DNA of 64,000 bases, taken from assembly GCA_964428895.1 (NCBI GenBank), contig CAYRZU010000002.1, forward strand, positions 14,595 to 78,594. The letters are read 5' to 3'. Shown here one piece after another: positions 1 through 64,000 of this stretch; within the stretch, counting starts at the first letter, position 1, and each line of letters begins with the position of its first letter. The notes under the pieces are model-generated. The model had not been told where the DNA came from. It did not search any database and saw only the letters and a list, made by a program, of their open reading frames with translations. The stretch is from an uncultured Planctomycetaceae bacterium. Its GTDB lineage: Bacteria > Planctomycetota > Phycisphaerae > SM23-33. The position numbers and the translations under genes were made by a program.

Positions 1-503
1 GCGCTAGCCAGATCGAAGCTTTGGGCGAGACCCCGATCGACCACGTCAACTGGTGGGAAGACATGGCCAGCAAGAACGGGCCCTTCGTCAGCCCCGACAT
101 GTTCCGCGAGTTCATCCAGCCGAGCTATCACGACATCATGATGGCCGCCAAGACTCGCGGCGCCTGCATCTCCATGGTCGATTGCGACGGCGACCCGCAC
201 GACATCGTCGCCAACTGGATGGAAGAAGGGGTGAACATCATGTTCCCGCTGGAAGTCGCCGCCGGCGTGGACGCCTACGCCTGGCGCGAAGAGTTCGGCA
301 AGGAGCTGCTCATCCGCGGCGCCGTGGCCAAAGTGCCCCTGGTCGAGGGCGGTTCAGCCATCGACGCCGAAATGGAACGCCTCAAGCCCCTGCTCGACCA
401 GGGCGGGTTCATCCCCCACCTCGATCACCTCGTGCCCCCGGATATTTCCTACGACAACTACCGCTACTACCTCGACGCGAAGCGGAAGTTGATTGGAAAG
501 TAG
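1..503 (+). CDS. Uroporphyrinogen-decarboxylase (URO-D)-like family protein, C-terminal part; 5' end lies outside the window
   Basis: The frame is open from position 3 with no upstream stop and ends at TAG 501-503. The C-terminal region (SPDMFREFIQPSYHDI...GFIPHLDHLVPPDI) resembles URO-D/MtaA-fold proteins. It shares an SP(D/E)M(F/G)ERF..PY motif with ORF 42451-43557. Confidence 0.5.
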   Translation, partial: ASQIEALGETPIDHVNWWEDMASKNGPFVSPDMFREFIQPSYHDIMMAAKTRGACISMVDCDGDPHDIVANWMEEGVNIMFPLEVAAGVDAYAWREEFGKELLIRGAVAKVPLVEGGSAIDAEMERLKPLLDQGGFIPHLDHLVPPDISYDNYRYYLDAKRKLIGK

Positions 504-510
504 GCTTCCG

Positions 511-562
511 TATGAAACGGGAGGGTTGCTAGTACTCGCAACGGTAACCGTCCCGTTTTGCC
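511..562 (+). terminator. Hairpin plus T-run downstream of the URO-D-like gene (putative intrinsic terminator, possibly bidirectional)
   Basis: AAACGGGA (515-522) pairs with TCCCGTTT (551-558). Inner stem GTTGC (525-529) pairs with GCAAC (538-542). TTTTG follows at 556-560. Confidence 0.4.
540..555. repeat. Direct repeat copy 1, AACGGTAACCGTCCCG (the 3' arm of the terminator hairpin)
   Basis: Perfect 16-bp match to 1705-1720. It sits inside a more degenerate ~45-bp duplication (511-555 versus 1672-1720). Confidence 0.8.
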
Positions 563-570
563 CATAAGGC

Positions 571-1635
571 TCATGACGGAGTTGGGGAGTCAGCCTCGAG
601 CGATTGAGACAGGAAGCGATCTCTGTTCATGAGCAGGAATGCCTTGAAGCACGTCTTTGCGATCTTCAGCATGTTCTGGAACTCGATTGAGCCAATCGTT
701 GAGGCATGAGCACGATCAAAGTCATTCTGATCCTCAATATACGGCTTTCTCGATCCCTCGTTCGGAAGCAGTCCCCCCTGATGAGCTAGAGTTGATCGCA
801 AGGTATAGATTTCATCCTTCTTCTTCTTGGGCACCTCAAAGCAATACTTATCGAGAAGGTCTCTGAACTTTCTGCGCACCGCGTACATGGGCTGCCCGCA
901 CGTGGTGCAGTTCTTGCCCTCTCCATCTAGGTGCTCAATGTGGACCAACGCCTCGATCGCCGTGATCATTAGCAGGAAGGATACACTGATCTCTGAGTCC
1001 ATCAGCCCTATCGCCTTCGACAGCACGTCACATGCATTCAGGTAGAGACCTTTCAGATCCGAATCTGGGGCAGTGAGGTAGATCTCAAAGAGCTGAGCCG
1101 TTGGAATGCCGGTTCTGTCCCCTGTCGATTGATCCATCATCTCTAGCGCCACAGGATCTATGAGGTCATAGCCCTCGGAGGGCAGTATTGGGCCTACCTC
1201 CGTCTCATACGCATGATTATACCCCTCCTGACCATATTCCGCCGAGCGACTCAAGTCAGTCAGGCTCGTGAACCACGATTGCCTAACGCCATAAGCCAGG
1301 AAGAACTCCGGAGAAATGGCGTTCAATAGTGCCAACACTTCTCGGGACCTTTCGTATGCAATCCAAAGATTTGCACTCCAATCAGGGACAGGCACAACAA
1401 CGTGTTCGTCGAAGTTTGGCTTCTCAGCCAAGTGATAGCTGAATTCCCTGACCGCCCGGACTCCAGATCGCTCCTCATATGAGATGTCGAGAAACATCGG
1501 GTGGTGGCCAATCTCTGCAGGAGGGAGGGGGAAGTCTAATGGGCAGTTCGCTATGCGGAAGTGCGGCGGGCACTCGAGAAGCACGTCGCGTTTTTCCCGG
1601 GTGAATACTATGTATCGCCTTGTCTTCATCGGCAT
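571..1635 (-). CDS. Hypothetical protein encoded in an AT-rich insert; possible HEPN-type (Abi-like) defence protein
   Basis: The ORF is 571-1737. The preferred start is the internal ATG at 1635 (MPMKTRRY...), preceded by GGAG. The region is visibly AT-richer than its flanks. The C-terminal part has TLRSTLAHQGG (R-x4-H) after the hydrophobic helix FLLMITAIEALVHIEH. No family was recognised. Confidence 0.5.
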   Translation of the reverse strand: MPMKTRRYIVFTREKRDVLLECPPHFRIANCPLDFPLPPAEIGHHPMFLDISYEERSGVRAVREFSYHLAEKPNFDEHVVVPVPDWSANLWIAYERSREVLALLNAISPEFFLAYGVRQSWFTSLTDLSRSAEYGQEGYNHAYETEVGPILPSEGYDLIDPVALEMMDQSTGDRTGIPTAQLFEIYLTAPDSDLKGLYLNACDVLSKAIGLMDSEISVSFLLMITAIEALVHIEHLDGEGKNCTTCGQPMYAVRRKFRDLLDKYCFEVPKKKKDEIYTLRSTLAHQGGLLPNEGSRKPYIEDQNDFDRAHASTIGSIEFQNMLKIAKTCFKAFLLMNRDRFLSQSLEADSPTPS

Positions 1636-1704
1636 GGTCTCCTGGCGGATAATTGCTAACCCGTAGGGAACAAAGCGGAACGGTTGCCTCTTGTGGCTTC
1701 CATG

Positions 1705-1720
1705 AACGGTAACCGTCCCG
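1705..1720. repeat. Direct repeat copy 2, AACGGTAACCGTCCCG
   Basis: Perfect 16-bp match to 540-555. It lies just upstream (promoter side) of the minus-strand AT-rich ORF. Confidence 0.8.
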
Positions 1721-1758
1721 ATTAGCCGCGGCCGCACGATCTGGCCACGGTGCAGTAG

Positions 1759-3009
1759 TTACTCGATCGGTGTTGCTTGCACGTCGCCTGCCTCGACGGC
1801 TTCCAGCAGAGCGCGTTGTGCGGCTGCATAGTGACGAGGGTAGACGCTGTAGACGAACACATCCCCCTTGGGGGTCATCGCGTGTGTCCATTCATACCCA
1901 CGCTCCGTAAGGAAGTCGCAGAGACGAGCGTGCTTGCTACCGAAGTCCTCTTCGTCCATCGCCAGATTCGCAAGTGTCTTGGGCGGCTGGTCGACGATGC
2001 GAGCGATGAACCCGCCTGGCCCAGCGCAGTTCTCCACCTTGACCAGGAGCGTGTTCTCCCCCTTGGTCAGCTCGACGGGCACGAAGTCCCTCTTGTTCGT
2101 GCCATGAATGACGTGCGCACGATGAACGAGCTCGCCATTGAGGTATGCCTTCCCGCTGTCGTCGGTGCCTATCTCCAGGAACGTTCTGCGGCCGGTGGCG
2201 CTTTGGACGGTCGTGTAACCGTACATCACAGCGAAGTGGTAGGGCCACGGCCCGGGCTCACGGTAGGGCGCGCCGAAGACACTCTCGAAGCGGACATCGT
2301 CCGTCGGCGAGGTATGCCTCTGCCACTGGCGGGATGTCCCATCTGAGTACGTGACGGTGGCCCCCTCAGTTGGACGCACCGCGGTCTCCCCCCCGGCGGA
2401 TTCCAGGTAGTCGACCAGGAACCGTCCCCGGAGGCGCTCGACGAAGCGGTAGCCAGTCGCCGCAATCCGTTCGCCTTCCTCTGCGGTTAGCGCTCTGCCA
2501 GGGAACGGTCCGCAGACCAGCCAGTCGCGGATATAGGTGTGTTCCGCCGTATCGTCTTCTTTCAAGGCGCCGCCCTCCTGTTTCGCAAGCTTGATCCCGA
2601 AGCTGTCTTCCCGTTCTCCCCATCCGGGCCCTGGGGCCGGAAGGCCGACCCCGAGGAGAGAATCTTTGCTTTCGGCCTCGAGGCCAAGCCAGATGTCCAT
2701 CGGCCAGCCTTTCCCGGGCAGGCGAAATGCCAGTTTGTTACCACGGAGAGCCAGTGTGACTTCCTGCTGCTTCCCGTCCGTAACGGAACCCGAGACGATG
2801 CCCGTCCAGCGTCCTTCTTGCGGGGCGGAGACCAGAAGGCTCATCGTCATTCTTTCCGTGCCCTCGTTCGGGCGGTCAACGGCAGTGCCCCGCCAGGACC
2901 CAACGAAGTCACTGGGTGATGCCGTGTCGAGCACCTTCAGAGAGGGTACGATGCGCTCGCATCCGGTCACGACGACACACGCGATGAGGATCATTCGTGC
3001 ACGTTTCAT
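1759..3009 (-). CDS. Predicted lipoprotein of unknown function
   Basis: The N-terminus MKRARMILIACVVVTGC has a lipobox-like signal. An AGGAAAGGA RBS precedes the start at 3009. No family recognised. Confidence 0.55.
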   Translation of the reverse strand: MKRARMILIACVVVTGCERIVPSLKVLDTASPSDFVGSWRGTAVDRPNEGTERMTMSLLVSAPQEGRWTGIVSGSVTDGKQQEVTLALRGNKLAFRLPGKGWPMDIWLGLEAESKDSLLGVGLPAPGPGWGEREDSFGIKLAKQEGGALKEDDTAEHTYIRDWLVCGPFPGRALTAEEGERIAATGYRFVERLRGRFLVDYLESAGGETAVRPTEGATVTYSDGTSRQWQRHTSPTDDVRFESVFGAPYREPGPWPYHFAVMYGYTTVQSATGRRTFLEIGTDDSGKAYLNGELVHRAHVIHGTNKRDFVPVELTKGENTLLVKVENCAGPGGFIARIVDQPPKTLANLAMDEEDFGSKHARLCDFLTERGYEWTHAMTPKGDVFVYSVYPRHYAAAQRALLEAVEAGDVQATPIE

Positions 3010-3067
3010 TTCGTTTGTCCTTTCCTGCCAACGAGGCCAGGTTCAGTCCTTCGCGTCACGGCCCGCG

Positions 3068-3742
3068 CTAGAGGGCCGGGACGTAGGCGCGGCGCTTCTT
3101 TCTGTGGATGACGTGCAATATGATCGTGACGATCAGACCTGCCAGGCCTGCCAGACCCAACGCAAAGCCCACAAACACCGTCAGCACACCGACGAGTATC
3201 CCCTTGAGGAAGCCGCCTTTGCTTAGCGCCAGAACGTACGGCTTGGCTGCATCAGCTCCGGGCAGCGGTTCGCCATACAGCTTATATCGACCTGGCTCGT
3301 CGACCGTCACCTTCAACAACGTCACGCCGCTGTAGTGTTCGTCCATGTAGGTCATTGAGTAGGTTGACTTCGTGGCCGTGGGGGAAAGCGACAACTCCCG
3401 GCCCGTCTCGACGTGGACGAGGCGACATGAGACGGCCGACCTGTCGGACAAGGGCGGCGACCGAAACGACCGACCATCGATGTGCGACACGTGGTCATAG
3501 TTGATGACGTAGTGGCCGGCTTCGAGTTCGAACTCGGCCTCGCCCGGCATGAGGGCGCGTTGCTGAGAGGCGCGAGAGACCGTGGCGAGAATGCCCAATA
3601 CGAAGACCACCACGCACAGGCATGCTCCGGCCAGGCCCAGGACCGAGAGCAAATAGCCAAGCCAGAACTTCCGCCGGCGCGGTGCACTCGGTGCTGGCGG
3701 CGGGGTCGCGGGGGTGTCAAAGGCTGGAGTCGTCTCTGCCAT
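3068..3742 (-). CDS. Membrane protein of unknown function (Pro-rich N-terminus, N- and C-terminal TM segments)
   Basis: An AGGAG RBS overlaps the stop of the upstream beta-mannosidase. Hydrophobic segments LLSVLGLAGACLCVVVFVLGILA and ILVGVLTVFVGFALGLAGLAGLIVTIIL. Confidence 0.5.
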   Translation of the reverse strand: MAETTPAFDTPATPPPAPSAPRRRKFWLGYLLSVLGLAGACLCVVVFVLGILATVSRASQQRALMPGEAEFELEAGHYVINYDHVSHIDGRSFRSPPLSDRSAVSCRLVHVETGRELSLSPTATKSTYSMTYMDEHYSGVTLLKVTVDEPGRYKLYGEPLPGADAAKPYVLALSKGGFLKGILVGVLTVFVGFALGLAGLAGLIVTIILHVIHRKKRRAYVPAL

Positions 3743-3751
3743 TGGGAGCTC

Positions 3752-6256
3752 CTAGTGTTCGAGCTGATTTGTACGCTCTTGGTACGTGTCGAAGATACTC
3801 CGGACCTTCAGACGTTTGCGGACCTCGGCCAATGTTGTCTCTTCGCTCGGGGTCAGTTCGATGGTGATCGGTAGACCGGGGCGGACGGATAGGAAGTTGT
3901 CACTGAAGCGGGCGTTGAAGCCCTCCAGTTCCAGCCAGGCCCACAAGGCTGGGCGGGCGGCCGAGAGCGTGACGGTGTAGGCACCCTCACGCTTGCCGCG
4001 GCGGACGGTGGCTCGCAGCTTGGGGTCTTGTAGTTCGATGTGCTTGGGGCGCACCAGCAGCACCAGGTTGCGGCTGACGACCTTGCCCTTGACCAGGAGT
4101 TCCAGCCAGAGCAGGAGGTTGCCGGCGCCGTGTTGGTCCGCGGCATCGCGCAGCTTGAGCGTGGTCACGCGGGTGTTGCCGTTGGCTTTGGCCCTCACCG
4201 GCGAACGGCCGTCCACGACCGTCTTTCCCGCGGCTGTGGTTAGGGTCCATTGCACCTTGCCGGTGGCCGGGGCGGCGGTGGTGTTGCTGACGTGCAGTTC
4301 GACCGTCTTGCGATCCATATCTTCCAGGCCGGTGACCAGCAGGGGCGAGTAGAACGCGCGGGCCATGTAGTGCAAGGCCTTCCAGCGGCCGAAATAGTCG
4401 AGCGACGACCACGTGGGGCCCGGCCAGGTGTCGTTGATCTGCCAGTAGAGGCTGCCCATGCAGCGCGGCATGTGGCGACGCCAGTGTTCGACCGCATACT
4501 TGATGGCCAGGCCTTGCTGGATCTGACTGAGCCAGATCGTATTTTCAAAGCCGACCGGCATGCGGAACCAACTGAGCATGTAGTGGGCAATCAGCGAGTT
4601 GCCGATGCCGCTTCGCTGGTGATGCTCCATCACGCGGCTGGTCAGGTTGCGGTCTTCGGGAACCGTGAACGTTTCGAGGGTGCGCGGCTCGGGGAAGCTC
4701 TGGAACCCGTACTCGCTGCAGAAGCGGTGCAGGCTGGTGCGGTACCACTCGAACGGTTCCTTGAGGTGCCAGACATTCCACACGTGGGCGTCGCCGCAGG
4801 CGGGATTGCTGGAGAATCTGCGGTCGCCGGTGGGCGAGAACTGACTCGACGGGATGTAGTCGATGCCGGGATGGTGCTTCTTGACCACGCCGGCCAGCAT
4901 CGTGTCGAAGAAGGGCTTGTACATTGCCCACGTCATGCGGAACGGGATGTCGTCCTTGACCAGGCCGCACATCTCGACTTCGTTATTGCCGCAGTAGAAG
5001 GCGATACATGGGTGCTGACGCAGCCGCTTGACGTTTTCGACGGCCTCGAGCTTGGCGTTTTCGAAGAAGGCAGGATCGTCCGTCGGATAGGCGGCGCACG
5101 CGTACATGAAGTCCTGCCAAATCATCAGGCCCAGCTCGTCGCAGAGATCGTAGAACGTGTCGTCTTCATAGATGCCGCCGCCCCAGACGCGCAGCATGTT
5201 CATGTTCGCCTCGGCGCAGCTTTGCAGCAGGTCGGCGTAGCGCTCCGGGGTGACGCGATTCTGAAACGCGTCGGCTGGAATCCAGTTGCCGCCTTTGGCG
5301 AAGAACGCCTGGCCGTTGACCTCGAAGTAGAACGACTGGCCCCAGCGATCGTTCTTGCGGATGTTCTTGATGGTCCGCAGGCCGATGCGGTGTTGCCGGC
5401 GGTCGAGCCGCTTTCCGTCGGCGCCAATGAGCTGAACATCGAGCGTATAGAGGTGCTGCGCCCCCATGCCGTTGGGCCACCAGAGCTTGGGGTCCTTGAT
5501 GGTCACCGCCGCTCGGCCGCGCCCCTTGCGCAAGGACACGATCTCCTCCGCGACGATCTTCTTGCCGTCGCGAAGCGTCACCACGGCCGTCAGGGACGAA
5601 CGCTTAACGACGTCCGCGGGAACCGTGATATCCAGGTCTGCGCGATTCTTGGCGTGCCTCTGGCGGATCTCCACGCCCCCCAGACGCGCGGTGTTGAAGG
5701 CGACCAGCCGAATCGACCGCCAGATGCCCGACGTCGCGCACATCGGACCCCAATCCCAGCCGAAGTTGCACTGCTCCTTGCGAAGATGATTGCTCCCCAC
5801 CAGCTTCGTGTCGTCGCCGACCGCCTCAAGCCGCCGCGCCTTGTCCCGGCGGATGCCCTCGACCACGGGCGAGGCGAAGGTGATGCGAAGCTCGTTGACG
5901 CCCGTAGTTAGATGCCGGGCGACGTCGAACTCCCAGGCCCGGAACATATTGTCCGTGCGCCCCACAACTCGCCCGTTGATCTCGATCTTGGCCAGCGTGT
6001 CCAAACCGTCACACTGCAGGAGTACGCAGTCATGGGCGAGCAGGGATCTCGACGCCTTGAAGGTACGGCTGTAAACCCAGTCCGTCTCACCGACCCAGAA
6101 CTGCTTCAGCTCGTTGTCACGGAAGAACGGATCGTCGATCGACCCGGCCGCCATCAGGTCCGTGTGAATACATCCTGGCACGGTCGCCGGAATGCTTTCG
6201 GTCGAGCCTTTCTGTGCGACCGTCCATCGGTCACCGCCCAGATCAAGCATCTGCAT
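3752..6256 (-). CDS. Beta-mannosidase (GH2)
   Basis: 834 aa. GH2 beta-mannosidase hallmarks: NMFRAWEFD N-terminal sugar-binding region, WGGGIYE, FYCGNNEVE (acid/base Glu), QDFMYACA. RBS GAAGGG. Confidence 0.85.
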   Translation of the reverse strand: MQMLDLGGDRWTVAQKGSTESIPATVPGCIHTDLMAAGSIDDPFFRDNELKQFWVGETDWVYSRTFKASRSLLAHDCVLLQCDGLDTLAKIEINGRVVGRTDNMFRAWEFDVARHLTTGVNELRITFASPVVEGIRRDKARRLEAVGDDTKLVGSNHLRKEQCNFGWDWGPMCATSGIWRSIRLVAFNTARLGGVEIRQRHAKNRADLDITVPADVVKRSSLTAVVTLRDGKKIVAEEIVSLRKGRGRAAVTIKDPKLWWPNGMGAQHLYTLDVQLIGADGKRLDRRQHRIGLRTIKNIRKNDRWGQSFYFEVNGQAFFAKGGNWIPADAFQNRVTPERYADLLQSCAEANMNMLRVWGGGIYEDDTFYDLCDELGLMIWQDFMYACAAYPTDDPAFFENAKLEAVENVKRLRQHPCIAFYCGNNEVEMCGLVKDDIPFRMTWAMYKPFFDTMLAGVVKKHHPGIDYIPSSQFSPTGDRRFSSNPACGDAHVWNVWHLKEPFEWYRTSLHRFCSEYGFQSFPEPRTLETFTVPEDRNLTSRVMEHHQRSGIGNSLIAHYMLSWFRMPVGFENTIWLSQIQQGLAIKYAVEHWRRHMPRCMGSLYWQINDTWPGPTWSSLDYFGRWKALHYMARAFYSPLLVTGLEDMDRKTVELHVSNTTAAPATGKVQWTLTTAAGKTVVDGRSPVRAKANGNTRVTTLKLRDAADQHGAGNLLLWLELLVKGKVVSRNLVLLVRPKHIELQDPKLRATVRRGKREGAYTVTLSAARPALWAWLELEGFNARFSDNFLSVRPGLPITIELTPSEETTLAEVRKRLKVRSIFDTYQERTNQLEH

Positions 6257-6411
6257 CGTGAAGTCCCTTCATCAAATCGCCATTTCCTTCGGAGATGTAG
6301 TGATAGGCTCTCAGGGCTCGTCCGTCCACCGGGGAATTGGCGCAATCGCCGGTTGCATGATGGCCTCAAGTTGGGCAGACTCTCCGGTCACCCGTAATGG
6401 AGAGCACAACC

Positions 6412-7449
6412 ATGACCCGATGGTCCATCGAGCAGGCGCAACAATGGTATGCCAAGCAGCCATGGCTGGTCGGCTGTAACTTCCTCCCCAGTTCGGCCGT
6501 CAATCAGTTGGAGATGTTCCAGGCCGATTCTTACGACCCGGCCACCATCGACAAGGAACTCGGCTGGGGGCAGGATCTGGGCTTCAACACCATGCGGGTC
6601 TACCTGCACGATCTGCTGTGGAGTGTCGACCGGGATGGGTTCATCGAACGCCTCGACGACTTCCTGGGCATCGCCGATCGGCACGGCATGAAGATCCTGC
6701 TGACGCTGTTCGACGACTGTCACCGCCCCGACCCCGTGGGCGGTCCGCAGTTGGCGCCGATCCGTGGCGTCCACAATTGCGGCTGGGCGCAAAGCCCGGG
6801 CTACAAGCTGGTCGAACAGTTTCATGACGGCACGATTTCCGAGGCCGAGCGCGAGCGGCTGCGCGAGTTCGTCACCGGCGTGATCACTCGCTTCAAAGAT
6901 GACGAGCGTGTCCTGATGTGGGACCTGTACAACGAGCCGGGCGGCAAGGCCAATCCGCTGCTGACGGCCGCGTGGGAGTGGGCCCGGGGGGTCGGGCCCT
7001 CCCAGCCGCTAACGGCCTGCCTGGAAGGCGCCGGCGGCGAAGACTGCATCGTCACCAATGCGGCCAATTCGGACGTGATCACGTTCCACTGCTACGACGG
7101 CCCGCTGCTGGAGAAGATCATCCTCGCCCACCAAGAGACCTTCGAAGGCCGTCCGATTGTCTGCACCGAGTACATGGCCCGGGAACGCGGGACGACGTTC
7201 CAGCACTCCATGCCGATCCTGAAGAAACACCACGTGGGCGCCATCAACTGGGGCTTCGTGGTTGGCAAGAGCCAAACCCATTTCAACTGGGAGACGGTCC
7301 TGAAGCTGGAGGACCTTCGGGACCAAGGCGCGTTCCTGAAGCCGGGCGAGGCGATTCCCGAGCCGGAACTGTGGTTCCACGACATTCTCCGCATGGACGG
7401 CACGCCGTTCAGCCAGGACGAGGTCGACTTCATCAAGAGCGTCACCTAA
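6412..7449 (+). CDS. Clan GH-A glycoside hydrolase (GH5-like; candidate beta-mannanase given the adjacent GH2 beta-mannosidase)
   Basis: DLYNEPGG matches the NEP acid/base motif of GH5-type TIM-barrel hydrolases. Second ATG (6412) preferred because of a GGAGAG RBS 7 nt upstream. Confidence 0.65.
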   Translation: MTRWSIEQAQQWYAKQPWLVGCNFLPSSAVNQLEMFQADSYDPATIDKELGWGQDLGFNTMRVYLHDLLWSVDRDGFIERLDDFLGIADRHGMKILLTLFDDCHRPDPVGGPQLAPIRGVHNCGWAQSPGYKLVEQFHDGTISEAERERLREFVTGVITRFKDDERVLMWDLYNEPGGKANPLLTAAWEWARGVGPSQPLTACLEGAGGEDCIVTNAANSDVITFHCYDGPLLEKIILAHQETFEGRPIVCTEYMARERGTTFQHSMPILKKHHVGAINWGFVVGKSQTHFNWETVLKLEDLRDQGAFLKPGEAIPEPELWFHDILRMDGTPFSQDEVDFIKSVT

Positions 7450-7476
7450 GGCCGCCTCTGTCGCGACGCCAAATCG

Positions 7477-7484
7477 CCCCCCCC
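7477..7484. repeat. C8 homopolymer in the -35/spacer region of the putative promoter of the glycyl-radical enzyme gene
   Basis: Eight consecutive C at 7477-7484, 18 nt upstream of the TAGAAT -10 element. Confidence 0.8.
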
Positions 7485-7499
7485 AATCGCGGTCGGGCG

Positions 7500-7508
7500 T
7501 GCTAGAAT
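7500..7508 (+). promoter_or_regulatory. Extended -10 promoter element TGCTAGAAT upstream of the GRE gene
   Basis: TG at 7500-7501 and TAGAAT at 7503-7508, about 70 nt before ATG 7580. The same 11-mer CGTGCTAGAAT recurs at 14388-14398. Confidence 0.4.
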
Positions 7509-7579
7509 TAGCAGTAACGGCGGCCCAAGGCCGTTCGATAGCCCGGAGGCCGGCCATCGCATTGGAGTGAACCAACACA

Positions 7580-9748
7580 ATGTCTGACACGATGGAACAT
7601 ACATTGACTGATCCGGCCGCCTTTGAACTGCCGCCGGACCTTCAGCAGCTTCGAGATGAATGTCTCGCCCTGCACAAGCTCCCCAAGGGCGACCTGCCGG
7701 AGCAGACCATCGCCGTGGCGGAGGCCTGGAAGACCCATACCGACGATGAGCCGTGGGCGATCTGGAAGGCGCGTCGATTCGCGGCGCTGCTTGGTGCCAT
7801 GCCCGTTCCGCTCTCGCCCGGCGAGATCGTCATCGGCAAGCCCGGGCTGACCCGCGAGGAACTGCCCGCCGACCTGGCAGCACGCCTGGACGCGGCGCGG
7901 CAAACGTTGGAGTCGATGCCGAACGATCCCGGTGGTGATACGGGTCACCATCATCCGGATTACGCGGTCATGTTCCGCCGCGGTGTGGGCGGCACGTTGG
8001 ACGAAATCCGGCAGCGGCGTAGCGAGACGGACGACCCCGACAAAACCGTCTTCTACGACAGTTGCGAGATCGCCATGCAGGCGTTCTCCGAGTTCATCCT
8101 CAAGCTGTCGGCCGACTGCGAGGCGATGGTCACCGCCGACTCCGAACGCGCCGAGACGTGGACCAAGCTCGCCGAGATTTGTCGCAACATCTCTTCCGAC
8201 GCCCCGGCCACCTTCCACGAAGCCGTCCAACTGATGAACCTGATCATGCTGGCCGGGTGGTTCGCCGAGTACCACACCCAGAACAACTACGGCCGCATGG
8301 ACCAGACGCTGCGCAGTTTCTACGAGGCGGACCTCGCCGCCGGCACGCTCACCCAACGCGGGGCTTTCGAGTTGATCAGTTGCCTGCTGATCCAGCAGAA
8401 CCGCATGCACTGGCCGGGCGGGGCGGTGGGCGTGATCGTTGGCGGCATCGGCCCGGACGGCAAGGATGTCACCTGCGACCTGAGCTACCTGTGCCTGATG
8501 GCGCGGCTGGTCACGCATCTGGTGTACCCCACGGTGGGCGTGGCGTGGCATGAGGGAACGCCCTCTGAGTTGATGGACTTCTCAGTCAAGATGCTGGCCC
8601 ACGGCGTGGGGTGCCCGGCGTTCTTTAACGACCCGGTGATTTCCGAAGGTCTTCGGCAGCACGGCGTCAGCGAAGCCGATTCCCACAACTTCATGAACTC
8701 CACCTGCGTGGAGATCAAAGTGGCCGGGGCCTCCAACATCTGGGTGGCCTGTCCGTACTTCAACTGCACCGAGCCGCTCCTGGAGGCGATGGCCGGCGAA
8801 GCTGACGGCAGCCTCGACCCGGCGGCCGACTTCGATGAATTGCTGGAGCGCGTCAAGACGGGCCTGGCCAAGCGGCCGACCGACGCGGCCGAGTGGTGCA
8901 ACGACGTGTGGGACCAACGAATGCGCACGGGCCTTCAGCCGTTCGCCGACTGCATGATCTCCGACTGCCTGGAGCGCGGGCTGGACATCGACCACGGCGG
9001 CGCCCGCTACCACTGGGTGGAGCACTCGTGGGTGGGTCTGGCCAACCTCGTCGATAGCCTCACCGCGGTGCGGCATCTGGTGTACGAGACCGGCCGAATG
9101 TCGCTGGCGGAGTTCTACGCGGTTCTGCAGGCCAACTGGGAAGGCCACGAACCGCTGAAGCGCGAGATTGAGACCTCGCTACCCAAGTACGGCGTGGACG
9201 ATCCGGGCGTGGACGGCCTGGCCAAGACCATCGCTCACTTCCTGATGGACACCACCGAGACCAACGACATCGGCGGGCATCGCTACGTGCCGGGCTTCTT
9301 CTGCTGGATCATGCACAACGTGCTGGGCACCGACACCATGGCCACCCCGGACGGCCGCCATGCCGGCTGGCCGATGGCCGACGGCGCGGGCCCGGCCCAG
9401 GGCCGCGAGACCAACGGGCCGACGGCGGCGATTCTGTCGGCCACGTGCTGGGAGCACGAACGGGCGCTGGGGGGATTGGTCTTCAACGCCAAGTTCACGC
9501 GCGATTTCATGGCCAACCGCGAGAACCACGTGGCGCTTCGAGCCATGATCGAGACTTACCTGCGCCGCGGCGGATTCGAGATGCAGCTCAACGTCGTGGA
9601 TAACGCCGACCTTCGCGAAGCCCAGAAGCACCCCGACAAGTATCGCGACCTCGTTGTCCGTGTGGCCGGCTATTCGGATTACTTCGTCAACCTGGCCGAG
9701 AACATCCAGGACGAAGTCATCGCCCGCTCCGAATTCAACGTGGTCTAG
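7580..9748 (+). CDS. Glycyl radical enzyme, PFL-like/glycerol-dehydratase (eliminase) class
   Basis: 722 aa. C-terminal glycyl radical motif RVAGYSDYFVNLAENIQDEVIARSEF (compare RVSGYAV..L....Q.E.I.RT). Cys loop NSTCVEIK (C-x-E as in GRE eliminases). N-terminal WKARRFAALLGAMPVPLSPGEIVIGKPG is typical of GREs. RBS GGAGTG. Confidence 0.8.
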   Translation: MSDTMEHTLTDPAAFELPPDLQQLRDECLALHKLPKGDLPEQTIAVAEAWKTHTDDEPWAIWKARRFAALLGAMPVPLSPGEIVIGKPGLTREELPADLAARLDAARQTLESMPNDPGGDTGHHHPDYAVMFRRGVGGTLDEIRQRRSETDDPDKTVFYDSCEIAMQAFSEFILKLSADCEAMVTADSERAETWTKLAEICRNISSDAPATFHEAVQLMNLIMLAGWFAEYHTQNNYGRMDQTLRSFYEADLAAGTLTQRGAFELISCLLIQQNRMHWPGGAVGVIVGGIGPDGKDVTCDLSYLCLMARLVTHLVYPTVGVAWHEGTPSELMDFSVKMLAHGVGCPAFFNDPVISEGLRQHGVSEADSHNFMNSTCVEIKVAGASNIWVACPYFNCTEPLLEAMAGEADGSLDPAADFDELLERVKTGLAKRPTDAAEWCNDVWDQRMRTGLQPFADCMISDCLERGLDIDHGGARYHWVEHSWVGLANLVDSLTAVRHLVYETGRMSLAEFYAVLQANWEGHEPLKREIETSLPKYGVDDPGVDGLAKTIAHFLMDTTETNDIGGHRYVPGFFCWIMHNVLGTDTMATPDGRHAGWPMADGAGPAQGRETNGPTAAILSATCWEHERALGGLVFNAKFTRDFMANRENHVALRAMIETYLRRGGFEMQLNVVDNADLREAQKHPDKYRDLVVRVAGYSDYFVNLAENIQDEVIARSEFNVV

Positions 9749-11223
9749 TCTGCGGGCCGGCTGGCGCTGTCCCGAGCGTTGACGATGGCCTCGGCCTCGA
9801 TCAGGTTGATCGACGGGCAGGTGACGTACTCGACGTCGACGCTCTCGACCACGCCAGTGGCGCTCATCTTGAAGCTGCCGGTCAGCTCCAACCCAAACCT
9901 CGGCTGCGTGACCGTCAGGGCCGGGCCGCCCTCGGGCGGGTAGGTCAGCTCCATACCAATCGGCCCGTGGCCCTCTTCCAAGCGCTGGCGCCACCAGAGC
10001 ATTTCCTGGCGGAGCGTATCGGGCAGCCACTGGGCCTCGCCGAGCGCGGGCAGGTGGAGCTGTTCGGCGGCGGCGGCGGTGGCCCAGAAATCCTCGGCGT
10101 TGTCGAACCGTTGGCTGCGCGCGTGGGCGCGGGCGAGGTAGCTGGTGGCCATGGCGGCCATGGCCTCGTAGAACTTGGCGCCGGTGACGCGCACGTTGGG
10201 CGTGACCTGGGGATTGCCCTCGGCGTCCTTGGCCCACCTGGCCTCGGGCAGAATCATGTTGGCCCGGAACCAGGCCAGGAAGTCATCTTCCAGGGCGATG
10301 ATCTCGTCGGCCAGGGCCCGGGCCTTCTCGCCATTGGCGTTTGTGCTGATCTCATAAACGTACGCTTCGATCAACTTGCGGTGCTTGCCGCCCTCGCCGT
10401 CGTAGAGGTAGTGCAGCACGGACATGCTCTGCATGTAGCAGGCCCAGACCTTGCCCTCAGCCAGCAGTTGGTGCCAGCCGGCCCCGTCGATGTTTAACAG
10501 TTGCTCCAGGGGGATGAAGTTGGGCGATTCCATCACGGCGCTGTGGAGGTAGCTGACGGTCAGCACGCCGTCGACCCAGCCGTCACCGGTCCACATCAAA
10601 TTGAAGAACAGCGACCCGTGTCCTTCGTCCAGCCAGGTCGGCCAATGGCGATTGACGTTGCCGGCCTGGGCAATCTCCACGGCCGCGAACTGATGGAACA
10701 GTTCATGGTACATCAGCGGGCAGGAGACCATGCTGATGGCGCCGAAGTTGGCGTCGGAGGTCTGCATCATGAAGCGGGCGCCGACGCTATCGCCGTGGCC
10801 GCCCATGAACAGGCCCGGCATGGTCGGGTGCCCGCCGGCGGCGACGTAGTCTTCCTTGCTGCCGAACAGGAAGGCGAGCTTGGGGAAGTTGATGGGGAAG
10901 TGCTCGGCCTCGAAGCGGTCGGCGTAGTAGTCGTAGAGCGCTTCAATCCGCACCGCGAAGTCGTAGGTGGTCGCGTGGGCCATCTGGCTGTAGATGGAGA
11001 AGTGCCCGGTGCGGATGCCCGGCAGGCCGAAGACCGGATCGAGTCGTCGCCACCCATACGGCAGGGGCGCCTGGTCGGTCGTGGGTCGGCTGGTGGAGGC
11101 CTGGTCGGTGGTGGGCTGGCTGGCGGCTGGGTCGGTGGGCTGCTTGTCTTGGCAGCCTGGCGGCAGCGCGAACAGGCAAAGGGCCATCATCGGTAGCAGC
11201 TGCATCTTGAGCGATCGAGCCAT
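9745..11223 (-). CDS. Lipoprotein with HExxH motif (putative zinc metallopeptidase)
   Basis: True start ATG at 11223 (MARSLKMQLLPMMALCLFALPPGCQ, lipobox) with a GAGGA RBS. HELFH in MYHELFHQF. The 835-aa ORF call (to 12252) is an artefactual antisense extension. Confidence 0.55.
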   Translation of the reverse strand: MARSLKMQLLPMMALCLFALPPGCQDKQPTDPAASQPTTDQASTSRPTTDQAPLPYGWRRLDPVFGLPGIRTGHFSIYSQMAHATTYDFAVRIEALYDYYADRFEAEHFPINFPKLAFLFGSKEDYVAAGGHPTMPGLFMGGHGDSVGARFMMQTSDANFGAISMVSCPLMYHELFHQFAAVEIAQAGNVNRHWPTWLDEGHGSLFFNLMWTGDGWVDGVLTVSYLHSAVMESPNFIPLEQLLNIDGAGWHQLLAEGKVWACYMQSMSVLHYLYDGEGGKHRKLIEAYVYEISTNANGEKARALADEIIALEDDFLAWFRANMILPEARWAKDAEGNPQVTPNVRVTGAKFYEAMAAMATSYLARAHARSQRFDNAEDFWATAAAAEQLHLPALGEAQWLPDTLRQEMLWWRQRLEEGHGPIGMELTYPPEGGPALTVTQPRFGLELTGSFKMSATGVVESVDVEYVTCPSINLIEAEAIVNARDSASRPAD

Positions 11224-11418
11224 GCTGTGGTCCTCGTAGGATTGTCCCGGCGTGGCGGGTGGCCCCCCGGGTACGGGTAGCCCTGGCCGGCGCGGCGCCG
11301 GATGAGCGGGGCATTGTACCGTTCCCGGCCGGCCGGAGCGAACGTTGACTTCTTTGAGCTGACCCGGGCGCGTAGAATCCAGGGCCAACGCACGGCTGGA
11401 TGAAGCCAGGAGGTCCTT

Positions 11419-13812
11419 GTGCACATTATTGAAACCGACGCACCGATTCTCGAACCCGAAGACGGACTGATCCTGGGCAACGGCGATCTGTCGGTCAGTA
11501 TCTATCAGAAATCCGATTTGCTTATCTGGCGGTTCGGCAAGGTGGACGTGTGGGACCGCCGCCTGGACCTCGACGCCTGTCCCGCGCCCGCCCACATCGA
11601 CGAATTGGCCCGCGGCATCCGTGATGAAGGCTGGGTCAGCCACGAGTTCGTCTACGGCGAAGGCCAAGCCACGCGCGGCAAGCCAAAAGACGAAAAGCGG
11701 ATGAAGGAAATCTGCGACGGCTGGCCCGCTTACGCTCGTCGGCCCTATCCGTGCCCCAAGCCGGTCGGTGAACTGGCGATGCACCTGCCGGTCGACATGT
11801 TGGGCCAGCGGATCCATCAGCGGTTGACGATTGAGAAAGGCACAGCCGAGATCACGATCTCCTTCGATAACGGCGTGTCGATTGAGCTTGAGTGCTTCAT
11901 CGCGCCGTCGCCGAATGTGTTGGTGGTGCGATGGCAGGTGCATAACTGGAACGCCGATACCGCCATGGGCATCCACGGGCCGGTATGGTTTTCGCTCTAT
12001 CGCTGGGCCGACCCGCCGGTGGAGCAGTTGGCGGCCTCGCTTCACACCCGGGCCCGCTATCGCTACTTCTGGGGCTCGATCGAATCGGGCGAATGTACCA
12101 CGCTGCCCGGGCCCGAAATGCGAGAGCTGGACGGGCGACTCGTCATCGAGCAACGGTTCTATCCCGACCTGGAATTCACCGAGGGCTTTCGGACCATCCT
12201 GGCGCCTTACGTAACGAGCCTGGGTATTGAACGGGCCGATATCTACACGCAAGACGCCGTGCTCAATATCTTCGCCAACGAGGATGTGCTAAGTGGCGAG
12301 CTGGCCGTGGCTGTTTCGACCAGCACCGATGACGGCGGGGCCGAAGCGGAGTGTCAGCGGACCCGAGCGCTGCTCGAGCCGGGCCTGTCCGCGGCCACGG
12401 CCCAACTTGAAGACGCCACCGTCGCCTTGGCCGAAGAGTTCTGGGGCCAGTCGTCGGTGCAGATCGACGACCCTGTCCTGGAAGACGCCTGGTACGAGAT
12501 GCTGCACTTCCGCCGCTGCACGTGTCGGGGGGACGTGGTCGCGCCGGGGCTGGCCTTGCCCAGCACGGTTCGGGACTATTCCCTGTGGCACGGCGACTAC
12601 CACATGAACATCAACTACCAGATGGGGTTCTGGGGCGACTACGCGTCCAACCACGTCGACCTCGGCGACGCGTTCTTTCCCGGCATGGCCCACATGGTGG
12701 AGATCGGCCGCAAATTGGCGCGGGACTACTGGGGCTGTCGGGGCACCTTCATTCAGTTGGCGGGCTATCCGTTCCCGGTGGCGGGCGACCCTTACGGAAC
12801 GGGCGCGCTGTGCCGCATGACCTACATGACCGGCTGGGTGGCCGGCTACTACTGGTGGCGCTACCGCTACACCATGGACCGCGACTGGCTGGCCGAGACC
12901 GGCTACCCGGTCATTCGCGACTGCGCCCTGTTCTACGCCGACTTCCTGGAGAAGCGCGACGACGGCCTGTATCACGCCTGGCCCAGCATGCAGGGCGAAT
13001 CGATGTTCACCGGCAAGGTCGAAGACTACACCGATCAGCCGCAAGTGGTCCGCCACGCCCGTTACGGCTTGCAGTGCGCCGTCCGCGCGGCCGAGGCCCT
13101 GGACACGGACCCCGAGTATCGCGACCAGTGGCAGGACATCCTGGATAACCTCGTCACCACCGACGACCTCGACGCCCTCGGCTTCAGCGACGAGAAGAAG
13201 CGCCGCTACGCGCTGATCCAGCCGGCGTTTCTGGGCGCCGACATCGGCGACGGCCGAATTCCCGACAAACTCGACGAGCCGGACTATCTGGCCCCCAGCC
13301 GTAATGGCTGTGGGTTCTTGGCCTGGCCCACCATGATGCACATCCACAACGACGCCTTCGACCCCGAGCGCGACATCCCGACCTTTGCCGAGAACCTGCG
13401 GCGCTGGCGCCGCCCGGGCGGAATGATCCGCGCCTGGAACATGGCCGGGCACAGCTACATCGGCGCCTACGTGGAGAGCCTGGGGATGTTGGCGCCGCTG
13501 CAGGCGTTCCTGCTGCAAAGCTGGGACGAAGTGATTCGCATCTTCCCCCTCTGGAAGGCCGACATCGACGCGGCCTACACCAACCTGCGCGCCGAAGGCG
13601 CGTTCTTGGTCAGCGCATCCTGGAAAGGTGGCGCCCTCCAGTCGGCCACGATTCACGGCGAGCGGGGCGGGCCGTGTCGCCTCGAATGGCCATGGGACAG
13701 CGCGCCGGCCATTACGTGCGACGGCCAATCCGTGGATGTCACCGGCGAGGACCACGGGGTGGTCGCCTTCGACACCGAGGCCGGTCAGACCTACGACCTC
13801 AAGAAGGGGTGA
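11419..13812 (+). CDS. Putative glycoside hydrolase, GH95-like / six-hairpin superfamily
   Basis: 797 aa with a GTG start 5 nt after AGGAGG. N-terminal LILGNGDLSVSIY...W.RRLDL resembles the GH95 N-terminus (GNG.LG...W). Family call is tentative. Confidence 0.45.
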   Translation: MHIIETDAPILEPEDGLILGNGDLSVSIYQKSDLLIWRFGKVDVWDRRLDLDACPAPAHIDELARGIRDEGWVSHEFVYGEGQATRGKPKDEKRMKEICDGWPAYARRPYPCPKPVGELAMHLPVDMLGQRIHQRLTIEKGTAEITISFDNGVSIELECFIAPSPNVLVVRWQVHNWNADTAMGIHGPVWFSLYRWADPPVEQLAASLHTRARYRYFWGSIESGECTTLPGPEMRELDGRLVIEQRFYPDLEFTEGFRTILAPYVTSLGIERADIYTQDAVLNIFANEDVLSGELAVAVSTSTDDGGAEAECQRTRALLEPGLSAATAQLEDATVALAEEFWGQSSVQIDDPVLEDAWYEMLHFRRCTCRGDVVAPGLALPSTVRDYSLWHGDYHMNINYQMGFWGDYASNHVDLGDAFFPGMAHMVEIGRKLARDYWGCRGTFIQLAGYPFPVAGDPYGTGALCRMTYMTGWVAGYYWWRYRYTMDRDWLAETGYPVIRDCALFYADFLEKRDDGLYHAWPSMQGESMFTGKVEDYTDQPQVVRHARYGLQCAVRAAEALDTDPEYRDQWQDILDNLVTTDDLDALGFSDEKKRRYALIQPAFLGADIGDGRIPDKLDEPDYLAPSRNGCGFLAWPTMMHIHNDAFDPERDIPTFAENLRRWRRPGGMIRAWNMAGHSYIGAYVESLGMLAPLQAFLLQSWDEVIRIFPLWKADIDAAYTNLRAEGAFLVSASWKGGALQSATIHGERGGPCRLEWPWDSAPAITCDGQSVDVTGEDHGVVAFDTEAGQTYDLKKG

Positions 13813-13852
13813 TATCCGTAGCGTGCGTAGCAGACCTACGCGTCCTACGAGC

Positions 13853-14167
13853 TCATTCGTAAACAACGAACCCGGGGCCACGCCACTTCACCGTCCTGGG
13901 GTAACCCAATGACGTGGCTCCTTGGATTCCACTCGTCGGGAGATACCTGCCCCCCGAATCGGGTCTCTCTGGTACGCCAAAGCCGCCCTGTGCGGCGCCC
14001 ACGAAGGTCGCGATCGCGCCGGCTATCCCGAGAATGATGCATACAGCGGAGCCTACGTACCAGAGAGCAGTGTCCTTTCCGGGCAAGGTGGGCGGATTGA
14101 CGACCGCGCCGATAATGCCGGCGATCATCATCGCAAAATACCAGATTCCAGCCAGCAGTCTCCGCAT
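13853..14167 (-). CDS. Small two-TM membrane protein (hypothetical)
   Basis: ATG at 14167 with a GGGAGC RBS. Hydrophobic segments IWYFAMMIAGIIGAVV and VGSAVCIILGIAGAIATFVGAA. Confidence 0.4.
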   Translation of the reverse strand: MRRLLAGIWYFAMMIAGIIGAVVNPPTLPGKDTALWYVGSAVCIILGIAGAIATFVGAAQGGFGVPERPDSGGRYLPTSGIQGATSLGYPRTVKWRGPGFVVYE

Positions 14168-14369
14168 GCTGTGCTCCCGGAACCGGATGTGTGTTGCGAC
14201 GGCGACCAAGGTGGCCTCGCACGCAACTCACAAGTCAATATAGACCGCCGGGGCGCAAAATGCCACGGGGAGTGCTGTCCTTCCCGAAACCGGTCTCAGC
14301 CGAGGACCCCAGGCGGGACGGACCTACCAGCTCGTGAAATCCTGACGGCCCGGACCGGGCCTAGCCGCC

Positions 14370-14398
14370 TTGGCGGGAGGGGGTTTCCGTGCTAGAAT
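14370..14398 (+). promoter_or_regulatory. Sigma70-type promoter: -35 TTGGCG, 17-nt spacer, extended -10 TGCTAGAAT
   Basis: TTGGCG at 14370-14375, TG at 14390-14391, TAGAAT at 14393-14398, ATG at 14458. A G7 run lies in the 5'UTR at 14425-14431. Confidence 0.45.
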
Positions 14399-14457
14399 CA
14401 CGGTCTGGACGGAGTTCTGATCGTGGGGGGGCATTTCGAACACAAGGAGTGACTGTC

Positions 14458-16686
14458 ATGAGGCGAATCGTTTTCGCGATGGTGGCGCTATCTTTGGCGT
14501 CAGCGGCGTCGGCCGGTGTGGCGGCGGCGGATGACTATGACCTGACGTGGCTGGGCCTGGGCGGCGCGGACTTTATTAAGGACGACGGCACGGTCTACGC
14601 CGAGAGCTTCCAGATCGCCGACAACGATCTGGTCCTCGGCCGCAACCGCATCTTCTACGGCACGGCCAACAACTACGGCGACGCGTGGTGGGTCTCGGAC
14701 GGCACGACCACCACTCGAGTCGGTCTGTTCGACACCGACCACACCCGCAGCACCGACAATCAACAGAAGACCTACGTACTGGGCTTCTATGGTGGCGGGC
14801 AGTTCGCGGCCGGCGAGTCGGAGAAGTACCGTCCCGACGGCAGCAAGATTTCCAACACGCCCTGGGTGTATGACGGTACGCAGACCATCGCGTTGGGTCT
14901 GACCGGCGCCGTCTATACGGACGCCGGCGGGTACCTCTACCCCAGCCGCTGGGAAGGCGCCGCCAACGGCAACTTCCTGGGGATGAACACCATCTACAAC
15001 GGCGGATCCACCAACATGGGCACCGCCACGTGGGTCTACAACTACGCCACCGACACCCACACCAGCGTGGGATTGACCGGAGCGCAGTACATTCGCGATG
15101 ACGGCTACGTCAAGACCCGCGCCGGGCGCCTCTCTCCCGACGGCAACTACGCCTTCGGGCGGACCTATCTGTACAGCGGCTCAACGGAGAACGGCACGCA
15201 CGGCTGGCGGTATGACGTCAGCACCGACACCACGGTGCAAATCGGCCTGACCGGGGCGGGGTTCGTTCGCGACGACGGCTACATGGAAGTCGAGATCCGC
15301 CGCGGCAACGCGTCCGGTCAGCTCAACGGGCTATCCCGCCGCTACAGCGGCTCGACCGACATGGGCCGCGTGGCCTGGATCTTCGACGGGACCAGCACAA
15401 CCCAGATCAGCCCCACCGGCGCCGAGTTCAGCCGGGCCGATGGCTACCGATACGAAGACGCCTGGTACATCAACGCGTCCGGCCAGGTCGCCGGCGAAGC
15501 CACCACCTACGACGGCGCCGCCACCGGCGGCAAGCGGGCGTGGTTCTACAACGGCACGACCACGCAGGTCCTGGACGGCCTGCAGGGGGGGTACTTCGAG
15601 AAGTCCAACGGGCACAACCAAGCCCTGCCCAACGGCCTCAACGCGGCCGCTCAGATCACCGGCACGAGCTATCGCTACAACGCCTCGGACACCTACATCG
15701 GCCTGCAGGGCTGGTTCTACGACAGCGCCACCGATACCACCGTCGCCTTGGGCCTGACCGATCCCGCCTACACGCGGGTGTCCGACGACAAGCAGTATCA
15801 CTATCCCCACGAACTGAGCGCAACGGGACTCGTGCGCGGCAGCAGCGACCGGTACGACGGCCTGTTCAGCAAGGGCCGTTGGGTCTACGACTGGGACACC
15901 GACATGACCTACGAGTTGGCGTTCTCGACCCGCTCGGACGGTTACTATGACACCCCCAAGTTCGAGTTCACCAACGACGGCGACGGTCTGGTCGGCTACT
16001 ACGAGCTCTTCGATGCCTTTGACGTTTCGCAAGGCTATAGCTTGTTCTACTGGACCATCGACCGGGCCACCGATACCCCCACCTTCGTGGACCTGGAAGA
16101 CCGAACCGCCCTGGCGGCCATGGAAGACCTCTTCGCCCTCTACTACAAAGGCTGCGGCATGAACGCCGGCGCCTTATTCGCCGGCACGGGCACCATGGCC
16201 GACGGGTCGCAGGGCGCGTATCTGCTGACGCCGGTTGAGACGAGCGTCCCGGGCGACTTCGACGGCGACGGCGACGTTGACGCCGACGACGTCGACATCC
16301 TCTGCGCCAACATGGGCGGCGACCTGAATCCCTACGACGTCAACAGCGACGGCGTGGTGGATGAAGACGACATGATCTACCACATCGAGACGTTGGTCGA
16401 GTACGACACCAACGGCGACGGCACGGCCGACGGCAACGGAACGTATCGGGGCGACTTCAACCTCGACGGCGTGGTCAACGCCACCGACCTGCAGATCATG
16501 AAGGGCGGCTTCGGCGCGGTCGGTGGCTATGCCGACGGCAACGCCAACTGCGACACCGTGGTCAACGCCACCGACCTGCAGATTCTCAAGAGCACGTTCG
16601 GCCAGACCGCCTCGGCCGTGCCCGAACCGTTGACGGTCGGCCTGCTGGGCCTGGGCGGCCTGACGCTCTTGAGACGACGGAAGTAG
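14458..16686 (+). CDS. PEP-CTERM-anchored surface protein with about 10 degenerate ~50-aa tandem repeats and C-terminal dockerin-type Ca-binding repeats
   Basis: RBS AAGGAG. Signal peptide MRRIVFAMVALSLASAASAGVAAA. Repeats T..VGLTG..Y.RDDGY. C-terminal DFDGDGDVDADD...DFNLDGVVNATDLQIMKG...NCDTVVNATDLQILK (dockerin type I-like), then VPEPLTVGLLGLGGLTLLRRRK (PEP-CTERM). Confidence 0.8.
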   Translation: MRRIVFAMVALSLASAASAGVAAADDYDLTWLGLGGADFIKDDGTVYAESFQIADNDLVLGRNRIFYGTANNYGDAWWVSDGTTTTRVGLFDTDHTRSTDNQQKTYVLGFYGGGQFAAGESEKYRPDGSKISNTPWVYDGTQTIALGLTGAVYTDAGGYLYPSRWEGAANGNFLGMNTIYNGGSTNMGTATWVYNYATDTHTSVGLTGAQYIRDDGYVKTRAGRLSPDGNYAFGRTYLYSGSTENGTHGWRYDVSTDTTVQIGLTGAGFVRDDGYMEVEIRRGNASGQLNGLSRRYSGSTDMGRVAWIFDGTSTTQISPTGAEFSRADGYRYEDAWYINASGQVAGEATTYDGAATGGKRAWFYNGTTTQVLDGLQGGYFEKSNGHNQALPNGLNAAAQITGTSYRYNASDTYIGLQGWFYDSATDTTVALGLTDPAYTRVSDDKQYHYPHELSATGLVRGSSDRYDGLFSKGRWVYDWDTDMTYELAFSTRSDGYYDTPKFEFTNDGDGLVGYYELFDAFDVSQGYSLFYWTIDRATDTPTFVDLEDRTALAAMEDLFALYYKGCGMNAGALFAGTGTMADGSQGAYLLTPVETSVPGDFDGDGDVDADDVDILCANMGGDLNPYDVNSDGVVDEDDMIYHIETLVEYDTNGDGTADGNGTYRGDFNLDGVVNATDLQIMKGGFGAVGGYADGNANCDTVVNATDLQILKSTFGQTASAVPEPLTVGLLGLGGLTLLRRRK
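16254..16686 (+). repeat. Shared dockerin-like/PEP-CTERM C-terminal module, copy 1 (coding repeat family)
   Basis: Nucleotide- and protein-level similarity to 21516-21959, 22811-23249 and 24940-25272. Confidence 0.7.
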
Positions 16687-16708
16687 TCTCCGCCCTCAGC
16701 GCATCGAA

Positions 16709-16740
16709 GCGGGCATCCTTCATGGATGCCCGCCTTCTGG
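16709..16740 (+). terminator. Perfect 10-bp stem hairpin after the PEP-CTERM gene (putative terminator)
   Basis: GCGGGCATCC (16709-16718), loop TTCAT, GGATGCCCGC (16724-16733), then CTTCT. Confidence 0.45.
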
Positions 16741-16787
16741 GGCCGCGTCTGGTACACTCCCAGCCTACCCACATCAGGATCGACGAT

Positions 16788-18188
16788 ATGCCCAAGCCGA
16801 ATCTGTTGTACATCATGACCGACCAGTGTCGCGCCGACGCCCTGGGTTGCAGCGGCGGATGGGTGCGGACGCCGAACTTGGATCGCATCGCGGCTGAGGG
16901 TGTGCGATTCACCAACGCGGTGACCAACTGTCCGATCTGCATCCCCGCGCGGGTGTCGCTGGCGACCGGCCGATATCCGCACAACACCGGCGTGTGGGAC
17001 AACTTCGAGTACGACATGCCGGCCGAATGGCCCACCTGGATGCAGGCCGTCCGCGAGGCCGGCTATCGCACCAGCCTGTTCGGCAAGACCCACCTCCACC
17101 ACCACAGCGGCGATCTGCGCGACCGCGAGCATCTGATCCGCGCCTACGGTATCGACGACATCGACGAAATCACCGGCCCGCGCGCCAGCACAGACTGCAC
17201 CTGCGCGATGACGGCGAACTGGGAGGCCAAAGGGCTCCTGAAGCCCTACCAGGCCGACTACGCCGAACGCTTCGCCAACAAGCCATGGGTCGTGCGCCCC
17301 TCCGTCCTGCCGCTGGAGCACTACGCCGACGTCTACGTCGGTCAGCAGGCCAAGCGCTATCTCGAAAGCTACCGCCGCGATCAGCCGTGGTGCTGTTGGG
17401 TGAGTTTCGGCGGCCCACATGAACCGTGGGACACCCCCGAGCCCTATGCCAGCATGTATCGGCCGGAGGATATGCCTCCGCCGGTCGGCTCGCGCGACGC
17501 GCTGATCGACGGCGCCGCCAAGGGCCACCTCGGCCGCGTGATGGCGCACTACGCCCCCGAGGCCCTCTCGGCCGACGACATCGCCGCGATGCGGGCCAAC
17601 TACGCCGGGAACGTTACGCTGATTGACGACCAGATCGGCGAGATTCTCGCCGCCATCGAGGCCCGGGGGGAACTGGACAACACCGTGATCGTCTTCTCTT
17701 CCGACCACGGCGAAATGAACGGCGATCACGGGCTGATCTACAAGATGCAGTTCCTCAACGGGGCCGTCCGCGTGCCGCTGCTGGTCCGCACCCCGGCCAC
17801 CGCCGCCGCGGGAGGCGGCGCGGTCTCCAACTCACCGGCGGAGTGGTTCGACATCGGGCCGACGCTGGTGGAACTGGCCGGCGGCGAACTGAAGCACCAA
17901 CAGTTCGCCCGTTCGCTGCTGCCGACGGTCAACGATCCGTATCGCCAGCACCGGCCGTTGGCGGTCTCCGAGTACGCGCGGGAAGTCATGATCATGGACG
18001 AACAATGGAAGCTTGCGGTCAACCGTGACGGCGAGCCGTACCTACTGTTCGACCAGGTCAACGATTCCGAAGAACTCATCAACCGCGTTGCCGACGCAGC
18101 CGTTGCCAACGTGATCGACCAGATGCGGGCCGAACTCCTCAGCCACCTACTGCAAACGCAGATTGACCGAGCCGGGCCCGGCGTGTAG
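16788..18188 (+). CDS. Formylglycine-dependent sulfatase (Cys-type)
   Basis: MPKPNLLYIMTDQCRADALG. CPICIPAR (C-x-P-x-R). GKTHLHH. Start ATG 16788 after AGGAT. Confidence 0.9.
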   Translation: MPKPNLLYIMTDQCRADALGCSGGWVRTPNLDRIAAEGVRFTNAVTNCPICIPARVSLATGRYPHNTGVWDNFEYDMPAEWPTWMQAVREAGYRTSLFGKTHLHHHSGDLRDREHLIRAYGIDDIDEITGPRASTDCTCAMTANWEAKGLLKPYQADYAERFANKPWVVRPSVLPLEHYADVYVGQQAKRYLESYRRDQPWCCWVSFGGPHEPWDTPEPYASMYRPEDMPPPVGSRDALIDGAAKGHLGRVMAHYAPEALSADDIAAMRANYAGNVTLIDDQIGEILAAIEARGELDNTVIVFSSDHGEMNGDHGLIYKMQFLNGAVRVPLLVRTPATAAAGGGAVSNSPAEWFDIGPTLVELAGGELKHQQFARSLLPTVNDPYRQHRPLAVSEYAREVMIMDEQWKLAVNRDGEPYLLFDQVNDSEELINRVADAAVANVIDQMRAELLSHLLQTQIDRAGPGV

Positions 18189-18229
18189 ATGATGGCCATC
18201 AGGATGAAGCAACCGAGGAAGGACGACGT

Positions 18230-19015
18230 ATGAGTTCGGACAGTATCCAGAAGGTGCAGGTGGGGGGCTGCGGGCTGGAGCTGTGTCGGGTCGGCATCGG
18301 CTCGGGGACGGTGGGGGGCGGTAAGGAGTCCAACCAGACGCGGCTGGGCGATGACGTCTTCAATGATCTCCTGCGATACGCCTACGACCGCGGCATTCGG
18401 TATTTTGATACGGCTGACGACTACGGCAGCCATCGGCACATGGCCCAGGCCCTGGCCGACAAACCCCGCGACAGCTACCAGCTTGTCAGCAAGTTCGCGC
18501 CCGTCGGCTCGCAGCCGGGAGCAGACCTGCTCAGCCCGGACCTGCCCATCGAGCGGTTCCTGGCTGAATTGGCCGCCGACGTCATCGACCTGCTGCAGAT
18601 CCACTGCGTGGCCGACGCGGATTGGACCGACCAGCATCGAGCCCAGATGGATGCGATGGCTGAGTTGAAGGCTCGCGGCGTCATTGGCGCTCACGGCGTG
18701 TCCTGTCATACGCTCGTGTCACTGGAGACTGCCGCCGACGAGCCATGGGTCGACGTGATCCACGCGCGGATCAATCCGGTCGGCACGAACATGGACGCCG
18801 AACCGGCCAAGGTCGTCCCCGCGCTCCGACGCGCCAAAGCCAACGGCAAGGGCGTCATCGGCATGAAGCTGTTCGGCCAGGGGGAGTTCAGCGCCGCCCA
18901 GCGCGCCGAGAGCATCGACTGGGTGATCGGCCTGGACTGCGTGGACGTGCTGTTGGTGGCGTTCGAGTCGACGGCGGAAGTCGATGAGTTCCTGGCCGTT
19001 GCCGGGCTCGGTTAG
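18230..19015 (+). CDS. Aldo/keto reductase family oxidoreductase
   Basis: GIRYFDTADDYG, LLQIH, AKR-like length and layout. Its stop overlaps the RBS of the next sulfatase. Confidence 0.75.
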   Translation: MSSDSIQKVQVGGCGLELCRVGIGSGTVGGGKESNQTRLGDDVFNDLLRYAYDRGIRYFDTADDYGSHRHMAQALADKPRDSYQLVSKFAPVGSQPGADLLSPDLPIERFLAELAADVIDLLQIHCVADADWTDQHRAQMDAMAELKARGVIGAHGVSCHTLVSLETAADEPWVDVIHARINPVGTNMDAEPAKVVPALRRAKANGKGVIGMKLFGQGEFSAAQRAESIDWVIGLDCVDVLLVAFESTAEVDEFLAVAGLG

Positions 19016-19024
19016 GAGACCCCC

Positions 19025-20350
19025 TTGGATCGGCCGAACATTCTCACCATCCTGGCCGACGACCTGGGCTGGGGCGACCTGGGCCTACACGGCTCAGACA
19101 TCCGCACGCCCGTCATCGACGCACTCGCCCAAGGCGGCGTGGAGCTCACCCAGCACTATGTGTGTCCCATGTGCACGCCTACGCGGGTGAGCCTGCTGAC
19201 CGGTCGGCACCCCGGCCGATTCGGGCCGCACGCGACGGTTCCTTCCAACGCGCCGGTCCTGCCGGATGGGTACTCCACGTTGGCCACGGTTCTGCGCGAC
19301 GCCGGTTACGACACCGGCCTGTTCGGCAAGTGGCATCTCGGGTCGGACCCACGGTACGGGCCCAACCAGTTCGGGTTCAACACCGGCTACGGCAGCCTCG
19401 CCGGCGGAGTCGACCCGTTCAACCACCGCTACAAGCGCGGCGAGTTCTCGGTGACATGGCACCGTAACGGCCAGTTGGTCGAGGAGCCCGGCCACGTGAC
19501 GGACTTGATCGTCCGCGAGGCCCGTCAGTGGATTGAAAGCCGCGATCGATCGTGGTTTGCCTACGTGCCCTTCACGGCTGTCCACGTTCCGGTCAAGCCG
19601 ACCGACGCATGGTTGGCCCAATACGAGGATGACACGTTCGACGACGATCCGCTCAGGGATCAGTCCTTCAAGAAATACGCCGCCTACACCAGCCACATGG
19701 ATCACGGCATTGGCCAACTGCTCGAATCGCTCGAACGGACGGGCCAGCGGGATAACACGTTCATCGTGTTCGCCTCCGACAACGGCGCCATTAACGATTG
19801 CGCCCTCCACAGCACGGACCAATACCCCGGCCACCAGGAGGCCTACCCGCGACTGGGCTCGAACGCGCCGTTCCGGGGTGTCAAAGCCCAGCTCTACGAA
19901 GGCGGCGTCCGCACGCCGACGGTCGTCAACTGGCGCGGGCGATTGTCGGCAGGGCAGATCGACCGGCCGGTGCAGGTGGTCGACTGGATGCCCACCCTCA
20001 CGGCGCTAACCGGGGCCCAGCCGGCCACCGATCCCCAATGGGACGGCCAGGACATTTGGCCGTTGATCGCCGGGGACGCGCCCGAGCCATCCGAGCGCAG
20101 CCTGTTCTGGAACTTCCACGGCGGCGACGCGCTGGGCATGCGCCACGGCGATTGGAAGCTGATCGTTCGCACCGTCGACGGCGCCGAGCATCGCGAGCTG
20201 TTCAACATTGCCGACGACCCCACCGAACAGCACGACCGCGTGTCCGACTGCCCGGCCATCGTCAACGATCTGGCTGACAGGATCGCCGAGCAGCGCACTC
20301 GCGACGGCACGAGCGCCCGGGGCGACGTCGATTCGCCCATGGTCTCCTAG
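19025..20350 (+). CDS. Formylglycine-dependent sulfatase (Cys-type)
   Basis: TTG start 7 nt after AGGAGA. NILTILADDLGWGDLG. CPMCTPTR. GKWHLG. Confidence 0.9.
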   Translation: MDRPNILTILADDLGWGDLGLHGSDIRTPVIDALAQGGVELTQHYVCPMCTPTRVSLLTGRHPGRFGPHATVPSNAPVLPDGYSTLATVLRDAGYDTGLFGKWHLGSDPRYGPNQFGFNTGYGSLAGGVDPFNHRYKRGEFSVTWHRNGQLVEEPGHVTDLIVREARQWIESRDRSWFAYVPFTAVHVPVKPTDAWLAQYEDDTFDDDPLRDQSFKKYAAYTSHMDHGIGQLLESLERTGQRDNTFIVFASDNGAINDCALHSTDQYPGHQEAYPRLGSNAPFRGVKAQLYEGGVRTPTVVNWRGRLSAGQIDRPVQVVDWMPTLTALTGAQPATDPQWDGQDIWPLIAGDAPEPSERSLFWNFHGGDALGMRHGDWKLIVRTVDGAEHRELFNIADDPTEQHDRVSDCPAIVNDLADRIAEQRTRDGTSARGDVDSPMVS

Positions 20351-20375
20351 TCCGGGGACGCCGCTGCGGCGAGCG

Positions 20376-20404
20376 CTTGTGTGTTCGCGATGGCGTGTTA
20401 TAAT
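20376..20404 (+). promoter_or_regulatory. Promoter with consensus extended -10 TGTTATAAT upstream of the FGE-domain PEP-CTERM gene
   Basis: TG at 20396-20397 and TATAAT at 20399-20404, with a weak -35 (TTGTGT). ATG at 20466 after AAGGAGAG. Confidence 0.45.
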
Positions 20405-20465
20405 GCGTTTCGCAGGATCCAAGTCTCTTGCGAGGGCGGGGACACCAACAGCAAGGAGAGAGACG

Positions 20466-21959
20466 ATGAAACGGTTACTGACTGTAATTGCAGTGCTTAC
20501 CGTGTGCGCCGGCGCCGCGAGCGCCGGGACGCGGGCGGACCTGTCAGGCGATTTCGTGGCCGATTTCAGCACGGCCATGGATATGCCTTTCTTGAACGTG
20601 GGCAATCTGGGCAACCTCGACAACACCTACGACGGCGGCAAGGGCGCCGTGGCCTACGCCTACGACGTCGGCAAGTTCGAGGTCACCACCGGCCAATACA
20701 CCGAGTTCCTCAACGCCGTCGGGGCCACGGACACCTACGCGCTGTTCAACGACCGGATGGCCGACCCCGTACACGACGACGCGCACCCAGATGATCTCCC
20801 CTTCGGCGGGTGTAACATCCAGCGCGCCGGCACAGCCGGCAGCTATACGTACTCCATCGCCGCCGGTTGGGAAGACCGTCCCGTCAACTACGTCAGTTGG
20901 GGCGACGTGTGCCGATACGCCAACTGGATGAGCAACGGCATGCCCACCGGCGCCCAGGACCTGACCACCACCGAAGACGGCGCCTACTTCCTCAACGGCG
21001 TCACGGACAGCACCGGCCTCAAGGCGGCCGTCGCCGCACGGAACTCCCCCGGGGCCGGCGAGCGGTTCTTCTATCTGCCCACCGAGGACGAATGGGTCAA
21101 GGCCGCCTTCCACGCCAACGACGGTGACACCGGCAACTACTTCGACTACGCCACCAGTTCCGACACGCTGCCGGGGTACATCGCCGACGGCGGATCGGTC
21201 ACCGATCCGGACCCCGGCAATATCGCCACCTACGACGGCGACGGCGGTGTCGATGGCATCGGTGCTCCTTACTACCGCACCGAAGTCGGCGAGCACGAGA
21301 ACACCGATAGCCCGTACGGTGCATTCGATATGAACGGCAACGTGGGCGAGTGGACGGGCGGCCTGGGCTTCGGGTCGTTCGCCATCGTTCGCAACGGCGA
21401 GTACGCCTACGGGCCCGACAACCTGCACGCCGATTACCGCCGCATCCGAAGCCTCACCCGCGAAAGCGGCGACATCGGCTTCCGCCTGACCAGCGTGGCC
21501 GCGAGCCTCCCGGGCGATTTCGATGGCGACGGCGAGGTCGGCGCTCCGGATATCGACGAGCTGTGTGCGAACGTCGGAACGATCGATCCGGTGCTGATCG
21601 AGAAGTACGACATGGATCTGGACGGGGACGTTGATGAAGACGACATGATCTACCTGGTGGAGAACCTGGTGGAATACGACACGGACGGCGATGGGGAATC
21701 CGACGGCGCCGGCACCTACGTAGGTGACTTCGACCTCAACGGCGTGGTCAACGCGACCGACCTGCAGATCATGAAGGGCGGTTTCGGCGGCGTGGGCGGC
21801 TACGCTGACGGCAACGCCAACTGCGACATCGTGGTCAACGCGACCGACCTGCAGATCATGAAAGCCAACTTCGGCCTGTCCGCCTCAGCTGTCCCGGAAC
21901 CGCTGACGATTGGCCTGCTGAGCCTGGGCGGCCTGGCGCTGCTTCGGCGCCGCCGGTAG
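20466..21959 (+). CDS. FGE-sulfatase/SUMF1-domain protein fused to dockerin-like repeats and a PEP-CTERM anchor
   Basis: Signal peptide MKRLLTVIAVLTVCAGAASA. PVNYVSWGDVCRYANWM, LPTEDEWVKAAF, YGAFDMNGNVGEWTGG (SUMF1 signature). C-terminus has GFRL where FGEs have GFRC (recalled). Then dockerin-type repeats and VPEPLTIGLLSLGGLALLRRRR. Confidence 0.75.
   Translation: MKRLLTVIAVLTVCAGAASAGTRADLSGDFVADFSTAMDMPFLNVGNLGNLDNTYDGGKGAVAYAYDVGKFEVTTGQYTEFLNAVGATDTYALFNDRMADPVHDDAHPDDLPFGGCNIQRAGTAGSYTYSIAAGWEDRPVNYVSWGDVCRYANWMSNGMPTGAQDLTTTEDGAYFLNGVTDSTGLKAAVAARNSPGAGERFFYLPTEDEWVKAAFHANDGDTGNYFDYATSSDTLPGYIADGGSVTDPDPGNIATYDGDGGVDGIGAPYYRTEVGEHENTDSPYGAFDMNGNVGEWTGGLGFGSFAIVRNGEYAYGPDNLHADYRRIRSLTRESGDIGFRLTSVAASLPGDFDGDGEVGAPDIDELCANVGTIDPVLIEKYDMDLDGDVDEDDMIYLVENLVEYDTDGDGESDGAGTYVGDFDLNGVVNATDLQIMKGGFGGVGGYADGNANCDIVVNATDLQIMKANFGLSASAVPEPLTIGLLSLGGLALLRRRR
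21516..21959 (+). repeat. Shared dockerin-like/PEP-CTERM C-terminal module, copy 2
   Basis: PGDFDGDGEVGAPDIDELCANVG...DFDLNGVVNATDLQIMKGGFGGVGGYADGNANCDIVVNATDLQIMK...VPEPLT. Confidence 0.7.
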
Positions 21960-21983
21960 AGGACACGAACAAAGGAGATGTGC

Positions 21984-23249
21984 ATGACTGGAAGCACGAT
22001 CACGAAGCTGGTCATCGGGCTGTTCACCGCCGTTGTCGCTGTTTCGTCGGCCGAGGCGGCCCTGCAGGTGTACGATTACCGTGACAACATTCTCGCCCCC
22101 CGGGTCGAGTACTTTGCCTACGATCAGACTATGATCGCGCTGAACGTCAAGACCGGTGACTTCCAATACGTCTACGAGGTCGGGCATATCGCCGACGGCG
22201 TCAATGAAGTGGAGCGCTACAATCAGGACGGGTTCGTCGACAACAATCTGATCCCCGAGGCCGAGCTCACCGACGACATGGTCTGGTTCGCCCATCGGGA
22301 CGTGAAGGTCCCCGGCGCGGCCACCGGCGATGCGGTGCTCTTCGAGACCCCGACCGGCGGCGCTGGCGGGCAACTTGACGCCGACGGCGCGATCTACAAC
22401 CCCGCTCGGGTGCCGGGCTCGAATCCGAACACGTGGGTGGCCCACGATTGGTACTGGGCCGATCAGGACCTCCCGGGCGGAACCGCGGCGCTTCCTTACC
22501 CGACCGACGGTGCGTCGGCCGGGACCGTTGACGGCACGTTGAGCTACAATAATGACTCGGCGACCGGTTATACCGGCGCCCTCACCAGTGGATTCGGCGG
22601 CTGGGGCCACGCCAATGGATGGCCGTTCGGCGTCTCGCCTTCAACGGCTACGGTCGCCTTCCAACTGGAAGAGGCCGACGGCACGCACTACGGGTGGGTG
22701 GCCTTTCGCCACAACGGCGACCGCGTCCACCAGTGGATTCACGGCTGGGCGTACCAGACCACGCCCTTCGTGGCGGCAGAGCTGACTTGGGATTCCAGCA
22801 GCGAACCGGGCGATTTCGACGGTGACGGCGACGTGGACGCCGACGACATCGACATTCTCTGCGCCAACATGGGCGGCGACCTGGACCCCTACGATCTCGA
22901 CGGCGACAGCGACGTCGATGAAGACGACATGGTCTTCCTGGTGGAGACCCTCGTGGAGTACGACTCCGACGGCGACGGGACTGCCGACGGGACCGGAACG
23001 TATCAGGGCGACTTCAACCTCGACGGCGTGGTCAACGCCACCGACCTGCAGATCATGAAGGGCGGCTTCGGCGCCACCGGCGGCTATGCCGACGGCAACG
23101 CCAATTGCGACACCGTGGTCAACGCCACCGATCTGCAGATCCTCAAGACCCATTTCGGCCTAACGGCTGCGGCCGTGCCCGAACCGCTGACGGTGGGCCT
23201 GTTAGGCCTGGGTACGCTCGGTCTGCTGCGTCGAAGGGCCGAGGCCTAG
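21984..23249 (+). CDS. PEP-CTERM surface protein (unknown N-terminal passenger domain, dockerin-like module)
   Basis: Second ATG chosen (6 nt after AAAGGAG), giving a signal-like N-terminus. C-terminal module as in paralogs, ending VPEPLTVGLLGLGTLGLLRRRAEA. Only 25 nt downstream of the previous gene. Confidence 0.7.
   Translation: MTGSTITKLVIGLFTAVVAVSSAEAALQVYDYRDNILAPRVEYFAYDQTMIALNVKTGDFQYVYEVGHIADGVNEVERYNQDGFVDNNLIPEAELTDDMVWFAHRDVKVPGAATGDAVLFETPTGGAGGQLDADGAIYNPARVPGSNPNTWVAHDWYWADQDLPGGTAALPYPTDGASAGTVDGTLSYNNDSATGYTGALTSGFGGWGHANGWPFGVSPSTATVAFQLEEADGTHYGWVAFRHNGDRVHQWIHGWAYQTTPFVAAELTWDSSSEPGDFDGDGDVDADDIDILCANMGGDLDPYDLDGDSDVDEDDMVFLVETLVEYDSDGDGTADGTGTYQGDFNLDGVVNATDLQIMKGGFGATGGYADGNANCDTVVNATDLQILKTHFGLTAAAVPEPLTVGLLGLGTLGLLRRRAEA
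22811..23249 (+). repeat. Shared dockerin-like/PEP-CTERM C-terminal module, copy 3
   Basis: PGDFDGDGDVDADDIDILCANMGGDLDPYDLDGDSDVDEDDMVFLVETLVEYD...DFNLDGVVNATDLQIMKGGFGATGGYADGNANCDTVVNATDLQILK. Confidence 0.7.
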
Positions 23250-23367
23250 ACGTCCAAGGCGAAGGGCGGCGACGTGGGCCGCCCGCTGTTGTGTCCGGCC
23301 GGGGCGTGGTCGAACGCCGGTCGGCAAAGGGAGAGACGCTGCGCGGTCTCAATAAGGGAGCGACGTC

Positions 23368-25272
23368 ATGATCGAGCGAATTGTGGTGGTGCTGACGGTG
23401 GTTGGGGTATGCGCGGGGACGGGCTACGCGGGCTTGACCGCTACCGGGGACGTCACCCCGGCCGATCCGGCGACCTGGACGGACGCCACCTCCGTCTACG
23501 TGGGGCAGACCGGCACGGGGGCGGTGGACATCACCGCCGGGGACACCACCGATGCCTACGCCGCCCACGTGGGGGATGAATCAGGCGCCTCCGGAGAGGT
23601 CACGGTCGACGGCGCGGGGTCGAGCTGGGATATCGTCTACCCACTCCGGGTCGGCGATGAGGGCGACGGTCTCCTGACCATCACCAACGGCGGCACGGTC
23701 AGCAGCGGCAGCATGAACTACGTCGGGCGTATGGCCGGGTCGACGGGCGAGGTCAACATCGACGGGGCCGGCTCGTCGTGGACACACGACGGCCATATCT
23801 GGATCGGCGAATCTGGCCAGGGGGAAGTGAACGTCACCAACGGTGGGTCGTTCGTCAGCTACCATAGCGATGCCGGCACGATGGTCATGTTCGGTCTCTA
23901 TGCTGATTCAGTTGGCTCGATCACGGTTGACGGCCCCGGCTCGACCTGGACGGGGGACGCCGGGACCGGGCTCAGCGTCGGCGTATGGGGAAGCGGCACA
24001 TTGAGCATCACCAACGGCGGCAGCGTAGCCTTGGGCGGCCTGTCGAGTTCTATCGGCCTCTACGCCGGGTCGACGAACGTGGCGACCGTGGATGGCACGG
24101 GGTCTCTGCTGGACCTACAGGGCTCGCTGTCTGTCGGTAGTGGCACGCTGAACGTCACCGACGGCGGCCAGGTCGACGTAGGACGTTCGTTGATCACGAG
24201 GCTGGGCGCGGCCAGCGAGATTCACTTCGACAATGGGTCGGTCGAGGCCGGGGCGCTGTACGCGGCTCCGGGGCAACTGACCGGCGCGGGGATCGTCAAC
24301 GCCCACGGCCTCGCCAGCGACCTCGACCTGGTCTTCGACAGCGTCGACGACCTCACGCAGACCTTCATCTGGGACGACCTGCCCGGGCAGGATGTTACCG
24401 TGAACCTGGACGTGGACGGCCAGGGCGGCCTGGGTGCCGGACACGACGGCGTCGGGTCCATGACGATTGCATCCGGCATGGACGTCACGTCGGTGGAAGG
24501 CATCATCGGCTACAACGCCGGCTCGAACGGCGCGGTCACGGTCGACGGGTCCGGCTCGGCCTGGCGGAACGACGTGGAACTGACCGTCGGCTGGGAGGGC
24601 GCCGCGACGCTGACGATCTCCGACGACGCGCTCGTCACCGTTGGATCGTGGGGCTTGACCATCGACGAGAACAGCGACGGCGACAGCTTCGTCAACATGC
24701 GCGACGGCGGCATGTTGGCGCTGCGCGGGAACGCCGACGACTCGCTGGAGGATTTTCTGGACCTGATCGAAGGCACCGACGCCATCCGTTACTGGGACGG
24801 CGCCGCCGAAGACTGGGCCCCTCTTATCGGCGCGACCTACGGGGAGGACTACACCCTCGAATACATGACCGAAGGAGAACTACAGTATTTCACCGTGCTG
24901 ACCGTTTCGGCCTCTGATGACCCGGGGATCACGGACGGCGACCTGGACGATGACGGTGACGCGGACGCCGACGACATCGACCTCCTCTGCGCCAACATGG
25001 GCGGGGACCTGGACCCGTACGACCTCAACGAAGACGGTGTGGTGGACGAAGACGACATGATCTTCCACATCGAGATGCTTGTGGAGTGGGACAACGGGGT
25101 CGACAGCGGCGTCGGCACGTATCAGGGCGACTTCAACCTCGACGGCGTGGTCAACGCCACCGACCTGCAGATCCTCAAGGGCAACTTCGGGCAGGTCGCG
25201 GCGGCTGTTCCCGAACCGCTGACGATGGGCTTGCTGAGCCTGGGCGGGTTGGCCCTTCTGCGGCGCCGGTAG
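23368..25272 (+). CDS. PEP-CTERM surface protein with autotransporter-like beta-strand repeats (GxGxLxITNGGxV) and a partial dockerin module
   Basis: RBS AGGGAG. Signal peptide MIERIVVVLTVVGVCAGTGYA. Repeated TVDG.GS.W...L.VG..G.G.L.ITNGG.V units. C-terminus DADADDIDLLCANMGGDLDPYDLNEDGVVDEDDMIFHIEMLVEWD...DFNLDGVVNATDLQILKGNFG...VPEPLTMGLLSLGGLALLRRR. Confidence 0.7.
   Translation: MIERIVVVLTVVGVCAGTGYAGLTATGDVTPADPATWTDATSVYVGQTGTGAVDITAGDTTDAYAAHVGDESGASGEVTVDGAGSSWDIVYPLRVGDEGDGLLTITNGGTVSSGSMNYVGRMAGSTGEVNIDGAGSSWTHDGHIWIGESGQGEVNVTNGGSFVSYHSDAGTMVMFGLYADSVGSITVDGPGSTWTGDAGTGLSVGVWGSGTLSITNGGSVALGGLSSSIGLYAGSTNVATVDGTGSLLDLQGSLSVGSGTLNVTDGGQVDVGRSLITRLGAASEIHFDNGSVEAGALYAAPGQLTGAGIVNAHGLASDLDLVFDSVDDLTQTFIWDDLPGQDVTVNLDVDGQGGLGAGHDGVGSMTIASGMDVTSVEGIIGYNAGSNGAVTVDGSGSAWRNDVELTVGWEGAATLTISDDALVTVGSWGLTIDENSDGDSFVNMRDGGMLALRGNADDSLEDFLDLIEGTDAIRYWDGAAEDWAPLIGATYGEDYTLEYMTEGELQYFTVLTVSASDDPGITDGDLDDDGDADADDIDLLCANMGGDLDPYDLNEDGVVDEDDMIFHIEMLVEWDNGVDSGVGTYQGDFNLDGVVNATDLQILKGNFGQVAAAVPEPLTMGLLSLGGLALLRRR
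24940..25272 (+). repeat. Shared dockerin-like/PEP-CTERM C-terminal module, copy 4 (shorter; second dockerin repeat absent)
   Basis: See paralogous modules. Confidence 0.6.
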
Positions 25273-25277
25273 GAGTG

Positions 25278-26174
25278 TCAGTCCAGCAGGACCGGATTGG
25301 TCCACGCCTTGCCGCCGGCGCGGTCGGTGACGACCGCCCGTACGAACGGCCAGTGTGGCCGGGGGATGGTGTGTCCGCTGATTCCTCTGCCTTTCGCGGG
25401 CCCCCGGCGCACGGCCTTTTTGGCGCCCGGGCCGAGCAGGGAGATGGTCGCGCAGGACGAGCAGCGAAGTTCAACCGTCTCGGCCGTGACGCGGAAATCC
25501 TTGATCTCCGGACCGGTCGACGCGTAGCAGGCGCCGGCCCGGATCGCCGATAGGACCGAGCGCGTCGACAGCGACTTCATCTTCAGCCACGTCCATGCGG
25601 TCGCCACGTCCGCTTCGGTGTGCGCGTCGTCGGTCGCGATGGCGGGCAAGTAGATACCCGCGTTCAGCCCCGCCGCCCATTCACGCTCGCGGTCGCCGCC
25701 ACCGGTCCCCTGTTGATGCGAGGCCCACAGCTCGAACGCCGCCAAAGCGGGTGTATCCGCCAGAAGCTGTGGCCTGACGTTCACGCCGGGCGGATGCGCC
25801 AGGATCGCGATGCCCCCGAGGTCCTCGATCTGCTGGATGCACGCCCGAACATCCTTCTGGGCCGCACGCGACACGGGGTACCCGTGCGGAACGCCCAAGC
25901 CCACGATGTGATGATTCCGGCACCGGTGGCCCGGATACAGCGGGTGTAGCTCAATGCCGTTGATGACCAGAAATCCCCGGCCGCCCAATCCCCGGACATC
26001 GTTCGACCGCTCGTGATCGGTCAAGGCCAGAACATCGTAGCCCTTCTTCCGATAGAGCTCGGCGGCGGCCTCCACCGACCACGCGCCGTCCGATGAACGG
26101 GTATGCGTGTGCAGGGAGGCCCGATACCACTTGCCCGGTAACTCGAACGGATTGGTCAATGGTCTGCTGGTCAT
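25278..26174 (-). CDS. PHP-domain metal-dependent phosphoesterase-like protein
   Basis: True start ATG 26174 (MTSRPLTNPFELPGKWYRASLHTHTRSSDG) after GGGAGTGAAA. H-x-H...SDG PHP signature. The 886-aa ORF call is an antisense artefact. Confidence 0.65.
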   Translation of the reverse strand: MTSRPLTNPFELPGKWYRASLHTHTRSSDGAWSVEAAAELYRKKGYDVLALTDHERSNDVRGLGGRGFLVINGIELHPLYPGHRCRNHHIVGLGVPHGYPVSRAAQKDVRACIQQIEDLGGIAILAHPPGVNVRPQLLADTPALAAFELWASHQQGTGGGDREREWAAGLNAGIYLPAIATDDAHTEADVATAWTWLKMKSLSTRSVLSAIRAGACYASTGPEIKDFRVTAETVELRCSSCATISLLGPGAKKAVRRGPAKGRGISGHTIPRPHWPFVRAVVTDRAGGKAWTNPVLLD

Positions 26175-26324
26175 CGTTGTTTCACTCCCGCGGCAATCTG
26201 ACCGGAGAGGCCTCGCCGGGCAAGGAAAAACCGAAACGCCCAGGCCCGAGCGCCCGCTCGGTTGACATCGGGCGGGGCGGCGCAGTAGAAGCTCTTTCGG
26301 TGACGACCACGCGGAAGGGCCCCA

Positions 26325-27242
26325 ATGAAACCGACTTTCACAAATCCGTTCGAATTGCCCGGCAAGTGGTACAAGGGCAACTTCCATTGTCATACCCGGA
26401 CCTCCGACGGCGGCGTGTGGGTCGAAGACGCCGTCCGGATGTACCGCGAGCATGGGTACAACGTGCTGGCTGTCACCGACCACATCAACACCAACGATAT
26501 CAGCGGGCTGTCCGACAAGAAGATGCTGGTGCTCAACGGGGCTGAGTTGCATCCGCCGTTCCATAAGCGCGTGAACCCAATCGTGGAGTACCACATCTGC
26601 GCGATCGGTCTCAAGCACGGCCATCCGTTCACGCGGAAGATGTGGGGGAACGTGCAGGATTGCCTGGACCACATTCACGCGTTCGGCGCGGTAGCCATCA
26701 TCGCCCATCCCAAGGACGTCAGCTTGGACCCCGTTACGGAAATGGTGGGCCTCAAGCACGTGGCCGCCGTGGAAGTCTGGACCAGCCTCTCCGAGATCGA
26801 CATGGACCACGGCGAGGCCGAGGATGACTGGGCCGAGTGCATGGAGCATGGGATGTTCCTGGCGGCCACCGGGTCCGACGACGCCCACTGGGCCCCGCGG
26901 CACGGCTGGTCGGAGGCCTTCGGCGCGTGGACCATGCTCAAGATGCCGTCGCTGACCGAAGCCAACGTCCTGCAGGCCCTGAGGACCGGTGCGTGCTACG
27001 CCTCCGGCGGGCCGACCGTGACGGACTTCCGGGTCGTCGACGGCCAGGCGATCATCAAGTGCTCGCCCGTCACGCGAATCCACTTCAAGTTCGGTCGGCA
27101 CGAACGGAAGAACCGTTGGGCCAAGCTGGATAAGACCATCCGAGGCTTCACGGCGGACGTGTCCGACTGGGAGTGGGTGCGGGCGGTGGTCGTCGACGCC
27201 GACAACCGCAAGGCCTGGACCAATCCGATTCCGATCCGGTAG
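26325..27242 (+). CDS. PHP-domain metal-dependent phosphoesterase-like protein (paralog of 25278-26174, divergently transcribed)
   Basis: MKPTFTNPFELPGKWYKGNFHCHTRTSDGG. About half identical to the minus-strand neighbour by eye. Conserved C-terminal ...KAWTNPI. Confidence 0.7.
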   Translation: MKPTFTNPFELPGKWYKGNFHCHTRTSDGGVWVEDAVRMYREHGYNVLAVTDHINTNDISGLSDKKMLVLNGAELHPPFHKRVNPIVEYHICAIGLKHGHPFTRKMWGNVQDCLDHIHAFGAVAIIAHPKDVSLDPVTEMVGLKHVAAVEVWTSLSEIDMDHGEAEDDWAECMEHGMFLAATGSDDAHWAPRHGWSEAFGAWTMLKMPSLTEANVLQALRTGACYASGGPTVTDFRVVDGQAIIKCSPVTRIHFKFGRHERKNRWAKLDKTIRGFTADVSDWEWVRAVVVDADNRKAWTNPIPIR

Positions 27243-27269
27243 GGCCGCCTGGTTACAGGAAGCTAGACC

Positions 27270-28280
27270 ATGAGTTGTCTCTTCACACCTACCACCATCG
27301 GCCCGGTGACGGTCAAGAACCGCTTTGTCCGCAGCGCCACCGGCGAGTGGATGTCGCGAAAGGACGGCAAGATTCAGGATCGGCTGGTTCCGATGTACGA
27401 GGGTCTGTCGGCCGGCGGGGTCGGGCTGTTCATCACCGGGCATATGTTCGTGCACGAGGACTGGCCCTGCCATCCGCGCCAAACCGGCATCTACAGCGAC
27501 GATCATCTGGCGGGCTTGCGGCGAATGGCGGAGGCGTCCACGTACAACGACACCCGCGCCGTGGCGCAGATCAACTACGTCGGCCGCAAGCCGCACGAGA
27601 TGACGCCGGCTGAAATCGAAGAGGCCCGTGACGCCTTCGTCGCCGCTGCCCAGCGCGCGGTTGACGCCGGTTTCGACGGCGTGCAAATCCACGCCTCGCA
27701 CGGGTATCTGATTAGTTGCTTCCTGACCCCGTCGGAGAACCAGCGGGACGACGCGTACGGCGCCGGCCCCGACGGCCGGCGCAAGCTGCTGCTGGACGTG
27801 GCCGAGCGGGTCAGAGACCAAATCGGGCCCGAAAGCGTCCTCTGCTGCAAGCTGGGCTCCGTCGACGGGCGTGACAACAGCCTGCCGCTTGAAGAGACCG
27901 TCGAGACGGCCAGGCAACTGGAGGCGTTGGGCCTGCACGCGCTGGAGCTATCGACGACACTACGGGGCGACCATCTGCACCCGATCATGGAGGGCGTCGA
28001 CTCGGTCGAAAAGGAAGCCTACCTGATGCGGGAGACCGTAGCCGTCAAGGAGGCGGTCGGCATTCCAGTGATGCAGGTGGGGGGGCTAAGGACGCTGTCC
28101 CGCATGGAGCAGATGGTTTCCGAGGGCACGTGCGACATGGTCAGCCTATGCCGGCCGTTCCTCCGCGAGCCCGACGTCGTCAACAAGTTCCGGGAGGGTG
28201 CGGCCACGCGCTCAGCCTGCATCTCCTGCAACAAGTGCCTCAACCGCCGCGGTAGCAAGTGCATCTTCGACGAGGCGTGA
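27270..28280 (+). CDS. Old Yellow Enzyme family NAD(P)H:flavin oxidoreductase
   Basis: FTPTTIGPVTVKNRFVRSA...GGVGLFITG matches the OYE N-terminus. C-terminal CISCNKC...C Fe-S-like Cys motif, as in the DCR/TMADH subgroup. Confidence 0.75.
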   Translation: MSCLFTPTTIGPVTVKNRFVRSATGEWMSRKDGKIQDRLVPMYEGLSAGGVGLFITGHMFVHEDWPCHPRQTGIYSDDHLAGLRRMAEASTYNDTRAVAQINYVGRKPHEMTPAEIEEARDAFVAAAQRAVDAGFDGVQIHASHGYLISCFLTPSENQRDDAYGAGPDGRRKLLLDVAERVRDQIGPESVLCCKLGSVDGRDNSLPLEETVETARQLEALGLHALELSTTLRGDHLHPIMEGVDSVEKEAYLMRETVAVKEAVGIPVMQVGGLRTLSRMEQMVSEGTCDMVSLCRPFLREPDVVNKFREGAATRSACISCNKCLNRRGSKCIFDEA

Positions 28281-28303
28281 GCCTCTGCCCCGAGCGGCGA
28301 CGC

Positions 28304-29563
28304 CTACCGGCGTTGCCGCCTTCTCAACAACGCTCCCGCACCCAGCGCCAGGAACGCCGCGGAGGCGGGCTCGGGGACCTCGCCGACAAAGGCGTCCCAC
28401 TGACCTGCGTTGGGGCCGGCGAGGTCGCCTTCCGTATAGCCCGTGAAGAAAACGCCGTCCGAACCGTCGGCCGAGACGCCAAACCCCCTGTCGTCATCGC
28501 TGGTTCCCGACTGATACGTCCACACGACATTGCCGTTGGCATCGTACTTGCGCACAAAGACGTCATCGCCGCCGGCGTTGGCCGGTCCCAGGCTGCCCTC
28601 GGTCGTCCCCGACACGTAGACCCCTCCGGCGCCGTCGGCTGCGACGCCGTAGCTCCGTTCGTCGCCGCTGGTGCCGAATTGCCGCGTCCACACCGCATTG
28701 CCGTCGGCATCGTACTTCCGCACGTAGGCGTCCATCCCGCCGGCATTGGGCCTTTCCAGGTCGCCGCCGGTCCAACCGGACACATAGACGTTCCCCATGC
28801 CGTCGGCCGAGACGCCATAGCCCGCGGCCGACCCGTATGACCTGTACCAGACCTCATTGCCGTTGGCATCGTACCTGGCGACCCATGCTTGGCTGATACC
28901 TACGTGGTTGCCGCCTGCGTATCCGGACGCGTAGACGCCCCCTTGCCCGTCCGGGGCGATGCCGCCGTAGCTGGTCTCGCCGACCGGCATCGCCGTCCAA
29001 ACCAGGTTGCCGCCGGCGTCGTACTTGCTAAGGAAAGCCTCGTCGGTGGTCGCATTCCAACCGGACGTATAGACGTTACCCAAGCCGTCGGCCGTGACCC
29101 CGCTACCCCAATAGGACGCCGTCCCCGCTTGCGTGGTCCAGACGTGATTGCCGCCGGCGTCGTACTTGCTCACGAATGCGCCGCCGCTCCCGGTGGCGCC
29201 CGGCAGGGCGCCGCCTGCCTTGCCGGCGAGGTAGACGTTGCCGGAACCATCGGCGTAGACGCCGCCCCCGCCGCCGGTATCGTACCCGGCCGAACCGAAC
29301 TGACGGGTCCATATGAGTTGGCCGCTGGTGCTGTATTTGCTGATGAAGGCGTCCTTGTCTCCGGCGTTGGGCCCGGCCAGGCTGCCTTCAGTCCAGCCGG
29401 TGGTGTAGACGCTGCCCGCCCCGTCGGACGAAACGGCGTAGCTCCAGTCGTTGCTGCTCGTGCCGAATTGCTGCATCCACGCGACACCTTGAGCCCCGGC
29501 CGACCCGGCGCAAACCAGCACCATCACGGTAATTACGAAAACGCTCCAGAGGATACGGCACAT
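28304..29563 (-). CDS. PEP-CTERM-anchored beta-propeller (SBBP-type repeat) protein
   Basis: RBS GGAGAG. Repeated Y(D/A)..GN.VWT.Q.G units. C-terminal VPEPASAAFLALGAGALLRRRQRR. Confidence 0.75.
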   Translation of the reverse strand: MCRILWSVFVITVMVLVCAGSAGAQGVAWMQQFGTSSNDWSYAVSSDGAGSVYTTGWTEGSLAGPNAGDKDAFISKYSTSGQLIWTRQFGSAGYDTGGGGGVYADGSGNVYLAGKAGGALPGATGSGGAFVSKYDAGGNHVWTTQAGTASYWGSGVTADGLGNVYTSGWNATTDEAFLSKYDAGGNLVWTAMPVGETSYGGIAPDGQGGVYASGYAGGNHVGISQAWVARYDANGNEVWYRSYGSAAGYGVSADGMGNVYVSGWTGGDLERPNAGGMDAYVRKYDADGNAVWTRQFGTSGDERSYGVAADGAGGVYVSGTTEGSLGPANAGGDDVFVRKYDANGNVVWTYQSGTSDDDRGFGVSADGSDGVFFTGYTEGDLAGPNAGQWDAFVGEVPEPASAAFLALGAGALLRRRQRR

Positions 29564-29679
29564 GATCTCCCACTCTCCTCTCCGTTGGCCACTCGGCGGC
29601 TCGGGCCGCCTGTCCCTTTTCCACCAACCTGCTCATGTTACCACAGTTGGGGCGTTCTTCAAGCCCGATCCCCCGACGG

Positions 29680-29778
29680 TCAGACCGCCGGCAGCGCGCC
29701 CGGGCGGCGCAACTCGTCTTGGCCCTTGCCGACGTCGACGGCGTTGACCGGCACGCCTTGTTTGACCGCCTCGGCGGC
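29680..29778 (-). pseudogene. Remnant: 3'-terminal ~32 codons of an FAD-dependent oxidoreductase paralog
   Basis: The minus strand encodes AAEAVKQGVPVNAVDVGKGQDELRRPGALPAV*. Compare the C-terminus of 35190-36587 (AAEAVKQAVPVNAVDVGSVQAELRRQDVLLEA*). Nucleotide similarity to 35190-35290. Confidence 0.6.
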
Positions 29779-29976
29779 CAGGCGATCATCAACTGCTCGC
29801 CCGTCGAGCGAATCCACTTCAAGTTCGGCCGACACGAACGGTTGAACCGCTGGGCCAAACTGGATAAGACCATTGGCGGCTTGACCGCGGACGTCTCAGG
29901 CTGGGACGGGCCCGGGCGGTCGAAAGTCGACGCCGCCAACCGCAAGGCCTGGGCCAATCCGATTCCCGTCGCCTGA
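29776..29976 (+). pseudogene. Remnant: 3'-terminal ~66 codons of a PHP-domain paralog
   Basis: GQAIINCSPVERIHFKFGRHERLNRWAKLDKTIGGLTADVSGWDG...NRKAWANPIPVA* versus the C-terminus of 26325-27242 (GQAIIKCSPVTRIHFKFGRHERKNRWAKLDKTIRGFTADVSDWEW...NRKAWTNPIPIR*). About 200 bp of nucleotide-level similarity to 27040-27242. Confidence 0.7.
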
Positions 29977-30002
29977 GGCGACTCAGTTGAAAGGGCCTTC
30001 CA

Positions 30003-31231
30003 ATGAAGTCACTGACGTGCTTGCTCGCCGTGTGCGTCATGGCAGGGAGTATCTCGATGCCCGACCACGAGTCCACCTGGCAGGCCGGGGCGGCTGAGAC
30101 CGTCATCACGGACGTCAAAGACAAGCCCGAGGTCTACATGGAGCTCTACGCCCGCGCCCTGGTATTGGGTAGCGGCCAGCAGCGGCTGGCGATCGTGACG
30201 CTCGACATCGGGACGGTCAGTGACCCCTACGCCGCCGCGTGCCGGAAGGCGATTGAGGAGGCCGCGGGCATCCCGGTGGCCAACATTCTGATCTGTCCGT
30301 CTCAAACCCACAGCGCCCCGGGGGTCGACGGGCGACATATGTCCACGGAGTCCAGTCAGTGGTTGACTGAGGCCCTGGCCGAACTGGTCAAGAGCGCGGC
30401 CGCCGACCTTCAGCCGGCCACGCTGCGGGCCAGCCGGGCGCCGGCGCAGATCGGCTACAACCGTCGCCTGATGGAGAACGGCCGAATCGTCATGAAGCCC
30501 AACCCCGACGGCGCCGTGGTGCCCTGGGTGGATGTGCTGGCCGCTTACGACGCCGACGGCAAGCGAATCGGCGTGTTGTTCTCCCACGCGGCCCATCCGG
30601 TGATCGTCCACTGGTCCAGCGAGGCCATCGGCCCGGACTTCCCCGGCTACGCCGTCATGCACCTGCGGCGGCTGCTGACGGCCAAGGATCAACCCGAGGG
30701 CGTGTTCATGTTTGCCCAGGGCTCGTGCGGCAATATCAACGGCTATCCGTTGCAGGGGGGGGCGCGGCGTGCAGTGCGGCCGGGCTGTCGCTGGCGTTTT
30801 CGGTGACCCAGGCGCTGGCCGACGAGCAGGCCGTCACGCCGGGGCCGATCACATCGCGCTCGCTGACGCTGTCCTTGCCGCGCCGGCCCGACGCCAACGG
30901 CAAGCAGAGCTTCCTGCGGTTCCCGATGCAGGCGGTCGCCATCGGCGGGGACGTGTGCATCCTGACCGTTACCGGCGAGATGTTCGCCGAATACCAATTG
31001 TTCATCGACGAGGCCTCCCCCTTCAAACACACCTTCCTGTTCAACCACGTCAACGGGCTGTCCAGCTACATTGCCACCCAGGCCGACTACGACCTCGGCC
31101 CGGCCGGCGGGTACGAGGCGTATGACGGCCCGACCCGCGGCGGCGGACAGCCCTTGGACCCGTCGGTGGAACAAATCGTCCGCGACGGCATGGTGAAGCT
31201 CCTCACCGAGCTGAAGGTGGCTTCGGAGTAG
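30003..31231 (+). pseudogene. Neutral/alkaline ceramidase N-terminal-domain-like protein, split by a frameshift at a G8 tract (30755-30762)
   Basis: ORF 30003-30806 (...LAIVTLDIG...ICPSQTHSAPG, a ceramidase-like pattern) and ORF 30725-31231 in a different frame overlap at the poly-G run. The joined product would be about 410 aa. Confidence 0.55.
30755..30762. repeat. G8 homopolymer at the frameshift site inside the ceramidase-like gene
   Basis: tgcaGGGGGGGGcgcgg. Confidence 0.85.
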
Positions 31232-31289
31232 TGACACTGCGGCGGCGATGGCATACCATTCGAGACGTCAGGCCTTGGAGGTCCGTTCT

Positions 31290-33758
31290 ATGAGATCCGT
31301 TTGGGCGTTATGGGTTCTCTCGTTCGCCGCGGCTCTGGCGGTGTGTCCTCAGCCCGCGGCGGCGCAAACTGCGACCATGCTGGCCGGTCAGTTCCCTCGC
31401 ATCGAGCCGCCCAAGAAGTTTCCCCCACACCCGCGGTTGTTCCTGAACGCCAAAGAGATCAAGGAACTTCGGGCCTGGATCCTTCGCGACAAGAAGCTCT
31501 ACAGGCATCTCGACGCCTTCATCGGCAGGATGCGCCAGGTCGCGGCCAAGCCCCCACTGCCCGACGGGAACCGCAACCGCAACATCGGCATCGCTCGTCA
31601 GGCCAACGAGTTGGCCCTGGCCTATACGCTGAGCGGAAACATTAAGCTGGCCAAGGCGGCTGCGAGAATCCTCAAAGGCTACGTCCGCATCTTCCCCAGC
31701 TACGAGGTCACCAACACCAAGGGCAAGGCCACCGATTCGACCTTGGCGGAGGTGCAATGGGCCGCCTACGCCTGCGCCGCCTACGACCTGATCTACGATT
31801 CGGGCGTGCTGACCGATGCCGACAAGACCGCCATCGAGCAGCAGGTGTTCAAGCCGTCCGCCGAGGCGATGCTGGCCTGCAACCACGCTCACCGCAGCAA
31901 CTGGCGGATCGCGGGAACCAGCGGCGCCGGGGTGATCGGCTTTTGCATCGGGGATCGGGACCTGATCGACCGGGCCCTCAACGGCGGGCGGGACGGCGCG
32001 GGGCAACTGGCCTACGACGGGTTCGTCAGCCAGATGGGCTGGTCGATGTTGGCCGACGGCATCTACTACGAGCGGGCGCTCGGCTATACCGACATCTGCA
32101 TGCTGTTTTACACCTGGATGCTGGAGGCCGCCCGGCACAGTGACGTTGATCTCTGGCACACCAAGTTCGACGGTCACGAACTCGACCTCGGCTGCGACCA
32201 CGACAAGCAGTTTGACCGCAAGGGGGCCAAGACCTTCCAAAACTACTTCGAGGCCATGTGCTATCGCACCTTCGGCGACGGATCGGTGGCCAAGGTCGGC
32301 AACGACGGCGCGGGCCGCCTGAAGCGGTCTCACTACTGGGCGGCCGCCTGGCGGGCCTACCGCGACCCCAAGTACGCGTGGGCCTTTCGCAATGGGCTGG
32401 GCGGTGCGGCCTTGGGCGAGCCGCTGGAGCTGATGTTCATCTCGCCGGAGATGCCAGCCGGCGAGTTCGACCTGTCCAAAGACACCACGATCGCCCAGAC
32501 CGGCCAGCACCGAAACAACTGCACCCTCCTACCCAACGGTGGATTCGCCATCTTGCGCGACAGCGCCGAAAAAGGGGCCGTTGCGGTGGCCGCCACCTAC
32601 GGTGAGTTCGCCAACGCCCATTCGCATCCGGACCAGTTGAGCATCTCGCTCTACGCGGGCGGCCACGTGATTGCCCCGGACATGAAGGACTACGGGTACG
32701 GCCACGAGGGGCACCTGGGCTGGGCCAAGCAGACCATCGCCCACAATACCGTCACCGTCGACGAGGTCTCACAGCTCCCCCAGGAAGCTCACCGGGATGT
32801 CTGGATCGGCAAGAATGAATTGAGACCCGTATTCGGGCGATTGGCCCTGTTCGAGCCGGGCAAGCGCCTCAAGGCCTTCCGCGCCACCACGGATACGGCC
32901 TACCCCGGCGTGACGCTGGACCGGACGATCGTGCTGGTCGACTCGGTGGTGGTCGACTTCTTCCGTTGCCGATCGGCGACCGAACACCAATACGACTTAG
33001 CCCTGCATGTTGACGGTAAGGCTGCCAAGGCCGACGTCGACTTCAAGCCCCTGGCCGGCGGAAAGCTGTCGGACCGGCTCGGGTATCAGGCGCTGGTCGA
33101 GGTCCACCGGGCCGACCTGCCCGCCGAGCCGACGGCGTTGACGTATCGATCCGGCAAGTCCGGCCCCACCATGCGCGTGACGCTCCTGCCGGACGCCCCG
33201 GCGGAGCTGTTCGCCGCGATGGGCTATCCCAACCAGGACGGCCGCCGCCGCAGCGCGCTGATTACGCGCCGCAAAGGGACCAACGTCGATTTCATCACCG
33301 TGATGAGCTTCGACGGCGCCGGCGACGTGCGGGATGTTCAACCCTTGACTGATCTGCCGCCAGGACTGCTGGGCGTGCGGATCAACCGCAAGGGCGGAAC
33401 CGATCTCATTGTCAGCGCCGAACAGGCCGGGACCTACACCGTTGCCGGCCAGACCTTCACCGGGCAAGTCGGCCTCCTCGTCCCCGGGGCCAACACAGGC
33501 GCCGCGCCCGCCGGGCCCGATGACGCCGCCGAGGGTGATGCCGCGGACGATGACACCCCGGCTGGGACTCCTCCGACGCCCAAGCCGGACGCCCCGTCCG
33601 ACGAGGACCGCGCCGCCAGCTTGCTGCAAATGGCCAAGACGTATCACAACCGCGACATGACGAAGCTGGCCATCACCAAACTCGAGACCTGTATCAAGAA
33701 GTACCCCGATACCGAAGCCGCCAAGGAGGCCCAGGCCTTGCTCGGTCAATGGCAGTAG
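31290..33758 (+). CDS. Heparinase II/III-like polysaccharide lyase (alginate-lyase-like N-terminal domain)
   Basis: ATG 31290 after GGAGG. Signal peptide. NHAHRSNWR (alginate-lyase superfamily motif). NAHSHPDQLSISLYAGG (compare GH.H.D.LSF of the heparinase II/III C-terminal domain). Confidence 0.75.
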   Translation: MRSVWALWVLSFAAALAVCPQPAAAQTATMLAGQFPRIEPPKKFPPHPRLFLNAKEIKELRAWILRDKKLYRHLDAFIGRMRQVAAKPPLPDGNRNRNIGIARQANELALAYTLSGNIKLAKAAARILKGYVRIFPSYEVTNTKGKATDSTLAEVQWAAYACAAYDLIYDSGVLTDADKTAIEQQVFKPSAEAMLACNHAHRSNWRIAGTSGAGVIGFCIGDRDLIDRALNGGRDGAGQLAYDGFVSQMGWSMLADGIYYERALGYTDICMLFYTWMLEAARHSDVDLWHTKFDGHELDLGCDHDKQFDRKGAKTFQNYFEAMCYRTFGDGSVAKVGNDGAGRLKRSHYWAAAWRAYRDPKYAWAFRNGLGGAALGEPLELMFISPEMPAGEFDLSKDTTIAQTGQHRNNCTLLPNGGFAILRDSAEKGAVAVAATYGEFANAHSHPDQLSISLYAGGHVIAPDMKDYGYGHEGHLGWAKQTIAHNTVTVDEVSQLPQEAHRDVWIGKNELRPVFGRLALFEPGKRLKAFRATTDTAYPGVTLDRTIVLVDSVVVDFFRCRSATEHQYDLALHVDGKAAKADVDFKPLAGGKLSDRLGYQALVEVHRADLPAEPTALTYRSGKSGPTMRVTLLPDAPAELFAAMGYPNQDGRRRSALITRRKGTNVDFITVMSFDGAGDVRDVQPLTDLPPGLLGVRINRKGGTDLIVSAEQAGTYTVAGQTFTGQVGLLVPGANTGAAPAGPDDAAEGDAADDDTPAGTPPTPKPDAPSDEDRAASLLQMAKTYHNRDMTKLAITKLETCIKKYPDTEAAKEAQALLGQWQ

Positions 33759-33803
33759 GGCCGCGGCGCGGATCGATCTGTGTGTTTAACAGGGAGTAGC
33801 GAC

Positions 33804-35180
33804 ATGCCGCAGGAATCCATCATTCCCATCCGAGCCGTTCATCTTGATCTGAAGGGCGTTCCCCCCACGCCGTCACGCCTGGCGGAACTGCCGCGGGTCG
33901 TTGCCGGTCTCGGCTTCAACGCGTTGCTGGTGGAATGGGAGGACACGTTCCCCTGGCGCGTCAACGAGGCTCTCAGGAACGAGACCGCCTATACGCTGGA
34001 TGAAGTGGACGCCTTCCACGCCGAGGCCGCCGAACACGGCGTGCAGGTCATTCCGCTCGTTCAGTGTCTGGGCCACATGGAGTTCGCGCTGAAGCACCCC
34101 GAGTACGCGGGCTTGCGCGAAGTGCCCGACAAGATCGACGTGTTGAACCCCCTGGCCGACGGCGCCCGCCAACTCGTCGCGGAGCTGGTCAGGGACGTCA
34201 TCAGCGCCACCCCCGGGCTGACACATTTCCATCTCGGCGGCGATGAGGCCTGGGCCTTTGGTAGCCATCCGGACACCAAGGCCTGGGTCGAGGCCAAAGG
34301 CAAAGGGGATCTGTATCTGCACCACGTTGAGCCGATCCTCGACGAACTCAACGCCGCCGGCATCCGCCCCATGCTGTGGCACGACATGATGACGGACTGG
34401 GACGGGGAGGCGCTGTCCCGCCTGGCCGAAAAGGCCGATCTGGTCCTGTGGTGGTACCAGGGGGATCCCAGGGCCGAGGGCGGCGACCACCTCAACGAGG
34501 CGATCATCCGCCGGTTCGCCGATCACGGCATGCGGATGTGGGGTGGGTCGGCCTACAAGGGCGCCGACGGCCCGAACGTGGACCTGCCCGACTACGCCCA
34601 GCGCGAGCGCAACGCGCTAGCCTGGGCCGACATCGCCCGCACCCACAACCTGCAGGGCGTGATCACCACCGCCTGGAGTCGCTACAGCCATTGCGGCTTC
34701 CAATGCGAACCGATCGACGCAGCCCTGGACAGCCTGGCCAACCACGGCGTCATCTTCAACAGCGGCCAGACTCCCCCCGGCGGCCGAGAGGACTGCCTGG
34801 CGGCGCTGGCGAAACTCGGCGAGCGGGCCCGCTTCGACGAGTGCTATGCGGTGATGAAGGGCTTGGCCGACTTCCGGGCCGAAGCATGGCCGATGGTTCG
34901 CAACATTCTTGAGATCATGCACACCCACGATTCCGACCACACCCGATGGTTCGGAAGCGTAACCTACGCCGAAGGACAGGCCATTCGGTTCAGGGAGAAC
35001 GCCGACGCCCTCACCGCCCGCATGCACGACGTGTTTGACCCGTTGATTCGGCCGGTGTGGATCGACCGCTATCTCGCCGAGCGCCTGGCCCCTCTGCGCA
35101 ACCAGGCGGCGCTAATGGACAGCGAAGCCGCGCGGATGCGAAGGGCCGCCGCCGATCGGCCCAGCGACCTGGCGTGTTGA
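33804..35180 (+). CDS. GH20 family beta-N-acetylhexosaminidase-like protein
   Basis: RBS AGGGAG. VHLDLKG. HLGGDEA (GH20 catalytic D-E motif). Confidence 0.75.
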   Translation: MPQESIIPIRAVHLDLKGVPPTPSRLAELPRVVAGLGFNALLVEWEDTFPWRVNEALRNETAYTLDEVDAFHAEAAEHGVQVIPLVQCLGHMEFALKHPEYAGLREVPDKIDVLNPLADGARQLVAELVRDVISATPGLTHFHLGGDEAWAFGSHPDTKAWVEAKGKGDLYLHHVEPILDELNAAGIRPMLWHDMMTDWDGEALSRLAEKADLVLWWYQGDPRAEGGDHLNEAIIRRFADHGMRMWGGSAYKGADGPNVDLPDYAQRERNALAWADIARTHNLQGVITTAWSRYSHCGFQCEPIDAALDSLANHGVIFNSGQTPPGGREDCLAALAKLGERARFDECYAVMKGLADFRAEAWPMVRNILEIMHTHDSDHTRWFGSVTYAEGQAIRFRENADALTARMHDVFDPLIRPVWIDRYLAERLAPLRNQAALMDSEAARMRRAAADRPSDLAC

Positions 35181-35189
35181 GTCGGCCCG

Positions 35190-36587
35190 TCATGCCTCCA
35201 GCAGCACATCCTGCCGGCGCAGTTCGGCCTGGACCGAGCCGACGTCGACCGCGTTGACCGGAACGGCTTGCTTGACCGCTTCGGCGGCGGCGACTCCCGC
35301 GGCGTGCCCGACGACCAGGCAGCCGGACTGGCCCCGAACCATGCCCGGACGCTCAACGCAGGGATTCTTGGCCGACCCGACAATAACGTTCGGGGTTTCG
35401 TGACCGATCAGAATGCCCAGCGGAATGTTGCCGGCCTCCCGGAGCAGGCCAAACGGCTTGGTGCGCCGGTCGACTTCAGTGACCAGGCCGACGACGTCCG
35501 GAAAGCGTTTGCCGTCTTCGAAATCGTCGGCGCTCAGTCTGCTCTTGCCGATGAAGGTCCGGGAAATCCGGTGCCCGATTTCCGAGGCCGTTTCCACCAG
35601 GTAGGCGTCCTCGAAACCCGGGAAATGCTTGATAAGGAACTCGGCCTGCATTTCGGCCAGCAGTCGGCCTTCCTCCTCGCGCTCGCTCTCGGCAATGACA
35701 TCGTAGCCGTCGCCATAGAACCAATTGGAGTTGATCAACACCGTGCCTCGGTTGCATCGCGCCGAGAACAGCCCAAAACAGGCCATGGTCTCGGCGTGCT
35801 TACCGAATCGTTCTTGGTAACCGCCGGATGCCAGCGCGTGGGCCACCACACGGAGGGTCTTGCCGCCGCCGTGGGGAAGATGGAACACGCCGTATTCCCG
35901 CCAGTTCCGAACGGTATCTTCCAGGCTCGTGGGCACGTCGACCTGGGGGGAGTAGCTGTCGGGGTCCTGCTCGATCCAGTCGATGATCTTATCGATGTCG
36001 ACGTTGGCCATTCGGTTCAGCAACGTCGAGCCGTCGTCGACCTGATCATACCGCCCGCCGGCTGGGCCGATGATGCTCAGATCGCCGGAGGCGTCGACGA
36101 ACTGGCGGGCCGTGACCGCAAAGAGCTGGTCGCGCGCGTGAAAGAGGCCGGCCTGAACGCGCTCGCCGTCGGTGAGCACGTCGCACATGACGGACCCGTA
36201 GAGGCATCGGACATTGGCCTCGCGAAGCATCTTGATCATGACGCGCTTGACCACTTCCGGGTCGTTGGGGATTTGCGGCTGCGTGGGCCTGCGGTAGTGG
36301 GGCTGTGTCCCGCCCTCAGCCACGAGGCGATCTATGAACTCCACCGGCAGGCCGGTGGTGATCTCCCGGCCGTCACGGGTCACGAAGTAGTTGCCGATGC
36401 TGCACATCAGCCCGCTGGTCGCCACGCCGCCGGGAAAGTGGTTCCGCTCGACGAGGACGGTGTCGACGCCTGCTCGGGCGGCCGACACCGCCGCGGCAAA
36501 GCCACTCATCCCGGTGCCGAGAACGAGAACGTCACAGTCAAGCAGGACGGGAACGTCCCGTGGAGGCGCCGTTAGTGTCTTGCTCAT
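35190..36587 (-). CDS. FAD-dependent oxidoreductase (PVC/Bacteroidota 'FAD dependent oxidoreductase' family)
   Basis: Preferred start ATG 36587 (MSKTL...DCDVLVLGTGMSGFAAAVSAARAG, a GxGxxG dinucleotide fold). C-terminus paralogous to the remnant at 29680-29778. Confidence 0.7.
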   Translation of the reverse strand: MSKTLTAPPRDVPVLLDCDVLVLGTGMSGFAAAVSAARAGVDTVLVERNHFPGGVATSGLMCSIGNYFVTRDGREITTGLPVEFIDRLVAEGGTQPHYRRPTQPQIPNDPEVVKRVMIKMLREANVRCLYGSVMCDVLTDGERVQAGLFHARDQLFAVTARQFVDASGDLSIIGPAGGRYDQVDDGSTLLNRMANVDIDKIIDWIEQDPDSYSPQVDVPTSLEDTVRNWREYGVFHLPHGGGKTLRVVAHALASGGYQERFGKHAETMACFGLFSARCNRGTVLINSNWFYGDGYDVIAESEREEEGRLLAEMQAEFLIKHFPGFEDAYLVETASEIGHRISRTFIGKSRLSADDFEDGKRFPDVVGLVTEVDRRTKPFGLLREAGNIPLGILIGHETPNVIVGSAKNPCVERPGMVRGQSGCLVVGHAAGVAAAEAVKQAVPVNAVDVGSVQAELRRQDVLLEA

Positions 36588-36612
36588 GAGATGTGTCCAT
36601 GTCGTGTCGCGG

Positions 36613-37896
36613 CTAATAGAGCGTGAAGTTTGCGCCGGTTCCCAAGGGGATGGGGCGGTCGGGCTTGGCGCCCATTTCATTCTGGAAGACACAGACCTCC
36701 GACGCGGGATCGCAGGAGAAGATCAGGTCGGGAACGCCGTTGCCGGTCATATCGCCCGTGGCGACCATCCCGATCTCCGCCGGCGGAACGTCGAAGATGC
36801 CGACCTTCTCCCCGCGGCCGTTGAACATCGCCGCAGCCGTGCCCATGACAATCGAATCGAGGCCTTCGCCGAACCAGTCGATCAACTTATGGTGACGGCT
36901 ACCGTCGGTGATAATCTGGCCGAGCAGGTTGCCGTGATCGTCCAACACCCAGTGAGGGCTGACACCGGGCTCGCGATGATCGATATCAACCACGACCTGT
37001 TTGCCGGGCACATCTGCGCAGACCTTGCCGACGTCGATGGACTCAAAATGATGGCCGGTGACGGACCAAATCGGCCCGCCGGCGCCGTCGATCATGGCCA
37101 CGCAGTAGCCCGTGCATAACGTCAGAGCCAGGCGGGACACCGCGGGGGCCTTGCCCATTTCAAAGACGCGGACGCAATCCAGATGGCCGGGCTCGTCCGA
37201 CAGGTCGTTGACGGGCAGGTCCCAGCGGCTCGTGCCGTTGGGGTTCAGGAGGGCGTAGCCGGCCATGATCTCGTCTCGGCCGTCGCCGTCGATGTCCATG
37301 GGGTGAGGCTGATGGGCGGTGCCGTAGCCGGCGGGCTCTACGACGGTCCACAGCAGCTCGCCTTCGCGATTGAAGGCCCAGATCTGTCCGTAACGGGTCG
37401 TAAGCAAGACCTCGCCCGCCCACTTGCCGCCGGAGAGATTCACGAAAACCATGCAGTCGGCTGAATCAGGCGGAATCGCGAACCGATGCTTTTCCTTACC
37501 GGTCGCGCCATCGAGTCCGATGATGGCGTCCTTGGTGGCAACGACCACCTCATTCCGCCCGTCGCCGTCCCAATCGTGGATTTGACAGGCCACGTCGTGG
37601 TGCAACGTGTTGCGCCCTTCGGCGGGGTCGCCCCATCGCCAGAGCACACTGCCGTCCAGCCGATGGACGACGACCGAGCTGGTGTAGTGAATATCGTTGG
37701 CGTCGAAGTTCTTGGCGCTGACGATCTCGACCTGTCCGTCGCCATCGACATCGCCGGCGATGATCCAGCTTCCGGCGTAGTCCGGGTCGAGGGTGACACG
37801 CTTCCACGGCCGGATCAGGGGAAGGCCGTCATTGGGGATGTCGTTGGCTCGCACGTCGAACAGGCTGGGTGTCATGGCCGTGCCGTCTTTACGCAT
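36613..37896 (-). CDS. FG-GAP/VCBS-like repeat beta-propeller protein
   Basis: Repeated D.DGDG Ca-binding-like motifs (GDVDGDGQVEIV, DWDGDGRNEVVV, DIDGDGRDEIMAG). Overlaps the upstream epimerase gene by 8 bp. Confidence 0.6.
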   Translation of the reverse strand: MRKDGTAMTPSLFDVRANDIPNDGLPLIRPWKRVTLDPDYAGSWIIAGDVDGDGQVEIVSAKNFDANDIHYTSSVVVHRLDGSVLWRWGDPAEGRNTLHHDVACQIHDWDGDGRNEVVVATKDAIIGLDGATGKEKHRFAIPPDSADCMVFVNLSGGKWAGEVLLTTRYGQIWAFNREGELLWTVVEPAGYGTAHQPHPMDIDGDGRDEIMAGYALLNPNGTSRWDLPVNDLSDEPGHLDCVRVFEMGKAPAVSRLALTLCTGYCVAMIDGAGGPIWSVTGHHFESIDVGKVCADVPGKQVVVDIDHREPGVSPHWVLDDHGNLLGQIITDGSRHHKLIDWFGEGLDSIVMGTAAAMFNGRGEKVGIFDVPPAEIGMVATGDMTGNGVPDLIFSCDPASEVCVFQNEMGAKPDRPIPLGTGANFTLY

Positions 37897-38800
37897 CGGA
37901 TCCCCCCGTCAAGGCGGCGTGGGCTTGTTCGAAATTGAAGGCCGGCTCCCAGTTCAGGATGCGCTTGGCCTTGGTGATGTCGTAGGCCGGGCCGATCCAT
38001 TCGCCACTGTAGCCGTTAGCGAGCAGCCAGTCGTAGTGGTCGGGCCAGCAGTGTTGGGCAATGCGGCCGCCGTCGCCGTCCGCTTCGCGACACATCTCGC
38101 CCGTGTAGGGCAGGCGGTTGACGGTGTTGAATGCCTCGAAGAAGCCGACCGGGCCGCCGGGCTCTTGCAGGCCGCACAGCACACGGACGGCTGCGACGTG
38201 GGCGGTGGCGATATCATCGACCACGGCGAACGAGCCGATCATGGACAGGCACGTGTCCAACTCGGACCTCGGCATGAAGGCGGGCGGCCGCATGGCGAAG
38301 GTGCGGACCTCCTCGGCGTCGGCTCGGAGGCGGGCAATCGTCTCCTGGGTGTACTTGGTATAACTGTAGATGTCGCTGAGCGGGAACAGGCAGTCCTCCG
38401 AGACCGGCCAGGTATCCATGGGGATGTTGCCGTAGCCGATCGCGGCGATGCTGCTGGTCAGCACGATTCGACCGATGCCCATCTCGGCCGCCAACGCATA
38501 CAGCGTCCAGGTGCCTTTGACGTTGGCGTCGAGGTATTGGTCATCGGTGTAGGGCTTCCACGGATGCAGCGAGGCGGTGTGGACGACGGCGTCCACGCCT
38601 TCCAGTAACTTGCGGAGGACGTCTCGATCCGAAAGATCAGCTTGCGTGAAGGCGCATTCGCTGGGCAGGGGCGATTCCGGCGGCGCCATGTCCAGGCCAC
38701 GCACATCGAAGCCGTCGGCTATGAGCATGGGCACGACATGGCTTCCAAGATGGCCGGATGCGCCGGTTACGAGAACGGTGGTTGCGTTGGGGTCGCTCAT
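37889..38800 (-). CDS. NAD-dependent epimerase/dehydratase (extended SDR)
   Basis: VLVTGASGHLG Rossmann motif. YSYTK (YxxxK). Confidence 0.75.
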   Translation of the reverse strand: MSDPNATTVLVTGASGHLGSHVVPMLIADGFDVRGLDMAPPESPLPSECAFTQADLSDRDVLRKLLEGVDAVVHTASLHPWKPYTDDQYLDANVKGTWTLYALAAEMGIGRIVLTSSIAAIGYGNIPMDTWPVSEDCLFPLSDIYSYTKYTQETIARLRADAEEVRTFAMRPPAFMPRSELDTCLSMIGSFAVVDDIATAHVAAVRVLCGLQEPGGPVGFFEAFNTVNRLPYTGEMCREADGDGGRIAQHCWPDHYDWLLANGYSGEWIGPAYDITKAKRILNWEPAFNFEQAHAALTGGSDA

Positions 38801-38807
38801 AGTTGTC

Positions 38808-39536
38808 CTACCAAGGGGCTTGGGCCATCGGAATCACAACGACATCGAAGACGTTCACGTCCGGCGGGGCGGTCGCGACGTGCAGCACGGATCGGGCGAT
38901 GTGCTCGACGGTCAACCAGCCGGTGGCGTCCTTGCGTTCGGGGTTGGTCAGCGTGGTATCGACCACGCCGGGGCAGACCAGGCTGACGGCGATTTGCGAG
39001 CCCGAGCCGTGGAGCTGACGGGCGACCGACTCGGTCATGTGCCGAATGGCGGCCTTGGAGGCGTTGTAGGCGCCGCCGTCGCCGAACTCGGTCCAGTGCG
39101 ACCGCACCGAGCCGATGTTGATGATCTTGCCGGTATCGTTGACGACCTTCATCAGCCGCACCGCGTGACTCATGCAGTTGAAGGCCGCAACCACGTTGAT
39201 CTCCAGACACCGGCGAACGTCCTCAACCGCCAACGACTCCACCGGCCCGAACGGCGCGATGCCCGCGTTGTTGACCAGCACGTCCAGGCGGCCGAGGTGT
39301 GTCTGCACGTGGGCGAACAGGTCGTCCACGAACTGTTCGTCGGTGATATCGCCCGGCAGGGGCATGACTGTCCCCGGCGCGTCGGCCATGTGGGCCGCCA
39401 GATCGTCCAGTTCAGCCGCCGTCCGACTCGTGGCGACAACGGTAGCCCCTTCGGCGGCGAACAGCTCGGCCACGGCCCGGCCGATGCCGCGTCCCGCGCC
39501 CGTTACCAATGCGATCTTGTCAGTCAGTTGTTCCAT
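38808..39536 (-). CDS. Short-chain dehydrogenase/reductase (classical SDR)
   Basis: Start ATG 39536 (MEQLTDKIALVTGAGRGIG) after GGAG. NNAG. YNASK. Confidence 0.8.
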   Translation of the reverse strand: MEQLTDKIALVTGAGRGIGRAVAELFAAEGATVVATSRTAAELDDLAAHMADAPGTVMPLPGDITDEQFVDDLFAHVQTHLGRLDVLVNNAGIAPFGPVESLAVEDVRRCLEINVVAAFNCMSHAVRLMKVVNDTGKIINIGSVRSHWTEFGDGGAYNASKAAIRHMTESVARQLHGSGSQIAVSLVCPGVVDTTLTNPERKDATGWLTVEHIARSVLHVATAPPDVNVFDVVVIPMAQAPW

Positions 39537-39756
39537 GAAGAACTCCGGTAAGCTGTCGGTGTGGATGGAGTATGCCACTGGCGCCGGCGGAACTCAATGC
39601 ACATGACGGCCTGATTAGCCTGTGGCGTGGCCTTGGGTCCAAGAGGACGGAGATGACGGCAAGGGGGGAATGGCCAAACACGGAAGCCCTGTGTGTGGGT
39701 TCCGCGGGAATACCAGATCCTGCCACGGCTGGAAGAGGGATTGGTGCCCCCCCGGG

Positions 39757-39782
39757 GGCGTTGCCCCCGTAGGGGCAACGCC
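39757..39782. promoter_or_regulatory. Perfect 11-bp inverted repeat (GGCGTTGCCCC cgta GGGGCAACGCC) in the divergent SDR/LuxR intergenic region: candidate operator or structured element
   Basis: Read directly from the sequence. It lies in the ~510-bp intergenic region between the divergently transcribed starts at 39536 and 40048. Confidence 0.45.
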
Positions 39783-39814
39783 GTCAACTGCCGCCCCATC
39801 CGTGGCTTGCGCCG

Positions 39815-39823
39815 CCCCCCCCC
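39815..39823. repeat. C9 homopolymer in the divergent intergenic region
   Basis: gccgCCCCCCCCCggtg. A C7 run follows at about 39849-39856. Confidence 0.8.
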
Positions 39824-40047
39824 GGTGAGGCTATCTGCGTAAGTGACGACCCCCCTCAGGCCGTCACCACGATAACTACCAGAGGATGCCAGCAACGACA
39901 TCCGCAATAGGCAGAAGGTCCCTCTGCCCTTGTCCGAGGACTAGCAGGCTACCCGGCAGGGGGGGCCGCGCATAGCCCACTTTTGTGGGGTCTTCCGGGG
40001 CTAATTCATGGTTTAATAAGGCGCTGCCAATTAGGTGGGCAATTGGG

Positions 40048-40809
40048 ATGACCGAACCGAAGCTATCCGAATCAGACGTCAGGGCCATCACACAACTGCT
40101 TGGCGAGGTGGCGATCCTTGAAGGCGATCTGGTCGCCAAGCGGCGTTTTCTGGCGGAGGGGCTTGCGGCGCTGATCTCTGCCGACGGATGGATTTGGGGC
40201 AGGGGCGCTTGGGATCCAGAGACCTCAAATCCCACCGTGCTGGACGTGCTGTTCGGTGGGTTGGACGAGCGACAGGTCGCCGCGTGGTTCGAGGCGTGCA
40301 CCGTCGCGCTGCCGGTGAACGACCCGATCACCCAACGGCTGGCCGAGGGGAGGCAACTCACCTGCACACAGCAGGAGCTCGTCGACGACGAGACTTGGCA
40401 GACCAACCCCACCGTTCGCCAGTATGTCCTGTCCAACAACATGGCCCAGACGTTGTATGCCCTGACGCCGCTGGGCGAGCGGGAGTGGGTCGGCATCGTG
40501 TTCTATCGATCGGAGGGTCAAGAGCCCTTCTCGCAGGACGAGCGACGGATCGCCCATATCGTGACCACCGAGGTCCGTTGGCTTCGCGAGGACGTTGCCC
40601 TCGGTCCGGTCAGCGCCAGAGCGCTGCAATTGCCTCAGCGCCTGCGCCCGGTCCTCACGCTTCTGCTGGACGGGTATGCGTGCGATGAAATCGCCGACCT
40701 CATCAGCCTCAGTCCGCACACGGTCAAGGGCTACATGAAGACGATCTACAAGCACTTCGACGTGCGAAGTCACACCAAGCTCATCCAGGCGTTCCGCCAC
40801 CAGAACTAG
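40048..40809 (+). CDS. LuxR-family transcriptional regulator (C-terminal HTH)
   Basis: C-terminal LPQRLRPVLTLLLDGYACDEIADLISLSPHTVKGYMKTIYKHFDV is a LuxR/GerE HTH. The N-terminal ~190 aa has no recognised sensor domain. Start is uncertain (ATG 40048 or GTG 39985). Confidence 0.65.
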   Translation: MTEPKLSESDVRAITQLLGEVAILEGDLVAKRRFLAEGLAALISADGWIWGRGAWDPETSNPTVLDVLFGGLDERQVAAWFEACTVALPVNDPITQRLAEGRQLTCTQQELVDDETWQTNPTVRQYVLSNNMAQTLYALTPLGEREWVGIVFYRSEGQEPFSQDERRIAHIVTTEVRWLREDVALGPVSARALQLPQRLRPVLTLLLDGYACDEIADLISLSPHTVKGYMKTIYKHFDVRSHTKLIQAFRHQN

Positions 40810-41047
40810 GGGCCTGGCCTATTGTTCCACCTTCCACAGTGAGGCGATGGCGTTTTTGATGATGATCTCGGCGCCGACTTCCCGTGGGCCGAACCATTCG
40901 CTTAGCGCGCCGCACGCCCACCAGAGCGGCAGCTTGCGACCGCCGCGGATGTAAGGCATGATTCTATAACAAACAGAGCGACCCCAACCACATTTCCCCC
41001 AAGGCTCTTTCTCTTCGGCGGCGCGTTGGCGTACAGTAGCGGCCGAC

Positions 41048-42433
41048 ATGAGCGGGCCGACGAACATCCTGCTGATCCATTCCGACCAGCACCGCTACGA
41101 CTGCCTCGGCGCCAACGGCCATCCGTTCCTCCAAACGCCCAACCTGGATCGCCTCGCCGCCGAGGGGATGAATTTCACTCACGCCTTCACGCCGATTGCG
41201 CTGTGCACACCGGCGCGCAATTGCCTCCTGCACGGCCAGTGGTCGTTCCAGCACGGCTGCATCATGAACTGCGATTCGGAGGCCCCGGCCGAGCCGCCTG
41301 CGGATCTGCCCAGCTTCAGCCAACAGCTTCGCGATCAGAACTACCGCCTCGCCTACGTCGGCAAGTGGCACGTCTCCAACACCCGCGGGCCGGCCCATTA
41401 CGGCTTTGGCAAGTTCCCGGGGCACGACGCCTACGACCAATGGCTTCAGGCCCAGGGCTGCCCGCCGGCCGATTACGCCAATGGGTGGTTCGGCGAGACC
41501 CTCCACGGCCGAACGCCGGAGCAGACGCATCTGGCGTGGTGCGCCGACCGCACCATCGACTACCTGCGAACCGCCGCCGCCGGTGAGGACGGCTTCTTCA
41601 TCCGCTGGGATCCCCCCGAGCCGCACCTGCCCAACCTCGTGCCCGAGCCCTACGCCAGCATGTACCCACCGGAGACGATTCCCCCCTGGCCGAGCTTCGG
41701 CGATCCGCTCGATGGCAAGCCCATCGTCCAGCGGCAGCAACTGTTCACGTGGAAGATCAATGACTGGACCTGGGATGACTGGGCCCCGATCGTGGGCCGA
41801 TACCTCGGCGAAATCTCCCTGATGGACGCCCAGATCGGTCGCGTGCTGGCGGCGCTGGAGGAGCTGGGCCTGGCCGAGAGCACGCTCGTGATCTACACCA
41901 CCGACCACGGCGACATGTGCGGCGGGCACGGTATGATCGACAAGCACTTCGTGATGTACGACGACATCGTGCGCGTGCCCTTCATCGCCCGTTGGCCGGG
42001 CCGAATCGCGCCGGGCTCGCAGTGCGACAGCTTCGTCTCTCACGAGATCGATCTGGCCACCACCTTCTGCGACGTTGCCGGCGCCCCCGTGCCGGAGACG
42101 TTTCAGGGCCAGAGCCTTGTCCCGCTCTTTGACGGCGGCGGCAACGATCGGCCCGACATCCTCAGCGCCTACCACGGCAATCAATTCGGGTCCTTCAGCC
42201 AGCGGATGGTCCGCGACCGCCGCTGGAAATACGTGTGGAACCCCACCGCCGAGGATGAGCTCTACGACTTGGTCAACGACCCCCACGAGCTGACCAACCG
42301 GGCCGGCGACGCATCCTGCGCCGGCGAACTCGCGCGGCTGCGCGGCCGCCTGATCGACTGGATGCAACAAACGCACGATCCGCTCGGCAACGAATGGACA
42401 CGGACCCAACTGCGCGAAGGGCTCAGCCTGTAG
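41048..42433 (+). CDS. Formylglycine-dependent sulfatase (Cys-type)
   Basis: NILLIHSDQHRYDCLG. ALCTPAR. GKWHV. The 481-aa minus-strand ORF over it is antisense noise. Confidence 0.9.
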   Translation: MSGPTNILLIHSDQHRYDCLGANGHPFLQTPNLDRLAAEGMNFTHAFTPIALCTPARNCLLHGQWSFQHGCIMNCDSEAPAEPPADLPSFSQQLRDQNYRLAYVGKWHVSNTRGPAHYGFGKFPGHDAYDQWLQAQGCPPADYANGWFGETLHGRTPEQTHLAWCADRTIDYLRTAAAGEDGFFIRWDPPEPHLPNLVPEPYASMYPPETIPPWPSFGDPLDGKPIVQRQQLFTWKINDWTWDDWAPIVGRYLGEISLMDAQIGRVLAALEELGLAESTLVIYTTDHGDMCGGHGMIDKHFVMYDDIVRVPFIARWPGRIAPGSQCDSFVSHEIDLATTFCDVAGAPVPETFQGQSLVPLFDGGGNDRPDILSAYHGNQFGSFSQRMVRDRRWKYVWNPTAEDELYDLVNDPHELTNRAGDASCAGELARLRGRLIDWMQQTHDPLGNEWTRTQLREGLSL

Positions 42434-42450
42434 AGAGGTCCAACGCCAAG

Positions 42451-43557
42451 ATGGAGGCCCCCATGAGCGATGGATGGCAGACGCGACTGGCCAGGCAGGA
42501 CAGGTACTTCAAGGAAGGGGCGGGGCACTTCCTGATCATGGGCACCTACGCCGAGGGCGGGCCCGAGCGTGCGGCCGAACACCCTATCGAGGGCCAGACC
42601 AACACCCTGTCCGAGGAGTTCCTGGCCAAGCACGCCTACGACCTGGGCATCCAGACCGCCCTGTGGGCGGCGCAGGAATTGGCTTGGAACGAACGGCTGG
42701 ACGACGATTCGCTCCCCGGCCACGCCATCGACGTGGGCGTCGGCTCGACGGCCTCGCTGTTTACCGGCGGGAAGGTGCTCTTCCACGAGCACACCAGCTA
42801 CTCGCTCGATACCTTCGTGAAGACCTGGGACGACGTCGACCGCCTCAAGTTCGACCCCGACAATCGGTGGGTCCAATACGACCTTCAGACCTGGCGCGGC
42901 ATTTCGTCGGCCTACCCGCCGGGGCTCGTGGTCAGCCCGCATTTCTTCCGGAGTCCGCTGGACCTGGCCAACGATCTGCGCGGCAACCAGATCTTCGTCG
43001 ACATGTACGATGAGCCCGAGCAAGTCGAGCGATTGCTGACGGTCTGCACGGACATGATTATCGAGGCGGCTGCTTTCCTCCGGCAGGAGATTCCTCTGTT
43101 GCGCGAGTCGCCGTCCGGCATCTGGGGCATGGCCAGCAGTTCGCCCGACGTCGTCGTCATTAACGGCGACCAGGTCGACATGATCTCGCCGGAAATGGGC
43201 GAGCGGTTCAATCATCCGTACATCGAACGCATCTGCCGCGAGGCCGGGCCGGTGTTCTTCCATCACCACACGCTGGGTGTCTCGCGGGTTACGAGCGTGG
43301 CGAAGATGAAGGGCATTTTCGTGCAGAATTTCATCTACGATCAGAAGTGCCCGAAGATTCTCGACATCGTGGACGATGAATGGATCGCGGCATCCAACCG
43401 TGTGCCGATCGACGTCTGTCAGCCGCTCAACGAAGCCTACAATCTCGACGACGTGCTGGAAATAATGGCGCCGGGCCGCTTCATCGTGCACTGTCACGGC
43501 CAGACGGCCGACGAATGCAACGACATGATCGCCCGCATCCGGAGCTACGACACGTGA
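42451..43557 (+). CDS. URO-D-like family protein (paralogous motif to 1-503), function unknown
   Basis: RBS GAGAGG. ISPEMGERFNHPYIERICREAG parallels VSPDMFREFIQPSYHDIMMAA of the first ORF. Its stop overlaps the GTG start of the next gene (GTGA). Confidence 0.45.
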   Translation: MEAPMSDGWQTRLARQDRYFKEGAGHFLIMGTYAEGGPERAAEHPIEGQTNTLSEEFLAKHAYDLGIQTALWAAQELAWNERLDDDSLPGHAIDVGVGSTASLFTGGKVLFHEHTSYSLDTFVKTWDDVDRLKFDPDNRWVQYDLQTWRGISSAYPPGLVVSPHFFRSPLDLANDLRGNQIFVDMYDEPEQVERLLTVCTDMIIEAAAFLRQEIPLLRESPSGIWGMASSSPDVVVINGDQVDMISPEMGERFNHPYIERICREAGPVFFHHHTLGVSRVTSVAKMKGIFVQNFIYDQKCPKILDIVDDEWIAASNRVPIDVCQPLNEAYNLDDVLEIMAPGRFIVHCHGQTADECNDMIARIRSYDT

Positions 43558-44764
43558 TCAAACACAAAGGCGACACCTGGAATGAGTCGAGCGTTCACGC
43601 CGACATCGAAACCGGGCGGGCCGTGCGGCGACTGACCGCAGCGGGGCTGTGGAACGAAAAGCCCACCTACCACACCAACACCGCCTTCACCGCCGATGGC
43701 GAATCGCTGATCTTCGCTCGCGCCCACGAGGGGCGCACGGCGATGTTCAAGTGTCATGTTCCCACCGGCGAGCTGACGCAACTGACCGAACCGGCGGGCG
43801 GCGTGGGCAGCCCGTGGGGCGTCCACAAGATCGGTGGAGAAAGCGAGTATTTCGACGGGCGCGGCATCAGCGGCATCATGGCCTGCATCGCGCCGAGAAG
43901 CCGACGGGTTGTGTTCGGCGTTGGCAGAAGCGTTCGAATCGTTCATCTGGACACATTCGAAGAGAGGGTGCTGCTCGAGGATTTCGGCCCGGAATGGGTC
44001 GACGGTGCGATGAGCATTGGGCCGGCCGAGACGCACGCGCTACTGCCCCTCATGCCGGGCCACCCGGAGGTGCTCGCCGGGAAGGAGCCCACCAAGAGCT
44101 ACGTCGACAGCTTCGCCGAAGGCGGCATGGTGACGCGTTATGTCGAGATCCCGCTCGATGGCGGCGAAAGCCGAATCGCCTTCGAAGACGATGGGTACGG
44201 TGCGCCCATTGCCCGCACAGCCCGACCGACGACGATCTGATCCTGATCGACCGGGACCGCGCCCCGATCTTCTGGGGAGGCGGCGACCACGGGGCCAGCA
44301 CGCGATGCTGGACGTTGCGCCTGTCAACGGGCGAGCTGACCGAACTACGCCCCCGTAACAATCAGCGCTTCCAGGTGCATGCGGCCTGGACGTGGGATGG
44401 CCAGTGTGTGGTCTATCACGGCTTCATGCGCGAGGGAGGGTACTACATCGGCATCATCGACAAGTCCGGCCAGGTCGTCCGGGAGTATGCGCTGCCCGAG
44501 GCTGGGGCCTACGGCCACGTGTCGGCTGTACCGGATCGGCCAGCCATCTTGCTCGACGGCAACGTGACCGAAGACAAGCTGACGTGGCTGTACTACAACC
44601 AGGACGAGCCGCGCTTCGAGACCATCGCTACCCACGGCACGGAATGGCGCGGCATTCCAGGCCAGTACTCGGACCCCCACCCACAGACCGACCCCACCGG
44701 CCGATGGATTGCCTATCACGTTGCTAAAGACGGCAGGACCGACATCTGCGCCGTGACGGTGTGA
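43554..44764 (+). pseudogene. Oligogalacturonate lyase (PL22)-like protein with an apparent frameshift near 44200-44235
   Basis: The N-terminal part (43554-44240: RRLTAAGLWNEKPTYHTNTAFTADGESLIFA...TGELTQLTEPAG) and the C-terminal part (reading frame of ORF 43649-44764: ...DPHPQTDPTGRWIAYH) both resemble Ogl (recalled: LTPPDV.CHRNYFYQK.FT.DG..LLF...LTEG ... HPHPSFTP), but in different frames. Confidence 0.5.
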
Positions 44765-44786
44765 GGCGGATTCCAAGGGAAACACA

Positions 44787-46199
44787 ATGGCCAACTCCGA
44801 GCCGCGCCGCGAACGCTATCGACCTCAGTATCACTTCTCTATGAAGAAAGGCTGGATCAACGACCCCAACGGCCTGGTCTACTGTGACGGCTTGTACCAT
44901 CTGTTCTGCCAACACTATCCCGACGACATCTGTTGGGGCCCCATGCACTGGTCGCACGCCGTCAGCGACGATCTGGTCCACTGGAAAGAGCAACTGATTG
45001 CTCTGTTCCCGGACGAATTGGGCACGTGCTTCTCCGGTTCGGCGGCGGTGGACTGGCACAACACCAGCGACCTGGGCGACGACGGTCGACCGCCGTTGCT
45101 GGCGTTCTACACGGCCGCGGGGGATTGCGTTGATCCGCCCCAGCCGACCACGCAGGCCTTGGCGTTTTCGACCGACGGTGGCAAGACGTGGAAGAAGTTC
45201 GGCGGCAATCCCGTTCTGGGTCACGTCATCGGCGGCAACCGCGACCCCAAGGTCTTTTGGCATGAGCCAACTGGCCGATGGATCATGGTTCTCTATCTGG
45301 ACGTCAACACGTTCGGCCTGTTCGCCTCGCCCGACGCGAAGACCTGGGAAGAGCTCAGCCGCTTCGACGTCCCCGGCAACTGCGAATGCCCCGACCTGTT
45401 CGAGATGCCCGTCGTCGGCGACGCCGATCGCCGCAAGTGGATCTTCCTGTCCGGGGCCGGCCGATGGGGCGACGGCGACTGCGCGCGATATGTGGTCGGA
45501 TCGTTCGACGGCGTTGCCTTCACGGCCGAGTCCGATCCCATCCCCATCGAAGACGGCGGCTGGAACTATTCCACCCAGACCTTCTCCGACGCACCCGACG
45601 GCCGACGCATCTTCATTGGCTGGTCATCCACGCCGTTCGGCGGCGAGGGCGCCTTGCCCGGTAATCCATTCAACGGCCAATACCACGTGCCCTGGGAATT
45701 GAGCTTGGTCGATACCGAGGAAGGCCTGCGCCTTGCGCGGGGGCCGGTCGACGAAGTGGCGTCGCTGCGCCAAACCCCGGTGCAATGGCCCGCCGGGGAG
45801 CTCGCGCCCGGCCGTCACGCGGTCGGCGGCCTGGACAGCCGCAGTGTCGATATCGAGTGCGTGATCGAGCCCGGCCAGGCGACGGGCATTGGCTTCCGGG
45901 CCGAAGGCGTGGACATCGTTCACTATGACGTCGCGTCGCAAAGGATGCGGGTCCTCGACCGCGAACACGCTTGGCCCTTGGAGGCCGATGGTACGCTGAC
46001 GCTCCGTGTGCTGTTCGACGTCAACTGCGTGGAGGTCTTTGGCCGCAACGGCCTGAAGGTGATGACCAGCGTCTACTCGCCGAAGACGCTCGAGTGCCTA
46101 GATGAGGCCCAGCCGCCTCTGAGTGTGGCGGTCACGGGCGGCCCGGCAGGCGTGGATCGCATGGCCGTCTACCCGATGCGAAGCATTTGGGAAGCATAG
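44787..46199 (+). CDS. GH32 family beta-fructofuranosidase/fructan hydrolase
   Basis: RPQYHFSMKKGWINDPNGL (NDPNG), RDPKVFW (RDP), NCECPDLF (EC): the three GH32 signature motifs. RBS AAGGGA. Confidence 0.85.
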   Translation: MANSEPRRERYRPQYHFSMKKGWINDPNGLVYCDGLYHLFCQHYPDDICWGPMHWSHAVSDDLVHWKEQLIALFPDELGTCFSGSAAVDWHNTSDLGDDGRPPLLAFYTAAGDCVDPPQPTTQALAFSTDGGKTWKKFGGNPVLGHVIGGNRDPKVFWHEPTGRWIMVLYLDVNTFGLFASPDAKTWEELSRFDVPGNCECPDLFEMPVVGDADRRKWIFLSGAGRWGDGDCARYVVGSFDGVAFTAESDPIPIEDGGWNYSTQTFSDAPDGRRIFIGWSSTPFGGEGALPGNPFNGQYHVPWELSLVDTEEGLRLARGPVDEVASLRQTPVQWPAGELAPGRHAVGGLDSRSVDIECVIEPGQATGIGFRAEGVDIVHYDVASQRMRVLDREHAWPLEADGTLTLRVLFDVNCVEVFGRNGLKVMTSVYSPKTLECLDEAQPPLSVAVTGGPAGVDRMAVYPMRSIWEA

Positions 46200-46208
46200 G
46201 CCGGTAGG

Positions 46209-47168
46209 CTACGGCCGGCCGGACGCAACGGCCAGCCCCGTCTGCCACTCATTGCCCCGTCGCCCGGCGTAGATCATGGTGTAGGTCCGGCCGGTCTGGA
46301 TGACCTGGGGCGTCAGCACACCGTCGCAATCCCAGGCGCTCGTGTCGGTCGAGGGGACGAACACCGGGTTGAGCGGGCTGGGCTCGAAGGTGCGGAAGTC
46401 TCGCGTCCGCACGTGGCCGATGCGGCAGACCTCGCCGTCACAGCCGCCGTAGAGCATGTGGATGTACTCCGGGCCGACGAACAACTCCGCCTCGCGCACG
46501 CCGAAGCTGTCCCACCATTGGCCCGTGCCGGTGAAGACGGGGTTGGCCGGATTCTTGGTTACGTTGGCCGGGTCGCTGATCGGGGCGGTGGCGTGGCAGA
46601 TGGTGCAGTCGGCCTCGCACGAGCCGGTCGGCCTGCCGGTGTAGACGATGTGAATGGTCTCGCCCACCACCGCCACGGATGGATGCGTAGCGCCCCATTT
46701 CTCGTGCTCGGTGTCGGCCAGGATGACGGGCCCGGTCCCAACGCGCCGCCACTGGCCGAGATCGCCGTCGCTGACCAGCAGGCCCGTTTGTTCAGGCGAG
46801 CCATGACCTTCGCCGCGGTAGTACATGTAGGTCTTCCCGTCCGCCGGATTGCGGAAGGGGAAGGGGTACTCGACGGACTTGTTGTCCCAGGCGGCCGCGG
46901 CCGGGGTGAAGATGGGGTTGCGTGGATCGTGCTCGACCTGCCAGGGCTTGTCGGCGGGAGCGGCGCTGTGCATCAGCACCCACCGGTCGTCCCGGTTCCA
47001 ACCCCAAATATAATGAACCGTCTCGTCGACCACGATGCCGTGAGCGGCGGCCGCCCACTGAGGCGGCGGACAGGCGAGGATGGGGTTGCCCTCGGCGATC
47101 CGCTCGAAACTCGCGAAGAGCTCGAACGGAAGGGCGTGGATTCCCGTTGAGTCTGTGGCGTCGCTCAT
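46209..47168 (-). CDS. Five-bladed beta-propeller glycoside hydrolase-like protein (GH43/GH130-like)
   Basis: NPIL/NPIF/NPVF motifs and W..DP-type blades. Its ATG overlaps the TGA of the upstream gene (ATGA). Family call is tentative. Confidence 0.45.
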   Translation of the reverse strand: MSDATDSTGIHALPFELFASFERIAEGNPILACPPPQWAAAAHGIVVDETVHYIWGWNRDDRWVLMHSAAPADKPWQVEHDPRNPIFTPAAAAWDNKSVEYPFPFRNPADGKTYMYYRGEGHGSPEQTGLLVSDGDLGQWRRVGTGPVILADTEHEKWGATHPSVAVVGETIHIVYTGRPTGSCEADCTICHATAPISDPANVTKNPANPVFTGTGQWWDSFGVREAELFVGPEYIHMLYGGCDGEVCRIGHVRTRDFRTFEPSPLNPVFVPSTDTSAWDCDGVLTPQVIQTGRTYTMIYAGRRGNEWQTGLAVASGRP

Positions 47169-48775
47169 ACGTTCCCCTGTCCGATGGTGTCTGTCGGCCC
47201 GGCCAATCCAGGGCCGCCGGCGGCGACGTAGCCGTGGCTGGGGCCGGAGGCGTCGGGGCTAACCCAGAAAGCGTAGAGCTTGCCGCGGGTCAGGTAAAAG
47301 CGGAATCGCACGGTTTGTCCGGCGAGTGTCGCCAAGTCAGCTCCATTCCAGGTTACCGGTGTGCAGGTTGTGTCGGCGGAGACGGCGTTGCAGTTGGCCG
47401 GTGTGAACGGTTCGATCGGCGCGCCGTCTTCAGCCAGCACGTCCACTCTCAACTCGCCGGTGGGGCAGTCGACGTTGACGTGGAGTATCGCGCCGGTGAA
47501 GGTCACCGGGCGGGTGGTTAGTATTCCGCCTTGAGCGTCGGCGTCCATGGACGCGAAGCCGTCCCGGCGCAGGATCGCCAGCCCCGTGCTGGCGCGGCCG
47601 TGCAGGCCGGTAGCGTCCTTGGCCCGGGCGGACACGTAGACGTAGAGCTTCTCGCCGACGATCAGACACCCTCCGCCGGCCGACTGAATGTTGCCGTAGT
47701 TGAACAGGCCCTCGTCCCAACTGGCCGCAATAAATCGCTGGCGGCTGGGCCGGTCCCAATGGAAGCCGTCACGGCTGAAGGCGACCAGAACGTCGCAGCG
47801 TTTTTGAAGGCCTCGCTCGGCCACGGCGTGGTTTTCCGGGCCGGTCCAGATGGTGAACAGGCCGAGCATGAGGCTTTCGTAGGCGGCGGCGTCGAGGTTG
47901 TACAGCTCGGGCTTGATCTGGCCGAACTCGCCGACGGGGTTGGGCGGATCGAGATCGTCGGCGTTGGCCCAGTAGACCGAGTCACCCACGACCGTCATCC
48001 GTTCGTTAGGAGGAATCTTCTCGACCAGCCGTTTGGGGTCGGCGTCTTCCAGGTAGGCCCGCGCGCGGCCGATGACCGGGCCGTGAATGCGCTGGCTGAG
48101 GCACCAGACCTTTCGGAACGGGTTGTAGAAGGTGGTCGTGCGGTCGCCCCACATCGGCGTGGCGGCGATCGGCTCGGACCAACGGACGCCGTCAGCGCTG
48201 GCCCGATACGTGTAGTGCCATCCTTCGCGTTTCTCCGTGGCGAAGTACTTGAAGCGCTCGGACGGGTCGGCGGCGGGGTCGAGCCAGACCGTGGTCGAGT
48301 CGGTGTGGCCGACGTCCAGGACCACGTTGGACCCGTCCAGGGCTTTGCTTCGTAGCTCGATGCCGTCGAGCGCGGGCTTGCGCCAGGTCACGCCGTCGGC
48401 GCTGGTCGCGTAGGATAGCCAGCGGTTGATCCAACCTTCGTTCCCGGCGGAATACCACATCTTGAAGAGCTTGTCGGCCGGGTCGTACCACACGCCTCCG
48501 CTGTAGGGACAGGCCGCGTTGCTGTCACCGGCGGGCTCCCAGGGCTGATCGGGCGCGAGGACCGGATTGACGGCGTGGTATTCAGCGGCGTGGAACGTCC
48601 GGGTCAGCGTGGTGCGCTCGATCAGGAAATCGTCGACAAAGAGCTGACGGCCGAGGTCGATGGGGACGACCGCCGGGCGATCCTGCAGGTATGGAACCGG
48701 CATGGGCTCGCGGGTAAGGCCGTCGCGTTTCGGCGGCCATGGGACGGGCAGCTCGATGCCGTTGTAGAGGGTCAT
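47165..48775 (-). CDS. Beta-propeller/beta-sandwich glycoside hydrolase-like protein (GH43/GH32-superfamily-like), function unknown
   Basis: WYDPADKLFKMWYSAG-type blade motifs. Start chosen at ATG 48775 (MTLYNGIELPVPW). Confidence 0.4.
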   Translation of the reverse strand: MTLYNGIELPVPWPPKRDGLTREPMPVPYLQDRPAVVPIDLGRQLFVDDFLIERTTLTRTFHAAEYHAVNPVLAPDQPWEPAGDSNAACPYSGGVWYDPADKLFKMWYSAGNEGWINRWLSYATSADGVTWRKPALDGIELRSKALDGSNVVLDVGHTDSTTVWLDPAADPSERFKYFATEKREGWHYTYRASADGVRWSEPIAATPMWGDRTTTFYNPFRKVWCLSQRIHGPVIGRARAYLEDADPKRLVEKIPPNERMTVVGDSVYWANADDLDPPNPVGEFGQIKPELYNLDAAAYESLMLGLFTIWTGPENHAVAERGLQKRCDVLVAFSRDGFHWDRPSRQRFIAASWDEGLFNYGNIQSAGGGCLIVGEKLYVYVSARAKDATGLHGRASTGLAILRRDGFASMDADAQGGILTTRPVTFTGAILHVNVDCPTGELRVDVLAEDGAPIEPFTPANCNAVSADTTCTPVTWNGADLATLAGQTVRFRFYLTRGKLYAFWVSPDASGPSHGYVAAGGPGLAGPTDTIGQGNV

Positions 48776-48794
48776 GATCGGTTCGGGCGGCGCA

Positions 48795-50189
48795 TTACCA
48801 GGCCGTGATGCCGTCGCCCCATTCGAGGGGGGCGCTGCCATCGGGCATGGCGGGGTAGTCGGGCGCGCCGATGTCCGGGACCAGGTCGGCGATGTTGACG
48901 GGAACGCCTTCCAGAATGCTCTTACCCGCGGCCACGCCGGTCAGGATGGAATATGCGCCCGACCGCTGATCGGCGGCACGCTTCCACTTGTCCGGCTCGA
49001 CGGTGTCGGGGGCGAAGATCTCCTGCAGCATCACGGGGTCGGCCCCGTTGTGGCCGCCCGTGCCGGTCCAAAACTCGACGGAGTAAGGCGCCTTGAAGTG
49101 CGGGAAGACGGTGGTGTACGAGCCATCCTCGATGAACTCGTGGGGGACCGAGCCGTCTCCGCTGATGTAGGAGCTTTCCTTGACCTTGTGCTGCAGTCGG
49201 CCGCGCGTGCCGTTAAAGGAAATCGAGTAGCCCTCCCACGGCAGGTAGGCTGCCAGGGAGTAGTTCATCTGCGGCCCGCCGGCGTACTGGACGTTGACGT
49301 TCATGGTGTCCCAGATGTCGACGCCGGGGGTCATCGTGTCGCCGGCTTCGGGGGCGAAGATGCACTTGTCCCGCCAGTAGCCGTCGAAGCTCTCGCAGTC
49401 CTGGTAGAGGCCCTTGAGTTCTTCAGATGAGCCGATGTCGAGATAGAACTTGCAGACGCCTGCCTCCGGGCAGCCCGTGCAGCGCGGGCCGCGATTGGTC
49501 AGGCCGAGCCGGTCGGCGATCTCGGGCGTGTAGTACTTGCGGGCGCCGGTGGCGTAGACCGTTCGCGGCACGTCGGAGAGCCACCAGTGAGCCAGGTCAA
49601 AGTGGTGCGTGGCCTTGTGGACCAACAGGCTGCCGGAGTTGGCCCGGTTGCGGTGCCATCGCCGGAAGTAGTCGGCCCCGTGGTTGGTATCGAGCATCCA
49701 CTGGAAATCGACGGACAGGATCTCGCCCACCACGCCGTCCATCAGCAGGTCCTTGACCTGCGTGCGGATCGGGGCGTAGCGATAGTTGAAGGTCACCGTG
49801 ACCCGCTTGCCGGTGCGCCGTTGGGCATCCAGGATGGCCTGACACTTGACCTCGTCGGTGGTCAGGGGCTTTTCGATGATGACATCACAGCCGAGCTCCA
49901 TGGCGCGGACGATGTAGGTGTCATGATCGCAGTCCTTGGTGGCAATGACGACGCAATCGGGTGTGGTCTCGGCCACCATCTTGTCGAAGTCCGGTGCGTT
50001 GAAGCAGGGGACGTCCGCGCCCGCTTTGGCTGCGATAGCGGCGGTACGCTTGAGGCGGCCCTCATTGAGGTCGCACAGCCCGACCAACTCACAACGGTCT
50101 GCGTAGGTGTCGGTGATGGCCTCAACGTACATGCCCGACCGTAGGCCGACGCCCACGATGGCGTAGCGCTTCTTGGTTACAGCTTGCAC
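48795..50189 (-). CDS. Gfo/Idh/MocA family NAD(P)-dependent oxidoreductase
   Basis: KRYAIVGVGLRSG Rossmann N-terminus. EKP motif (IIEKPLT). C-terminal alpha/beta dimerisation region. Confidence 0.75.
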   Translation of the reverse strand: MQAVTKKRYAIVGVGLRSGMYVEAITDTYADRCELVGLCDLNEGRLKRTAAIAAKAGADVPCFNAPDFDKMVAETTPDCVVIATKDCDHDTYIVRAMELGCDVIIEKPLTTDEVKCQAILDAQRRTGKRVTVTFNYRYAPIRTQVKDLLMDGVVGEILSVDFQWMLDTNHGADYFRRWHRNRANSGSLLVHKATHHFDLAHWWLSDVPRTVYATGARKYYTPEIADRLGLTNRGPRCTGCPEAGVCKFYLDIGSSEELKGLYQDCESFDGYWRDKCIFAPEAGDTMTPGVDIWDTMNVNVQYAGGPQMNYSLAAYLPWEGYSISFNGTRGRLQHKVKESSYISGDGSVPHEFIEDGSYTTVFPHFKAPYSVEFWTGTGGHNGADPVMLQEIFAPDTVEPDKWKRAADQRSGAYSILTGVAAGKSILEGVPVNIADLVPDIGAPDYPAMPDGSAPLEWGDGITAW

Positions 50190-52702
50190 GTCAGGCTCCT
50201 TCCGGCAGTCAGCTTGCGCCCACGGCCGAGCGTGACCGCGCCCTTGCCCGTCAGCTCGAAGGACTTCAGTTCGAGTTGGCCGTGAAGCACCTTCAGTTCC
50301 ACCCGCGTACCGGTCTTGGCCGGCTTCTGCGTGACGGTGCCCCAGGCGTAACCGTTCGACCAGAAGAAGGTGGACGCTTTGTCCGTGGCGGCAAAGGCCA
50401 TGCGCTTGGTGACGCCCGAATACTCAAAGCCGGTCAACGCTGTTACCGCCGCCCAGCTTGCCATGGCTCGGCCGTAATGGTGGCCGCACTCGGCCTCGTT
50501 GAAGGGGCTTCGTCGGCGACCGTCGTAGCGGTCGCGGATGTCCTTGATGCAGGTCAGGCCCTTGGCGAGCTGACCTTCCTGCAGCATGTGGACGGCCGCG
50601 GTGTATTCAAAGCCCGTCATGACATCGCCCTGACCGGGCACGGGGATCCTCGGCCGTCCACCCTTGGGGTAGGCCGCGATCAGCAGGGCCGATTCTTCGT
50701 TCAGGACGAACGAGTTGCGGTAGTTGACGTGGCCGAACATGTTCTCGCGGCGGTTGTACTTGAAGATGCTCCGCAGCGTCTTGCGGATGTTGGCGGGCCT
50801 GAGCAGGTAGCCCAGTCCGCACACGTGCGCCATGAACTGACCGGCCAGTTGGTCGACCAGGCACCCCGGACCGAGCTGGAACGGGGGGTCCTTCAAATCG
50901 ATGTCGGCATTGGCGAGCAAGCCCTTGGCCACGTTGGAGGCCTTGCCGGGCGGGATGATCTGCTGCTCGTAGTATTCGCCGTTGAAGAGATTCTCGTCGG
51001 TCCACTCTCGGCCGCGCTGGAACAGGTCGCGACATTTCTCGGCGAAATCATCCTCGCCCAGGTAGCGGGCCATTTCCTCGCTCGCCCGCAGTGCGCCGAG
51101 GTACCAGGTCTGGCACAGCGGGTTGGGGCCGAAATACTCGGTGTCGAGCGTGTGGTGCTGGGCGCCTTCCATGACGCCGTCCTGGTCGCCGTCCCAGCCC
51201 TTGGGGATCCAGCAGAACTCCATCGCTCGCTTGGCGGCGGGCCAATAGCGCTGCAGCACCGCATCGTCGCCGGCGAGTTGCCAGTCTCGGTAAAGCTTCA
51301 TGATGCAGCCGAGCTGCCCGTCAGTGGCGGCCCAGTTGTAGCAGCCGGGCTCGGCCAGCAGGTGGCCCGGGCGGAAGTCCATGTGCCCGTCTTTGCGGGT
51401 GGCGTCGATGAACTCGACCTCTCGCATGGTCAGCGCCAGGTCGCCGAACAGGTAGCTGGTGGCCTGCTCGTAATTCCACACGTGGGTGCACGAGCCGTTG
51501 CAGCACCCGGCGGTGTCGAAACAGCCCTCCCACGCGTAGAGCTTGCCGTCCGAGAGGCGGAAGCACGTTTGGGTCCGCAGCGTGGAGGCGTTGTAGAGGG
51601 CGGCCTCCTTGACCACGTCGGGCAGGTCGCTGTCGCAGAAGCTGCGAACGAAGCTGAGCGTCCGGGCCTCCAGCTTCGACAGCTCGGGCAGCGTCTTGGC
51701 GGCGACGTCCCAGGCGTTGCGGTACTGCATGGTGTAGTAGTTGCCGATCTGATCGTTCGGCGGATCGCAACAGGTGTGCTTGGGTCCGTATGGATCGCCC
51801 GGCCAGGCGATGCGGTTGGGGAAGTGCCACGTCAGCAGGAAGGTGAAGGTCTTCTCGCCGCGGGCGGGGATCGTCTGCTTAACCGCCAGCGAGCCGCGCG
51901 GCCCGGAGACGTTGCGATCGCGCTTGCGAGGGGTGAGCTTGCCGTCGGCGCCGAAGTCGTCGAAGAAGTCCAATACCGTGTGGCCCCACCAGCGGTGGAC
52001 CCAGGCCGTCCGGTGCGTGACGCCGGCCTTGGCGGTGGTGGCCAGGGCCATCGTGCCGAAGCACTCGGAGTGGTCGGGCACTTCGCGTGAGGTCATGTAG
52101 ATGCCGCGAAGACCATTGGCGTCCTTGAAGGTGTTGACGTTCTCGCCCACCTTGCCGTTCGTGCCGTCCGTGCCGATGGTGTTCTGCACCGTGCCGGCGA
52201 CCGAGGCCTGCACGGGACGATTGGTCTTGTTGCGGACCACGAACCGCATGACGGCCATCGGAATGCTGCTGGCGTCGGTGTCGCCGGGGATGAAGGGGTT
52301 GAACGCTTCGATGCGCACGTCGACCGGCACGTCCGGATCGCTCAGTAGCACCTGGCCGAACGGATAGGCCGCGTGGAACTCGGCGTTGCGGAAGCGGGGC
52401 AGGTAATGGTTGCGCGCTTGGCTGCCGAGGAAGCCCTCGTACTCATGGTGTTCGAGCAGGCCTTCCAGGCCGTAGGTCACCGGCGCCTTGCCAGCTTCCT
52501 TCGCGAACAGGGCGAAGAAGGTATCCCGCGGGGCGTAGCCCTTGGCCGGGCGGTTCAGGATTTCCCAGTCGCGCAGGTCGCCGCGGCCGCCCAGGGACAC
52601 GGTGCCCGTGCCGATGCCGCCCAGCGGCAGGGCGATGCGGGTGAGGTGATCGTGGTCGTAGCTGGTCAGGACGGGCCAATCGGGGTTCAATCGTTTGCTC
52701 AT
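50177..52702 (-). CDS. GH116-family (GBA2-type) beta-glycosidase
   Basis: Start ATG 52702 (MSKRLNPDW...) after GAGGA. LPLGGIGTGTVSLGGRGDLRDWEI N-terminal GH116 motif. A Cys-rich WEGCFDTAGCCNGSCTHVWNYEQA segment in the catalytic domain. About 840 aa. Confidence 0.7.
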   Translation of the reverse strand: MSKRLNPDWPVLTSYDHDHLTRIALPLGGIGTGTVSLGGRGDLRDWEILNRPAKGYAPRDTFFALFAKEAGKAPVTYGLEGLLEHHEYEGFLGSQARNHYLPRFRNAEFHAAYPFGQVLLSDPDVPVDVRIEAFNPFIPGDTDASSIPMAVMRFVVRNKTNRPVQASVAGTVQNTIGTDGTNGKVGENVNTFKDANGLRGIYMTSREVPDHSECFGTMALATTAKAGVTHRTAWVHRWWGHTVLDFFDDFGADGKLTPRKRDRNVSGPRGSLAVKQTIPARGEKTFTFLLTWHFPNRIAWPGDPYGPKHTCCDPPNDQIGNYYTMQYRNAWDVAAKTLPELSKLEARTLSFVRSFCDSDLPDVVKEAALYNASTLRTQTCFRLSDGKLYAWEGCFDTAGCCNGSCTHVWNYEQATSYLFGDLALTMREVEFIDATRKDGHMDFRPGHLLAEPGCYNWAATDGQLGCIMKLYRDWQLAGDDAVLQRYWPAAKRAMEFCWIPKGWDGDQDGVMEGAQHHTLDTEYFGPNPLCQTWYLGALRASEEMARYLGEDDFAEKCRDLFQRGREWTDENLFNGEYYEQQIIPPGKASNVAKGLLANADIDLKDPPFQLGPGCLVDQLAGQFMAHVCGLGYLLRPANIRKTLRSIFKYNRRENMFGHVNYRNSFVLNEESALLIAAYPKGGRPRIPVPGQGDVMTGFEYTAAVHMLQEGQLAKGLTCIKDIRDRYDGRRRSPFNEAECGHHYGRAMASWAAVTALTGFEYSGVTKRMAFAATDKASTFFWSNGYAWGTVTQKPAKTGTRVELKVLHGQLELKSFELTGKGAVTLGRGRKLTAGRSLTCKL

Positions 52703-52715
52703 GGGTGTCCTCAGT

Positions 52716-54104
52716 CTAGGTCCAGGGGTCGGACCATCGGTTGACGCAGGTGTCGTTGGCTTCGTAGTAGTGGCCCAGGCCGTCCCGGGCAAGGTAGGCC
52801 TCGCCGCGGAGGAACTCATCGCCCAGGGCGTCGAGCCGTTCCTGCAGCCGGCGCTCCAAGTCGGCTTGGCGCGCCGCGTGTTCGGGTTGGCCTATAAGGT
52901 TGTTCATTTGGTACGGGTCGGCCTCGTTGTCGTACAGTAGCCATGGGCCGCTGGTATTTCGGACGTAGGTATACCGGATTGTCCGCAGGCCGCGATACGG
53001 TTTCATGCCCATTAAGCGAAGTTCATGGAAAGCGGCGGGCATGAGCAGCAGGGCGGCGTCATCGGGGTCGGGCGTGCGATCCCCTCGAAGGGTCGGCGAG
53101 AAGTCGTGGCCTTCGACGGTTTCGGGAATCGGCAGATCGCACAGGCCCAGCAAGGTGGGCATGATGTCCGGCGCATCCAACGGCAGGGGCAGTTCGGCGC
53201 CTTGGGCTAGTCCGGGGCCGCGGAGCAGGAACGGCACGCGGATGGATTCATCCCACGGGAACAGCTTGGTGTTTAGCGCGTGGGACTGTCGCATGTCGCC
53301 GTGGTCGGAGGTGAAGACCACGATGGTGTCGTCGGCGAGGCCCGCGGCGTCGATGGCGTCCAGCACGATCTTCATGCAATCGTCGAGCGCGGCGATGTGG
53401 GCGTAGTAGCCCCGAAGCTCGGCCGCTGCCTGCTCTCGCAATTCCGGCGGCACGTTGGGGCGGAGCTCGATCTCGCGCTCGGCATAACGGTCCTGGTATT
53501 CGGCCGGCGCCGAGTCCAACGGGAAGTGCGGCGGGCCCCACGACAGCATCATTAGGAACGGTGTGTCGGCGCCGGCTTCGGCGTGATCCTTTATATAGGC
53601 GGCGGCGTCGCGACTTTGGGCGAATGCGTCGTAGTCCCCCCAGGGGCGGGGTGTGGGGTCATCGTTGAAGAAGTAGTGGGAGTCGTTGTAGTCGTGGGTG
53701 CACTCGAACCCCTTCCAGTAGTCGAATCCCAACTGGTCGTCGCGCGGGACGAACGCACTGCGGCGGCCGTACTGGCCGTCCGGACTGCCGTAGACGTGCC
53801 ACTTGCCGATATAGGCGGTGTCGTAGCCGCCGGCTTGGAAGGCCCGGGCGATGGAGTGGCAGCCGGGATCAAGCTCCACGTCGTTGATGTAGACCCCGTG
53901 GGTCAGCGGGTATTGGCCCGTTAGCAGGCTGGCCCGGTACGGGCAGCACACCGGTGCGCCGGCGACGGCGTGGGTGATGTTGACGCTCTGGGCGGCCAGC
54001 CGATCCAGCACGGGGGTCTCGCAATTAGGGTCGCCATTGAAGCCCGTGGCCTGCATCCGCCACTCGTCACCAAAGACAAACACCACGTTCGGTTTCCGCG
54101 ACAC
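52716..54104 (-). CDS. Formylglycine-dependent sulfatase (Cys-type)
   Basis: GTG start 54104 after GAGGAGGA. VCCPYRASLLTG (C-x-P-x-R). GKWH. Confidence 0.85.
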   Translation of the reverse strand: MSRKPNVVFVFGDEWRMQATGFNGDPNCETPVLDRLAAQSVNITHAVAGAPVCCPYRASLLTGQYPLTHGVYINDVELDPGCHSIARAFQAGGYDTAYIGKWHVYGSPDGQYGRRSAFVPRDDQLGFDYWKGFECTHDYNDSHYFFNDDPTPRPWGDYDAFAQSRDAAAYIKDHAEAGADTPFLMMLSWGPPHFPLDSAPAEYQDRYAEREIELRPNVPPELREQAAAELRGYYAHIAALDDCMKIVLDAIDAAGLADDTIVVFTSDHGDMRQSHALNTKLFPWDESIRVPFLLRGPGLAQGAELPLPLDAPDIMPTLLGLCDLPIPETVEGHDFSPTLRGDRTPDPDDAALLLMPAAFHELRLMGMKPYRGLRTIRYTYVRNTSGPWLLYDNEADPYQMNNLIGQPEHAARQADLERRLQERLDALGDEFLRGEAYLARDGLGHYYEANDTCVNRWSDPWT

Positions 54105-54118
54105 CGATCAAATCCTCC

Positions 54119-55591
54119 TCACGGCTGGGCCAGCCAGCGTTCGATTGTCTCCTCGTCGCGCTGATCGTAGCCCGTGAAGCAATTGTCCATGATCCGCCAG
54201 TAGTCGTTGCTGGGATGGTCCGCCAGGGCGTAGTGGTTGTCGACATAGAGGCCGCGCCGGGCTAGCCGGCGCCATTGGCGGAAGGCGGCCTTGTTGTAGG
54301 TCGTTACGTCGCGGTGGGTCCGCTCATAATCCACCATGGCCCGCAACTCAGCGTCAAGTTGACGGGCGACGTCCGGCTGTTGCGAACGGAGATCGTTCAG
54401 TTCCTGCGGGTCGGAGTCCATGTCGAACAGTTGGGCCGGGTAGCCGACGTAGACCACGTACTTCCATTGGCCCTTGCGGATCATGTAGCCGGAGGTGTTG
54501 AGGCTCGTGCCCATGAAGCACGCGTAGGCGGTGTTGCGGCTGTCGGCGGTTTGGCCGGTCGCCAGGGGCAGTAGCGATTCACCGTCCAGCCCTTCGCGCG
54601 GCGGCAAGCCGGTTATCTCAAGGAAGGTGGGGCACAGGTCGATCAGGGAGACCAGGTCCGTGCGGCGTTGACCGGCCGGGATGTCCGGGCCCGCCATGAC
54701 CAACGGCACGCGGACCGAGCCCTCGTAGAACGACATCTTGTACCAGTCTTGGTGTTCCAACGCGAGTTCGCCATGGTCGCTGGAGAAGACGAAGGTAGTC
54801 TCGTCGGCCAGCCCCAGGCGTTCCATGGCGTCGTAGACGCTGCCCACCATGGCGTCGGCCTCGGCGCACATGGCGAAGTAGATGCGCCGCACCTGGCGGA
54901 CGGTGTCGTCATCGAAACCGTATCGCCAGGCCTTGGTCATGCGCTGGTGCAAGCGGCAGGGGTGGTCGCTCGGATCGACCGGCGGGATGTCGACGGCGTC
55001 GGGGGGAATCTTGTTCAGCCAGTAGCGGTTGGTGTTGAACGATGCGTGGACCAGGTTGGTGCTGACGTAGAGGAAGAAGGGCTTGTCGGCGTCCCGCTCG
55101 GTTTCCAGGAACTCGATGGCGTTGTCGACATGCTGCCAGTCGGCCTCATGGCAACGGGGGTTGTCGTCGTCGGCCATGGTGAAGCACTGCGAGGTATCCT
55201 TGTCGTAGACGGGCCGACTGACACCCGCCGCGCCCAGCCAGGCGCTCAGCCGCGCCAATTGCGTGTGCCCGCCGGAGAGATAATCGAGCTTGCCGAAGGT
55301 CCGGACCGTGTGCGTGGTCGGCAACTCAGTTAGCAGCGACCACATCCCCGGCTCGAGGCCTTTATGGTTGTTCCAGCTCTCGCAATGGTGGGTGTATCGG
55401 CCCGACCACATGTTGGCCCGCGAGGGACAGCAAATTGGGTGCGAGCAGTAGGCGTTCTCGAAGATCGCGCCGTCGTCTGCGATCCGATCGATGTTGGGCG
55501 TGGCGTGCCGGCCGGCCGCATGGCCCAGTGCGCCAAGCACGCGCCCGTCCCAACTCTCGGCGTGAAAGAAGATGACGTTGCGACGCTTCAT
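54119..55591 (-). CDS. Formylglycine-dependent sulfatase (Cys-type)
   Basis: ICCPSRANMWSG. VIFFHAESWDG. Sulfatase-like length. Confidence 0.85.
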   Translation of the reverse strand: MKRRNVIFFHAESWDGRVLGALGHAAGRHATPNIDRIADDGAIFENAYCSHPICCPSRANMWSGRYTHHCESWNNHKGLEPGMWSLLTELPTTHTVRTFGKLDYLSGGHTQLARLSAWLGAAGVSRPVYDKDTSQCFTMADDDNPRCHEADWQHVDNAIEFLETERDADKPFFLYVSTNLVHASFNTNRYWLNKIPPDAVDIPPVDPSDHPCRLHQRMTKAWRYGFDDDTVRQVRRIYFAMCAEADAMVGSVYDAMERLGLADETTFVFSSDHGELALEHQDWYKMSFYEGSVRVPLVMAGPDIPAGQRRTDLVSLIDLCPTFLEITGLPPREGLDGESLLPLATGQTADSRNTAYACFMGTSLNTSGYMIRKGQWKYVVYVGYPAQLFDMDSDPQELNDLRSQQPDVARQLDAELRAMVDYERTHRDVTTYNKAAFRQWRRLARRGLYVDNHYALADHPSNDYWRIMDNCFTGYDQRDEETIERWLAQP

Positions 55592-55597
55592 GCGGCC

Positions 55598-56638
55598 CTA
55601 GATCCGATCCACCATCGTGATGCCGACGCCGGTGAAGCTGTTCATGTCCATCAGGGCGGGGATGGCTTCGGCCAGCGTGATCCGGTTGCCGATGAGCTTG
55701 TCGGGCTCGAGTTGGCCTTGCTCGATCATGCGAAGCATATCTCCGTAGGCGTGGGCCTGCATGCCGTGGCTGCCGAGAATTTCCAGTTCCTTGGCGATGA
55801 TGCGGTCCATAGGCACGGGCGAATGGTTGGCTCCGCCCAGCATGAGCCCGACCTGCACGTGCCGTCCGCGCGGCCGCAGGCAGGAGATGGAGTTGAAGCA
55901 GGTCTCGGGGCTGCCCAGGGCGTCGATCGACACGTGCGCCCCGCCCGCGGTAAGGTCCCGGACGGCCTCGACGACGTCGTCGTAGGCGTTGGCGTTGAGG
56001 ATAACATCGGCGCCGATGGAGCGGGCGAATTGGAGCTTCTCGTCGGCGATGTCGACGGCGACCACACCGGCGCCGATCGCGTGGGCGATCATGACGGCCG
56101 AGAGGCCCACCCCGCCGCAGCCGTGAACGGCCACCCATTCGCCGCCGGCGACACGCCCCTGGGCGACCAACGCCCGGAAGCTGGTGGCGAACCGGCAGCC
56201 CAAGCTCGCCGCGGTCACGAAGTCGATCGACTCGGGGAGGGCGACCACATTGGTGTCGGCGTAATCGATGGCCACGTACTCGGCGAAGGATCCCCAATTC
56301 GTGAAGCCGGGCTGGAACTGGTCCGGGCAGACCTGGTGGTTGCCTGACGCGCATTCGGGGCAATGGCCGCAGCCGGCAACGAACGGTAGCGCGACCCGAT
56401 CGCCCGCGTTGAACCGTGTAACGGCCTTGCCGGTTGCTTCGATCACGCCGGCCAGTTCATGGCCCGGCACGTGCGGCAGGGAGATGTCCGAATCGTGACC
56501 CATCCAGCCGTGCCAGTCGGACCGGCACAGGCCGGTCGCCTCGACTTTGATAACCACGCCGCCCTTTGTGGGCGTGGGGTCCGGCACGGTTTGAATCGCC
56601 GGCGCCGCCTGGAATGCCTCGTAAACCACCGCCTTCAT
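55598..56638 (-). CDS. Zinc-dependent alcohol dehydrogenase (MDR family)
   Basis: Start ATG 56638 (MKAVVYEAF). [15 protein letters not shown]. Structural-zinc [22 protein letters not shown] cofactor motif. Confidence 0.8.
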
Positions 56639-56744
56639 CGCGTTGCTCCCTTCATGCGAGCGGCCCAAATGGTACTCTCCCTTTTCCGAGAGTGAAAGAC
56701 CGGTACAATGCTGCCCGGCAAGACCGCCTCCTGGGAGTCCGTCC

Positions 56745-57437
56745 GTGACGTTTCACCGCAAACTAGTGTTGGTCATTCTGGCGATCGTGTTCGTGCTGAT
56801 CGGGCCCTACCTGCTCTGGCACGAGCCGATGGACGCCTACTTCGGGTCCGAGGAGTATCAGGAATGGCTGACGTCGATTCGGCCTTACGCGTGGCTGGTT
56901 GCTATCGGCCTGATCGTTAGCGACTTGTTCCTGCCGATTCCGGCCGTTCCGATTATGGCGGCGATGGGGGCGCTGTATGGGGCCGCCTGGGGTGGGGTGA
57001 TCGCCACAGCCGGGTCCATGCTGGCCGGACTGGTCGCTTACGGGCTGGCGCGTCTGCTGGGAATCAAGGGGGCTCGACTCCTGGCCAGTGACGCCGAACT
57101 TGCCGACCTACAGCGGTTCTTCGATTCCTGGGGCGCCGCCGGCATCATTGCCAGCCGAGCTTTGCCCGTGGTGCCGGAAGTCATGACGATCCTGGCCGGC
57201 CTGGCCAAGATGCACATCGGCCGATTCCTGCTGGCCTTGGCGCTGGGATCGGCGCCGGTGGGGTTCATCTTCGCGTGGCTGGGCGACACGGCCGAGATAT
57301 CCTCCTCGCTGCTACTGATCCTGACGCTTATCCCGGCCGGCGCCTGGTGCATCTATGTGGTGCTGGCCACGCGACGGCGGCGGGCCGTGGCCGCTCGCCT
57401 GGCCGAGGAGCCGGGATCCCCCGGGCCGCCGCGCTGA
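56745..57437 (+). CDS. DedA/TVP38-family membrane protein
   Basis: GTG start 56745 after GGGAG. Multiple TM segments. Motif region [18 protein letters not shown] is typical of the DedA/SNARE-associated family. Confidence 0.65.
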
Positions 57438-57502
57438 GCCGGTATTCCTGCCTTCCGTTTCGGCGACCGGTGTGTATACTTCTCGCTTTGCTAGCGAGAG
57501 GA

Positions 57503-57510
57503 CCCCCCCC
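57503..57510. repeat. C8 homopolymer occupying the RBS-to-ATG spacer of the GH127 gene
   Basis: gagaggaCCCCCCCCatg. Confidence 0.85.
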
Positions 57511-59418
57511 ATGAGCGAACTGAAATTGAACGCCCCCGCCTTCAGGCCCTTGCCGCTCGGCAGCGTTAAGCCCGAAGGCTGGCTGAAACGGCAACTGCAG
57601 ATCCAGGCCGATGGCATCAGCGGCAAGCTGGATGAGTTCTGGCCGGACGTGAAGGACAGCATGTGGTTCGGCGGCTCGGCCGAGGCATGGGAACGCGCCC
57701 CCTATTGGCTGGACGGCGTCCTGCCGTTGGCGTTCCTGCTGGACGATGAGGCCTTCCGGACAAGGATCGTCGGCTACATGGAGTACATCCTGGAGCATCA
57801 GCAAGAGGACGGCTGGCTGGGCCCGCGCGACATGAAAGCCAGCGCCGGCGAGCAGGCCCACTCCAACTACGACGTGTGGGGCCAGGAATTGGCCACCAAG
57901 GTTCTGGCGCTCTACCACGAGGTCGTCGACGACGACCGCGTGCTGGTCGCGTTGGAGAAGAACCTTCGCAAGCTCGAAAGCCACATCGACACGCAGCCCC
58001 TGTGGAACTGGGGTCAGTTCCGCTGGTTCGAAACGCTGCTGGCGATCTACCTGCTGCACGAAGAAACCGACGAGCAGTGGTTGCTCGACCTGGCGGTGAC
58101 CATTCACGCCCAGGGCTTCAATTGGCCCGCGTTCTTCAATCGCTTCCACGAGACCCAACCCACTCGCGAGGGTCGCTGGAACTACATGGGCCACGTCGTC
58201 AACTGCGCCATGGCCGTCAAGGGCTCGGGCCTGTGGTGGCGGGTCAGCGGCGAAGACGCCGACCGGGCAGCCGTCTACGACATCATCGAGAAGCTCGACC
58301 GTTATCACGGCACGATCACCGGCGTCTTTACCGGTGATGAATGCGTGGCCGGCCTGAGCCCGTCGCAGGGAACGGAGTTGTGCGCGGTGGTGGAATACCA
58401 GTTCTCGCTGGAAGTGTTGCTGTCGGTAATGGGCGACCCGGCCTTCGGCGATCGCCTGGAGAAGATCACCTTCAACGCGCTGCCGGCCACATTCTCGCCG
58501 GACATGTGGAGCCACCAATACGACCAGCAGGTCAACCAGGTCGAGTGCAGCGTGGTCGCCAACCGTCGATGGAACACCAACAACGACGACGCCAATTGCT
58601 TCGGCGTGGAACCCAATTACGGCTGCTGCACCGCCAACCTCAGCCAGGGCTGGCCTAAGTTCGCCATGAACCTGTGGATGACCACGCCTGACGACGGCCT
58701 GGCCGCCGTGGCCTACGCGCCCAGTCGCGTCAGCACCGAGCTGGCCGGTACGCCGGTGACGGTCGTCTGCGACACCGAGTATCCGTTCCGGGACACGCTG
58801 CGGTTTGCGGTGACGGCTGAGACCGCAGCGACCTTCCCGCTGCTGCTTCGCATTCCGGCCTGGGCCCAGGGCGCCACCGTGCAAGTGGAGGGCGGCGCTA
58901 CCGAAGCCGCTGCGCCCGGCACGTTCCATCGCATCGAACGGGAATGGGACGGGGCGACCGACGTCGTGCTGACTCTCCCCATGAGGGCCAAGCTGACCCA
59001 CCGCCCCAACGACGCCGTGGCCATTGAACGCGGCCCGTTGGTCTACAGCCTGAAGGTGGGCGAGGACTGGAAGCGCATCAACGAGGACAAGCCCTACCGC
59101 GAATTGCCCCACGCCGATTGGGAAATCCACCCCACCACGCCGTGGAACTACGCCCTGCAGGTTGGCGAAGGCACCATCGCCACGGATGTGGTCTTCGCCG
59201 AAGCTCCGGTCGGCGATATGCCGTTCTCGCCCGAGCAGGCTCCCATGACCGCGACCGTCAAGGGTCGCCGCGTGCCGAGTTGGGAAATGGAGAACGGCTC
59301 GGCCCAGGACGTGCCGGTCGGCCCGGTGGAGATCGCCGACGACGTCGAGCAGCTCACGCTGATCCCGTTCGGCTGCACCAATCTCCGAGTGACGGAATTC
59401 CCGGTCGCTAAGGGATAA
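57511..59418 (+). CDS. GH127 (DUF1680) beta-L-arabinofuranosidase-like glycoside hydrolase
   Basis: RBS GAGAGGA. EPNYGCCTANLSQGWPKF (Cys-rich Zn-site motif of GH127/HypBA1-type enzymes). About 635 aa. Confidence 0.75.
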   Translation: MSELKLNAPAFRPLPLGSVKPEGWLKRQLQIQADGISGKLDEFWPDVKDSMWFGGSAEAWERAPYWLDGVLPLAFLLDDEAFRTRIVGYMEYILEHQQEDGWLGPRDMKASAGEQAHSNYDVWGQELATKVLALYHEVVDDDRVLVALEKNLRKLESHIDTQPLWNWGQFRWFETLLAIYLLHEETDEQWLLDLAVTIHAQGFNWPAFFNRFHETQPTREGRWNYMGHVVNCAMAVKGSGLWWRVSGEDADRAAVYDIIEKLDRYHGTITGVFTGDECVAGLSPSQGTELCAVVEYQFSLEVLLSVMGDPAFGDRLEKITFNALPATFSPDMWSHQYDQQVNQVECSVVANRRWNTNNDDANCFGVEPNYGCCTANLSQGWPKFAMNLWMTTPDDGLAAVAYAPSRVSTELAGTPVTVVCDTEYPFRDTLRFAVTAETAATFPLLLRIPAWAQGATVQVEGGATEAAAPGTFHRIEREWDGATDVVLTLPMRAKLTHRPNDAVAIERGPLVYSLKVGEDWKRINEDKPYRELPHADWEIHPTTPWNYALQVGEGTIATDVVFAEAPVGDMPFSPEQAPMTATVKGRRVPSWEMENGSAQDVPVGPVEIADDVEQLTLIPFGCTNLRVTEFPVAKG

Positions 59419-59456
59419 GCGCGGCGCCGATCCCGCGGTCGCTGCCGGCGCCCGAA

Positions 59457-60188
59457 CTAGGGACGGTCTTCTCGGTAGGGCCGACGGCCAAGGTACCTGT
59501 TGGCGGCGGCGCGCAGCAGGTCGTTTCGAACTTCTCGGCGAGAGTCTGCCCGCCGGAAGCGCCATCGATGGGGATGGATCACAAGGTGGAAGTTGGGCGC
59601 CGTCTTCGCCTCGTCCAGTGTCTTCCAGAGGCCTCGGTAGCTGCGGATGGTGTCGCCCGCCCTCAGGGCAAAGTACTGTCTTACGGGAATGCCGTCGCCG
59701 ACCAGGTTCCCCTCCTTGAGCAACTCGGGTCTGCGTTTGATGAGTTCGAAGTTGTGTGCGTGCGCCTTCTTTCGCAGCCCCAGCTCGCCGTGTGGGTGAA
59801 TGGTGCGAACGTCAACGCCGGCTTCGCGGAAGCGAGTCACCTCTTGGAGCAGCAGTCGTCCCGCGGCGTCGAAATCGCCTCTGCAACGGTCAAGGCACTC
59901 ATAGTGCAACCCCACTTCATGGCCCATGCTCTGGACTGCCCGCATCACGCCGGGGTCGCAAAGATCATGCCGAGCGCGGAAGTAGAATGTGGCCACCCCG
60001 TCAATGGTCTTGAGCAGGGCGGCGAAGAACAGAGCGTGCGTGGGATCCTGGTCGACATCGCAACGCAGGAGCATGAAGGGCTCCTCCGGCAACCGGTCGG
60101 TTCGCTGGAGGAGATCTGAAATACGCAGACAGACCTTGTTCTGCATCAGCACGCGCAATGAATCCAGCAGACGTCGAAGTCCGTACAT
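59457..60188 (-). CDS. Polysaccharide deacetylase (CE4/NodB-homology) family protein
   Basis: True start ATG 60188 (MYGLRRLL...). LLRCDVDQD (motif 1 D-D) and GHEVGLHY (CE4 motif 2 H-x-x-x-x-H). The upstream part of the 487-aa ORF call is an antisense artefact. Confidence 0.55.
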   Translation of the reverse strand: MYGLRRLLDSLRVLMQNKVCLRISDLLQRTDRLPEEPFMLLRCDVDQDPTHALFFAALLKTIDGVATFYFRARHDLCDPGVMRAVQSMGHEVGLHYECLDRCRGDFDAAGRLLLQEVTRFREAGVDVRTIHPHGELGLRKKAHAHNFELIKRRPELLKEGNLVGDGIPVRQYFALRAGDTIRSYRGLWKTLDEAKTAPNFHLVIHPHRWRFRRADSRREVRNDLLRAAANRYLGRRPYREDRP

Positions 60189-60309
60189 TCGCTTCTTCTT
60201 TCCCCCTGACAGACGGGGGGTCGTGCCTACAGGCCTATTAACGGGGGCCCCTCCGTGATCTACAGGTAGGACGATAGTGTCGTCCGGTCGCACGGTCAAC
60301 GGGAAGGTT

Positions 60310-60318
60310 GGGGGGGGG
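60310..60318. repeat. G9 homopolymer in the divergent CE4/FG-GAP intergenic region
   Basis: ggaaggttGGGGGGGGGccgcc. Confidence 0.85.
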
Positions 60319-60446
60319 CCGCCCGTTGGGCCTTGCCGCCGCGAGGGGGTTGCCAAACGGCCGGGCAGGAGGTAGCGTGGGGGGTTCAGCAACGCCCACT
60401 GCGGTGCGGCCGCAGGAGCAATATGATTTCGTAAGGAGGCATCGTT

Positions 60447-61508
60447 ATGCCGCTGCACTTTAGGAAGCAGTTCATCTCGGAAGAGCGTTACGAATCCGCC
60501 GGCGTGTTCGACGTCGACGGCGACGGGCATCTGGATATCGTCAGCGGCGCCTACTGGTACCCCGGGCCCGATTTCCGGACCAAATGCCCCGTCGGCGAGG
60601 TCATGGCTGCCGGCGACTATTACGACGATTTCTCGACTATCCCCATGGATATCACCGGCAACGGCCTGCCGGACTTCGTCACGGGCGGATTCTTCGGGGC
60701 GGCCCTGCAATGGCGAGAGAACCCCGGCAGCCGCGAGAAGCCTTGGGAACTCCACGAGATCGAAAAGTGCGGCAACATCGAGACTACCCGCGCCTGGGAC
60801 ATCGACGGCGATGGCCAGCTCGAAATCATCCCCAACCTGCCCGGTGGCCCGTTGGTGGCCTACAAGCTCGTGGACGGTGAGTTCAAGAAGTACACGCTGT
60901 GGGAAGGCGAGCAAGGTCACGGCCTAGGTTGTGGCGATATCGCCGGCAACGGCCGAATGGATATTGTACTGCGGGGCGGCTGGGCGGAGTGTCCCGAGCG
61001 GCCGTTGGAAGAGCCCTGGACCTTCCACGAAGCGTTCGACCTCGGCAGCGCCTCCGTGCCCATCATCGTCGCCGACGTCAACGGCGACGGGCTGGCAGAC
61101 ATCATCGTCGGCCAAGCCCACGACTACGGCCTGCACTGGTGGGAGCAACTGAAAGAGGGTGGCAATCGCAAGTGGGTCCGCCGGGCGATCGACCCCTTCG
61201 TCAGCCAGTACCACGACATGCAGTGGGTCGACATCGACGGCGACGGCGAATGCGAACTCGTCACCGGCAAGCGCTACCGAGCCCATTGCGGCAATGACCC
61301 CGGCGCGTTGGACCCCGTCGGCATCTACTACTTCAAGTGGACGGGCGAGAGCTTCTCCAAGCAGGTGATCGACCACGGCCCTCCGGGCAGCGCCACCGGC
61401 TGTGGGATTCACTTCGCCATCGCCGACCTGACCGGCGACGGCCGACTCGATATCATCGCCCCGGGCAAGGACGGTCTGTGGGTGTTCTTTAACGAAGGAC
61501 AGTACTAG
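60447..61508 (+). CDS. FG-GAP/VCBS repeat protein
   Basis: FDVDGDGHLDIVSG, WDIDGDGQLEII, ADVNGDGLADIIVG, VDIDGDGECELVTG, DLTGDGRLDIIAPG. RBS AAGGAGG. Confidence 0.7.
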   Translation: MPLHFRKQFISEERYESAGVFDVDGDGHLDIVSGAYWYPGPDFRTKCPVGEVMAAGDYYDDFSTIPMDITGNGLPDFVTGGFFGAALQWRENPGSREKPWELHEIEKCGNIETTRAWDIDGDGQLEIIPNLPGGPLVAYKLVDGEFKKYTLWEGEQGHGLGCGDIAGNGRMDIVLRGGWAECPERPLEEPWTFHEAFDLGSASVPIIVADVNGDGLADIIVGQAHDYGLHWWEQLKEGGNRKWVRRAIDPFVSQYHDMQWVDIDGDGECELVTGKRYRAHCGNDPGALDPVGIYYFKWTGESFSKQVIDHGPPGSATGCGIHFAIADLTGDGRLDIIAPGKDGLWVFFNEGQY

Positions 61509-61562
61509 TCTGCTACCCAGTAGCCAGTGGGGTTGGAATCCAATAGTGGAGTTGAATAGCGG

Positions 61563-61919
61563 ATGTTGCGAAAAGTATTGCGAGCAAAGATTCATCGGGC
61601 CACCGTCACGCAGGCGGACGCCGACTATATTGGGTCAATCACCATCGACCGCGATCTGCTGGATGCGGTGGACCTCGCCCCCGGCGAGTGCGTGTTAGTC
61701 GCCGACATCGATAACAGCAATCGATTCGAGACCTACGTATTCGAAGGCGAGCGCGGCAGTGGCGTGATCTGCCTAAACGGCGCCGCGGCCGGCCTGGTCT
61801 CCGTGGGCGACAAGATCATCATCATCGCGTTCGGCTATGTCGAAGATGAAGACGTCGCCAAGGTAACGCCGCGCGTAATTCTGGTCGACGACGAAAACCG
61901 CGTCTGCCGAACGTTGTAG
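61563..61919 (+). CDS. panD: Aspartate 1-decarboxylase (pyruvoyl-dependent)
   Basis: 118 aa. MLRKVLRAKIHRATVTQADADYIGSITID (PanD N-terminus with the G-S self-cleavage site in YIGS). NGAAAGLVSVGDKIIIIAFG. Confidence 0.85.
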   Translation: MLRKVLRAKIHRATVTQADADYIGSITIDRDLLDAVDLAPGECVLVADIDNSNRFETYVFEGERGSGVICLNGAAAGLVSVGDKIIIIAFGYVEDEDVAKVTPRVILVDDENRVCRTL

Positions 61920-61933
61920 AACCCCTGGGCGCT

Positions 61934-63361
61934 ATGGCCAACCAGCCCAACGTCATTCTGATTACGTCCGACCAGCACCGCTGGGACAGCCTCGGCTGTG
62001 CCGATCATCCGTGCGTGCGGACCCCGCACTTAGATCAGCTCGCCTTCGAGGGCGTGCGGTTCGCCAACGCGTATTCGGACTGCCCCGTCTGCATCCCGGC
62101 CCGTACAACGCTGATCACGGGCGTGAAATCCTCCACCTACGGCTGTCCTTACTATGGCGACCAGTTCCGCCTCGAGCGCGACCGGTCGCAGTTCCTCGGT
62201 AGCCTGATGACGGCCGCCGGTTACCAGACCGCACTGGTCGGCAAGCGCCACTGGCACACGGCTGAGGAGTTCCGGGCGGGCTTCGAGACCGTCATTCCCA
62301 CCGAGCGCTGCAACCGGCAGCAGCTCTTGCACCTCGGCCGCGACGGTTGGCCCTTCGGCACGGGCGCCAACGAGCTGTCGCCCACGCTCTCGCCGCTGCC
62401 GCCGGAACTGCACAATACGGACTGGATCGTCGACCGTTGCATCGAGCTGATCCGCGAGCGCGAAACCGATCAGCCCTTCTTCCTATGGTGTTCGATGGAC
62501 GACCCGCATCCGCCGCTGGCCGTCCACGAGCCGTACTACAGCATGTACGACAATAGCCCCATCCCCGACGCCGCCATCGGCACCTGGGAAGATAGCTCCG
62601 ATTGCCCATCCCAGCAGTTCGGCCATCGCACCGCCTACAACTCCAAGCCCATGGGGGCCGACGAACTCCGCAAGGCCCGCGCCGTCTATTACGGCATGAT
62701 CACCAACATCGATCACCAGCTCGGCCGCCTGTTCGGCTACCTGATGAACCAAGGCCTCTGGGACGACGTGTGGATCATCTACACCACCGACCACGGCGAG
62801 CACCTGGGCGACCACTACGACATCGCCAAGAGCAGCTTCTACAACTCCGCCGCCCGTCTGCCCTTCATCGTTCGCCCGCCGCGCTCGCTGCAGAGCGAAG
62901 ATGGCGGCTGGGTCTCTGATGCTCTGGTCGAATTGGCCGACCTTCTGCCGACCTTCTGCAAGCTCGCCGGCACGGACGTTCCGGACGATGTGGAGGGGGT
63001 GGACCTGTCGGCATTGATCGCCGGCGACATCCCAGCCGTGCGCGAACAACTCTTCGGCGCCATCGACGACCAGCACATGGTCCACGACGGGGCCTACAAG
63101 TACCTCTACTTCACTGCCGACGGCCAAGAGCAACTGTTCGACCACAACGCCGATCCCAACGACCTGACCAACATCGCCGCCAACAAGCCGGAAATCGTCG
63201 CGGGTCTCCGCCAAGCCCTCATCGACCGTCTCCAAGCCATCGGCAGTTCGGATGTGGTCAAGGGAGAACTCCGCAACGACGGCCACACCGACAAGAACGC
63301 CCGCCAGCTCCGCCGCTACAACCCCCTAGGCTGGGGAGGCATGGGGCAAACGCTGGAGTAG
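61934..63361 (+). CDS. Formylglycine-dependent sulfatase (Cys-type)
   Basis: NVILITSDQHRWDSLG. CPVCIPAR. GKRHWH. Confidence 0.9.
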   Translation: MANQPNVILITSDQHRWDSLGCADHPCVRTPHLDQLAFEGVRFANAYSDCPVCIPARTTLITGVKSSTYGCPYYGDQFRLERDRSQFLGSLMTAAGYQTALVGKRHWHTAEEFRAGFETVIPTERCNRQQLLHLGRDGWPFGTGANELSPTLSPLPPELHNTDWIVDRCIELIRERETDQPFFLWCSMDDPHPPLAVHEPYYSMYDNSPIPDAAIGTWEDSSDCPSQQFGHRTAYNSKPMGADELRKARAVYYGMITNIDHQLGRLFGYLMNQGLWDDVWIIYTTDHGEHLGDHYDIAKSSFYNSAARLPFIVRPPRSLQSEDGGWVSDALVELADLLPTFCKLAGTDVPDDVEGVDLSALIAGDIPAVREQLFGAIDDQHMVHDGAYKYLYFTADGQEQLFDHNADPNDLTNIAANKPEIVAGLRQALIDRLQAIGSSDVVKGELRNDGHTDKNARQLRRYNPLGWGGMGQTLE

Positions 63362-63382
63362 AGTTCCCCTCGACCCTCACGC

Positions 63383-64000
63383 TCAGATTAGCGGCTCGCC
63401 CCGCAGTTTCATCACACGCTCGATGAGTTGGTCTTCCCAGCCGCCTGCGGGGGATGATGGGATTCGGTCCTCGGCTTTCATGGCGGCGTAGACTTGTGCG
63501 ATGCCTTCGGCCAGAGAGATGACCGGGGCGAACTCCGGGACGTCGGCTAGGAGGGCGTTGGGGCTGTAGTAGACGTTGTGCTGGAAGATGTCGCGACAGA
63601 TCTCGTGGCCGGGGACTTCGAGGGCTTCAAGGTCGGCGCAACTGACGCCGATCATCTCGACGGACTGGCCGAGAACGTCCATGGCTGTCCGGTGATAGTC
63701 GGCCCAGGTTGTGTAGCCCTGGCGGACCAAGTTGTAGGTGCGGCCGAAACAAACAACTCGGCCCAGCATGTGGGCGAAGGCTAGCGCCGCGTCATCGACG
63801 TGCAGGAACTGGTGGATCGCGAGGCCGTCGCCGCAGATCAGGATCGGCCGGCCCTCCAACACGCGGCTGATCCAACTGAACTCCCAGGCGACCTGTCGTA
63901 GCAGGCCCATCTTGGGTCCGTAGGTGGTGGAGGGCTTGACGATGGTCACGGGGAAGCCGTCGCGGCGGTGGGCGTCGAGAAAAGCATCATCCGCGGCGAC
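63383..64000 (-). CDS. NAD-dependent epimerase/dehydratase-like protein, C-terminal part (5' end beyond the window edge)
   Basis: The minus-strand ORF is open to the window edge. Content is like the C-terminal half of an extended SDR. Confidence 0.45.
   Translation of the reverse strand, partial: VAADDAFLDAHRRDGFPVTIVKPSTTYGPKMGLLRQVAWEFSWISRVLEGRPILICGDGLAIHQFLHVDDAALAFAHMLGRVVCFGRTYNLVRQGYTTWADYHRTAMDVLGQSVEMIGVSCADLEALEVPGHEICRDIFQHNVYYSPNALLADVPEFAPVISLAEGIAQVYAAMKAEDRIPSSPAGGWEDQLIERVMKLRGEPLI

What the first reader, a model, noticed from the sequence alone, without database searches (positions are those of the whole stretch)
511..1720. AT-rich single-gene insertion bracketed by a duplicated terminator-like sequence; candidate HEPN/Abi-type defence gene
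The ~1.1-kb stretch 571-1700 is visibly AT-richer than the rest of the window, roughly half G+C versus about two-thirds. It holds a single minus-strand ORF (354 aa from the ATG at 1635) with no family I recognise. It is bracketed by a perfect 16-bp direct repeat AACGGTAACCGTCCCG (540-555 and 1705-1720). That repeat sits inside a longer, more diverged ~45-bp duplication (511-555 versus 1672-1720; both have GGTTGC...AACGGTAACCGTCCCG). The left copy is the 3' arm of the terminator hairpin of the upstream gene. This looks like a foreign gene inserted into a terminator with duplication of the target, or recombination at a repeated core. The C-terminal part of the protein has a hydrophobic helix (FLLMITAIEALVHIEH), a CxxC, and then TLRSTLAHQGG. 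That is an R-x4-H arrangement, the HEPN RNase signature. The protein length is similar to Abi_2 (AbiD/AbiF-type) proteins. A lone, compositionally foreign, HEPN-like gene is a typical abortive-infection or defence cargo.
Basis: partly seen in the sequence, partly recalled or inferred. Interest (0 to 1): 0.7.

Follow-up and report, generated by a model that had tools for sequence, protein, structure and literature searches.

The report
Foreign single-gene HEPN RNase defence candidate
A lone, compositionally foreign gene flanked by two copies of one hairpin encodes a member of an undescribed family of HEPN-type (RNA-cutting) proteins. Relatives of this family sit in phage-defence islands, prophages and plasmids, so it is a good but untested candidate for a one-protein anti-phage suicide switch.

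Summary
The minus-strand ORF 571-1635 is 52.5% G+C against 64.5% (sd 2.1) for the window, the lowest stretch in 64 kb. It is bracketed by a perfect 16-nt repeat (23 nt at 91%). Each copy is the 3' arm of a complete, near-identical hairpin, and only these two copies occur in the window.

The protein matches nothing in Pfam, NCBIfam or PADLOC, only an insignificant E = 0.17 match in PHROGs, and no PDB sequence. A profile search finds a family of about 800 cluster representatives.

It is not Abi_2, DUF4145 or Dazbog; a few relatives weakly match DzbB over the Rx4H region.

Relatives lie inside a type I R-M operon, beside Mrr, Abi_2 and ABC-ATPase genes, at prophage or satellite ends, and are usually AT-richer than their flanks. 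Here, candidate system PDC-M56 lies one gene away.

Insertion into a terminator is plausible but unproven: no empty site was found.

The parts
514..559 (.). Left copy of the duplicated hairpin. It lies 11 nt downstream of the URO-D-like gene's stop codon (+ strand) and 12 nt from the stop of the HEPN gene (- strand). On the + strand it is followed by TTTT, so it may act as a bidirectional terminator-like element.
   Evidence: Inverted repeat 515-527 / 546-558. RNA fold -28 kcal/mol, z = -2.7. Not flagged by the strict terminator scan.
540..562 (+). Left copy of the direct-repeat core. It is a 16-nt perfect match, or a 23-nt match at 91% identity.
571..1635 (-). CDS of the HEPN-family protein, 354 aa from the ATG at 1635. 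The likelier start is the ATG at 1629 (352 aa). The stop codon is at 571-573.
   Evidence: ORF list. Identical public gene call P0001 of 352 aa. Full-length homologues. Start-codon region read.
1102..1635 (-). N-terminal beta-rich alpha/beta domain (aa 1-178) with a long helix at aa 85-107. W121 (codon 1273-1275) is invariant. It has no convincing structural relative in the PDB. Inferred to be the sensor or regulatory domain.
601..1101 (-). C-terminal HEPN domain (aa 179-345). Helix 1 is aa 192-210, helix 2 is aa 216-234, helix 3 is aa 270-286 and helix 4 is aa 303-336.
952..954 (-). Codon of E228, the invariant acidic residue in HEPN helix 2 (motif AIEAL).
829..933 (-). Insert between HEPN helices 2 and 3 (aa 235-269). 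It carries the invariant CxxC (C243 at 907-909, C246 at 898-900; motif CxxCGQPxYxVxxKF). This is a zinc knuckle, expanded to a four-Cys ribbon in some relatives.
781..798 (-). Codons of the R280-S-T-L-A-H285 motif (Rx4H) at the C-terminal end of HEPN helix 3. This is the predicted catalytic motif.
   Evidence: Invariant in 70 sequences. Position in the model. Coordinates.
1676..1720 (.). Right copy of the duplicated hairpin. It lies between the stop of the 416-aa lipoprotein gene (stop codon at 1759-1761, - strand) and the start of the HEPN gene. On the - strand it is followed by CTTTGTT.
   Evidence: Fold. Alignment with the left copy. Pattern match.
1705..1727 (+). Right copy of the direct-repeat core. 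DNA homology with the related species' contig (L013) ends at about 1728, at the outer edge of this copy.

Best explanation
The 1.1-kb stretch is a horizontally acquired single gene. It encodes a two-domain protein of an undescribed family within the HEPN superfamily.

Shown computationally:
- The C-terminal half has the HEPN four-helix fold. It carries an invariant acidic residue in helix 2 (E228), a Zn-knuckle insert between helices 2 and 3 (C243/C246), and an invariant Rx4H (R280/H285) at the end of helix 3.
- The N-terminal half is a conserved beta-rich domain with no clear relative.
- Family members recur in defence islands, inside an R-M operon, on a plasmid and at prophage or satellite ends. 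They are usually AT-richer than their surroundings.

Inferred mechanism, by analogy with the experimentally tested single-gene HEPN defences RAZR/PD-T7-4 and HEC-08:
- The protein is kept inactive in uninfected cells.
- The N-terminal domain senses a phage-derived trigger.
- This brings two HEPN domains into an active dimer or oligomer with a composite R/H site.
- The active site cleaves cellular and phage RNA without metal.
- Translation stops and the infected cell is sacrificed (abortive infection).

The gene sits between two copies of one hairpin. The likeliest account is that it entered at, or with, a terminator hairpin between the convergent URO-D-like and lipoprotein genes, by recombination in the shared 16-23-nt core. 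Both neighbours then keep a terminator-like hairpin. This last step is inference only.
For: Composition:
- 52.5% against 64.5% G+C, the lowest in the window; GC3 is 63% against 73-89%.

Family:
- 823 representatives at E <= 1e-3, 330 at <= 1e-10 and 32 at <= 1e-30.
- Invariant residues are W121, E228, C243, C246, R280 and H285.

Structure:
- Model pLDDT 94.2, pTM 0.90.
- The positions of the acidic residue, the insert and Rx4H agree with the canonical HEPN description (PMC3710099).

Genomic contexts:
- The window species has PDC-M56A/B (E 2.6e-142 and 1.6e-34) one gene away, also at low G+C.
- P0144 lies between HsdR and HsdS, next to PDC-S11.
- P0020 lies beside AAA_21+RloB and Mrr.
- Pantoea soli plasmid protein WP_145891751.1 is a family member (hhalign 99.9%, E 1e-33). 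It lies between an Mrr-like REase and Abi_2 plus AAA_13 genes, with VapBC and an integrase nearby.
- P0185 lies between a CapH-like HTH and a serine recombinase, at the end of a phage-like element.
- L018 has an HK97 capsid gene 2.5 kb upstream.
- P0171 lies beside IS transposases and Uma2.

Recurrent foreign composition:
- The family gene is 9-28 G+C points below its flanks in 9 of 13 loci.

Precedents:
- RAZR (PMC13017515) and HEC-08 (10.1101/2024.01.29.577857) are single-gene HEPN defences that were tested experimentally.
Against: - There is no experimental evidence for RNase activity, toxicity or phage defence for any member.
- There is no sequence-level match to any described HEPN, Abi or defence family.
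- Two contexts (L006, L017) show no recognisable defence or mobile neighbours.
- No relatives were found in phage genomes, viral contigs or predicted viral structures.
- No empty site was found, so the insertion is inferred only from composition and the repeat.
- No promoter-like site was found upstream of the gene.
- No other locus shows bracketing repeats.
Confidence: 0.6

Rival explanations
1. The protein is a selfish toxin or addiction-type HEPN RNase. It would be a toxin whose neutralising partner is the N-terminal domain or an unlinked or unrecognised antitoxin, and it would stabilise mobile DNA rather than defend against phage.
For: HEPN toxins of HEPN-MNT pairs are among the best structural matches. 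Relatives sit on a plasmid next to VapBC, in prophage-like elements and beside transposases.
Against: No conserved small partner gene was seen across the contexts examined. The protein is about 340 aa with a conserved extra domain, unlike the roughly 130-aa HEPN toxins. Embedding in an R-M operon and the Mrr, Abi_2 and ABC-ATPase neighbours are typical of defence genes.
Confidence: 0.15
2. The two hairpins are members of a dispersed REP-like or terminator family of this genome. The gene happens to lie between two of them, so the repeat says nothing about how the gene arrived.
For: Both copies are complete hairpins at gene ends, where terminators belong. A 15/16 match to the core exists elsewhere on the contig. 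No bracketing repeats occur at other family loci. No empty site was found.
Against: Only these two copies occur in 64 kb plus about 10 kb of flank. The extra 15/16 match is a coding repeat, not a hairpin. The copies bracket the compositionally foreign segment closely. The low-G+C stretch runs from about 560 to 1700.
Confidence: 0.3
3. The protein is a non-catalytic HEPN domain protein with a housekeeping or regulatory role, such as nucleotide or RNA binding, and has nothing to do with conflict systems.
For: Several HEPN families are non-catalytic (PMC3710099). The neighbours in L006 and L017 are ordinary.
Against: R, H and the helix-2 acidic residue are invariant across 70 diverse members. The family is rare and patchy, from Planctomycete-like MAGs to Gracilibacteria, Bacteroidota, Dehalococcoidia and Pantoea. 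It is compositionally foreign in most loci.
Confidence: 0.07
4. The gene is a third component of the adjacent PDC-M56 ABC-ATPase system rather than an autonomous unit.
For: PDC-M56A/B lies one gene away. Another family member lies two genes from an AAA_21+RloB pair, and the Pantoea member lies near an AAA_13 ATPase.
Against: The native-composition URO-D-like gene separates the two, and they are on opposite strands. Most family members have no such ATPase nearby. PDC-M56 is defined as a two-gene candidate in PADLOC.
Confidence: 0.05

Closest known systems
HEPN superfamily (Rx4-6H RNases; Anantharaman et al. 2013, PMC3710099)
   Same: It has the four-helix up-down fold. Rx4H lies at the end of helix 3, a conserved acidic residue lies in helix 2, and an insert sits between helices 2 and 3. 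It occurs in defence contexts, including inside an R-M operon.
   Different: It has no detectable sequence match to any Pfam HEPN family. The residue after R is Ser rather than the usual N/H/D. A Zn knuckle is built into the helix 2/3 insert. The N-terminal domain of about 180 aa is previously undescribed.
RAZR / PD-T7-4 (zinc-ribbon + DUF4145 HEPN; PMC13017515)
   Same: It is a single-gene unit with a sensor domain followed by a C-terminal divergent HEPN that carries catalytic R and H. Zinc-binding Cys pairs are present. This is the proposed working model: trigger-driven oligomerisation, then nonspecific RNA cleavage and abortive infection.
   Different: RAZR's HEPN is DUF4145, which is not matched here. 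RAZR's sensor is an N-terminal Cys4 ribbon, whereas here the Cys pair sits inside the HEPN domain and the N-terminal domain is a large beta-rich fold. RAZR's R and H (R146, H154) are spaced more widely. The window protein is about 130 aa longer (my recollection of RAZR's size, not taken from the passages read).
DzbB of the Dazbog system (DzbA DUF262 + DzbB; Millman et al. 2022)
   Same: 7 of 70 family members match the PADLOC DzbB profile weakly, with a best E of 3e-4. In P0047 the match covers aa 268-323 against profile positions 269-317 of 341. That is the same region (the Rx4H helix) in a protein of the same length. Dazbog acts by abortive infection.
   Different: The window protein itself does not match DzbB at E <= 10. 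No DUF262 (DzbA) partner is present here or in any context examined. The similarity is local and near threshold. No paper in the library calls DzbB a HEPN protein.
Abi_2 (AbiD/AbiD1/AbiF, PF07751)
   Same: It is a solitary protein of about 340 aa with a HEPN-type Rx4H and an abortive-infection-like context. In Pantoea soli a family member sits next to an Abi_2-like gene.
   Different: There is no Abi_2 profile match for the window protein or any of 70 relatives. The domain order and N-terminal fold differ.
HEC-08 (DUF3644 HEPN + zinc-finger-like domains; Payne et al. 2024 preprint)
   Same: It is a single-gene HEPN defence found by embedding within another defence system, and mutating its Rx4-6H histidine abolished defence. 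One family member here is likewise embedded in a type I R-M operon.
   Different: The HEPN family differs (DUF3644). The domain order is the opposite, with HEPN N-terminal and zinc fingers C-terminal.

Membership tests
HEPN superfamily | Four-helix up-down bundle of about 100-120 core residues, structurally similar to solved HEPN domains | tested here: met
HEPN superfamily | Conserved Rx4-6H motif at the end of helix 3 or in the helix 3-4 junction | tested here: met
   R280-x4-H285 is invariant in 70 sequences. It lies at the C-terminal end of helix 270-286. The criterion comes from PMC3710099.
HEPN superfamily | Conserved acidic residue in helix 2 and a variable insert between helices 2 and 3 (frequent but not universal features) | tested here: met
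   E228 is invariant in helix 216-234. The insert at 235-269 carries CxxC.
HEPN superfamily | Metal-independent RNase activity that depends on R and H, with dimerisation forming a composite site | not testable with these tools
   This needs biochemistry. No multimer prediction or coordinate access was available.
Abi_2 (AbiD/AbiF, PF07751) | Match to the Abi_2 profile | tested here: not met
   The window protein has no Pfam hit at E <= 10. None of 70 relatives hits Abi_2 at E <= 0.01.
DUF4145 / RAZR (PD-T7-4) | Match to DUF4145 (PF13643) or the PADLOC PD-T7-4 model, with an N-terminal Cys4 zinc ribbon | tested here: not met
   There are no Pfam or PADLOC hits. The window protein's N-terminal domain has no Cys4 ribbon. 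Only some longer relatives carry N-terminal zinc ribbons (DZR).
Dazbog (DzbA + DzbB) | DzbB profile match | tested here: inconclusive
   The window protein shows none at E <= 10. Weak local matches occur in 7 of 70 relatives, with a best E of 3e-4.
Dazbog (DzbA + DzbB) | Adjacent DUF262 (DzbA) gene | tested here: not met
   The neighbours here are a URO-D-like gene and a lipoprotein gene. No DUF262 gene was seen in the annotated contexts.
Integron gene cassette / attC | attC hairpin with R''/R' boxes (RYYYAAC ... GTTRRRY), and an integron integrase or further cassettes nearby | tested here: not met
   By inspection of the sequence, neither hairpin on either strand contains the R-box consensus. 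There are only two copies. No integrase appears among the called genes within 10 kb on either side of the gene.
Transposon/IS insertion with target-site duplication | Transposase gene or terminal inverted repeats inside the direct repeats, and a short target-site duplication | tested here: not met
   The segment between the repeats holds only the HEPN ORF. No terminal inverted repeats were found apart from the hairpins themselves. The duplication is an imperfect hairpin of about 50 nt, not a short exact target-site duplication.

The most novel reading that the evidence does not exclude
The unit 'one HEPN gene plus one hairpin' (1165 bp, repeat to repeat) may be a promoter-less mobile cassette. 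It would move by recombination between folded hairpins at gene ends, using a recombinase supplied in trans. This would be analogous to integron attC cassettes but with an unrelated site that doubles as a terminator.

In parallel, the protein would found a new family of one-protein phage sensors. Its undescribed N-terminal domain would recognise a phage trigger and switch on a Zn-knuckle-bearing HEPN RNase. The family would also reveal that Dazbog's uncharacterised DzbB is a HEPN effector.
Probability: 0.1. Interest if true: 0.75.

Novelty: new variant of a known kind. Interest (0 to 1): 0.45.

Why it matters
Single-protein HEPN RNases are a recurring design in bacterial immunity (AbiD/F, RAZR, HEC-08, Csm6, Cas13). 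What distinguishes them is how each one senses infection.

This family has about 800 cluster representatives across very different phyla. It is absent from Pfam, NCBIfam and PADLOC and has no significant PHROGs match. It combines a canonical catalytic core with an unknown N-terminal domain, and it has a confident predicted structure.

A cultured strain, Pantoea soli DSM 32899, carries a member (WP_145891751.1) in a textbook defence island. The family is therefore directly testable.

If validated, it would add a defence family and a new sensor domain. It might also explain the effector of the Dazbog system. The duplicated hairpin would be of wider interest only if it proves to be a recombination site.

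Tried and rejected
Sequence-family searches with the window protein:
- Pfam, PADLOC, NCBIfam and PDB sequences gave nothing.
- PHROGs gave only an HNH hit at E = 0.17 over the CxxC. I rejected it because the family has no conserved HNH histidines or asparagine.
- The 70-sequence profile against PDB sequences gave only chance hits.

Search for an empty site:
- A genome-contig scan and a metagenome-contig scan with the 416-aa neighbour found nothing.
- A degenerate DNA pattern for the URO-D C-terminus found nothing in metagenome contigs.
- Homologues of the neighbour at 63-68% identity lie in non-syntenic contexts.
- All same-species contigs are identical and carry the gene.

Tests of the hairpin as a known element:
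- No Rfam family matches the hairpins.
- No bracketing repeats occur at seven other family loci.

Searches in mobile and viral collections:
- Close-subfamily searches of phages, plasmids and viral contigs were empty.
- BFVD fold search gave no hit at E <= 0.001.
- The afdb50 fold library was not available.

Other attempts:
- A second word-indexed protein search with the profile added almost nothing.
- The PDC-M56 island has no flanking repeats.
Full report
**1. The observation**

The region reads as the first-stage reader described.

- Composition. A sliding G+C profile drops from 0.62-0.65 to 0.50-0.55 between about 500 and 1500.
  - The ORF itself is 52.5% G+C. The window mean is 64.5%, with sd 2.1% for windows of the same length.
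  - It is the lowest-G+C stretch of the whole 64 kb.
  - Its third-position G+C is 63%, against 73-89% in the four neighbouring genes.
- ORF. The only long ORF is on the minus strand. It spans 571-1635 (354 aa from ATG) or 571-1737 (388 aa from GTG).
- Start codon. The homologue alignment and the position of GGAG at 1639-1642 favour the second ATG at 1629. That gives 352 aa, which is also the public gene call P0001.
- Repeat. The 16-mer AACGGTAACCGTCCCG occurs at 540-555 and 1705-1720.
  - It occurs nowhere else in the window at up to 2 mismatches. The chance expectation is 0.10 matches, and none of 100 shuffles reached two.
  - The match extends to 23 nt at 91% identity.
- Left hairpin. The left copy is the 3' arm of a hairpin (arms 515-527 and 546-558; -28 kcal/mol; z = -2.7). 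TTTT follows it.
- Right hairpin. The right copy is also the 3' arm of a complete hairpin, about 1676-1720, with the same stem sequence and a different loop. What is duplicated is therefore a whole hairpin of about 50 nt, 1165 nt apart.
- No other copy of the hairpin exists in the window.
- Caveat on uniqueness. One 15/16 match to the core lies about 9 kb to the left of the window. It is inside a repeated coding motif (GTVTV) of a 1332-aa protein and is not a hairpin.
- Caveat on the terminator label. The strict terminator scan flags neither hairpin. 'Terminator-like' is a fair label; 'terminator' is not shown.

**2. The protein**

The protein has no significant match in the curated libraries. 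Pfam, PADLOC and NCBIfam give no hit at E <= 10, PHROGs gives only an HNH match at E = 0.17, and there is no hit among PDB sequences.

It is nonetheless a real, conserved gene.

- The word-indexed search found six homologues at 34-41% identity over 93-94% of the length.
- A profile search of 1.84 billion cluster representatives found 823 proteins at E <= 1e-3, 330 at <= 1e-10 and 32 at <= 1e-30. Most are 320-430 aa.
- In an alignment of 70 diverse members, six positions are invariant: W121, E228, C243, C246, R280 and H285. S281, Y277, F257 and F260 are nearly invariant.
- The family signature is [SA][AS][IL]E[AST]L ... CxxCGQPxYxVxxKFxxF ... YxxRSxIxHxGxL.
- None of the 70 members hits any Pfam HEPN, Abi or DUF4145 family at E <= 0.01. 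A few longer members carry N-terminal zinc ribbons.

**3. Structure**

- With seven sequences AlphaFold gave pLDDT 65. With the 70-sequence alignment it gave pLDDT 94.2 and pTM 0.90.
- Residues 1-178 form a beta-rich alpha/beta domain with one long helix.
- Residues 179-345 are helical:
  - helix 192-210
  - helix 216-234, which contains E228
  - an insert at 235-269 with the CxxC and a short helix
  - helix 270-286, with R280...H285 at its C-terminal end
  - helix 303-336
- This matches the canonical HEPN arrangement described by Anantharaman et al. (PMC3710099). There, Rx4-6H lies at the end of helix 3, a conserved acidic residue lies in helix 2, and inserts lie between helices 2 and 3.
- No predicted viral structure resembles the protein.
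- I could not access coordinates, so the three-dimensional proximity of E228, R280 and H285 is inferred from topology. It was not measured.

**4. Relation to known defence proteins**

- DzbB. Seven of 70 relatives weakly match the PADLOC DzbB (Dazbog) profile, with a best E of 3e-4.
  - In P0047 the match is aa 268-323 against profile positions 269-317 of 341. That is the Rx4H helix region in a profile of the same overall length as this family.
  - The window protein itself does not match.
  - No DzbA (DUF262) partner is nearby, here or in any context examined.
  - This is a lead to distant homology, not membership.
  - Dazbog is reported as an abortive-infection system whose DzbA senses methylated DNA. 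No domain is described for DzbB in the papers I could read.
- RAZR/PD-T7-4. This is the best functional analogue with experimental support. It is a zinc ribbon plus a divergent HEPN (DUF4145) that assembles on phage ring proteins and cleaves RNA nonspecifically (PMC13017515).
- HEC-08. This single-gene HEPN defence loses activity when the Rx4-6H histidine is mutated.

**5. Genomic contexts**

In the window species the gene lies between the URO-D-like gene (+ strand) and a 416-aa lipoprotein gene (- strand).

- All contigs of this species from several metagenomes are 100% identical here, apart from one single-base mismatch in each of two contigs. All carry the gene.
- Just left of the window, beyond the URO-D-like gene, lies a gene pair. 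It matches the PADLOC candidate system PDC-M56 over its full length (A: E 2.6e-142; B: E 1.6e-34).
- That stretch is also low in G+C, at 52-58%.
- PDC systems are untested candidates, predicted from embedding in known systems.

Contexts of relatives elsewhere:

| Relative / locus | Context |
|---|---|
| P0144 (L022) | Between HsdR (REase_I, E 7e-223) and an HsdS fragment of a type I R-M operon, followed by PDC-S11 |
| P0020 (L026, Gracilibacteria) | Beside AAA_21+RloB and an Mrr-type endonuclease |
| P0185 (L027) | Last cargo gene of a phage-like element (primase, TerL-like, prohead protease), between a CapH/C-protein-like HTH and a large serine recombinase |
| L018 | HK97 capsid gene 2.5 kb upstream |
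| P0171 (L025) | Beside IS200 and DDE transposases and Uma2 |
| WP_145891751.1 (L030) | On a mobilizable 276-kb plasmid of Pantoea soli DSM 32899 (NZ_CP032704.1), between an Mrr-like endonuclease and an Abi_2-like gene plus an AAA_13 ATPase, with VapBC and an integrase nearby |
| L006, L017 | Nothing recognisably defensive |

- WP_145891751.1 is a full-length family member (hhalign probability 99.9%, E 1e-33).
- In 9 of 13 loci the family gene is 9-28 G+C points below its flanks. Foreign composition is a recurrent property of this family.

**6. How the gene got here**

- No empty site could be found.
- The only cross-species DNA homology is with L013, at 79% identity over the 3' part of the lipoprotein gene. 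It ends at window position about 1728, the outer edge of the right repeat copy. Synteny is not conserved beyond that point, so this is weak evidence.
- The hairpins lack integron attC R-boxes, by inspection of the sequence.
- No Rfam family matches them.
- No transposase or integrase lies between or near them.
- Other family loci have no bracketing repeats.
- The most economical reading is recombination within the shared 16-23-nt core, between a terminator hairpin at the convergent junction and a like hairpin carried with the gene. Each neighbour then keeps a hairpin.
- I cannot exclude that both hairpins belong to a sparse dispersed family of this genome.

**7. Verdict**

- The HEPN reading is supported by invariant motifs, a confident model and fold comparison.
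- The Abi_2 and DUF4145 assignments fail their membership tests.
- Defence function is supported only by association and analogy.
- The insertion mechanism is unresolved.
- The finding is a new, testable family-level variant of a well-known kind of defence effector. That makes it of moderate interest.

Noticed in passing
Left of the window: L009 9909-11584 (= L002 about 12550-14500), one gene beyond window position 1: A two-gene pair matches the PADLOC candidate defence system PDC-M56 over its full length: a 393-aa ABC-type ATPase (PDC-M56A, E 2.6e-142) and a 164-aa protein (PDC-M56B, E 1.6e-34). The stretch is also low in G+C (52-58% against about 63%). The native URO-D-like gene is therefore flanked on both sides by foreign, defence-type DNA. 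In L001-L003 the 164-aa gene was not called.
   Followed up: partly
L002 19853-19868 and 20453-20468 (about 9 kb left of the window): A 15/16 match and a 13/16 match to the repeat core lie 600 nt apart inside a 1332-aa gene. Read in frame, they encode a repeated ...GTVTV... peptide motif, typical of long beta-strand repeat surface proteins. The core 16-mer of the hairpin, read on the minus strand, would also encode GTVTV.
   Followed up: partly
L030 (Pantoea soli DSM 32899 plasmid NZ_CP032704.1, 56.5-67.2 kb): A compact defence island on a mobilizable megaplasmid. In order it holds an integrase, VapBC, an Mrr-like endonuclease, a 317-aa hypothetical protein, the HEPN-family member WP_145891751.1, an Abi_2-like protein, an AAA_13 ATPase and a recombinase. 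The 317-aa hypothetical protein immediately upstream has no Pfam match and was not examined further.
   Followed up: partly
L027 871-12168 (NCBI GCA_001458795.1, contig CXWL01002514.1): A small phage-like or satellite-like integrated element. It holds a DUF3854/AAA_25 primase-helicase, a TerL-like gene, an S78 prohead protease and a large serine recombinase. It carries a 433-aa family member with an N-terminal zinc ribbon as its last cargo gene, 43 nt downstream of a CapH/C-protein-like HTH gene.
   Followed up: no
PADLOC hits of relatives: Several relatives weakly match the uncharacterised DzbB of Dazbog over the Rx4H region, and one matches PDC-M46A (E 3e-4). This hints that those proteins are also HEPN-type effectors. 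I found no paper in the library that says so for DzbB.
   Followed up: partly
window 28464-28821: A 168-nt tandem repeat of 2.1 copies at 73% identity (TRF score 385). It was not examined.
   Followed up: no
window 1-64000 and flanks (L001-L003): The surrounding genome is rich in polysaccharide-degradation genes: a GH2 beta-mannosidase, a cellulase-like gene, GH95, an alpha-L-fucosidase, sulfatases and a PFL-like glycyl-radical enzyme. The window has no tRNA genes and no Rfam matches. This suggests a marine glycan-degrading bacterium, possibly of the PVC group (an inference only). The organism could not be named.
   Followed up: no

Follow-up and report, generated by a model that had tools for sequence, protein, structure and literature searches.

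The 64-kb stretch of planctomycetal DNA analysed here (the window) carries a genuine glycyl radical enzyme (GRE) gene, the product of which belongs to a distinct, uncharacterised clade of compact CXE-type GREs found in glycan-degrading bacteria, for which we use the working name family A. From its domains, predicted fold, invariant residues and clade membership, together with the absence of a local activase and the linkage of activases to family A genes in relatives, we infer that the enzyme forms its radical in the organism, what type of reaction it catalyses and to which class its substrate belongs; namely, it is probably a functional, trans-activated eliminase or dehydratase that cleaves a C-O bond, and whose substrate is none of those now assigned to GREs and is likely derived from a 6-deoxyhexose.

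A first-pass annotation, made from the letters of the DNA alone, had placed a 722-residue GRE in this open reading frame, and the frame is exactly as it stated (Table 1); the C-terminal glycyl-radical segment RVAGYSDYFVNLAENIQDEVIARSEF and the Cys loop TCVE that it had picked out are both found in the translation. The gene has a GC3 of 0.86 and a codon bias typical for the genes of the window. Pfam recognises a PFL-like domain (PF02901, 1.7e-96) and a Gly_radical domain (PF01228, 9.3e-28), both above their gathering scores and in the arrangement that defines the GRE superfamily, with the PFL-like barrel domain followed by the C-terminal glycyl-radical domain. The AlphaFold2 model of the protein (pLDDT 88, pTM 0.90) has the full GRE fold, a ten-stranded alpha/beta barrel, and Foldseek aligns it to solved GREs at TM 0.84-0.91, a range that takes in all of the solved eliminase and isomerase GREs, while identity to every solved GRE is only 22-26%. 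The protein is indeed shorter than typical eliminases, as had been remarked, although with 722 residues against 776-850 in the solved eliminases its compactness is modest; the biggest single difference from glycerol dehydratase in the alignment is the absence of about 55 residues at the N-terminus. The gene had also been read as the mark of an anaerobe, of which one part stands, in that the organism has a capacity for anaerobic metabolism, but a strictly anaerobic lifestyle is not implied by the gene.

Table 1. Features of the GRE locus, in window coordinates
Feature	Position	Strand	Details
GH2 beta-mannosidase	3752-6256	-	
GH5-like glycoside hydrolase	6397..7449	+	Pfam Cellulase/GH5 2.9e-6; 130 nt upstream of the GRE gene
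Family A GRE gene	7580..9748	+	ATG start, 722 aa; Pfam PFL-like and Gly_radical; AlphaFold2 model
Loop PGGDTGHHHPDY, residues 117-128	7928..7963	+	contains invariant H123; clade alignment
Cys loop NSTCVEIK, residues 373-380	8696..8719	+	predicted catalytic C376 and general base E378; clade alignment
Clade-specific segment PGFFCWIMH, residues 571-579	9290..9316	+	in place of PGLYPSS of glycerol dehydratase; alignment
Gly loop RVAGYSDYF, residues 694-702	9659..9685	+	radical site G697; clade alignment, Pfam Gly_radical
Convergent lipoprotein	9745..11223	-	lipobox and HELFH motif; stop overlaps the GRE stop
GH95 (alpha-L-fucosidase family)	11419..13812	+	Pfam GH95 catalytic and C-terminal domains

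Homology searches returned 664 proteins, the best 120 of which are 51-90% identical to the query and nearly all 700-760 residues long, with five shorter at 674-692 residues. No public contig in the collection searched encodes the identical protein. Family A is a large, tightly conserved clade of proteins of 716-735 residues, encoded in metagenome-assembled genomes (MAGs) of Planctomycetota, Lentisphaerae, Armatimonadota, Chloroflexota and Poribacteria. Most of the matches listed in the genome and metagenome scans are GREs from outside the clade, which served as controls, and among the matches listed these other GREs are at most about 44% identical to the query. Whole clades of PFL-like GREs are still without an assigned function (2026 GRE review), and we found no account of family A in the literature on GREs in Planctomycetes, in Poribacteria or in sulfatase and fucoidan contexts. 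A second compact group, family B, is also uncharacterised; it has its size class (717-735 residues) and host phyla in common with family A but differs in being about 30% identical to the query and in carrying C-T-E where family A has C-V-E (Cys loop GGCTETM, Gly loop R[IV]GGYSEYF). Family B genes lie in tandem with family A at three loci (L004, L089 and L172) and within one activase operon with it at a further one (L174/L175), and none is present in the window.

Residue conservation was assessed in an alignment of 46 family A members, with a mean column identity of 62%. In the Gly loop, R694, A696, G697, Y698, S699, D700, Y701 and F702 are invariant and V695 is nearly so; in the Cys loop, the same is true of N373, S374, T375, C376, V377, E378 and K380, with I379 nearly invariant. 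Likewise, no variation is seen at P117, G118, G119, D120, G122, H123, P126 and D127 of the loop around H123, or at F574, C575, W576 and H579 of the clade-specific segment. Decay of the Gly motif or of the catalytic Cys, which the annotation had named as fatal to its reading, is therefore not seen, G697 and C376 being invariant in all 46 members, and the CXE motif that marks GRE 1,2-eliminases and isomerases is present as an invariant C376-V-E378. The annotation had set the protein in this class and apart from pyruvate formate-lyase, and it was right to do so: sequence and predicted fold both resemble the eliminase and isomerase GREs, and pyruvate formate-lyase itself is ruled out by the single Cys (T-C-V-E, with no Cys-Cys pair) and by the TIGR01255 model, which gives just 92.9 bits where 994 are required and covers only the C-terminal quarter.

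When the active site is mapped by pairwise sequence alignment and on the predicted, ligand-free model, C376 and E378 fall on C433 and E435 of glycerol dehydratase and on the CVE loop of the choline lyase CutC, RVAG697YS falls on the Gly motifs of the same two enzymes, H123 on the glycerol dehydratase general acid H164, and F574 on its Y640. The H123 column holds Asp in CutC, whose leaving group requires no protonation, and His in Archaeoglobus fulgidus PFL2. In glycerol dehydratase, E435 acts as the base while H164, as the acid, supplies a proton to the hydroxyl that leaves, and the CXE motif is kept by all GRE eliminases and isomerases (2026 GRE review); the pairing of CXE and His cannot tell the former from GRE isomerases.

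The nearest characterised relatives are the glycerol dehydratase of Clostridium butyricum (1r8w/1r9d) and the propanediol dehydratase of Roseburia inulinivorans (5i2a/5i2g), with which the query has in common the ten-stranded barrel (TM 0.87-0.91), the RVAGYS Gly loop, the C-V-E Cys loop and a His at the H164 position. Together they imply a shared logic of radical dehydration. In this scheme, the radical on G697 would be generated by a canonical radical-SAM activase from another part of the genome and would pass to C376 as a thiyl radical able to take a hydrogen from the carbinol carbon of the substrate. E378 would deprotonate the hydroxyl of that carbon while H123 would protonate the vicinal oxygen leaving group, and the predicted outcome is a 1,2-elimination (a dehydration, or a related ring-opening isomerisation) in which C376 gives the hydrogen back. 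Such a reaction might, for example, convert a deoxy-aldonate into a 2-keto-3-deoxy acid by dehydrating its 2,3-diol, or dehydrate a terminal diol to an aldehyde.

It is, however, highly unlikely that the protein is simply an ordinary B12-independent glycerol/1,2-propanediol dehydratase acting on fucose-derived propanediol. The Roseburia propanediol dehydratase (5i2a; 2e-83, TM 0.89) and the glycerol dehydratase of Clostridium (1r8w) do head the matches, and genes of fucosidase families lie close by, but identity to these enzymes is just 24-26%, the query is about 65-120 residues shorter, and the TIGR01774 model for the PFL2/glycerol dehydratase subfamily gives 380.5 bits where 678.2 are required, leaving about 155 N-terminal profile positions unmatched. 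Comparison of the active sites gives a divided answer, in that the equivalents of the acid H164, the Cys C433 and the base E435 are kept and the glycerol/propanediol pocket is not. Four residues that we take to be diol contacts in the 1r9d structure, S282, Y339, D447 and Y640, are replaced in the query and the clade alike: S282 by T233 (clade consensus G), Y339 by a deletion, D447 by A390 (consensus T) and Y640 by F574. An equivalence between D447 and CutC T502 was considered and dropped, as it does not fit the ungapped loop alignment. The surroundings also differ from those of glycerol and propanediol dehydratase loci, since among the window ORFs, small ones included, there are no microcompartment shell or acylating aldehyde dehydrogenase genes, and no activase adjoins the GRE.

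More generally, the protein falls below every curated NCBIfam cut-off against which it was scored, whether of a subfamily or of an equivalog. Among the equivalogs, HpfG (sulfopropanediol dehydratase) comes out highest with 306 bits, well short of its cut-off of 1000; HypD gives 291 against 1100. The HpfG score and the abundance of sulfatases in the window are what might suggest a lyase for C-S or C-N bonds, akin to the isethionate/DHPS sulfo-lyases or choline lyase, whose substrate would be a sulfonate or a quaternary amine set free as sulfated glycans are broken down. We give this very little credence. HpfG, HpsG (256 bits against 1000) and CutC (280 against 1050) are all far under their cut-offs; IslA, IseG and HpsG are among the weakest of the eliminase matches, by sequence as well as by fold; and although CutC (5fau and others) has the CVE Cys loop, the RVAGYS Gly loop and the overall fold in common with the query, its Asp is replaced by H123. 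Sulfatases act on sulfate esters rather than sulfonates, and the window contains no sulfite reductase, sulfonate transporter or cut genes. In the IslA/IseG/HpsG lyases the sulfonate is anchored by an Arg/Gln/Arg triad (2026 GRE review).

Isomerases deserve somewhat more weight. YbiW and PflD (8id7, 8id0 and 8yjo) open the ring of 1,5-anhydro-hexitol-6-phosphates, and a GRE of this kind would cleave a ring C-O bond in a glycan-derived cyclic ether or anhydro-sugar and so yield a keto isomer. Isomerases, too, retain CXE (2026 GRE review); their substrates are carbohydrate-derived, which suits the sugar-rich setting of the gene, and their scores and fold are similar (250 bits for YbiW and 248 for PflD, with propanediol dehydratase at 284; TM 0.87). 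We nevertheless consider this assignment rather unlikely, since YbiW and PflD, at 24-25% identity, resemble the query no more than the other classes do, NF007437, the model for the PflD type, gives 279 bits against 1109, and there is no sign of a phosphorylated substrate or of 'anhydroglycolysis' partners, with no kinase, PTS or aldolase gene adjoining the GRE gene. The aldehyde dehydrogenase and SDR partners found in relatives suit the products of a dehydration better. Over its N-terminal third the query is matched best by one further GRE, A. fulgidus PFL2 (2f3o; 2.5e-16), whose 776 residues make it comparably short, but which is about 25% identical (TM 0.84) and comes from an archaeal hyperthermophilic lineage; its function is debated, and it too is an environmental GRE to which no substrate has been assigned (2026 GRE review).

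The GH2 and GH5-like genes upstream and the convergent lipoprotein downstream are as the annotation had described them, and the glycan and sulfated-glycan context that it proposed is borne out by Pfam annotation of the window ORFs. The lipoprotein has no match in Pfam or NCBIfam. The assignment to Planctomycetota rests on an 87%-identical GH2 protein from a 'Planctomycetota bacterium' MAG. The 130-nt gap between the GH5-like gene and the GRE gene holds no promoter-like or terminator-like site, and the two may possibly be co-transcribed; nor were promoter or terminator signals detected elsewhere around the GRE gene, and the 64-kb window contains no Rfam family.

Among relatives, the gene for an 80%-identical homologue (P0007) is surrounded by GH29 and GH95 glycoside hydrolases, an aldo-keto reductase and an Amidohydro_2 protein, and in the window, too, a GH95 gene lies near the GRE gene. 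Two other loci (L172 and L087) have a common order of 2-hydroxyacid dehydrogenase, FAH-family hydrolase, aldehyde dehydrogenase and family A, with family B able to stand immediately before the last; at L172 an extended SDR, an SDR and an Amidohydro_2 gene come after family A, and at L004 and L013 family A is followed by an extended SDR and an SDR. In NCBIfam, the FAH-family protein comes closest to 2,4-didehydro-3-deoxy-L-rhamnonate hydrolase, with 217 bits, which is below the cut-off of 500. Neither the window gene nor the genes most closely related to it (78-90% identical) belong to this SDR/FAH/aldehyde-dehydrogenase operon, and their neighbourhoods vary; clustering of neighbours across the clade loci yielded no universally conserved partner. 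URO-D-like genes, which occur near clade GREs or activases at about nine loci, were considered as a partner and set aside, their density being similar to the roughly one per 32 kb of the window. Because of the gene neighbourhoods of these relatives, we regard a metabolite of fucose- or rhamnose-type (6-deoxyhexose) glycan catabolism as the likeliest substrate class. The annotation had offered a deoxy-sugar-derived diol or a sulfonate, while noting that the sequence does not say which; we agree on the latter point, but it is the deoxy-sugar side that fits the relatives, and the sulfonate gains no support from the equivalog models.

That GREs normally adjoin their activase, as the annotation assumed, is upheld by the controls: among the loci listed, 94 are 8 kb or longer and encode a GRE from outside the clade, and 79 of these carry one. 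In the window, the report of no CxxxCxxC protein was accurate, in that no window ORF has an N-terminal CxxxCxxC motif; Radical_SAM (Pfam) has no match among the roughly 44 ORFs, and a profile HMM of 49 GRE activases, run over all six frames of the 64 kb, has no hit at E<=10. The same is true of nearly the whole clade, an activase being present at one of 23 long family A loci and the other 22 having none within about 10 kb. It could be proposed from this that the protein is a true orphan, a non-radical or decaying GRE homologue with no activase in its genome that is either inactive or has a radical-independent role, but such a state is scarcely credible for a clade so strongly conserved, whose Gly, Cys and Glu residues and complete Gly and Cys loops are invariant across phyla, and for a gene of normal codon bias. 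Furthermore, canonical activases share an operon with family A at three loci, L098, L167 (in the order GRE760, family A, activase) and L174/L175 (family B, activase, family A), and pass TIGR02494 with 321-355 bits against a cut-off of 174.

In two further cases the activase is found elsewhere in the same MAG. Lentisphaerae RIFOXYB12_FULL_65_16 has a family A protein (P0035) and a stand-alone activase (P0213) with a common locus-tag prefix, and Armatimonadetes CG2_30_59_28 has an unlinked family A GRE (L007) alongside an activase that adjoins a second compact GRE. A Radical_SAM gene 1.2 kb from an 84%-identical homologue (L001) was rejected as an activase, having no TIGR02494 or PflA match and best matches that are weak and unrelated. 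The 'orphan' GRE of the annotation is thus without a local activase, as claimed, and yet is no anomaly, because the unlinked state is a clade-wide habit explained by canonical activases encoded in trans; absence from the locus is normal for family A, the activase usually lying elsewhere in the genome, and presents no paradox. Family A in this way breaks the gene-neighbourhood rule, of a GRE beside its activase, that is used in GRE genome mining.

Returning to the trans-activated eliminase, a bolder version, which we regard as possible though unlikely, is that family A, alone or with co-operonic family B, is a radical dehydratase for a substrate class new to GREs (a sugar acid or other 6-deoxyhexose intermediate), replacing the enolase-type aldonate dehydratase, an enzyme that is missing from the L172/L087-type operons. 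If true, anaerobic Planctomycetota, Lentisphaerae and Armatimonadota would have a GRE-dependent route for the carbon of fucoidan and rhamnan, and a single activase would serve several GRE paralogues dispersed within glycan-utilisation loci. In practical terms, the analysis yields a definition of the clade, the motifs that mark it and the activases to be co-expressed with it (those of L167, L175 and L098). To our knowledge, all PFL-like GREs of assigned function come from gut or model bacteria, whereas family A is abundant among environmental glycan degraders, inside sulfated-glycan loci, and its substrate, if identified, would define a new anaerobic step in the turnover of marine and sediment polysaccharides.

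The open reading frame, which starts with ATG and encodes a glycyl radical enzyme (GRE) of 722 residues, has a GC3 of 0.86, matching the other real genes of the window (window GC 63-66%). The first-pass annotation had described this GRE and quoted its glycyl and cysteine motifs; the frame and all of these motifs were located, the Pfam domains agree with them (table), and overall its observation is accurate and its interpretation sound. An AlphaFold2 model built from 46 clade sequences (pLDDT 88, pTM 0.90) matches every solved eliminase, isomerase and decarboxylase GRE with TM scores of 0.84-0.91 at only 19-26% identity, the predicted fold being that of a complete GRE.

A homology search returned 664 relatives, the best 120 of which are 51-90% identical, almost all 700-760 residues long, and come from MAGs of Planctomycetota, Lentisphaerae, Armatimonadota, Chloroflexota and Poribacteria. 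In genome and metagenome scans, among the matches listed, clade members (family A, compact GREs of 716-735 residues) are at least 49% identical to the query; below them lies a gap holding a few sequences at 38-44%, with the remaining GREs at or below about 36%. Across an alignment of 46 members, mean column identity is 62%, with invariant elements in the N-terminal half (GGDxGH123, H232, R239/D241), around the Cys loop (NSTC376VE378xK380, W388-V389) and in the C-terminal half (W479xE481xS483, F574-C575-W576xxH579, R694xAG697YSDYF). Relative to glycerol dehydratase, the smaller size is accounted for by a deletion of about 55 residues in the N-terminal region, where query residues 94-119 match residues 80-160, and there are also short internal deletions, one of which removes the loop bearing Y339.

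Glycerol dehydratase C433, E435 and H164 align with C376, E378 and H123 of the query; according to a 2026 GRE review, E435 serves as base towards the hydroxyl of the substrate, and the hydroxyl that departs is protonated by H164 as the acid. At the H123 column A. fulgidus PFL2 also has histidine, whereas CutC, which expels trimethylamine, has aspartate, and the invariance of this histidine in the clade favours C-O cleavage. Four residues that contact glycerol in 1r9d are lost from the query and its clade, S282 being replaced by Thr or Gly, Y339 deleted, D447 replaced by Ala or Thr and Y640 by Phe, and judging from these changes the pocket is not of the glycerol/propanediol dehydratase type. 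Eliminase and isomerase chemistry are inseparable by sequence because both classes keep the CXE motif (2026 GRE review).

The query scores above the cut-off of no curated NCBIfam model (table), so the source annotations carried by relatives, 'pyruvate-formate lyase' and 'hydroxyproline dehydratase', are not supported. Among characterised enzymes, propanediol dehydratase and glycerol dehydratase come nearest to the query; CutC, YbiW/PflD and the archaeal PFL2, itself unassigned, come next, at much the same distance. Since the query carries the hallmarks of both the GRE superfamily and the CXE class, falls below the curated subfamily and equivalog thresholds, lacks the diol-contact residues and belongs to a clade with no description in the literature searched, we regard its clade as new and uncharacterised within the GREs, many clades of which are still without assignment (2026 GRE review).

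Features of the window, of its GRE and of relatives' loci (L numbers, contig pieces)
Feature	Position	Strand	Evidence or remark
GRE gene	7580-9748	+	
PFL-like domain	residues 120-583		Pfam 1.7e-96
Gly_radical domain	residues 600-703		Pfam 9.3e-28
Cys loop	residues 373-380		NSTCVEIK
Gly loop	residues 694-702		RVAGYSDYF
TIGR01774 (PFL2/glycerol dehydratase subfamily)			NCBIfam, 380 bits, cut-off 678
HpfG equivalog			NCBIfam, 306 bits, cut-off 1000
HypD equivalog			NCBIfam, 291 bits, cut-off 1100
CutC equivalog			NCBIfam, 280 bits, cut-off 1050
PflD-type equivalog			NCBIfam, 279 bits, cut-off 1109
PFL (TIGR01255)			NCBIfam, 93 bits, cut-off 994
Lipoprotein	9745-11223	-	492 aa
Cys-type sulfatases	16722-18188, 19025-20350, 41048-42433, 52716-54104, 54119-55591, 61934-63361	+, +, +, -, -, +	CxPxR at about residue 50-72
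Secreted dockerin type I and PEP-CTERM proteins	14389-16686, 20208-21959 (FGE-sulfatase fusion), 21978-23249, 23368-25272		
PanD-like ORF	61563-61919		
URO-D-like genes (uroporphyrinogen decarboxylase/MtaA-type fold)	3-503, 42394-43557	+, +	
Family B GREs	L004 7817-9982; L172 7528-9681; L089 2329-4491; L170 7783-9978; L175 1045-3204		
Third GRE type	L167 5367-7649		760 aa
Non-activase cluster	L001 6969-13700	-	
Recurrent family A operon	L172 3554-15673; L087 6508-12133; L004 10001-13810; L013 6017-9830		

The first-pass annotation had found no activase in the window, and motif, Pfam and profile searches are all negative: there is no N-terminal CxxxCxxC among window ORFs of at least 70 residues, no Radical_SAM match among the roughly 44 ORFs scanned with Pfam, and nothing at E<=10 in six frames of the 64-kb window with a profile of 49 GRE activases encoded beside other GREs. 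Its premise that a GRE normally sits beside its activase also holds, as 79 of 94 non-clade GRE loci of at least 8 kb, drawn as a control from the same scans among the matches listed, contain one. The corresponding figure for clade loci of at least 8 kb, the window counted in, is 1 of 23 (Fisher p = 5e-13), and the unlinked state is therefore a property of the clade and not of the window alone; about 342 kb of flanking DNA from the first 27 clade loci holds one activase.

In three relatives the activase is part of the GRE operon, its gene overlapping the stop codon of the clade GRE in L098, following it in L167 (760-residue GRE, clade GRE P0020, activase) and preceding it in L174/L175 (family B GRE, activase, clade GRE P0052), the last picked without regard to activase content. 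These operonic activases score 321-355 bits against the activase model TIGR02494 (cut-off 174). Encoding in trans is directly visible in two MAGs: in Lentisphaerae RIFOXYB12_FULL_65_16 the GRE P0035 shares the locus-tag prefix A3K19 with a solitary activase, P0213, amid housekeeping genes, and in Armatimonadetes CG2_30_59_28 the clade GRE is unlinked (L007) and the activase P0221 adjoins a second compact GRE. GRE paralogues lie in tandem or nearby in L004, L015, L089, L167 and L172, and in the simplest model one activase per genome would serve several dispersed paralogues. The proposed 'orphan' status is thus true locally, and statistically striking clade-wide, but does not extend to true orphanhood, as canonical activases encoded in trans explain the local absence.

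Several other genes accompany the relatives. Family B GREs (717-735 residues, Cys loop GGCTETM, Gly loop R[IV]GGYSEYF) are about 30% identical to the query, uncharacterised, and placed in tandem with family A or in a common activase operon (L174/L175). The third GRE type (Gly loop RVGGFSARF) precedes the family A and activase genes of L167 in one operon with them, below an AraC-type regulator. URO-D-like genes occur within 10 kb of compact GREs or activases in L006, L010, L012, L014, L086 (two copies), L091, L167 and L170; the window has them at a similar density, and their recurrence is thus no proof of enrichment. Beside an 84%-identical homologue, the L001 cluster encodes a generic radical-SAM protein, DUF169, 4HBT and FmdE proteins and a number of Fe-S ATPases of CbiA/ParA type, possibly a set for maturing metal clusters.

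The neighbours named in the first-pass annotation are present: a GH2 beta-mannosidase, whose nearest named relative (87% identical) is from a Planctomycetota MAG, a GH5-like gene that shares the strand of the GRE and lies 130 nt upstream of it, and a lipoprotein gene convergent with the GRE, the two stop codons overlapping. The lipoprotein has a HELFH zinc-protease motif and no Pfam or NCBIfam match. A GH95 gene also lies beside the GRE. Elsewhere the window is given over to the degradation of sulfated glycans, with GH20, GH32, GH116, GH127 and GH130 enzymes, a heparinase II/III-like lyase, PEP-CTERM/dockerin proteins and six sulfatases. In five of the six the sulfatase domain runs from the very start with no signal peptide (from residue 26 in the first), which suggests desulfation in the cytoplasm. 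The window encodes no anaerobic sulfatase-maturating radical-SAM enzyme, and its sole FGE-sulfatase domain is fused to a dockerin protein; the pairing of dockerin with PEP-CTERM, cellulosome-type with exosortase-type sorting signals, is unusual. A PanD-like (aspartate 1-decarboxylase) ORF sits amid the sulfatase genes, and positions 1-2000 have a GC of 0.56 against about 0.65, with no ORF in 503-1759.

Comparison across clade loci revealed no universal neighbour. One module recurs: in both L172 (Lentisphaerae) and L087 (metagenome) a 2-hydroxyacid dehydrogenase gene comes first, then those for an FAH-family hydrolase and an aldehyde dehydrogenase, then [family B GRE] and the clade GRE, with neighbour proteins 65-69% identical between the loci. 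In L172 the series goes on with genes for an extended SDR, an SDR and Amidohydro_2, and an extended SDR and then an SDR also follow the clade GRE in L004 and L013. For the FAH protein, NCBIfam gives 2,4-didehydro-3-deoxy-L-rhamnonate hydrolase as the top match (217 bits, below the cut-off of 500). Set against the non-phosphorylative L-fucose and L-rhamnose pathways, this module (sugar dehydrogenases, lactonase, diketo-acid hydrolase, lactaldehyde/aldehyde dehydrogenase) would want only the aldonate dehydratase, and the recurrent operon resembles such a 6-deoxyhexose pathway without the usual dehydratase. GRE-type dehydration of a 2,3-diol beside a carboxylate would give a 2-keto-3-deoxy acid; alternatively, a terminal diol would be dehydrated to a product feeding the aldehyde dehydrogenase. 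The 80%-identical P0007 is surrounded by GH29, GH95, aldo-keto reductase and Amidohydro_2 genes, and neither the window's GRE gene nor those most similar to it lie in the FAH/aldehyde dehydrogenase/SDR operon. Gene context is suggestive, not proof, of a 6-deoxyhexose-type substrate for the clade, whose GRE is a good enzyme-discovery target tied to anaerobic catabolism of fucose/rhamnose-type glycans in Planctomycetota and their allies.

Follow-up and report, generated by a model that had tools for sequence, protein, structure and literature searches.

A double-dockerin module precedes the PEP-CTERM sorting signal on unrelated passengers in planctomycete proteins

How do four consecutive genes with otherwise unrelated products come to end in the same tail, and what might that tail do? 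The question is raised by a 64-kb stretch of planctomycete DNA ("the window") in which four plus-strand genes, set in an island of sulfatase and glycoside-hydrolase genes, each end with a C-terminal module followed by a PEP-CTERM sorting signal. A first-pass annotation had described this arrangement as dockerin-type repeats joined to a PEP-CTERM anchor on unrelated N-terminal domains. All four ORFs lie where it placed them (Table 1), and the same genes are called on identical public metagenome contigs.

Table 1. Positions of the genes and of their tail features, in window numbering
Feature	Position	Strand	Description
Gene 1	14458-16686	+	742 aa; signal peptide, tandem repeats, double-dockerin module, PEP-CTERM
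Gene 1 tail module	16249-16683	+	Doc-A 16255-16404; Doc-B 16453-16602; PEP-CTERM 16618-16683
Gene 1 predicted Ca loops		+	Doc-A 16255-16290, 16336-16371; Doc-B 16453-16488, 16540-16575
Gene 2	20466-21959	+	497 aa; signal peptide, FGE-sulfatase-fold passenger, module, PEP-CTERM
Gene 2 tail module	21510-21956	+	Doc-A 21516-21677; Doc-B 21726-21875; PEP-CTERM 21891-21956
Gene 3	21984-23249	+	421 aa; signal peptide, passenger with ...DGTHYGWV... motif, module, PEP-CTERM
Gene 3 tail module	22806-23246	+	Doc-A 22812-22961; Doc-B 23010-23159; PEP-CTERM 23175-23246
Gene 4	23368-25272	+	634 aa; signal peptide, six TIGR04393 repeats, shortened module, PEP-CTERM
Gene 4 tail module	24934-25269	+	Doc-A 24940-25089; single Doc-B repeat 25129-25191; PEP-CTERM 25207-25269
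Fifth PEP-CTERM protein	28304-29563	-	419 aa; SBBP beta-propeller; PEP-CTERM 28307-28378

The N-terminal bodies ("passengers") of the four proteins show no significant pairwise similarity by BLASTP (best E 0.42), and they are of the kinds already proposed. Gene 1 begins with MRRIVFAMVALSLASAASAG, which by inspection resembles a signal peptide, and continues with at least seven tandem units (W-x-Y-D...GLTGA) of ~57 aa. The gene 2 passenger matches the FGE-sulfatase family (67.6 bits), and that of gene 4 consists of six T5SS/PEP-CTERM-associated repeats (TIGR04393, 221.5 bits), i.e., the "autotransporter-like" repeats of the annotation. The gene 3 passenger matched no family in domain-family profile searches; an identical copy of this protein is found on 9 public contigs.

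By contrast with the passengers, the tails are alike. Aligned at their C-termini, the modules span 113–150 aa and are 75–84% identical at the protein level (mean column identity 79%), well above the ~40% below which common ancestry would be dubious. Relative to gene 1, the other three tails are 76, 84–85 (gene 3), and 77% identical. Codon-aligned DNA identity is 71–84%, with longest shared exact runs of 16–69 nt. With a hidden Markov model trained on the four tails, each of them is recovered at E 1e-56 to 1e-87, so the similarity is not due to chance. A further module-bearing gene, encoding 1332 aa, lies just outside the window start; its tail is only 54–57% identical to those of genes 1–3. 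Tail similarity within the genome is thus uneven, which counts against the explanation favored below.

The module has two halves, Doc-A and Doc-B. Pfam Dockerin_1 scores 24–34 bits in the four proteins against a cut-off of 22.9 (31, 24.2, 33.9, and 25.3 bits for genes 1–4), and Doc-B of gene 1 scores 33.5 bits alone. Searched against the PDB, the Doc-B part of the family profile finds cellulosomal type I dockerins (2vn5_B, E 2.5e-8; 1daq; 2y3n), whereas the Doc-A part finds the Clostridium perfringens NagH dockerin (2jnk, E 1.3e-6) and calmodulin (about 2e-5). On the evidence of Pfam, PDB profile, and fold, Doc-B is a genuine type I dockerin. Doc-A is a divergent dockerin/EF-hand pair: its loops carry the canonical 1-3-5-9-12 Ca-ligand pattern, but alone it falls below the EF-hand and Dockerin_1 cut-offs (≤21.3 bits, with nothing for genes 3 and 4). 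The proposal of EF-hand-type Ca loops upstream thus stands on ligand pattern, family profile, and predicted structure, but not on Pfam thresholds. The PEP-CTERM signal has the expected layout of VPEP, a hydrophobic helix, and then RRR; TIGR02595 exceeds its cut-off of 16 in genes 1–3 (21.1, 19.6, and 17.2 bits; gene 3 also scores 23.0 on PF07589) and narrowly misses it in gene 4 (15.8). None of the curated NCBIfam/Pfam models describes the double-dockerin plus PEP-CTERM unit.

An AlphaFold model of the gene 3 tail, run with 39 sequences, is a single compact domain of four loop-helix units followed by a terminal transmembrane helix (pLDDT 93.1, pTM 0.80). Its best Foldseek match is the dockerin 2y3n_B (TM 0.83, 1.4 Å), and the second is a Clostridium thermocellum double dockerin, 8x39_A, aligned over 136 columns. 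With a loop-helix pair in each half, four Ca2+ sites are predicted. Across 153 tails, conservation is position-specific, falling on Ca ligands, hydrophobic core, and a cysteine pair. Cys20 and Cys102 are both present in 95 tails, both missing in 47, and single in only 11 (p 5e-27); at <60% identity the counts are 9, 19, and 5 (p 2.5e-4). This co-variation suggests a disulfide staple within the double dockerin.

The module is widespread. A profile search of metagenomes found 884 clusters (50% identity) at E≤1e-10 and 122 at E≤1e-30; because the profile included the PEP-CTERM segment, the dockerin/PEP-CTERM coupling among the top matches is partly built in. In 185 of 200 family sequences, the module sits at the extreme C-terminus, right before PEP-CTERM. 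It is also portable: 144 passengers sort into 56 clusters, i.e., at least 56 unrelated passenger types, with families including Laminin_G_3, SBBP, alkaline phosphatase, subtilase, LRR, lectin C, and FGE. Some proteins, such as P0026, have no passenger, only signal peptide, module, and PEP-CTERM. Tandem arrays of module-bearing genes occur in two other regions, L007 and L017, and those relatives that carry names come from Planctomycetota/Phycisphaerae MAGs. Module and sorting signal can be separated. The fifth PEP-CTERM protein, correctly identified by the first-pass annotation (SBBP 98 bits; TIGR02595 20.0), gave no match to the module model in a six-frame search, and plain PEP-CTERM neighbors without the module occur in L017; the module is therefore not obligatory for the signal. 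The annotation had also suggested that the combination is not a known display system. Our literature search found no paper with both "dockerin" and "PEP-CTERM", but the combination is far from rare, and automated annotation already marks it with both Pfam domains. The double-dockerin/PEP-CTERM tail is thus undescribed yet widespread among PEP-CTERM proteins.

Several features suggest recombination and shuffling of the tail, which the annotation had thought possible, although the support is indirect. First, gene 1 and the family member P0190 have passengers that are 66% identical but tails that are only 46% identical, against 85% between the tails of genes 1 and 3; tails appear to follow the genome rather than the passenger. 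Haft et al. 2006 (PMC1569441) had earlier described PEP-CTERM regions as more alike inside one species. Second, identical residues of the tails use the same codon at frequencies of 0.62–0.77, versus 0.53 expected at saturation. Third, both VVNATDLQI-coding repeats of gene 2 carry a synonymous GCG codon absent from the other genes, a pattern pointing to intragenic repeat homogenization. Fourth, the gene 4 tail is 29 aa (87 nt) shorter than those of genes 1–3, having lost one dockerin repeat. The only VVNATDLQI unit left is preceded by sequence of repeat 1 and followed by that of repeat 2, which fits an 87-nt deletion between 26-nt identical direct repeats such as those within Doc-B of genes 1 and 3. 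Ca-loop or repeat loss with PEP-CTERM retained is also seen in L007_b and L017.

At slightly better than even odds (roughly 0.55), we favor the following reading. The four genes, from an uncultured marine Planctomycetota bacterium that is probably Phycisphaerae-like, would encode cell-envelope proteins exported by Sec and sorted by an exosortase via PEP-CTERM, each consisting of signal peptide, unrelated passenger, conserved ~120-aa "pre-anchor" domain, and signal. The pre-anchor is the double dockerin: the divergent Doc-A and the canonical Doc-B, each an EF-hand-type loop-helix pair, pack as one compact unit in the model, probably stapled by Cys20-Cys102. Seawater is rich in Ca2+. Once exported, the module may bind Ca2+ and fold up as a rigid and acidic unit close to the membrane; it would keep the passenger at a distance from the anchor and provide a common Ca2+-dependent attachment to the exopolysaccharide layer or a shared protein partner, while an exosortase would process the PEP-CTERM end. 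A role of PEP-CTERM proteins in keeping exopolysaccharide on cells has been described (PMC9850573, PMC12188702). Duplication, recombination, and gene conversion would spread the tail and keep copies alike within a genome, with its internal direct repeats yielding variants such as gene 4. No exosortase gene was found in the window, its 10-kb flanks (about 84 kb in all), or five other module-bearing regions, so exosortase sorting of the four proteins is predicted from the PEP-CTERM signal.

A less probable alternative is a "planctosome"-like assembly, in which the double dockerin binds cohesins of a scaffold or neighboring surface protein, gathering varied passengers in a Ca2+-dependent surface complex in addition to exosortase sorting. 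Doc-B, canonical in sequence and fold, has near-identical repeats (VVNATDLQI twice) reminiscent of dual-binding-mode dockerins; a protease of C. thermocellum is attached through a double dockerin to a scaffoldin bound to the cell (PMC12484212), and cohesin/dockerin pairs have been proposed in the freshwater Planctomycetes family Nemodlikiaceae (PMC6461901). Exposed helix residues are invariant among the paralogues of this genome and vary from one genome to another, the pattern of species-specific cohesin-dockerin pairs, but recent duplication or gene conversion explains this equally well. Moreover, the Cohesin Pfam matched nothing in the window (~44 genes), in the 10 kb on either side, or among the neighbors in five other module-bearing regions, and cohesin is absent from the 25 families listed, out of 37, for the 56 passenger types. 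A dockerin is also unneeded for attachment where a protein has its own anchor, and repeat-loss variants (gene 4, L007_b) survive.

It is unlikely that the dockerin-like region is merely an extended sorting signal, recognized by a dedicated exosortase or accessory factor and with no role after processing, on the model of the PGF-pre-PGF domain in front of archaeal PGF-CTERM. Its position directly upstream of PEP-CTERM, the existence of passenger-less proteins, and the co-variation of tails within genomes, as if co-evolving with one processing enzyme, would fit; however, PEP-CTERM proteins lack the module in this genome and in related arrays, whole Ca loops are lost while PEP-CTERM persists, and an independently folding 120-aa domain exceeds the needs of a recognition tag. 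An artefact of Asp/Gly-rich low complexity or of assembly or annotation is in practice refuted: the tail is Asp-rich and repetitive, and many database relatives are fragments on short contigs, but genes 1–4 have identical copies on independent assemblies from several samples, third-position GC (0.82–0.87) resembles that of other coding frames here, and the 153-tail conservation and confident, compact model argue against it.

How does the favored pre-anchor compare with known systems? PGF-pre-PGF is likewise a conserved domain just before a sorting signal, the archaeal PGF-CTERM, on varied passengers; it has another fold, relies on archaeosortase A, belongs to another domain of life, and, to our knowledge, has no Ca-binding EF loops. 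This comparison leans partly on InterPro names given in PMC5244752.

Known PEP-CTERM/exosortase substrates (TIGR02595; PMC1569441) share the signal peptide and an end made of VPEP, a hydrophobic helix, and an Arg cluster. They, too, come as many paralogues in one genome whose bodies are otherwise unrelated, their tails are closer within than between genomes, and the host is an environmental Gram-negative. Unlike them, the module proteins have a double dockerin of 120 aa, conserved and folding on its own, right before the signal, and no exosortase was found in the DNA searched. Type I cellulosomal dockerins (PF00404) resemble Doc-B in having two internally symmetric loop-helix repeats whose Ca loop reads D-x-N-x-D-G-x-V-N-x-x-D. 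However, they come from Firmicutes and end the protein, whereas Doc-B comes from a planctomycete, precedes a membrane sorting signal, and accompanies passengers that are mostly not plant-cell-wall enzymes; no cohesin was found near it.

The cellulosomal double dockerin dDoc_0689 of C. thermocellum (8x39/8x3a; Chen et al. 2024, cited in PMC12484212) is a ~140-aa unit of two tandem dockerins with a fixed interface, proposed to keep a non-cellulolytic S8 protease at the cell surface. Identity to the module is 22%, and the overall rmsd of 12 Å indicates that the dockerin halves are arranged differently; the module also carries a PEP-CTERM anchor, along with a putative disulfide between its two dockerins. 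Double dockerins are rare in C. thermocellum, whereas the module occurs in hundreds of clusters. Finally, the "planctosome" hypothesis (Andrei et al. 2019, PMC6461901) also concerns non-cellulosomal Planctomycetes dockerins, proposed to arrange secreted enzymes on the outer surface in a Ca2+-dependent manner. It relies on cohesin-bearing anchor and adaptor proteins, with no cohesin seen with the module, and the term PEP-CTERM has 0 occurrences in that paper; here, by contrast, every module protein carries its own sorting signal.

Four plus-strand genes of the window (genes 1–4) encode secreted proteins in which a compact dockerin-type domain with four loops stands before the PEP-CTERM sorting signal. 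This portable domain can be separated from the sorting signal and is found repeatedly in gene arrays; it is best described as the double-dockerin pre-anchor domain of PEP-CTERM proteins. The four ORFs reported in the first-pass annotation are present, and public gene calls are identical to them (742, 497, 421, and 634 aa); public contigs with identical sequence come from JGI metagenomes 3300013118 and 3300007510/11 and from ENA ERZ23498668. As that annotation had claimed, the proteins have a common C-terminal tail: the final 113–150 residues align with a mean column identity of 79%, and the tails of genes 2, 3, and 4 are 76%, 84–85%, and 77% identical, respectively, to that of gene 1. At the nucleotide level, the tails form the dispersed direct repeat that had been proposed, with 71–84% codon-aligned identity and longest shared exact runs of 16–69 nt.

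The regions upstream of the tails, which we refer to as “passengers,” had been described as unrelated, and pairwise BLASTP of the tail-less proteins indeed found no significant similarity (best E 0.42). The gene 1 passenger consists of at least seven tandem ~57-aa units that start with W-x-Y-D/N (W-x-Y-D/N..T.T..GLTGA.Y.R.DGY) and match no Pfam or NCBIfam family; scans of the same two collections gave no match for the gene 3 passenger. The gene 2 passenger has the predicted SUMF1/FGE identity (FGE-sulfatase fold, 67.6 bits), with a match that spans only profile positions 35–190 of 255. By inspection, its last ~190 residues contain no cysteine, so the passenger probably lacks the catalytic Cys pair of true formylglycine-generating enzymes and has their fold in a non-catalytic form. 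The two sulfatases adjoining gene 2 have no obvious signal peptide; the gene 2 product is exported. The autotransporter-like repeats assigned to gene 4 correspond to the T5SS/PEP-CTERM-associated family TIGR04393 (221.5 bits against a cut-off of 23, in six stretches). By inspection, all four products begin with a hydrophobic N-terminus resembling a Sec signal peptide. A fifth protein, with a beta-propeller passenger (SBBP), likewise ends in a PEP-CTERM signal, as had been noted, and it does so without the dockerin module; in total, ~75 kb of this genome encodes six PEP-CTERM proteins. Scans for promoters and terminators found no more sites than in shuffled sequence.

The first-pass domain calls for the tail are largely right. 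Dockerin_1 (PF00404) matches genes 1–4 with 31.0, 24.2, 33.9, and 25.3 bits, respectively, against a gathering score of 22.9. The dockerin signal is carried by the second half of the module, Doc-B (GDFNLDGVVNATDLQIMK...GNANCDTVVNATDLQILK), which scores 33.5 bits when scanned alone. Doc-B comprises tandem ~22-aa segments, each with a 12-residue, EF-hand-like Ca loop (DFNLDGVVNATD and NANCDTVVNATD) followed by a helix. Gene 4 retains one of the two segments, and this lone repeat scores 23.7 bits. The first half, Doc-A, had been said to contain EF-hand-type loops. By inspection, it has canonical Ca-ligand spacing in the layout DFDGDGDVDADD...helix...DVNSDGVVDEDD...helix, but on its own, it falls below the EF-hand and Dockerin_1 cut-offs: Dockerin_1 gives 13.7 bits for gene 1, 21.3 bits for gene 2, and no match for genes 3 and 4, and the best score with the EF-hand profiles (PF00036, PF13405, and PF13499) is 16.7 bits, for gene 1 Doc-A, against a cut-off of 25; whole-protein scans with these profiles gave no match. 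A profile built from 39 tails matches PDB sequences with both halves. For Doc-B, the matches are cellulosomal type I dockerins (2vn5_B, E 2.5e-8, then 2y3n_B, 1daq, 4fl4, and 6kg9); for Doc-A, they are the Clostridium perfringens NagH dockerin 2jnk_A (E 1.3e-6) and calmodulin (~2e-5). The PEP-CTERM motif (VPEPLT.GLL.LG.L.LLRRR) lies at the extreme C-terminus. TIGR02595 recognizes it in genes 1–3 (21.1, 19.6, and 17.2 bits) and in SBBP (20.0 bits) with a cut-off of 16, and gene 4 is marginally below (15.8 bits); the PF07589 cut-off of 20.7 is exceeded only in gene 3. Scans of the window proteins found no curated Pfam or NCBIfam model for the whole unit of double dockerin plus PEP-CTERM signal.

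Structure prediction suggests that the two halves form one unit. With the four window tails only, AlphaFold reached a pLDDT of 38.8; a confident model needed the 39-sequence alignment, from which a single compact domain was predicted (pLDDT 93.1, pTM 0.80) with four loop-helix units (helices 13–21, 40–50, 79–88, and 108–117), two of them in Doc-A, and a terminal membrane helix. Almost all Foldseek matches in the PDB are dockerins, the best being 2y3n_B (TM 0.83, rmsd 1.4 Å, 38% identity). A disulfide between Cys20 (in LCANMGG) and Cys102 (in NANCD) likely ties Doc-A to Doc-B, since the two cysteines co-occur: among 153 aligned tails, 95 have both, 47 have neither, and 11 have one (p 5e-27), and the association holds when tails are thinned to <60% identity (9 both, 19 neither, 5 one; p 2.5e-4).

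The module is abundant. We searched 1.84 billion protein cluster representatives exhaustively with a profile of the four tails. There were 11,626 matches at E ≤1e-3, of which 884 reached E ≤1e-10 and 122 reached E ≤1e-30; the majority span the entire module. Of 200 proteins retrieved, 185 have the module at the extreme C-terminus, and the exceptions are mostly fragments or frameshifts. Clustering sorted the 144 full-length passengers into 56 groups unrelated to one another; the families listed, judged from one representative per cluster, include Laminin_G_3, SBBP, DUF7453, alkaline phosphatase, FG-GAP, LRR, subtilase with P-domain, pentapeptide, lectin C, and FGE-sulfatase. These full-length architectures come from the exhaustive search; the matches listed from an earlier protein search with the tail were all ≤260 aa. 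Some complete proteins have no passenger at all: between the signal peptide and the PEP-CTERM signal, they carry just the module (e.g., P0026, 167 aa). We considered whether the largest passenger cluster, that of gene 3 type, is a single domain extending the module, and rejected this idea: the alignment consists of unrelated subfamilies joined by single linkage.

Relatives that bear names are proteins of Planctomycetota MAGs. Among the matches listed for species-representative genomes, there are at least two loci with different passengers, both in the Phycisphaerae MAG HyVt-337. In the metagenome contigs listed, the full double module occurs chiefly at 56–65% GC and, to judge by accession prefixes, in samples of saline, sediment, and marine origin. 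Many other metagenome contigs listed (L036, L038, L041, L042, L059–L065, L073–L074, and others) encode a simpler tail, with one dockerin-like pair directly before the PEP-CTERM signal (GDANLDG..D..DF..LA.NF...GDFNYDG..N..DF..LA.NF); their accessions suggest peat, soil, and freshwater samples. Dockerin plus PEP-CTERM is therefore a broad architecture, of which the double form is one elaboration.

To judge from sequence identities, tails and passengers are not inherited together. Gene 1 and its orthologue P0190 have passengers that are 66% identical over 599 aa, whereas the identity of the tails is 46%, and the two represent different subtypes, Cys-containing in gene 1 and Cys-free in P0190. Gene 1 and gene 3 show the opposite pattern, with similar tails despite unrelated passengers. 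The gene 2 tail is 50–61% identical to the tails of its passenger's relatives and 73–76% identical to those of genes 1 and 3. This disagreement between tail and passenger identities lends indirect support to the suggestion that the repeat promotes recombination and domain shuffling. Synonymous sites also retain similarity, with the same codon used at 62–77% of identical residues versus ~53% expected under saturation. Within each gene, the two segments coding for VVNATDLQI are identical over 26–32 nt; both gene 2 copies have a synonymous GCG where genes 1 and 3 have GCC, which suggests homogenization of the repeats within gene 2. Gene 4 has a single VVNATDLQI copy, flanked upstream by repeat-1 sequence and downstream by repeat-2 sequence, and exactly 87 nt are missing, as would be expected for a deletion between direct repeats. 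Loop losses of other kinds occur in other genomes (L007_b and L017). A greater likeness of PEP-CTERM regions within a species was reported by Haft et al. 2006 (PMC1569441); the within-genome similarity of the tails is therefore a known PEP-CTERM property, here extended over a tail of much greater length.

The window as a whole is an island of carbohydrate degradation, with GH95, GH2, GH5-like, GH20, GH32, GH116, GH127, and GH130 genes, an alginate-lyase/heparinase gene, seven sulfatases, a glycyl-radical enzyme, and several dehydrogenases. Beyond its start lies a further module gene, for a 1332-aa protein of which the last ~320 aa were seen; its double-dockerin and PEP-CTERM tail is 54–57% identical to those of genes 1–3 and lacks Cys20 and Cys102; its cysteines lie elsewhere, one in DCDADD and one in TQCGD. 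Arrays of module genes also occur on two marine contigs, L007 and L017. These arrays include a passenger-less protein of signal peptide, module, and PEP-CTERM signal and another protein with Peptidase_C39_2, and in some copies Doc-A or Doc-B is without its first Ca loop. The exosortase family had no match in the window and its 10-kb flanks (~84 kb) or in five module-bearing regions of related organisms. Multi-TM proteins were sought as exosortase candidates among 465 ORFs of at least 80 metagenome loci, and the 10 listed looked, by eye, like transporters, glycosyltransferases, and permeases.

Genomic features, in window positions unless a contig is named
Feature	Coordinates	Strand	Remark
Gene 1	14458-16686	plus	passenger 14458-16245
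Gene 2	20466-21959	plus	passenger 20466-21509
Gene 3	21984-23249	plus	
Gene 4	23368-25272	plus	
SBBP gene	28304-29563	minus	
Sulfatases adjoining gene 2	16722-18188; 19025-20350		
PHP-like genes, three related	29566-29976 (+); 26325-27242 (+); 25278-26111 (-)		sequence comparison
Neutral-ceramidase-like gene	30003-30806 and 30725-31231	plus	two overlapping frames
Glycyl-radical enzyme (PFL-like + Gly_radical)	7571-9748	plus	within glycoside-hydrolase/sulfatase island
Stop-free 886-aa frame	25278-27938	minus	antisense through gene 26325-27242
1332-aa module protein	L014 20282-21250; also L015, L016	minus	tail match; ~9-10 kb beyond window start
L007 array	L007 9135-13278		three module genes in succession; marine contig
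L017 array	L017 6589-12886		four module genes, with two plain PEP-CTERM genes among them; marine contig

Several neighboring features deserve mention in their own right. The ORF at 29635-29976, which adjoins the SBBP gene, resembles the longer plus-strand PHP-like product over just the final 70 residues of the latter (71% identity, E 2e-32) and looks like the remnant of a duplicated PHP-like gene; the minus-strand copy shares 40% identity over 285 aa. The neutral-ceramidase-like gene is split into public gene calls of 267 and 142 aa, reflecting either a frameshift or pseudogene or a sequencing error conserved across assemblies. The closest relatives of the glycyl-radical enzyme are metagenome proteins with 78–90% identity; as a taxonomic marker, it resolves to the phylum, with proteins of Planctomycetes/Planctomycetota MAGs at ~57%. 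On contig L019, a paralogous set of sulfatase, glycyl-radical enzyme, and GFO/IDH oxidoreductase adjoins another module gene. The 886-aa frame, of which public contigs call just the 3′ part (~25278-26170, 298 aa), exemplifies the spurious long ORFs of a 65% GC genome.

The reading that we find best supported, with a probability of roughly 55%, is that the module is a calcium-folded spacer and attachment point. Following Sec export, the module would bind Ca2+ and fold into a rigid, acidic unit adjoining the anchor. In this state, it would distance the passenger from the envelope and provide a shared site for Ca2+-dependent attachment; the C-terminus would meanwhile be processed by exosortase. 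Experiments have tied PEP-CTERM proteins to adhesion and to the retention of exopolysaccharide at the cell (PMC9850573; PMC12188702).

It is possible, if unlikely, that the attachment is to a cohesin partner. Doc-B is canonical and internally symmetric, and its exposed helix residues are constant within this genome and variable between genomes. Moreover, a Clostridium thermocellum double dockerin fixes a protease at the cell surface (PMC12484212), and PMC6461901 proposes cohesin/dockerin pairs in Nemodlikiaceae, a family of freshwater Planctomycetes. Nevertheless, the Cohesin family had no match in any of the DNA inspected, i.e., the ~44 window genes, the ±10 kb flanks, and the neighbors at five other module-bearing regions. 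A broader and rather doubtful proposal is that the module marks an exosortase-coupled surface-assembly system of marine Planctomycetota, in which dozens of unrelated passengers (enzymes, lectins, propellers, and beta-helix adhesins) would undergo sorting by exosortase and then be locked, in a Ca2+-dependent manner, onto a common cohesin-like scaffold or the sulfated exopolysaccharide coat. If true, this system would be a modular layer that captures and degrades marine polysaccharides, and it would give non-cellulosomal dockerins a concrete, testable function. That the module simply extends the sorting signal is improbable, because neighboring PEP-CTERM proteins exist without it and loop deletions within it are tolerated.

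What non-cellulosomal dockerins do has been a question since their cataloguing across all domains of life. To our knowledge, the function of PEP-CTERM proteins after exosortase processing has been established for just a few flocculation and motility proteins. For the families of both halves of the tail, biological understanding is poor beyond a few model cases, and the module unites the two in a family that is sharply defined, abundant, and predicted to fold confidently. Both components were already known, automated annotation tags both domains, and simpler versions are widespread. However, a text search of the literature found no publication naming “dockerin” together with “PEP-CTERM,” found “dockerin” and “exosortase” co-mentioned in a single paper, as separate subjects, and found no published account of the double-dockerin unit or its coupling to exosortase sorting. 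The 120-aa domain offers an experimental handle: it could be expressed, tested for Ca2+ binding and the predicted disulfide, and used as bait for partners in organisms that dominate marine sulfated-polysaccharide turnover. The module could also mark the surface proteome of uncultured Planctomycetota/Phycisphaerae, and it illustrates a sorting tail that is transferred between genes and homogenized inside one genome.

A known counterpart in composition is the cellulosomal double-dockerin of C. thermocellum (dDoc_0689-type), represented by 8x39_A, the second Foldseek match. Like the window module, it consists of two dockerins. The alignment covers 136 columns with an rmsd of 12 Å, and therefore, as far as the predicted model allows comparison, the relative arrangement of the two dockerins appears to be either different or not comparable.
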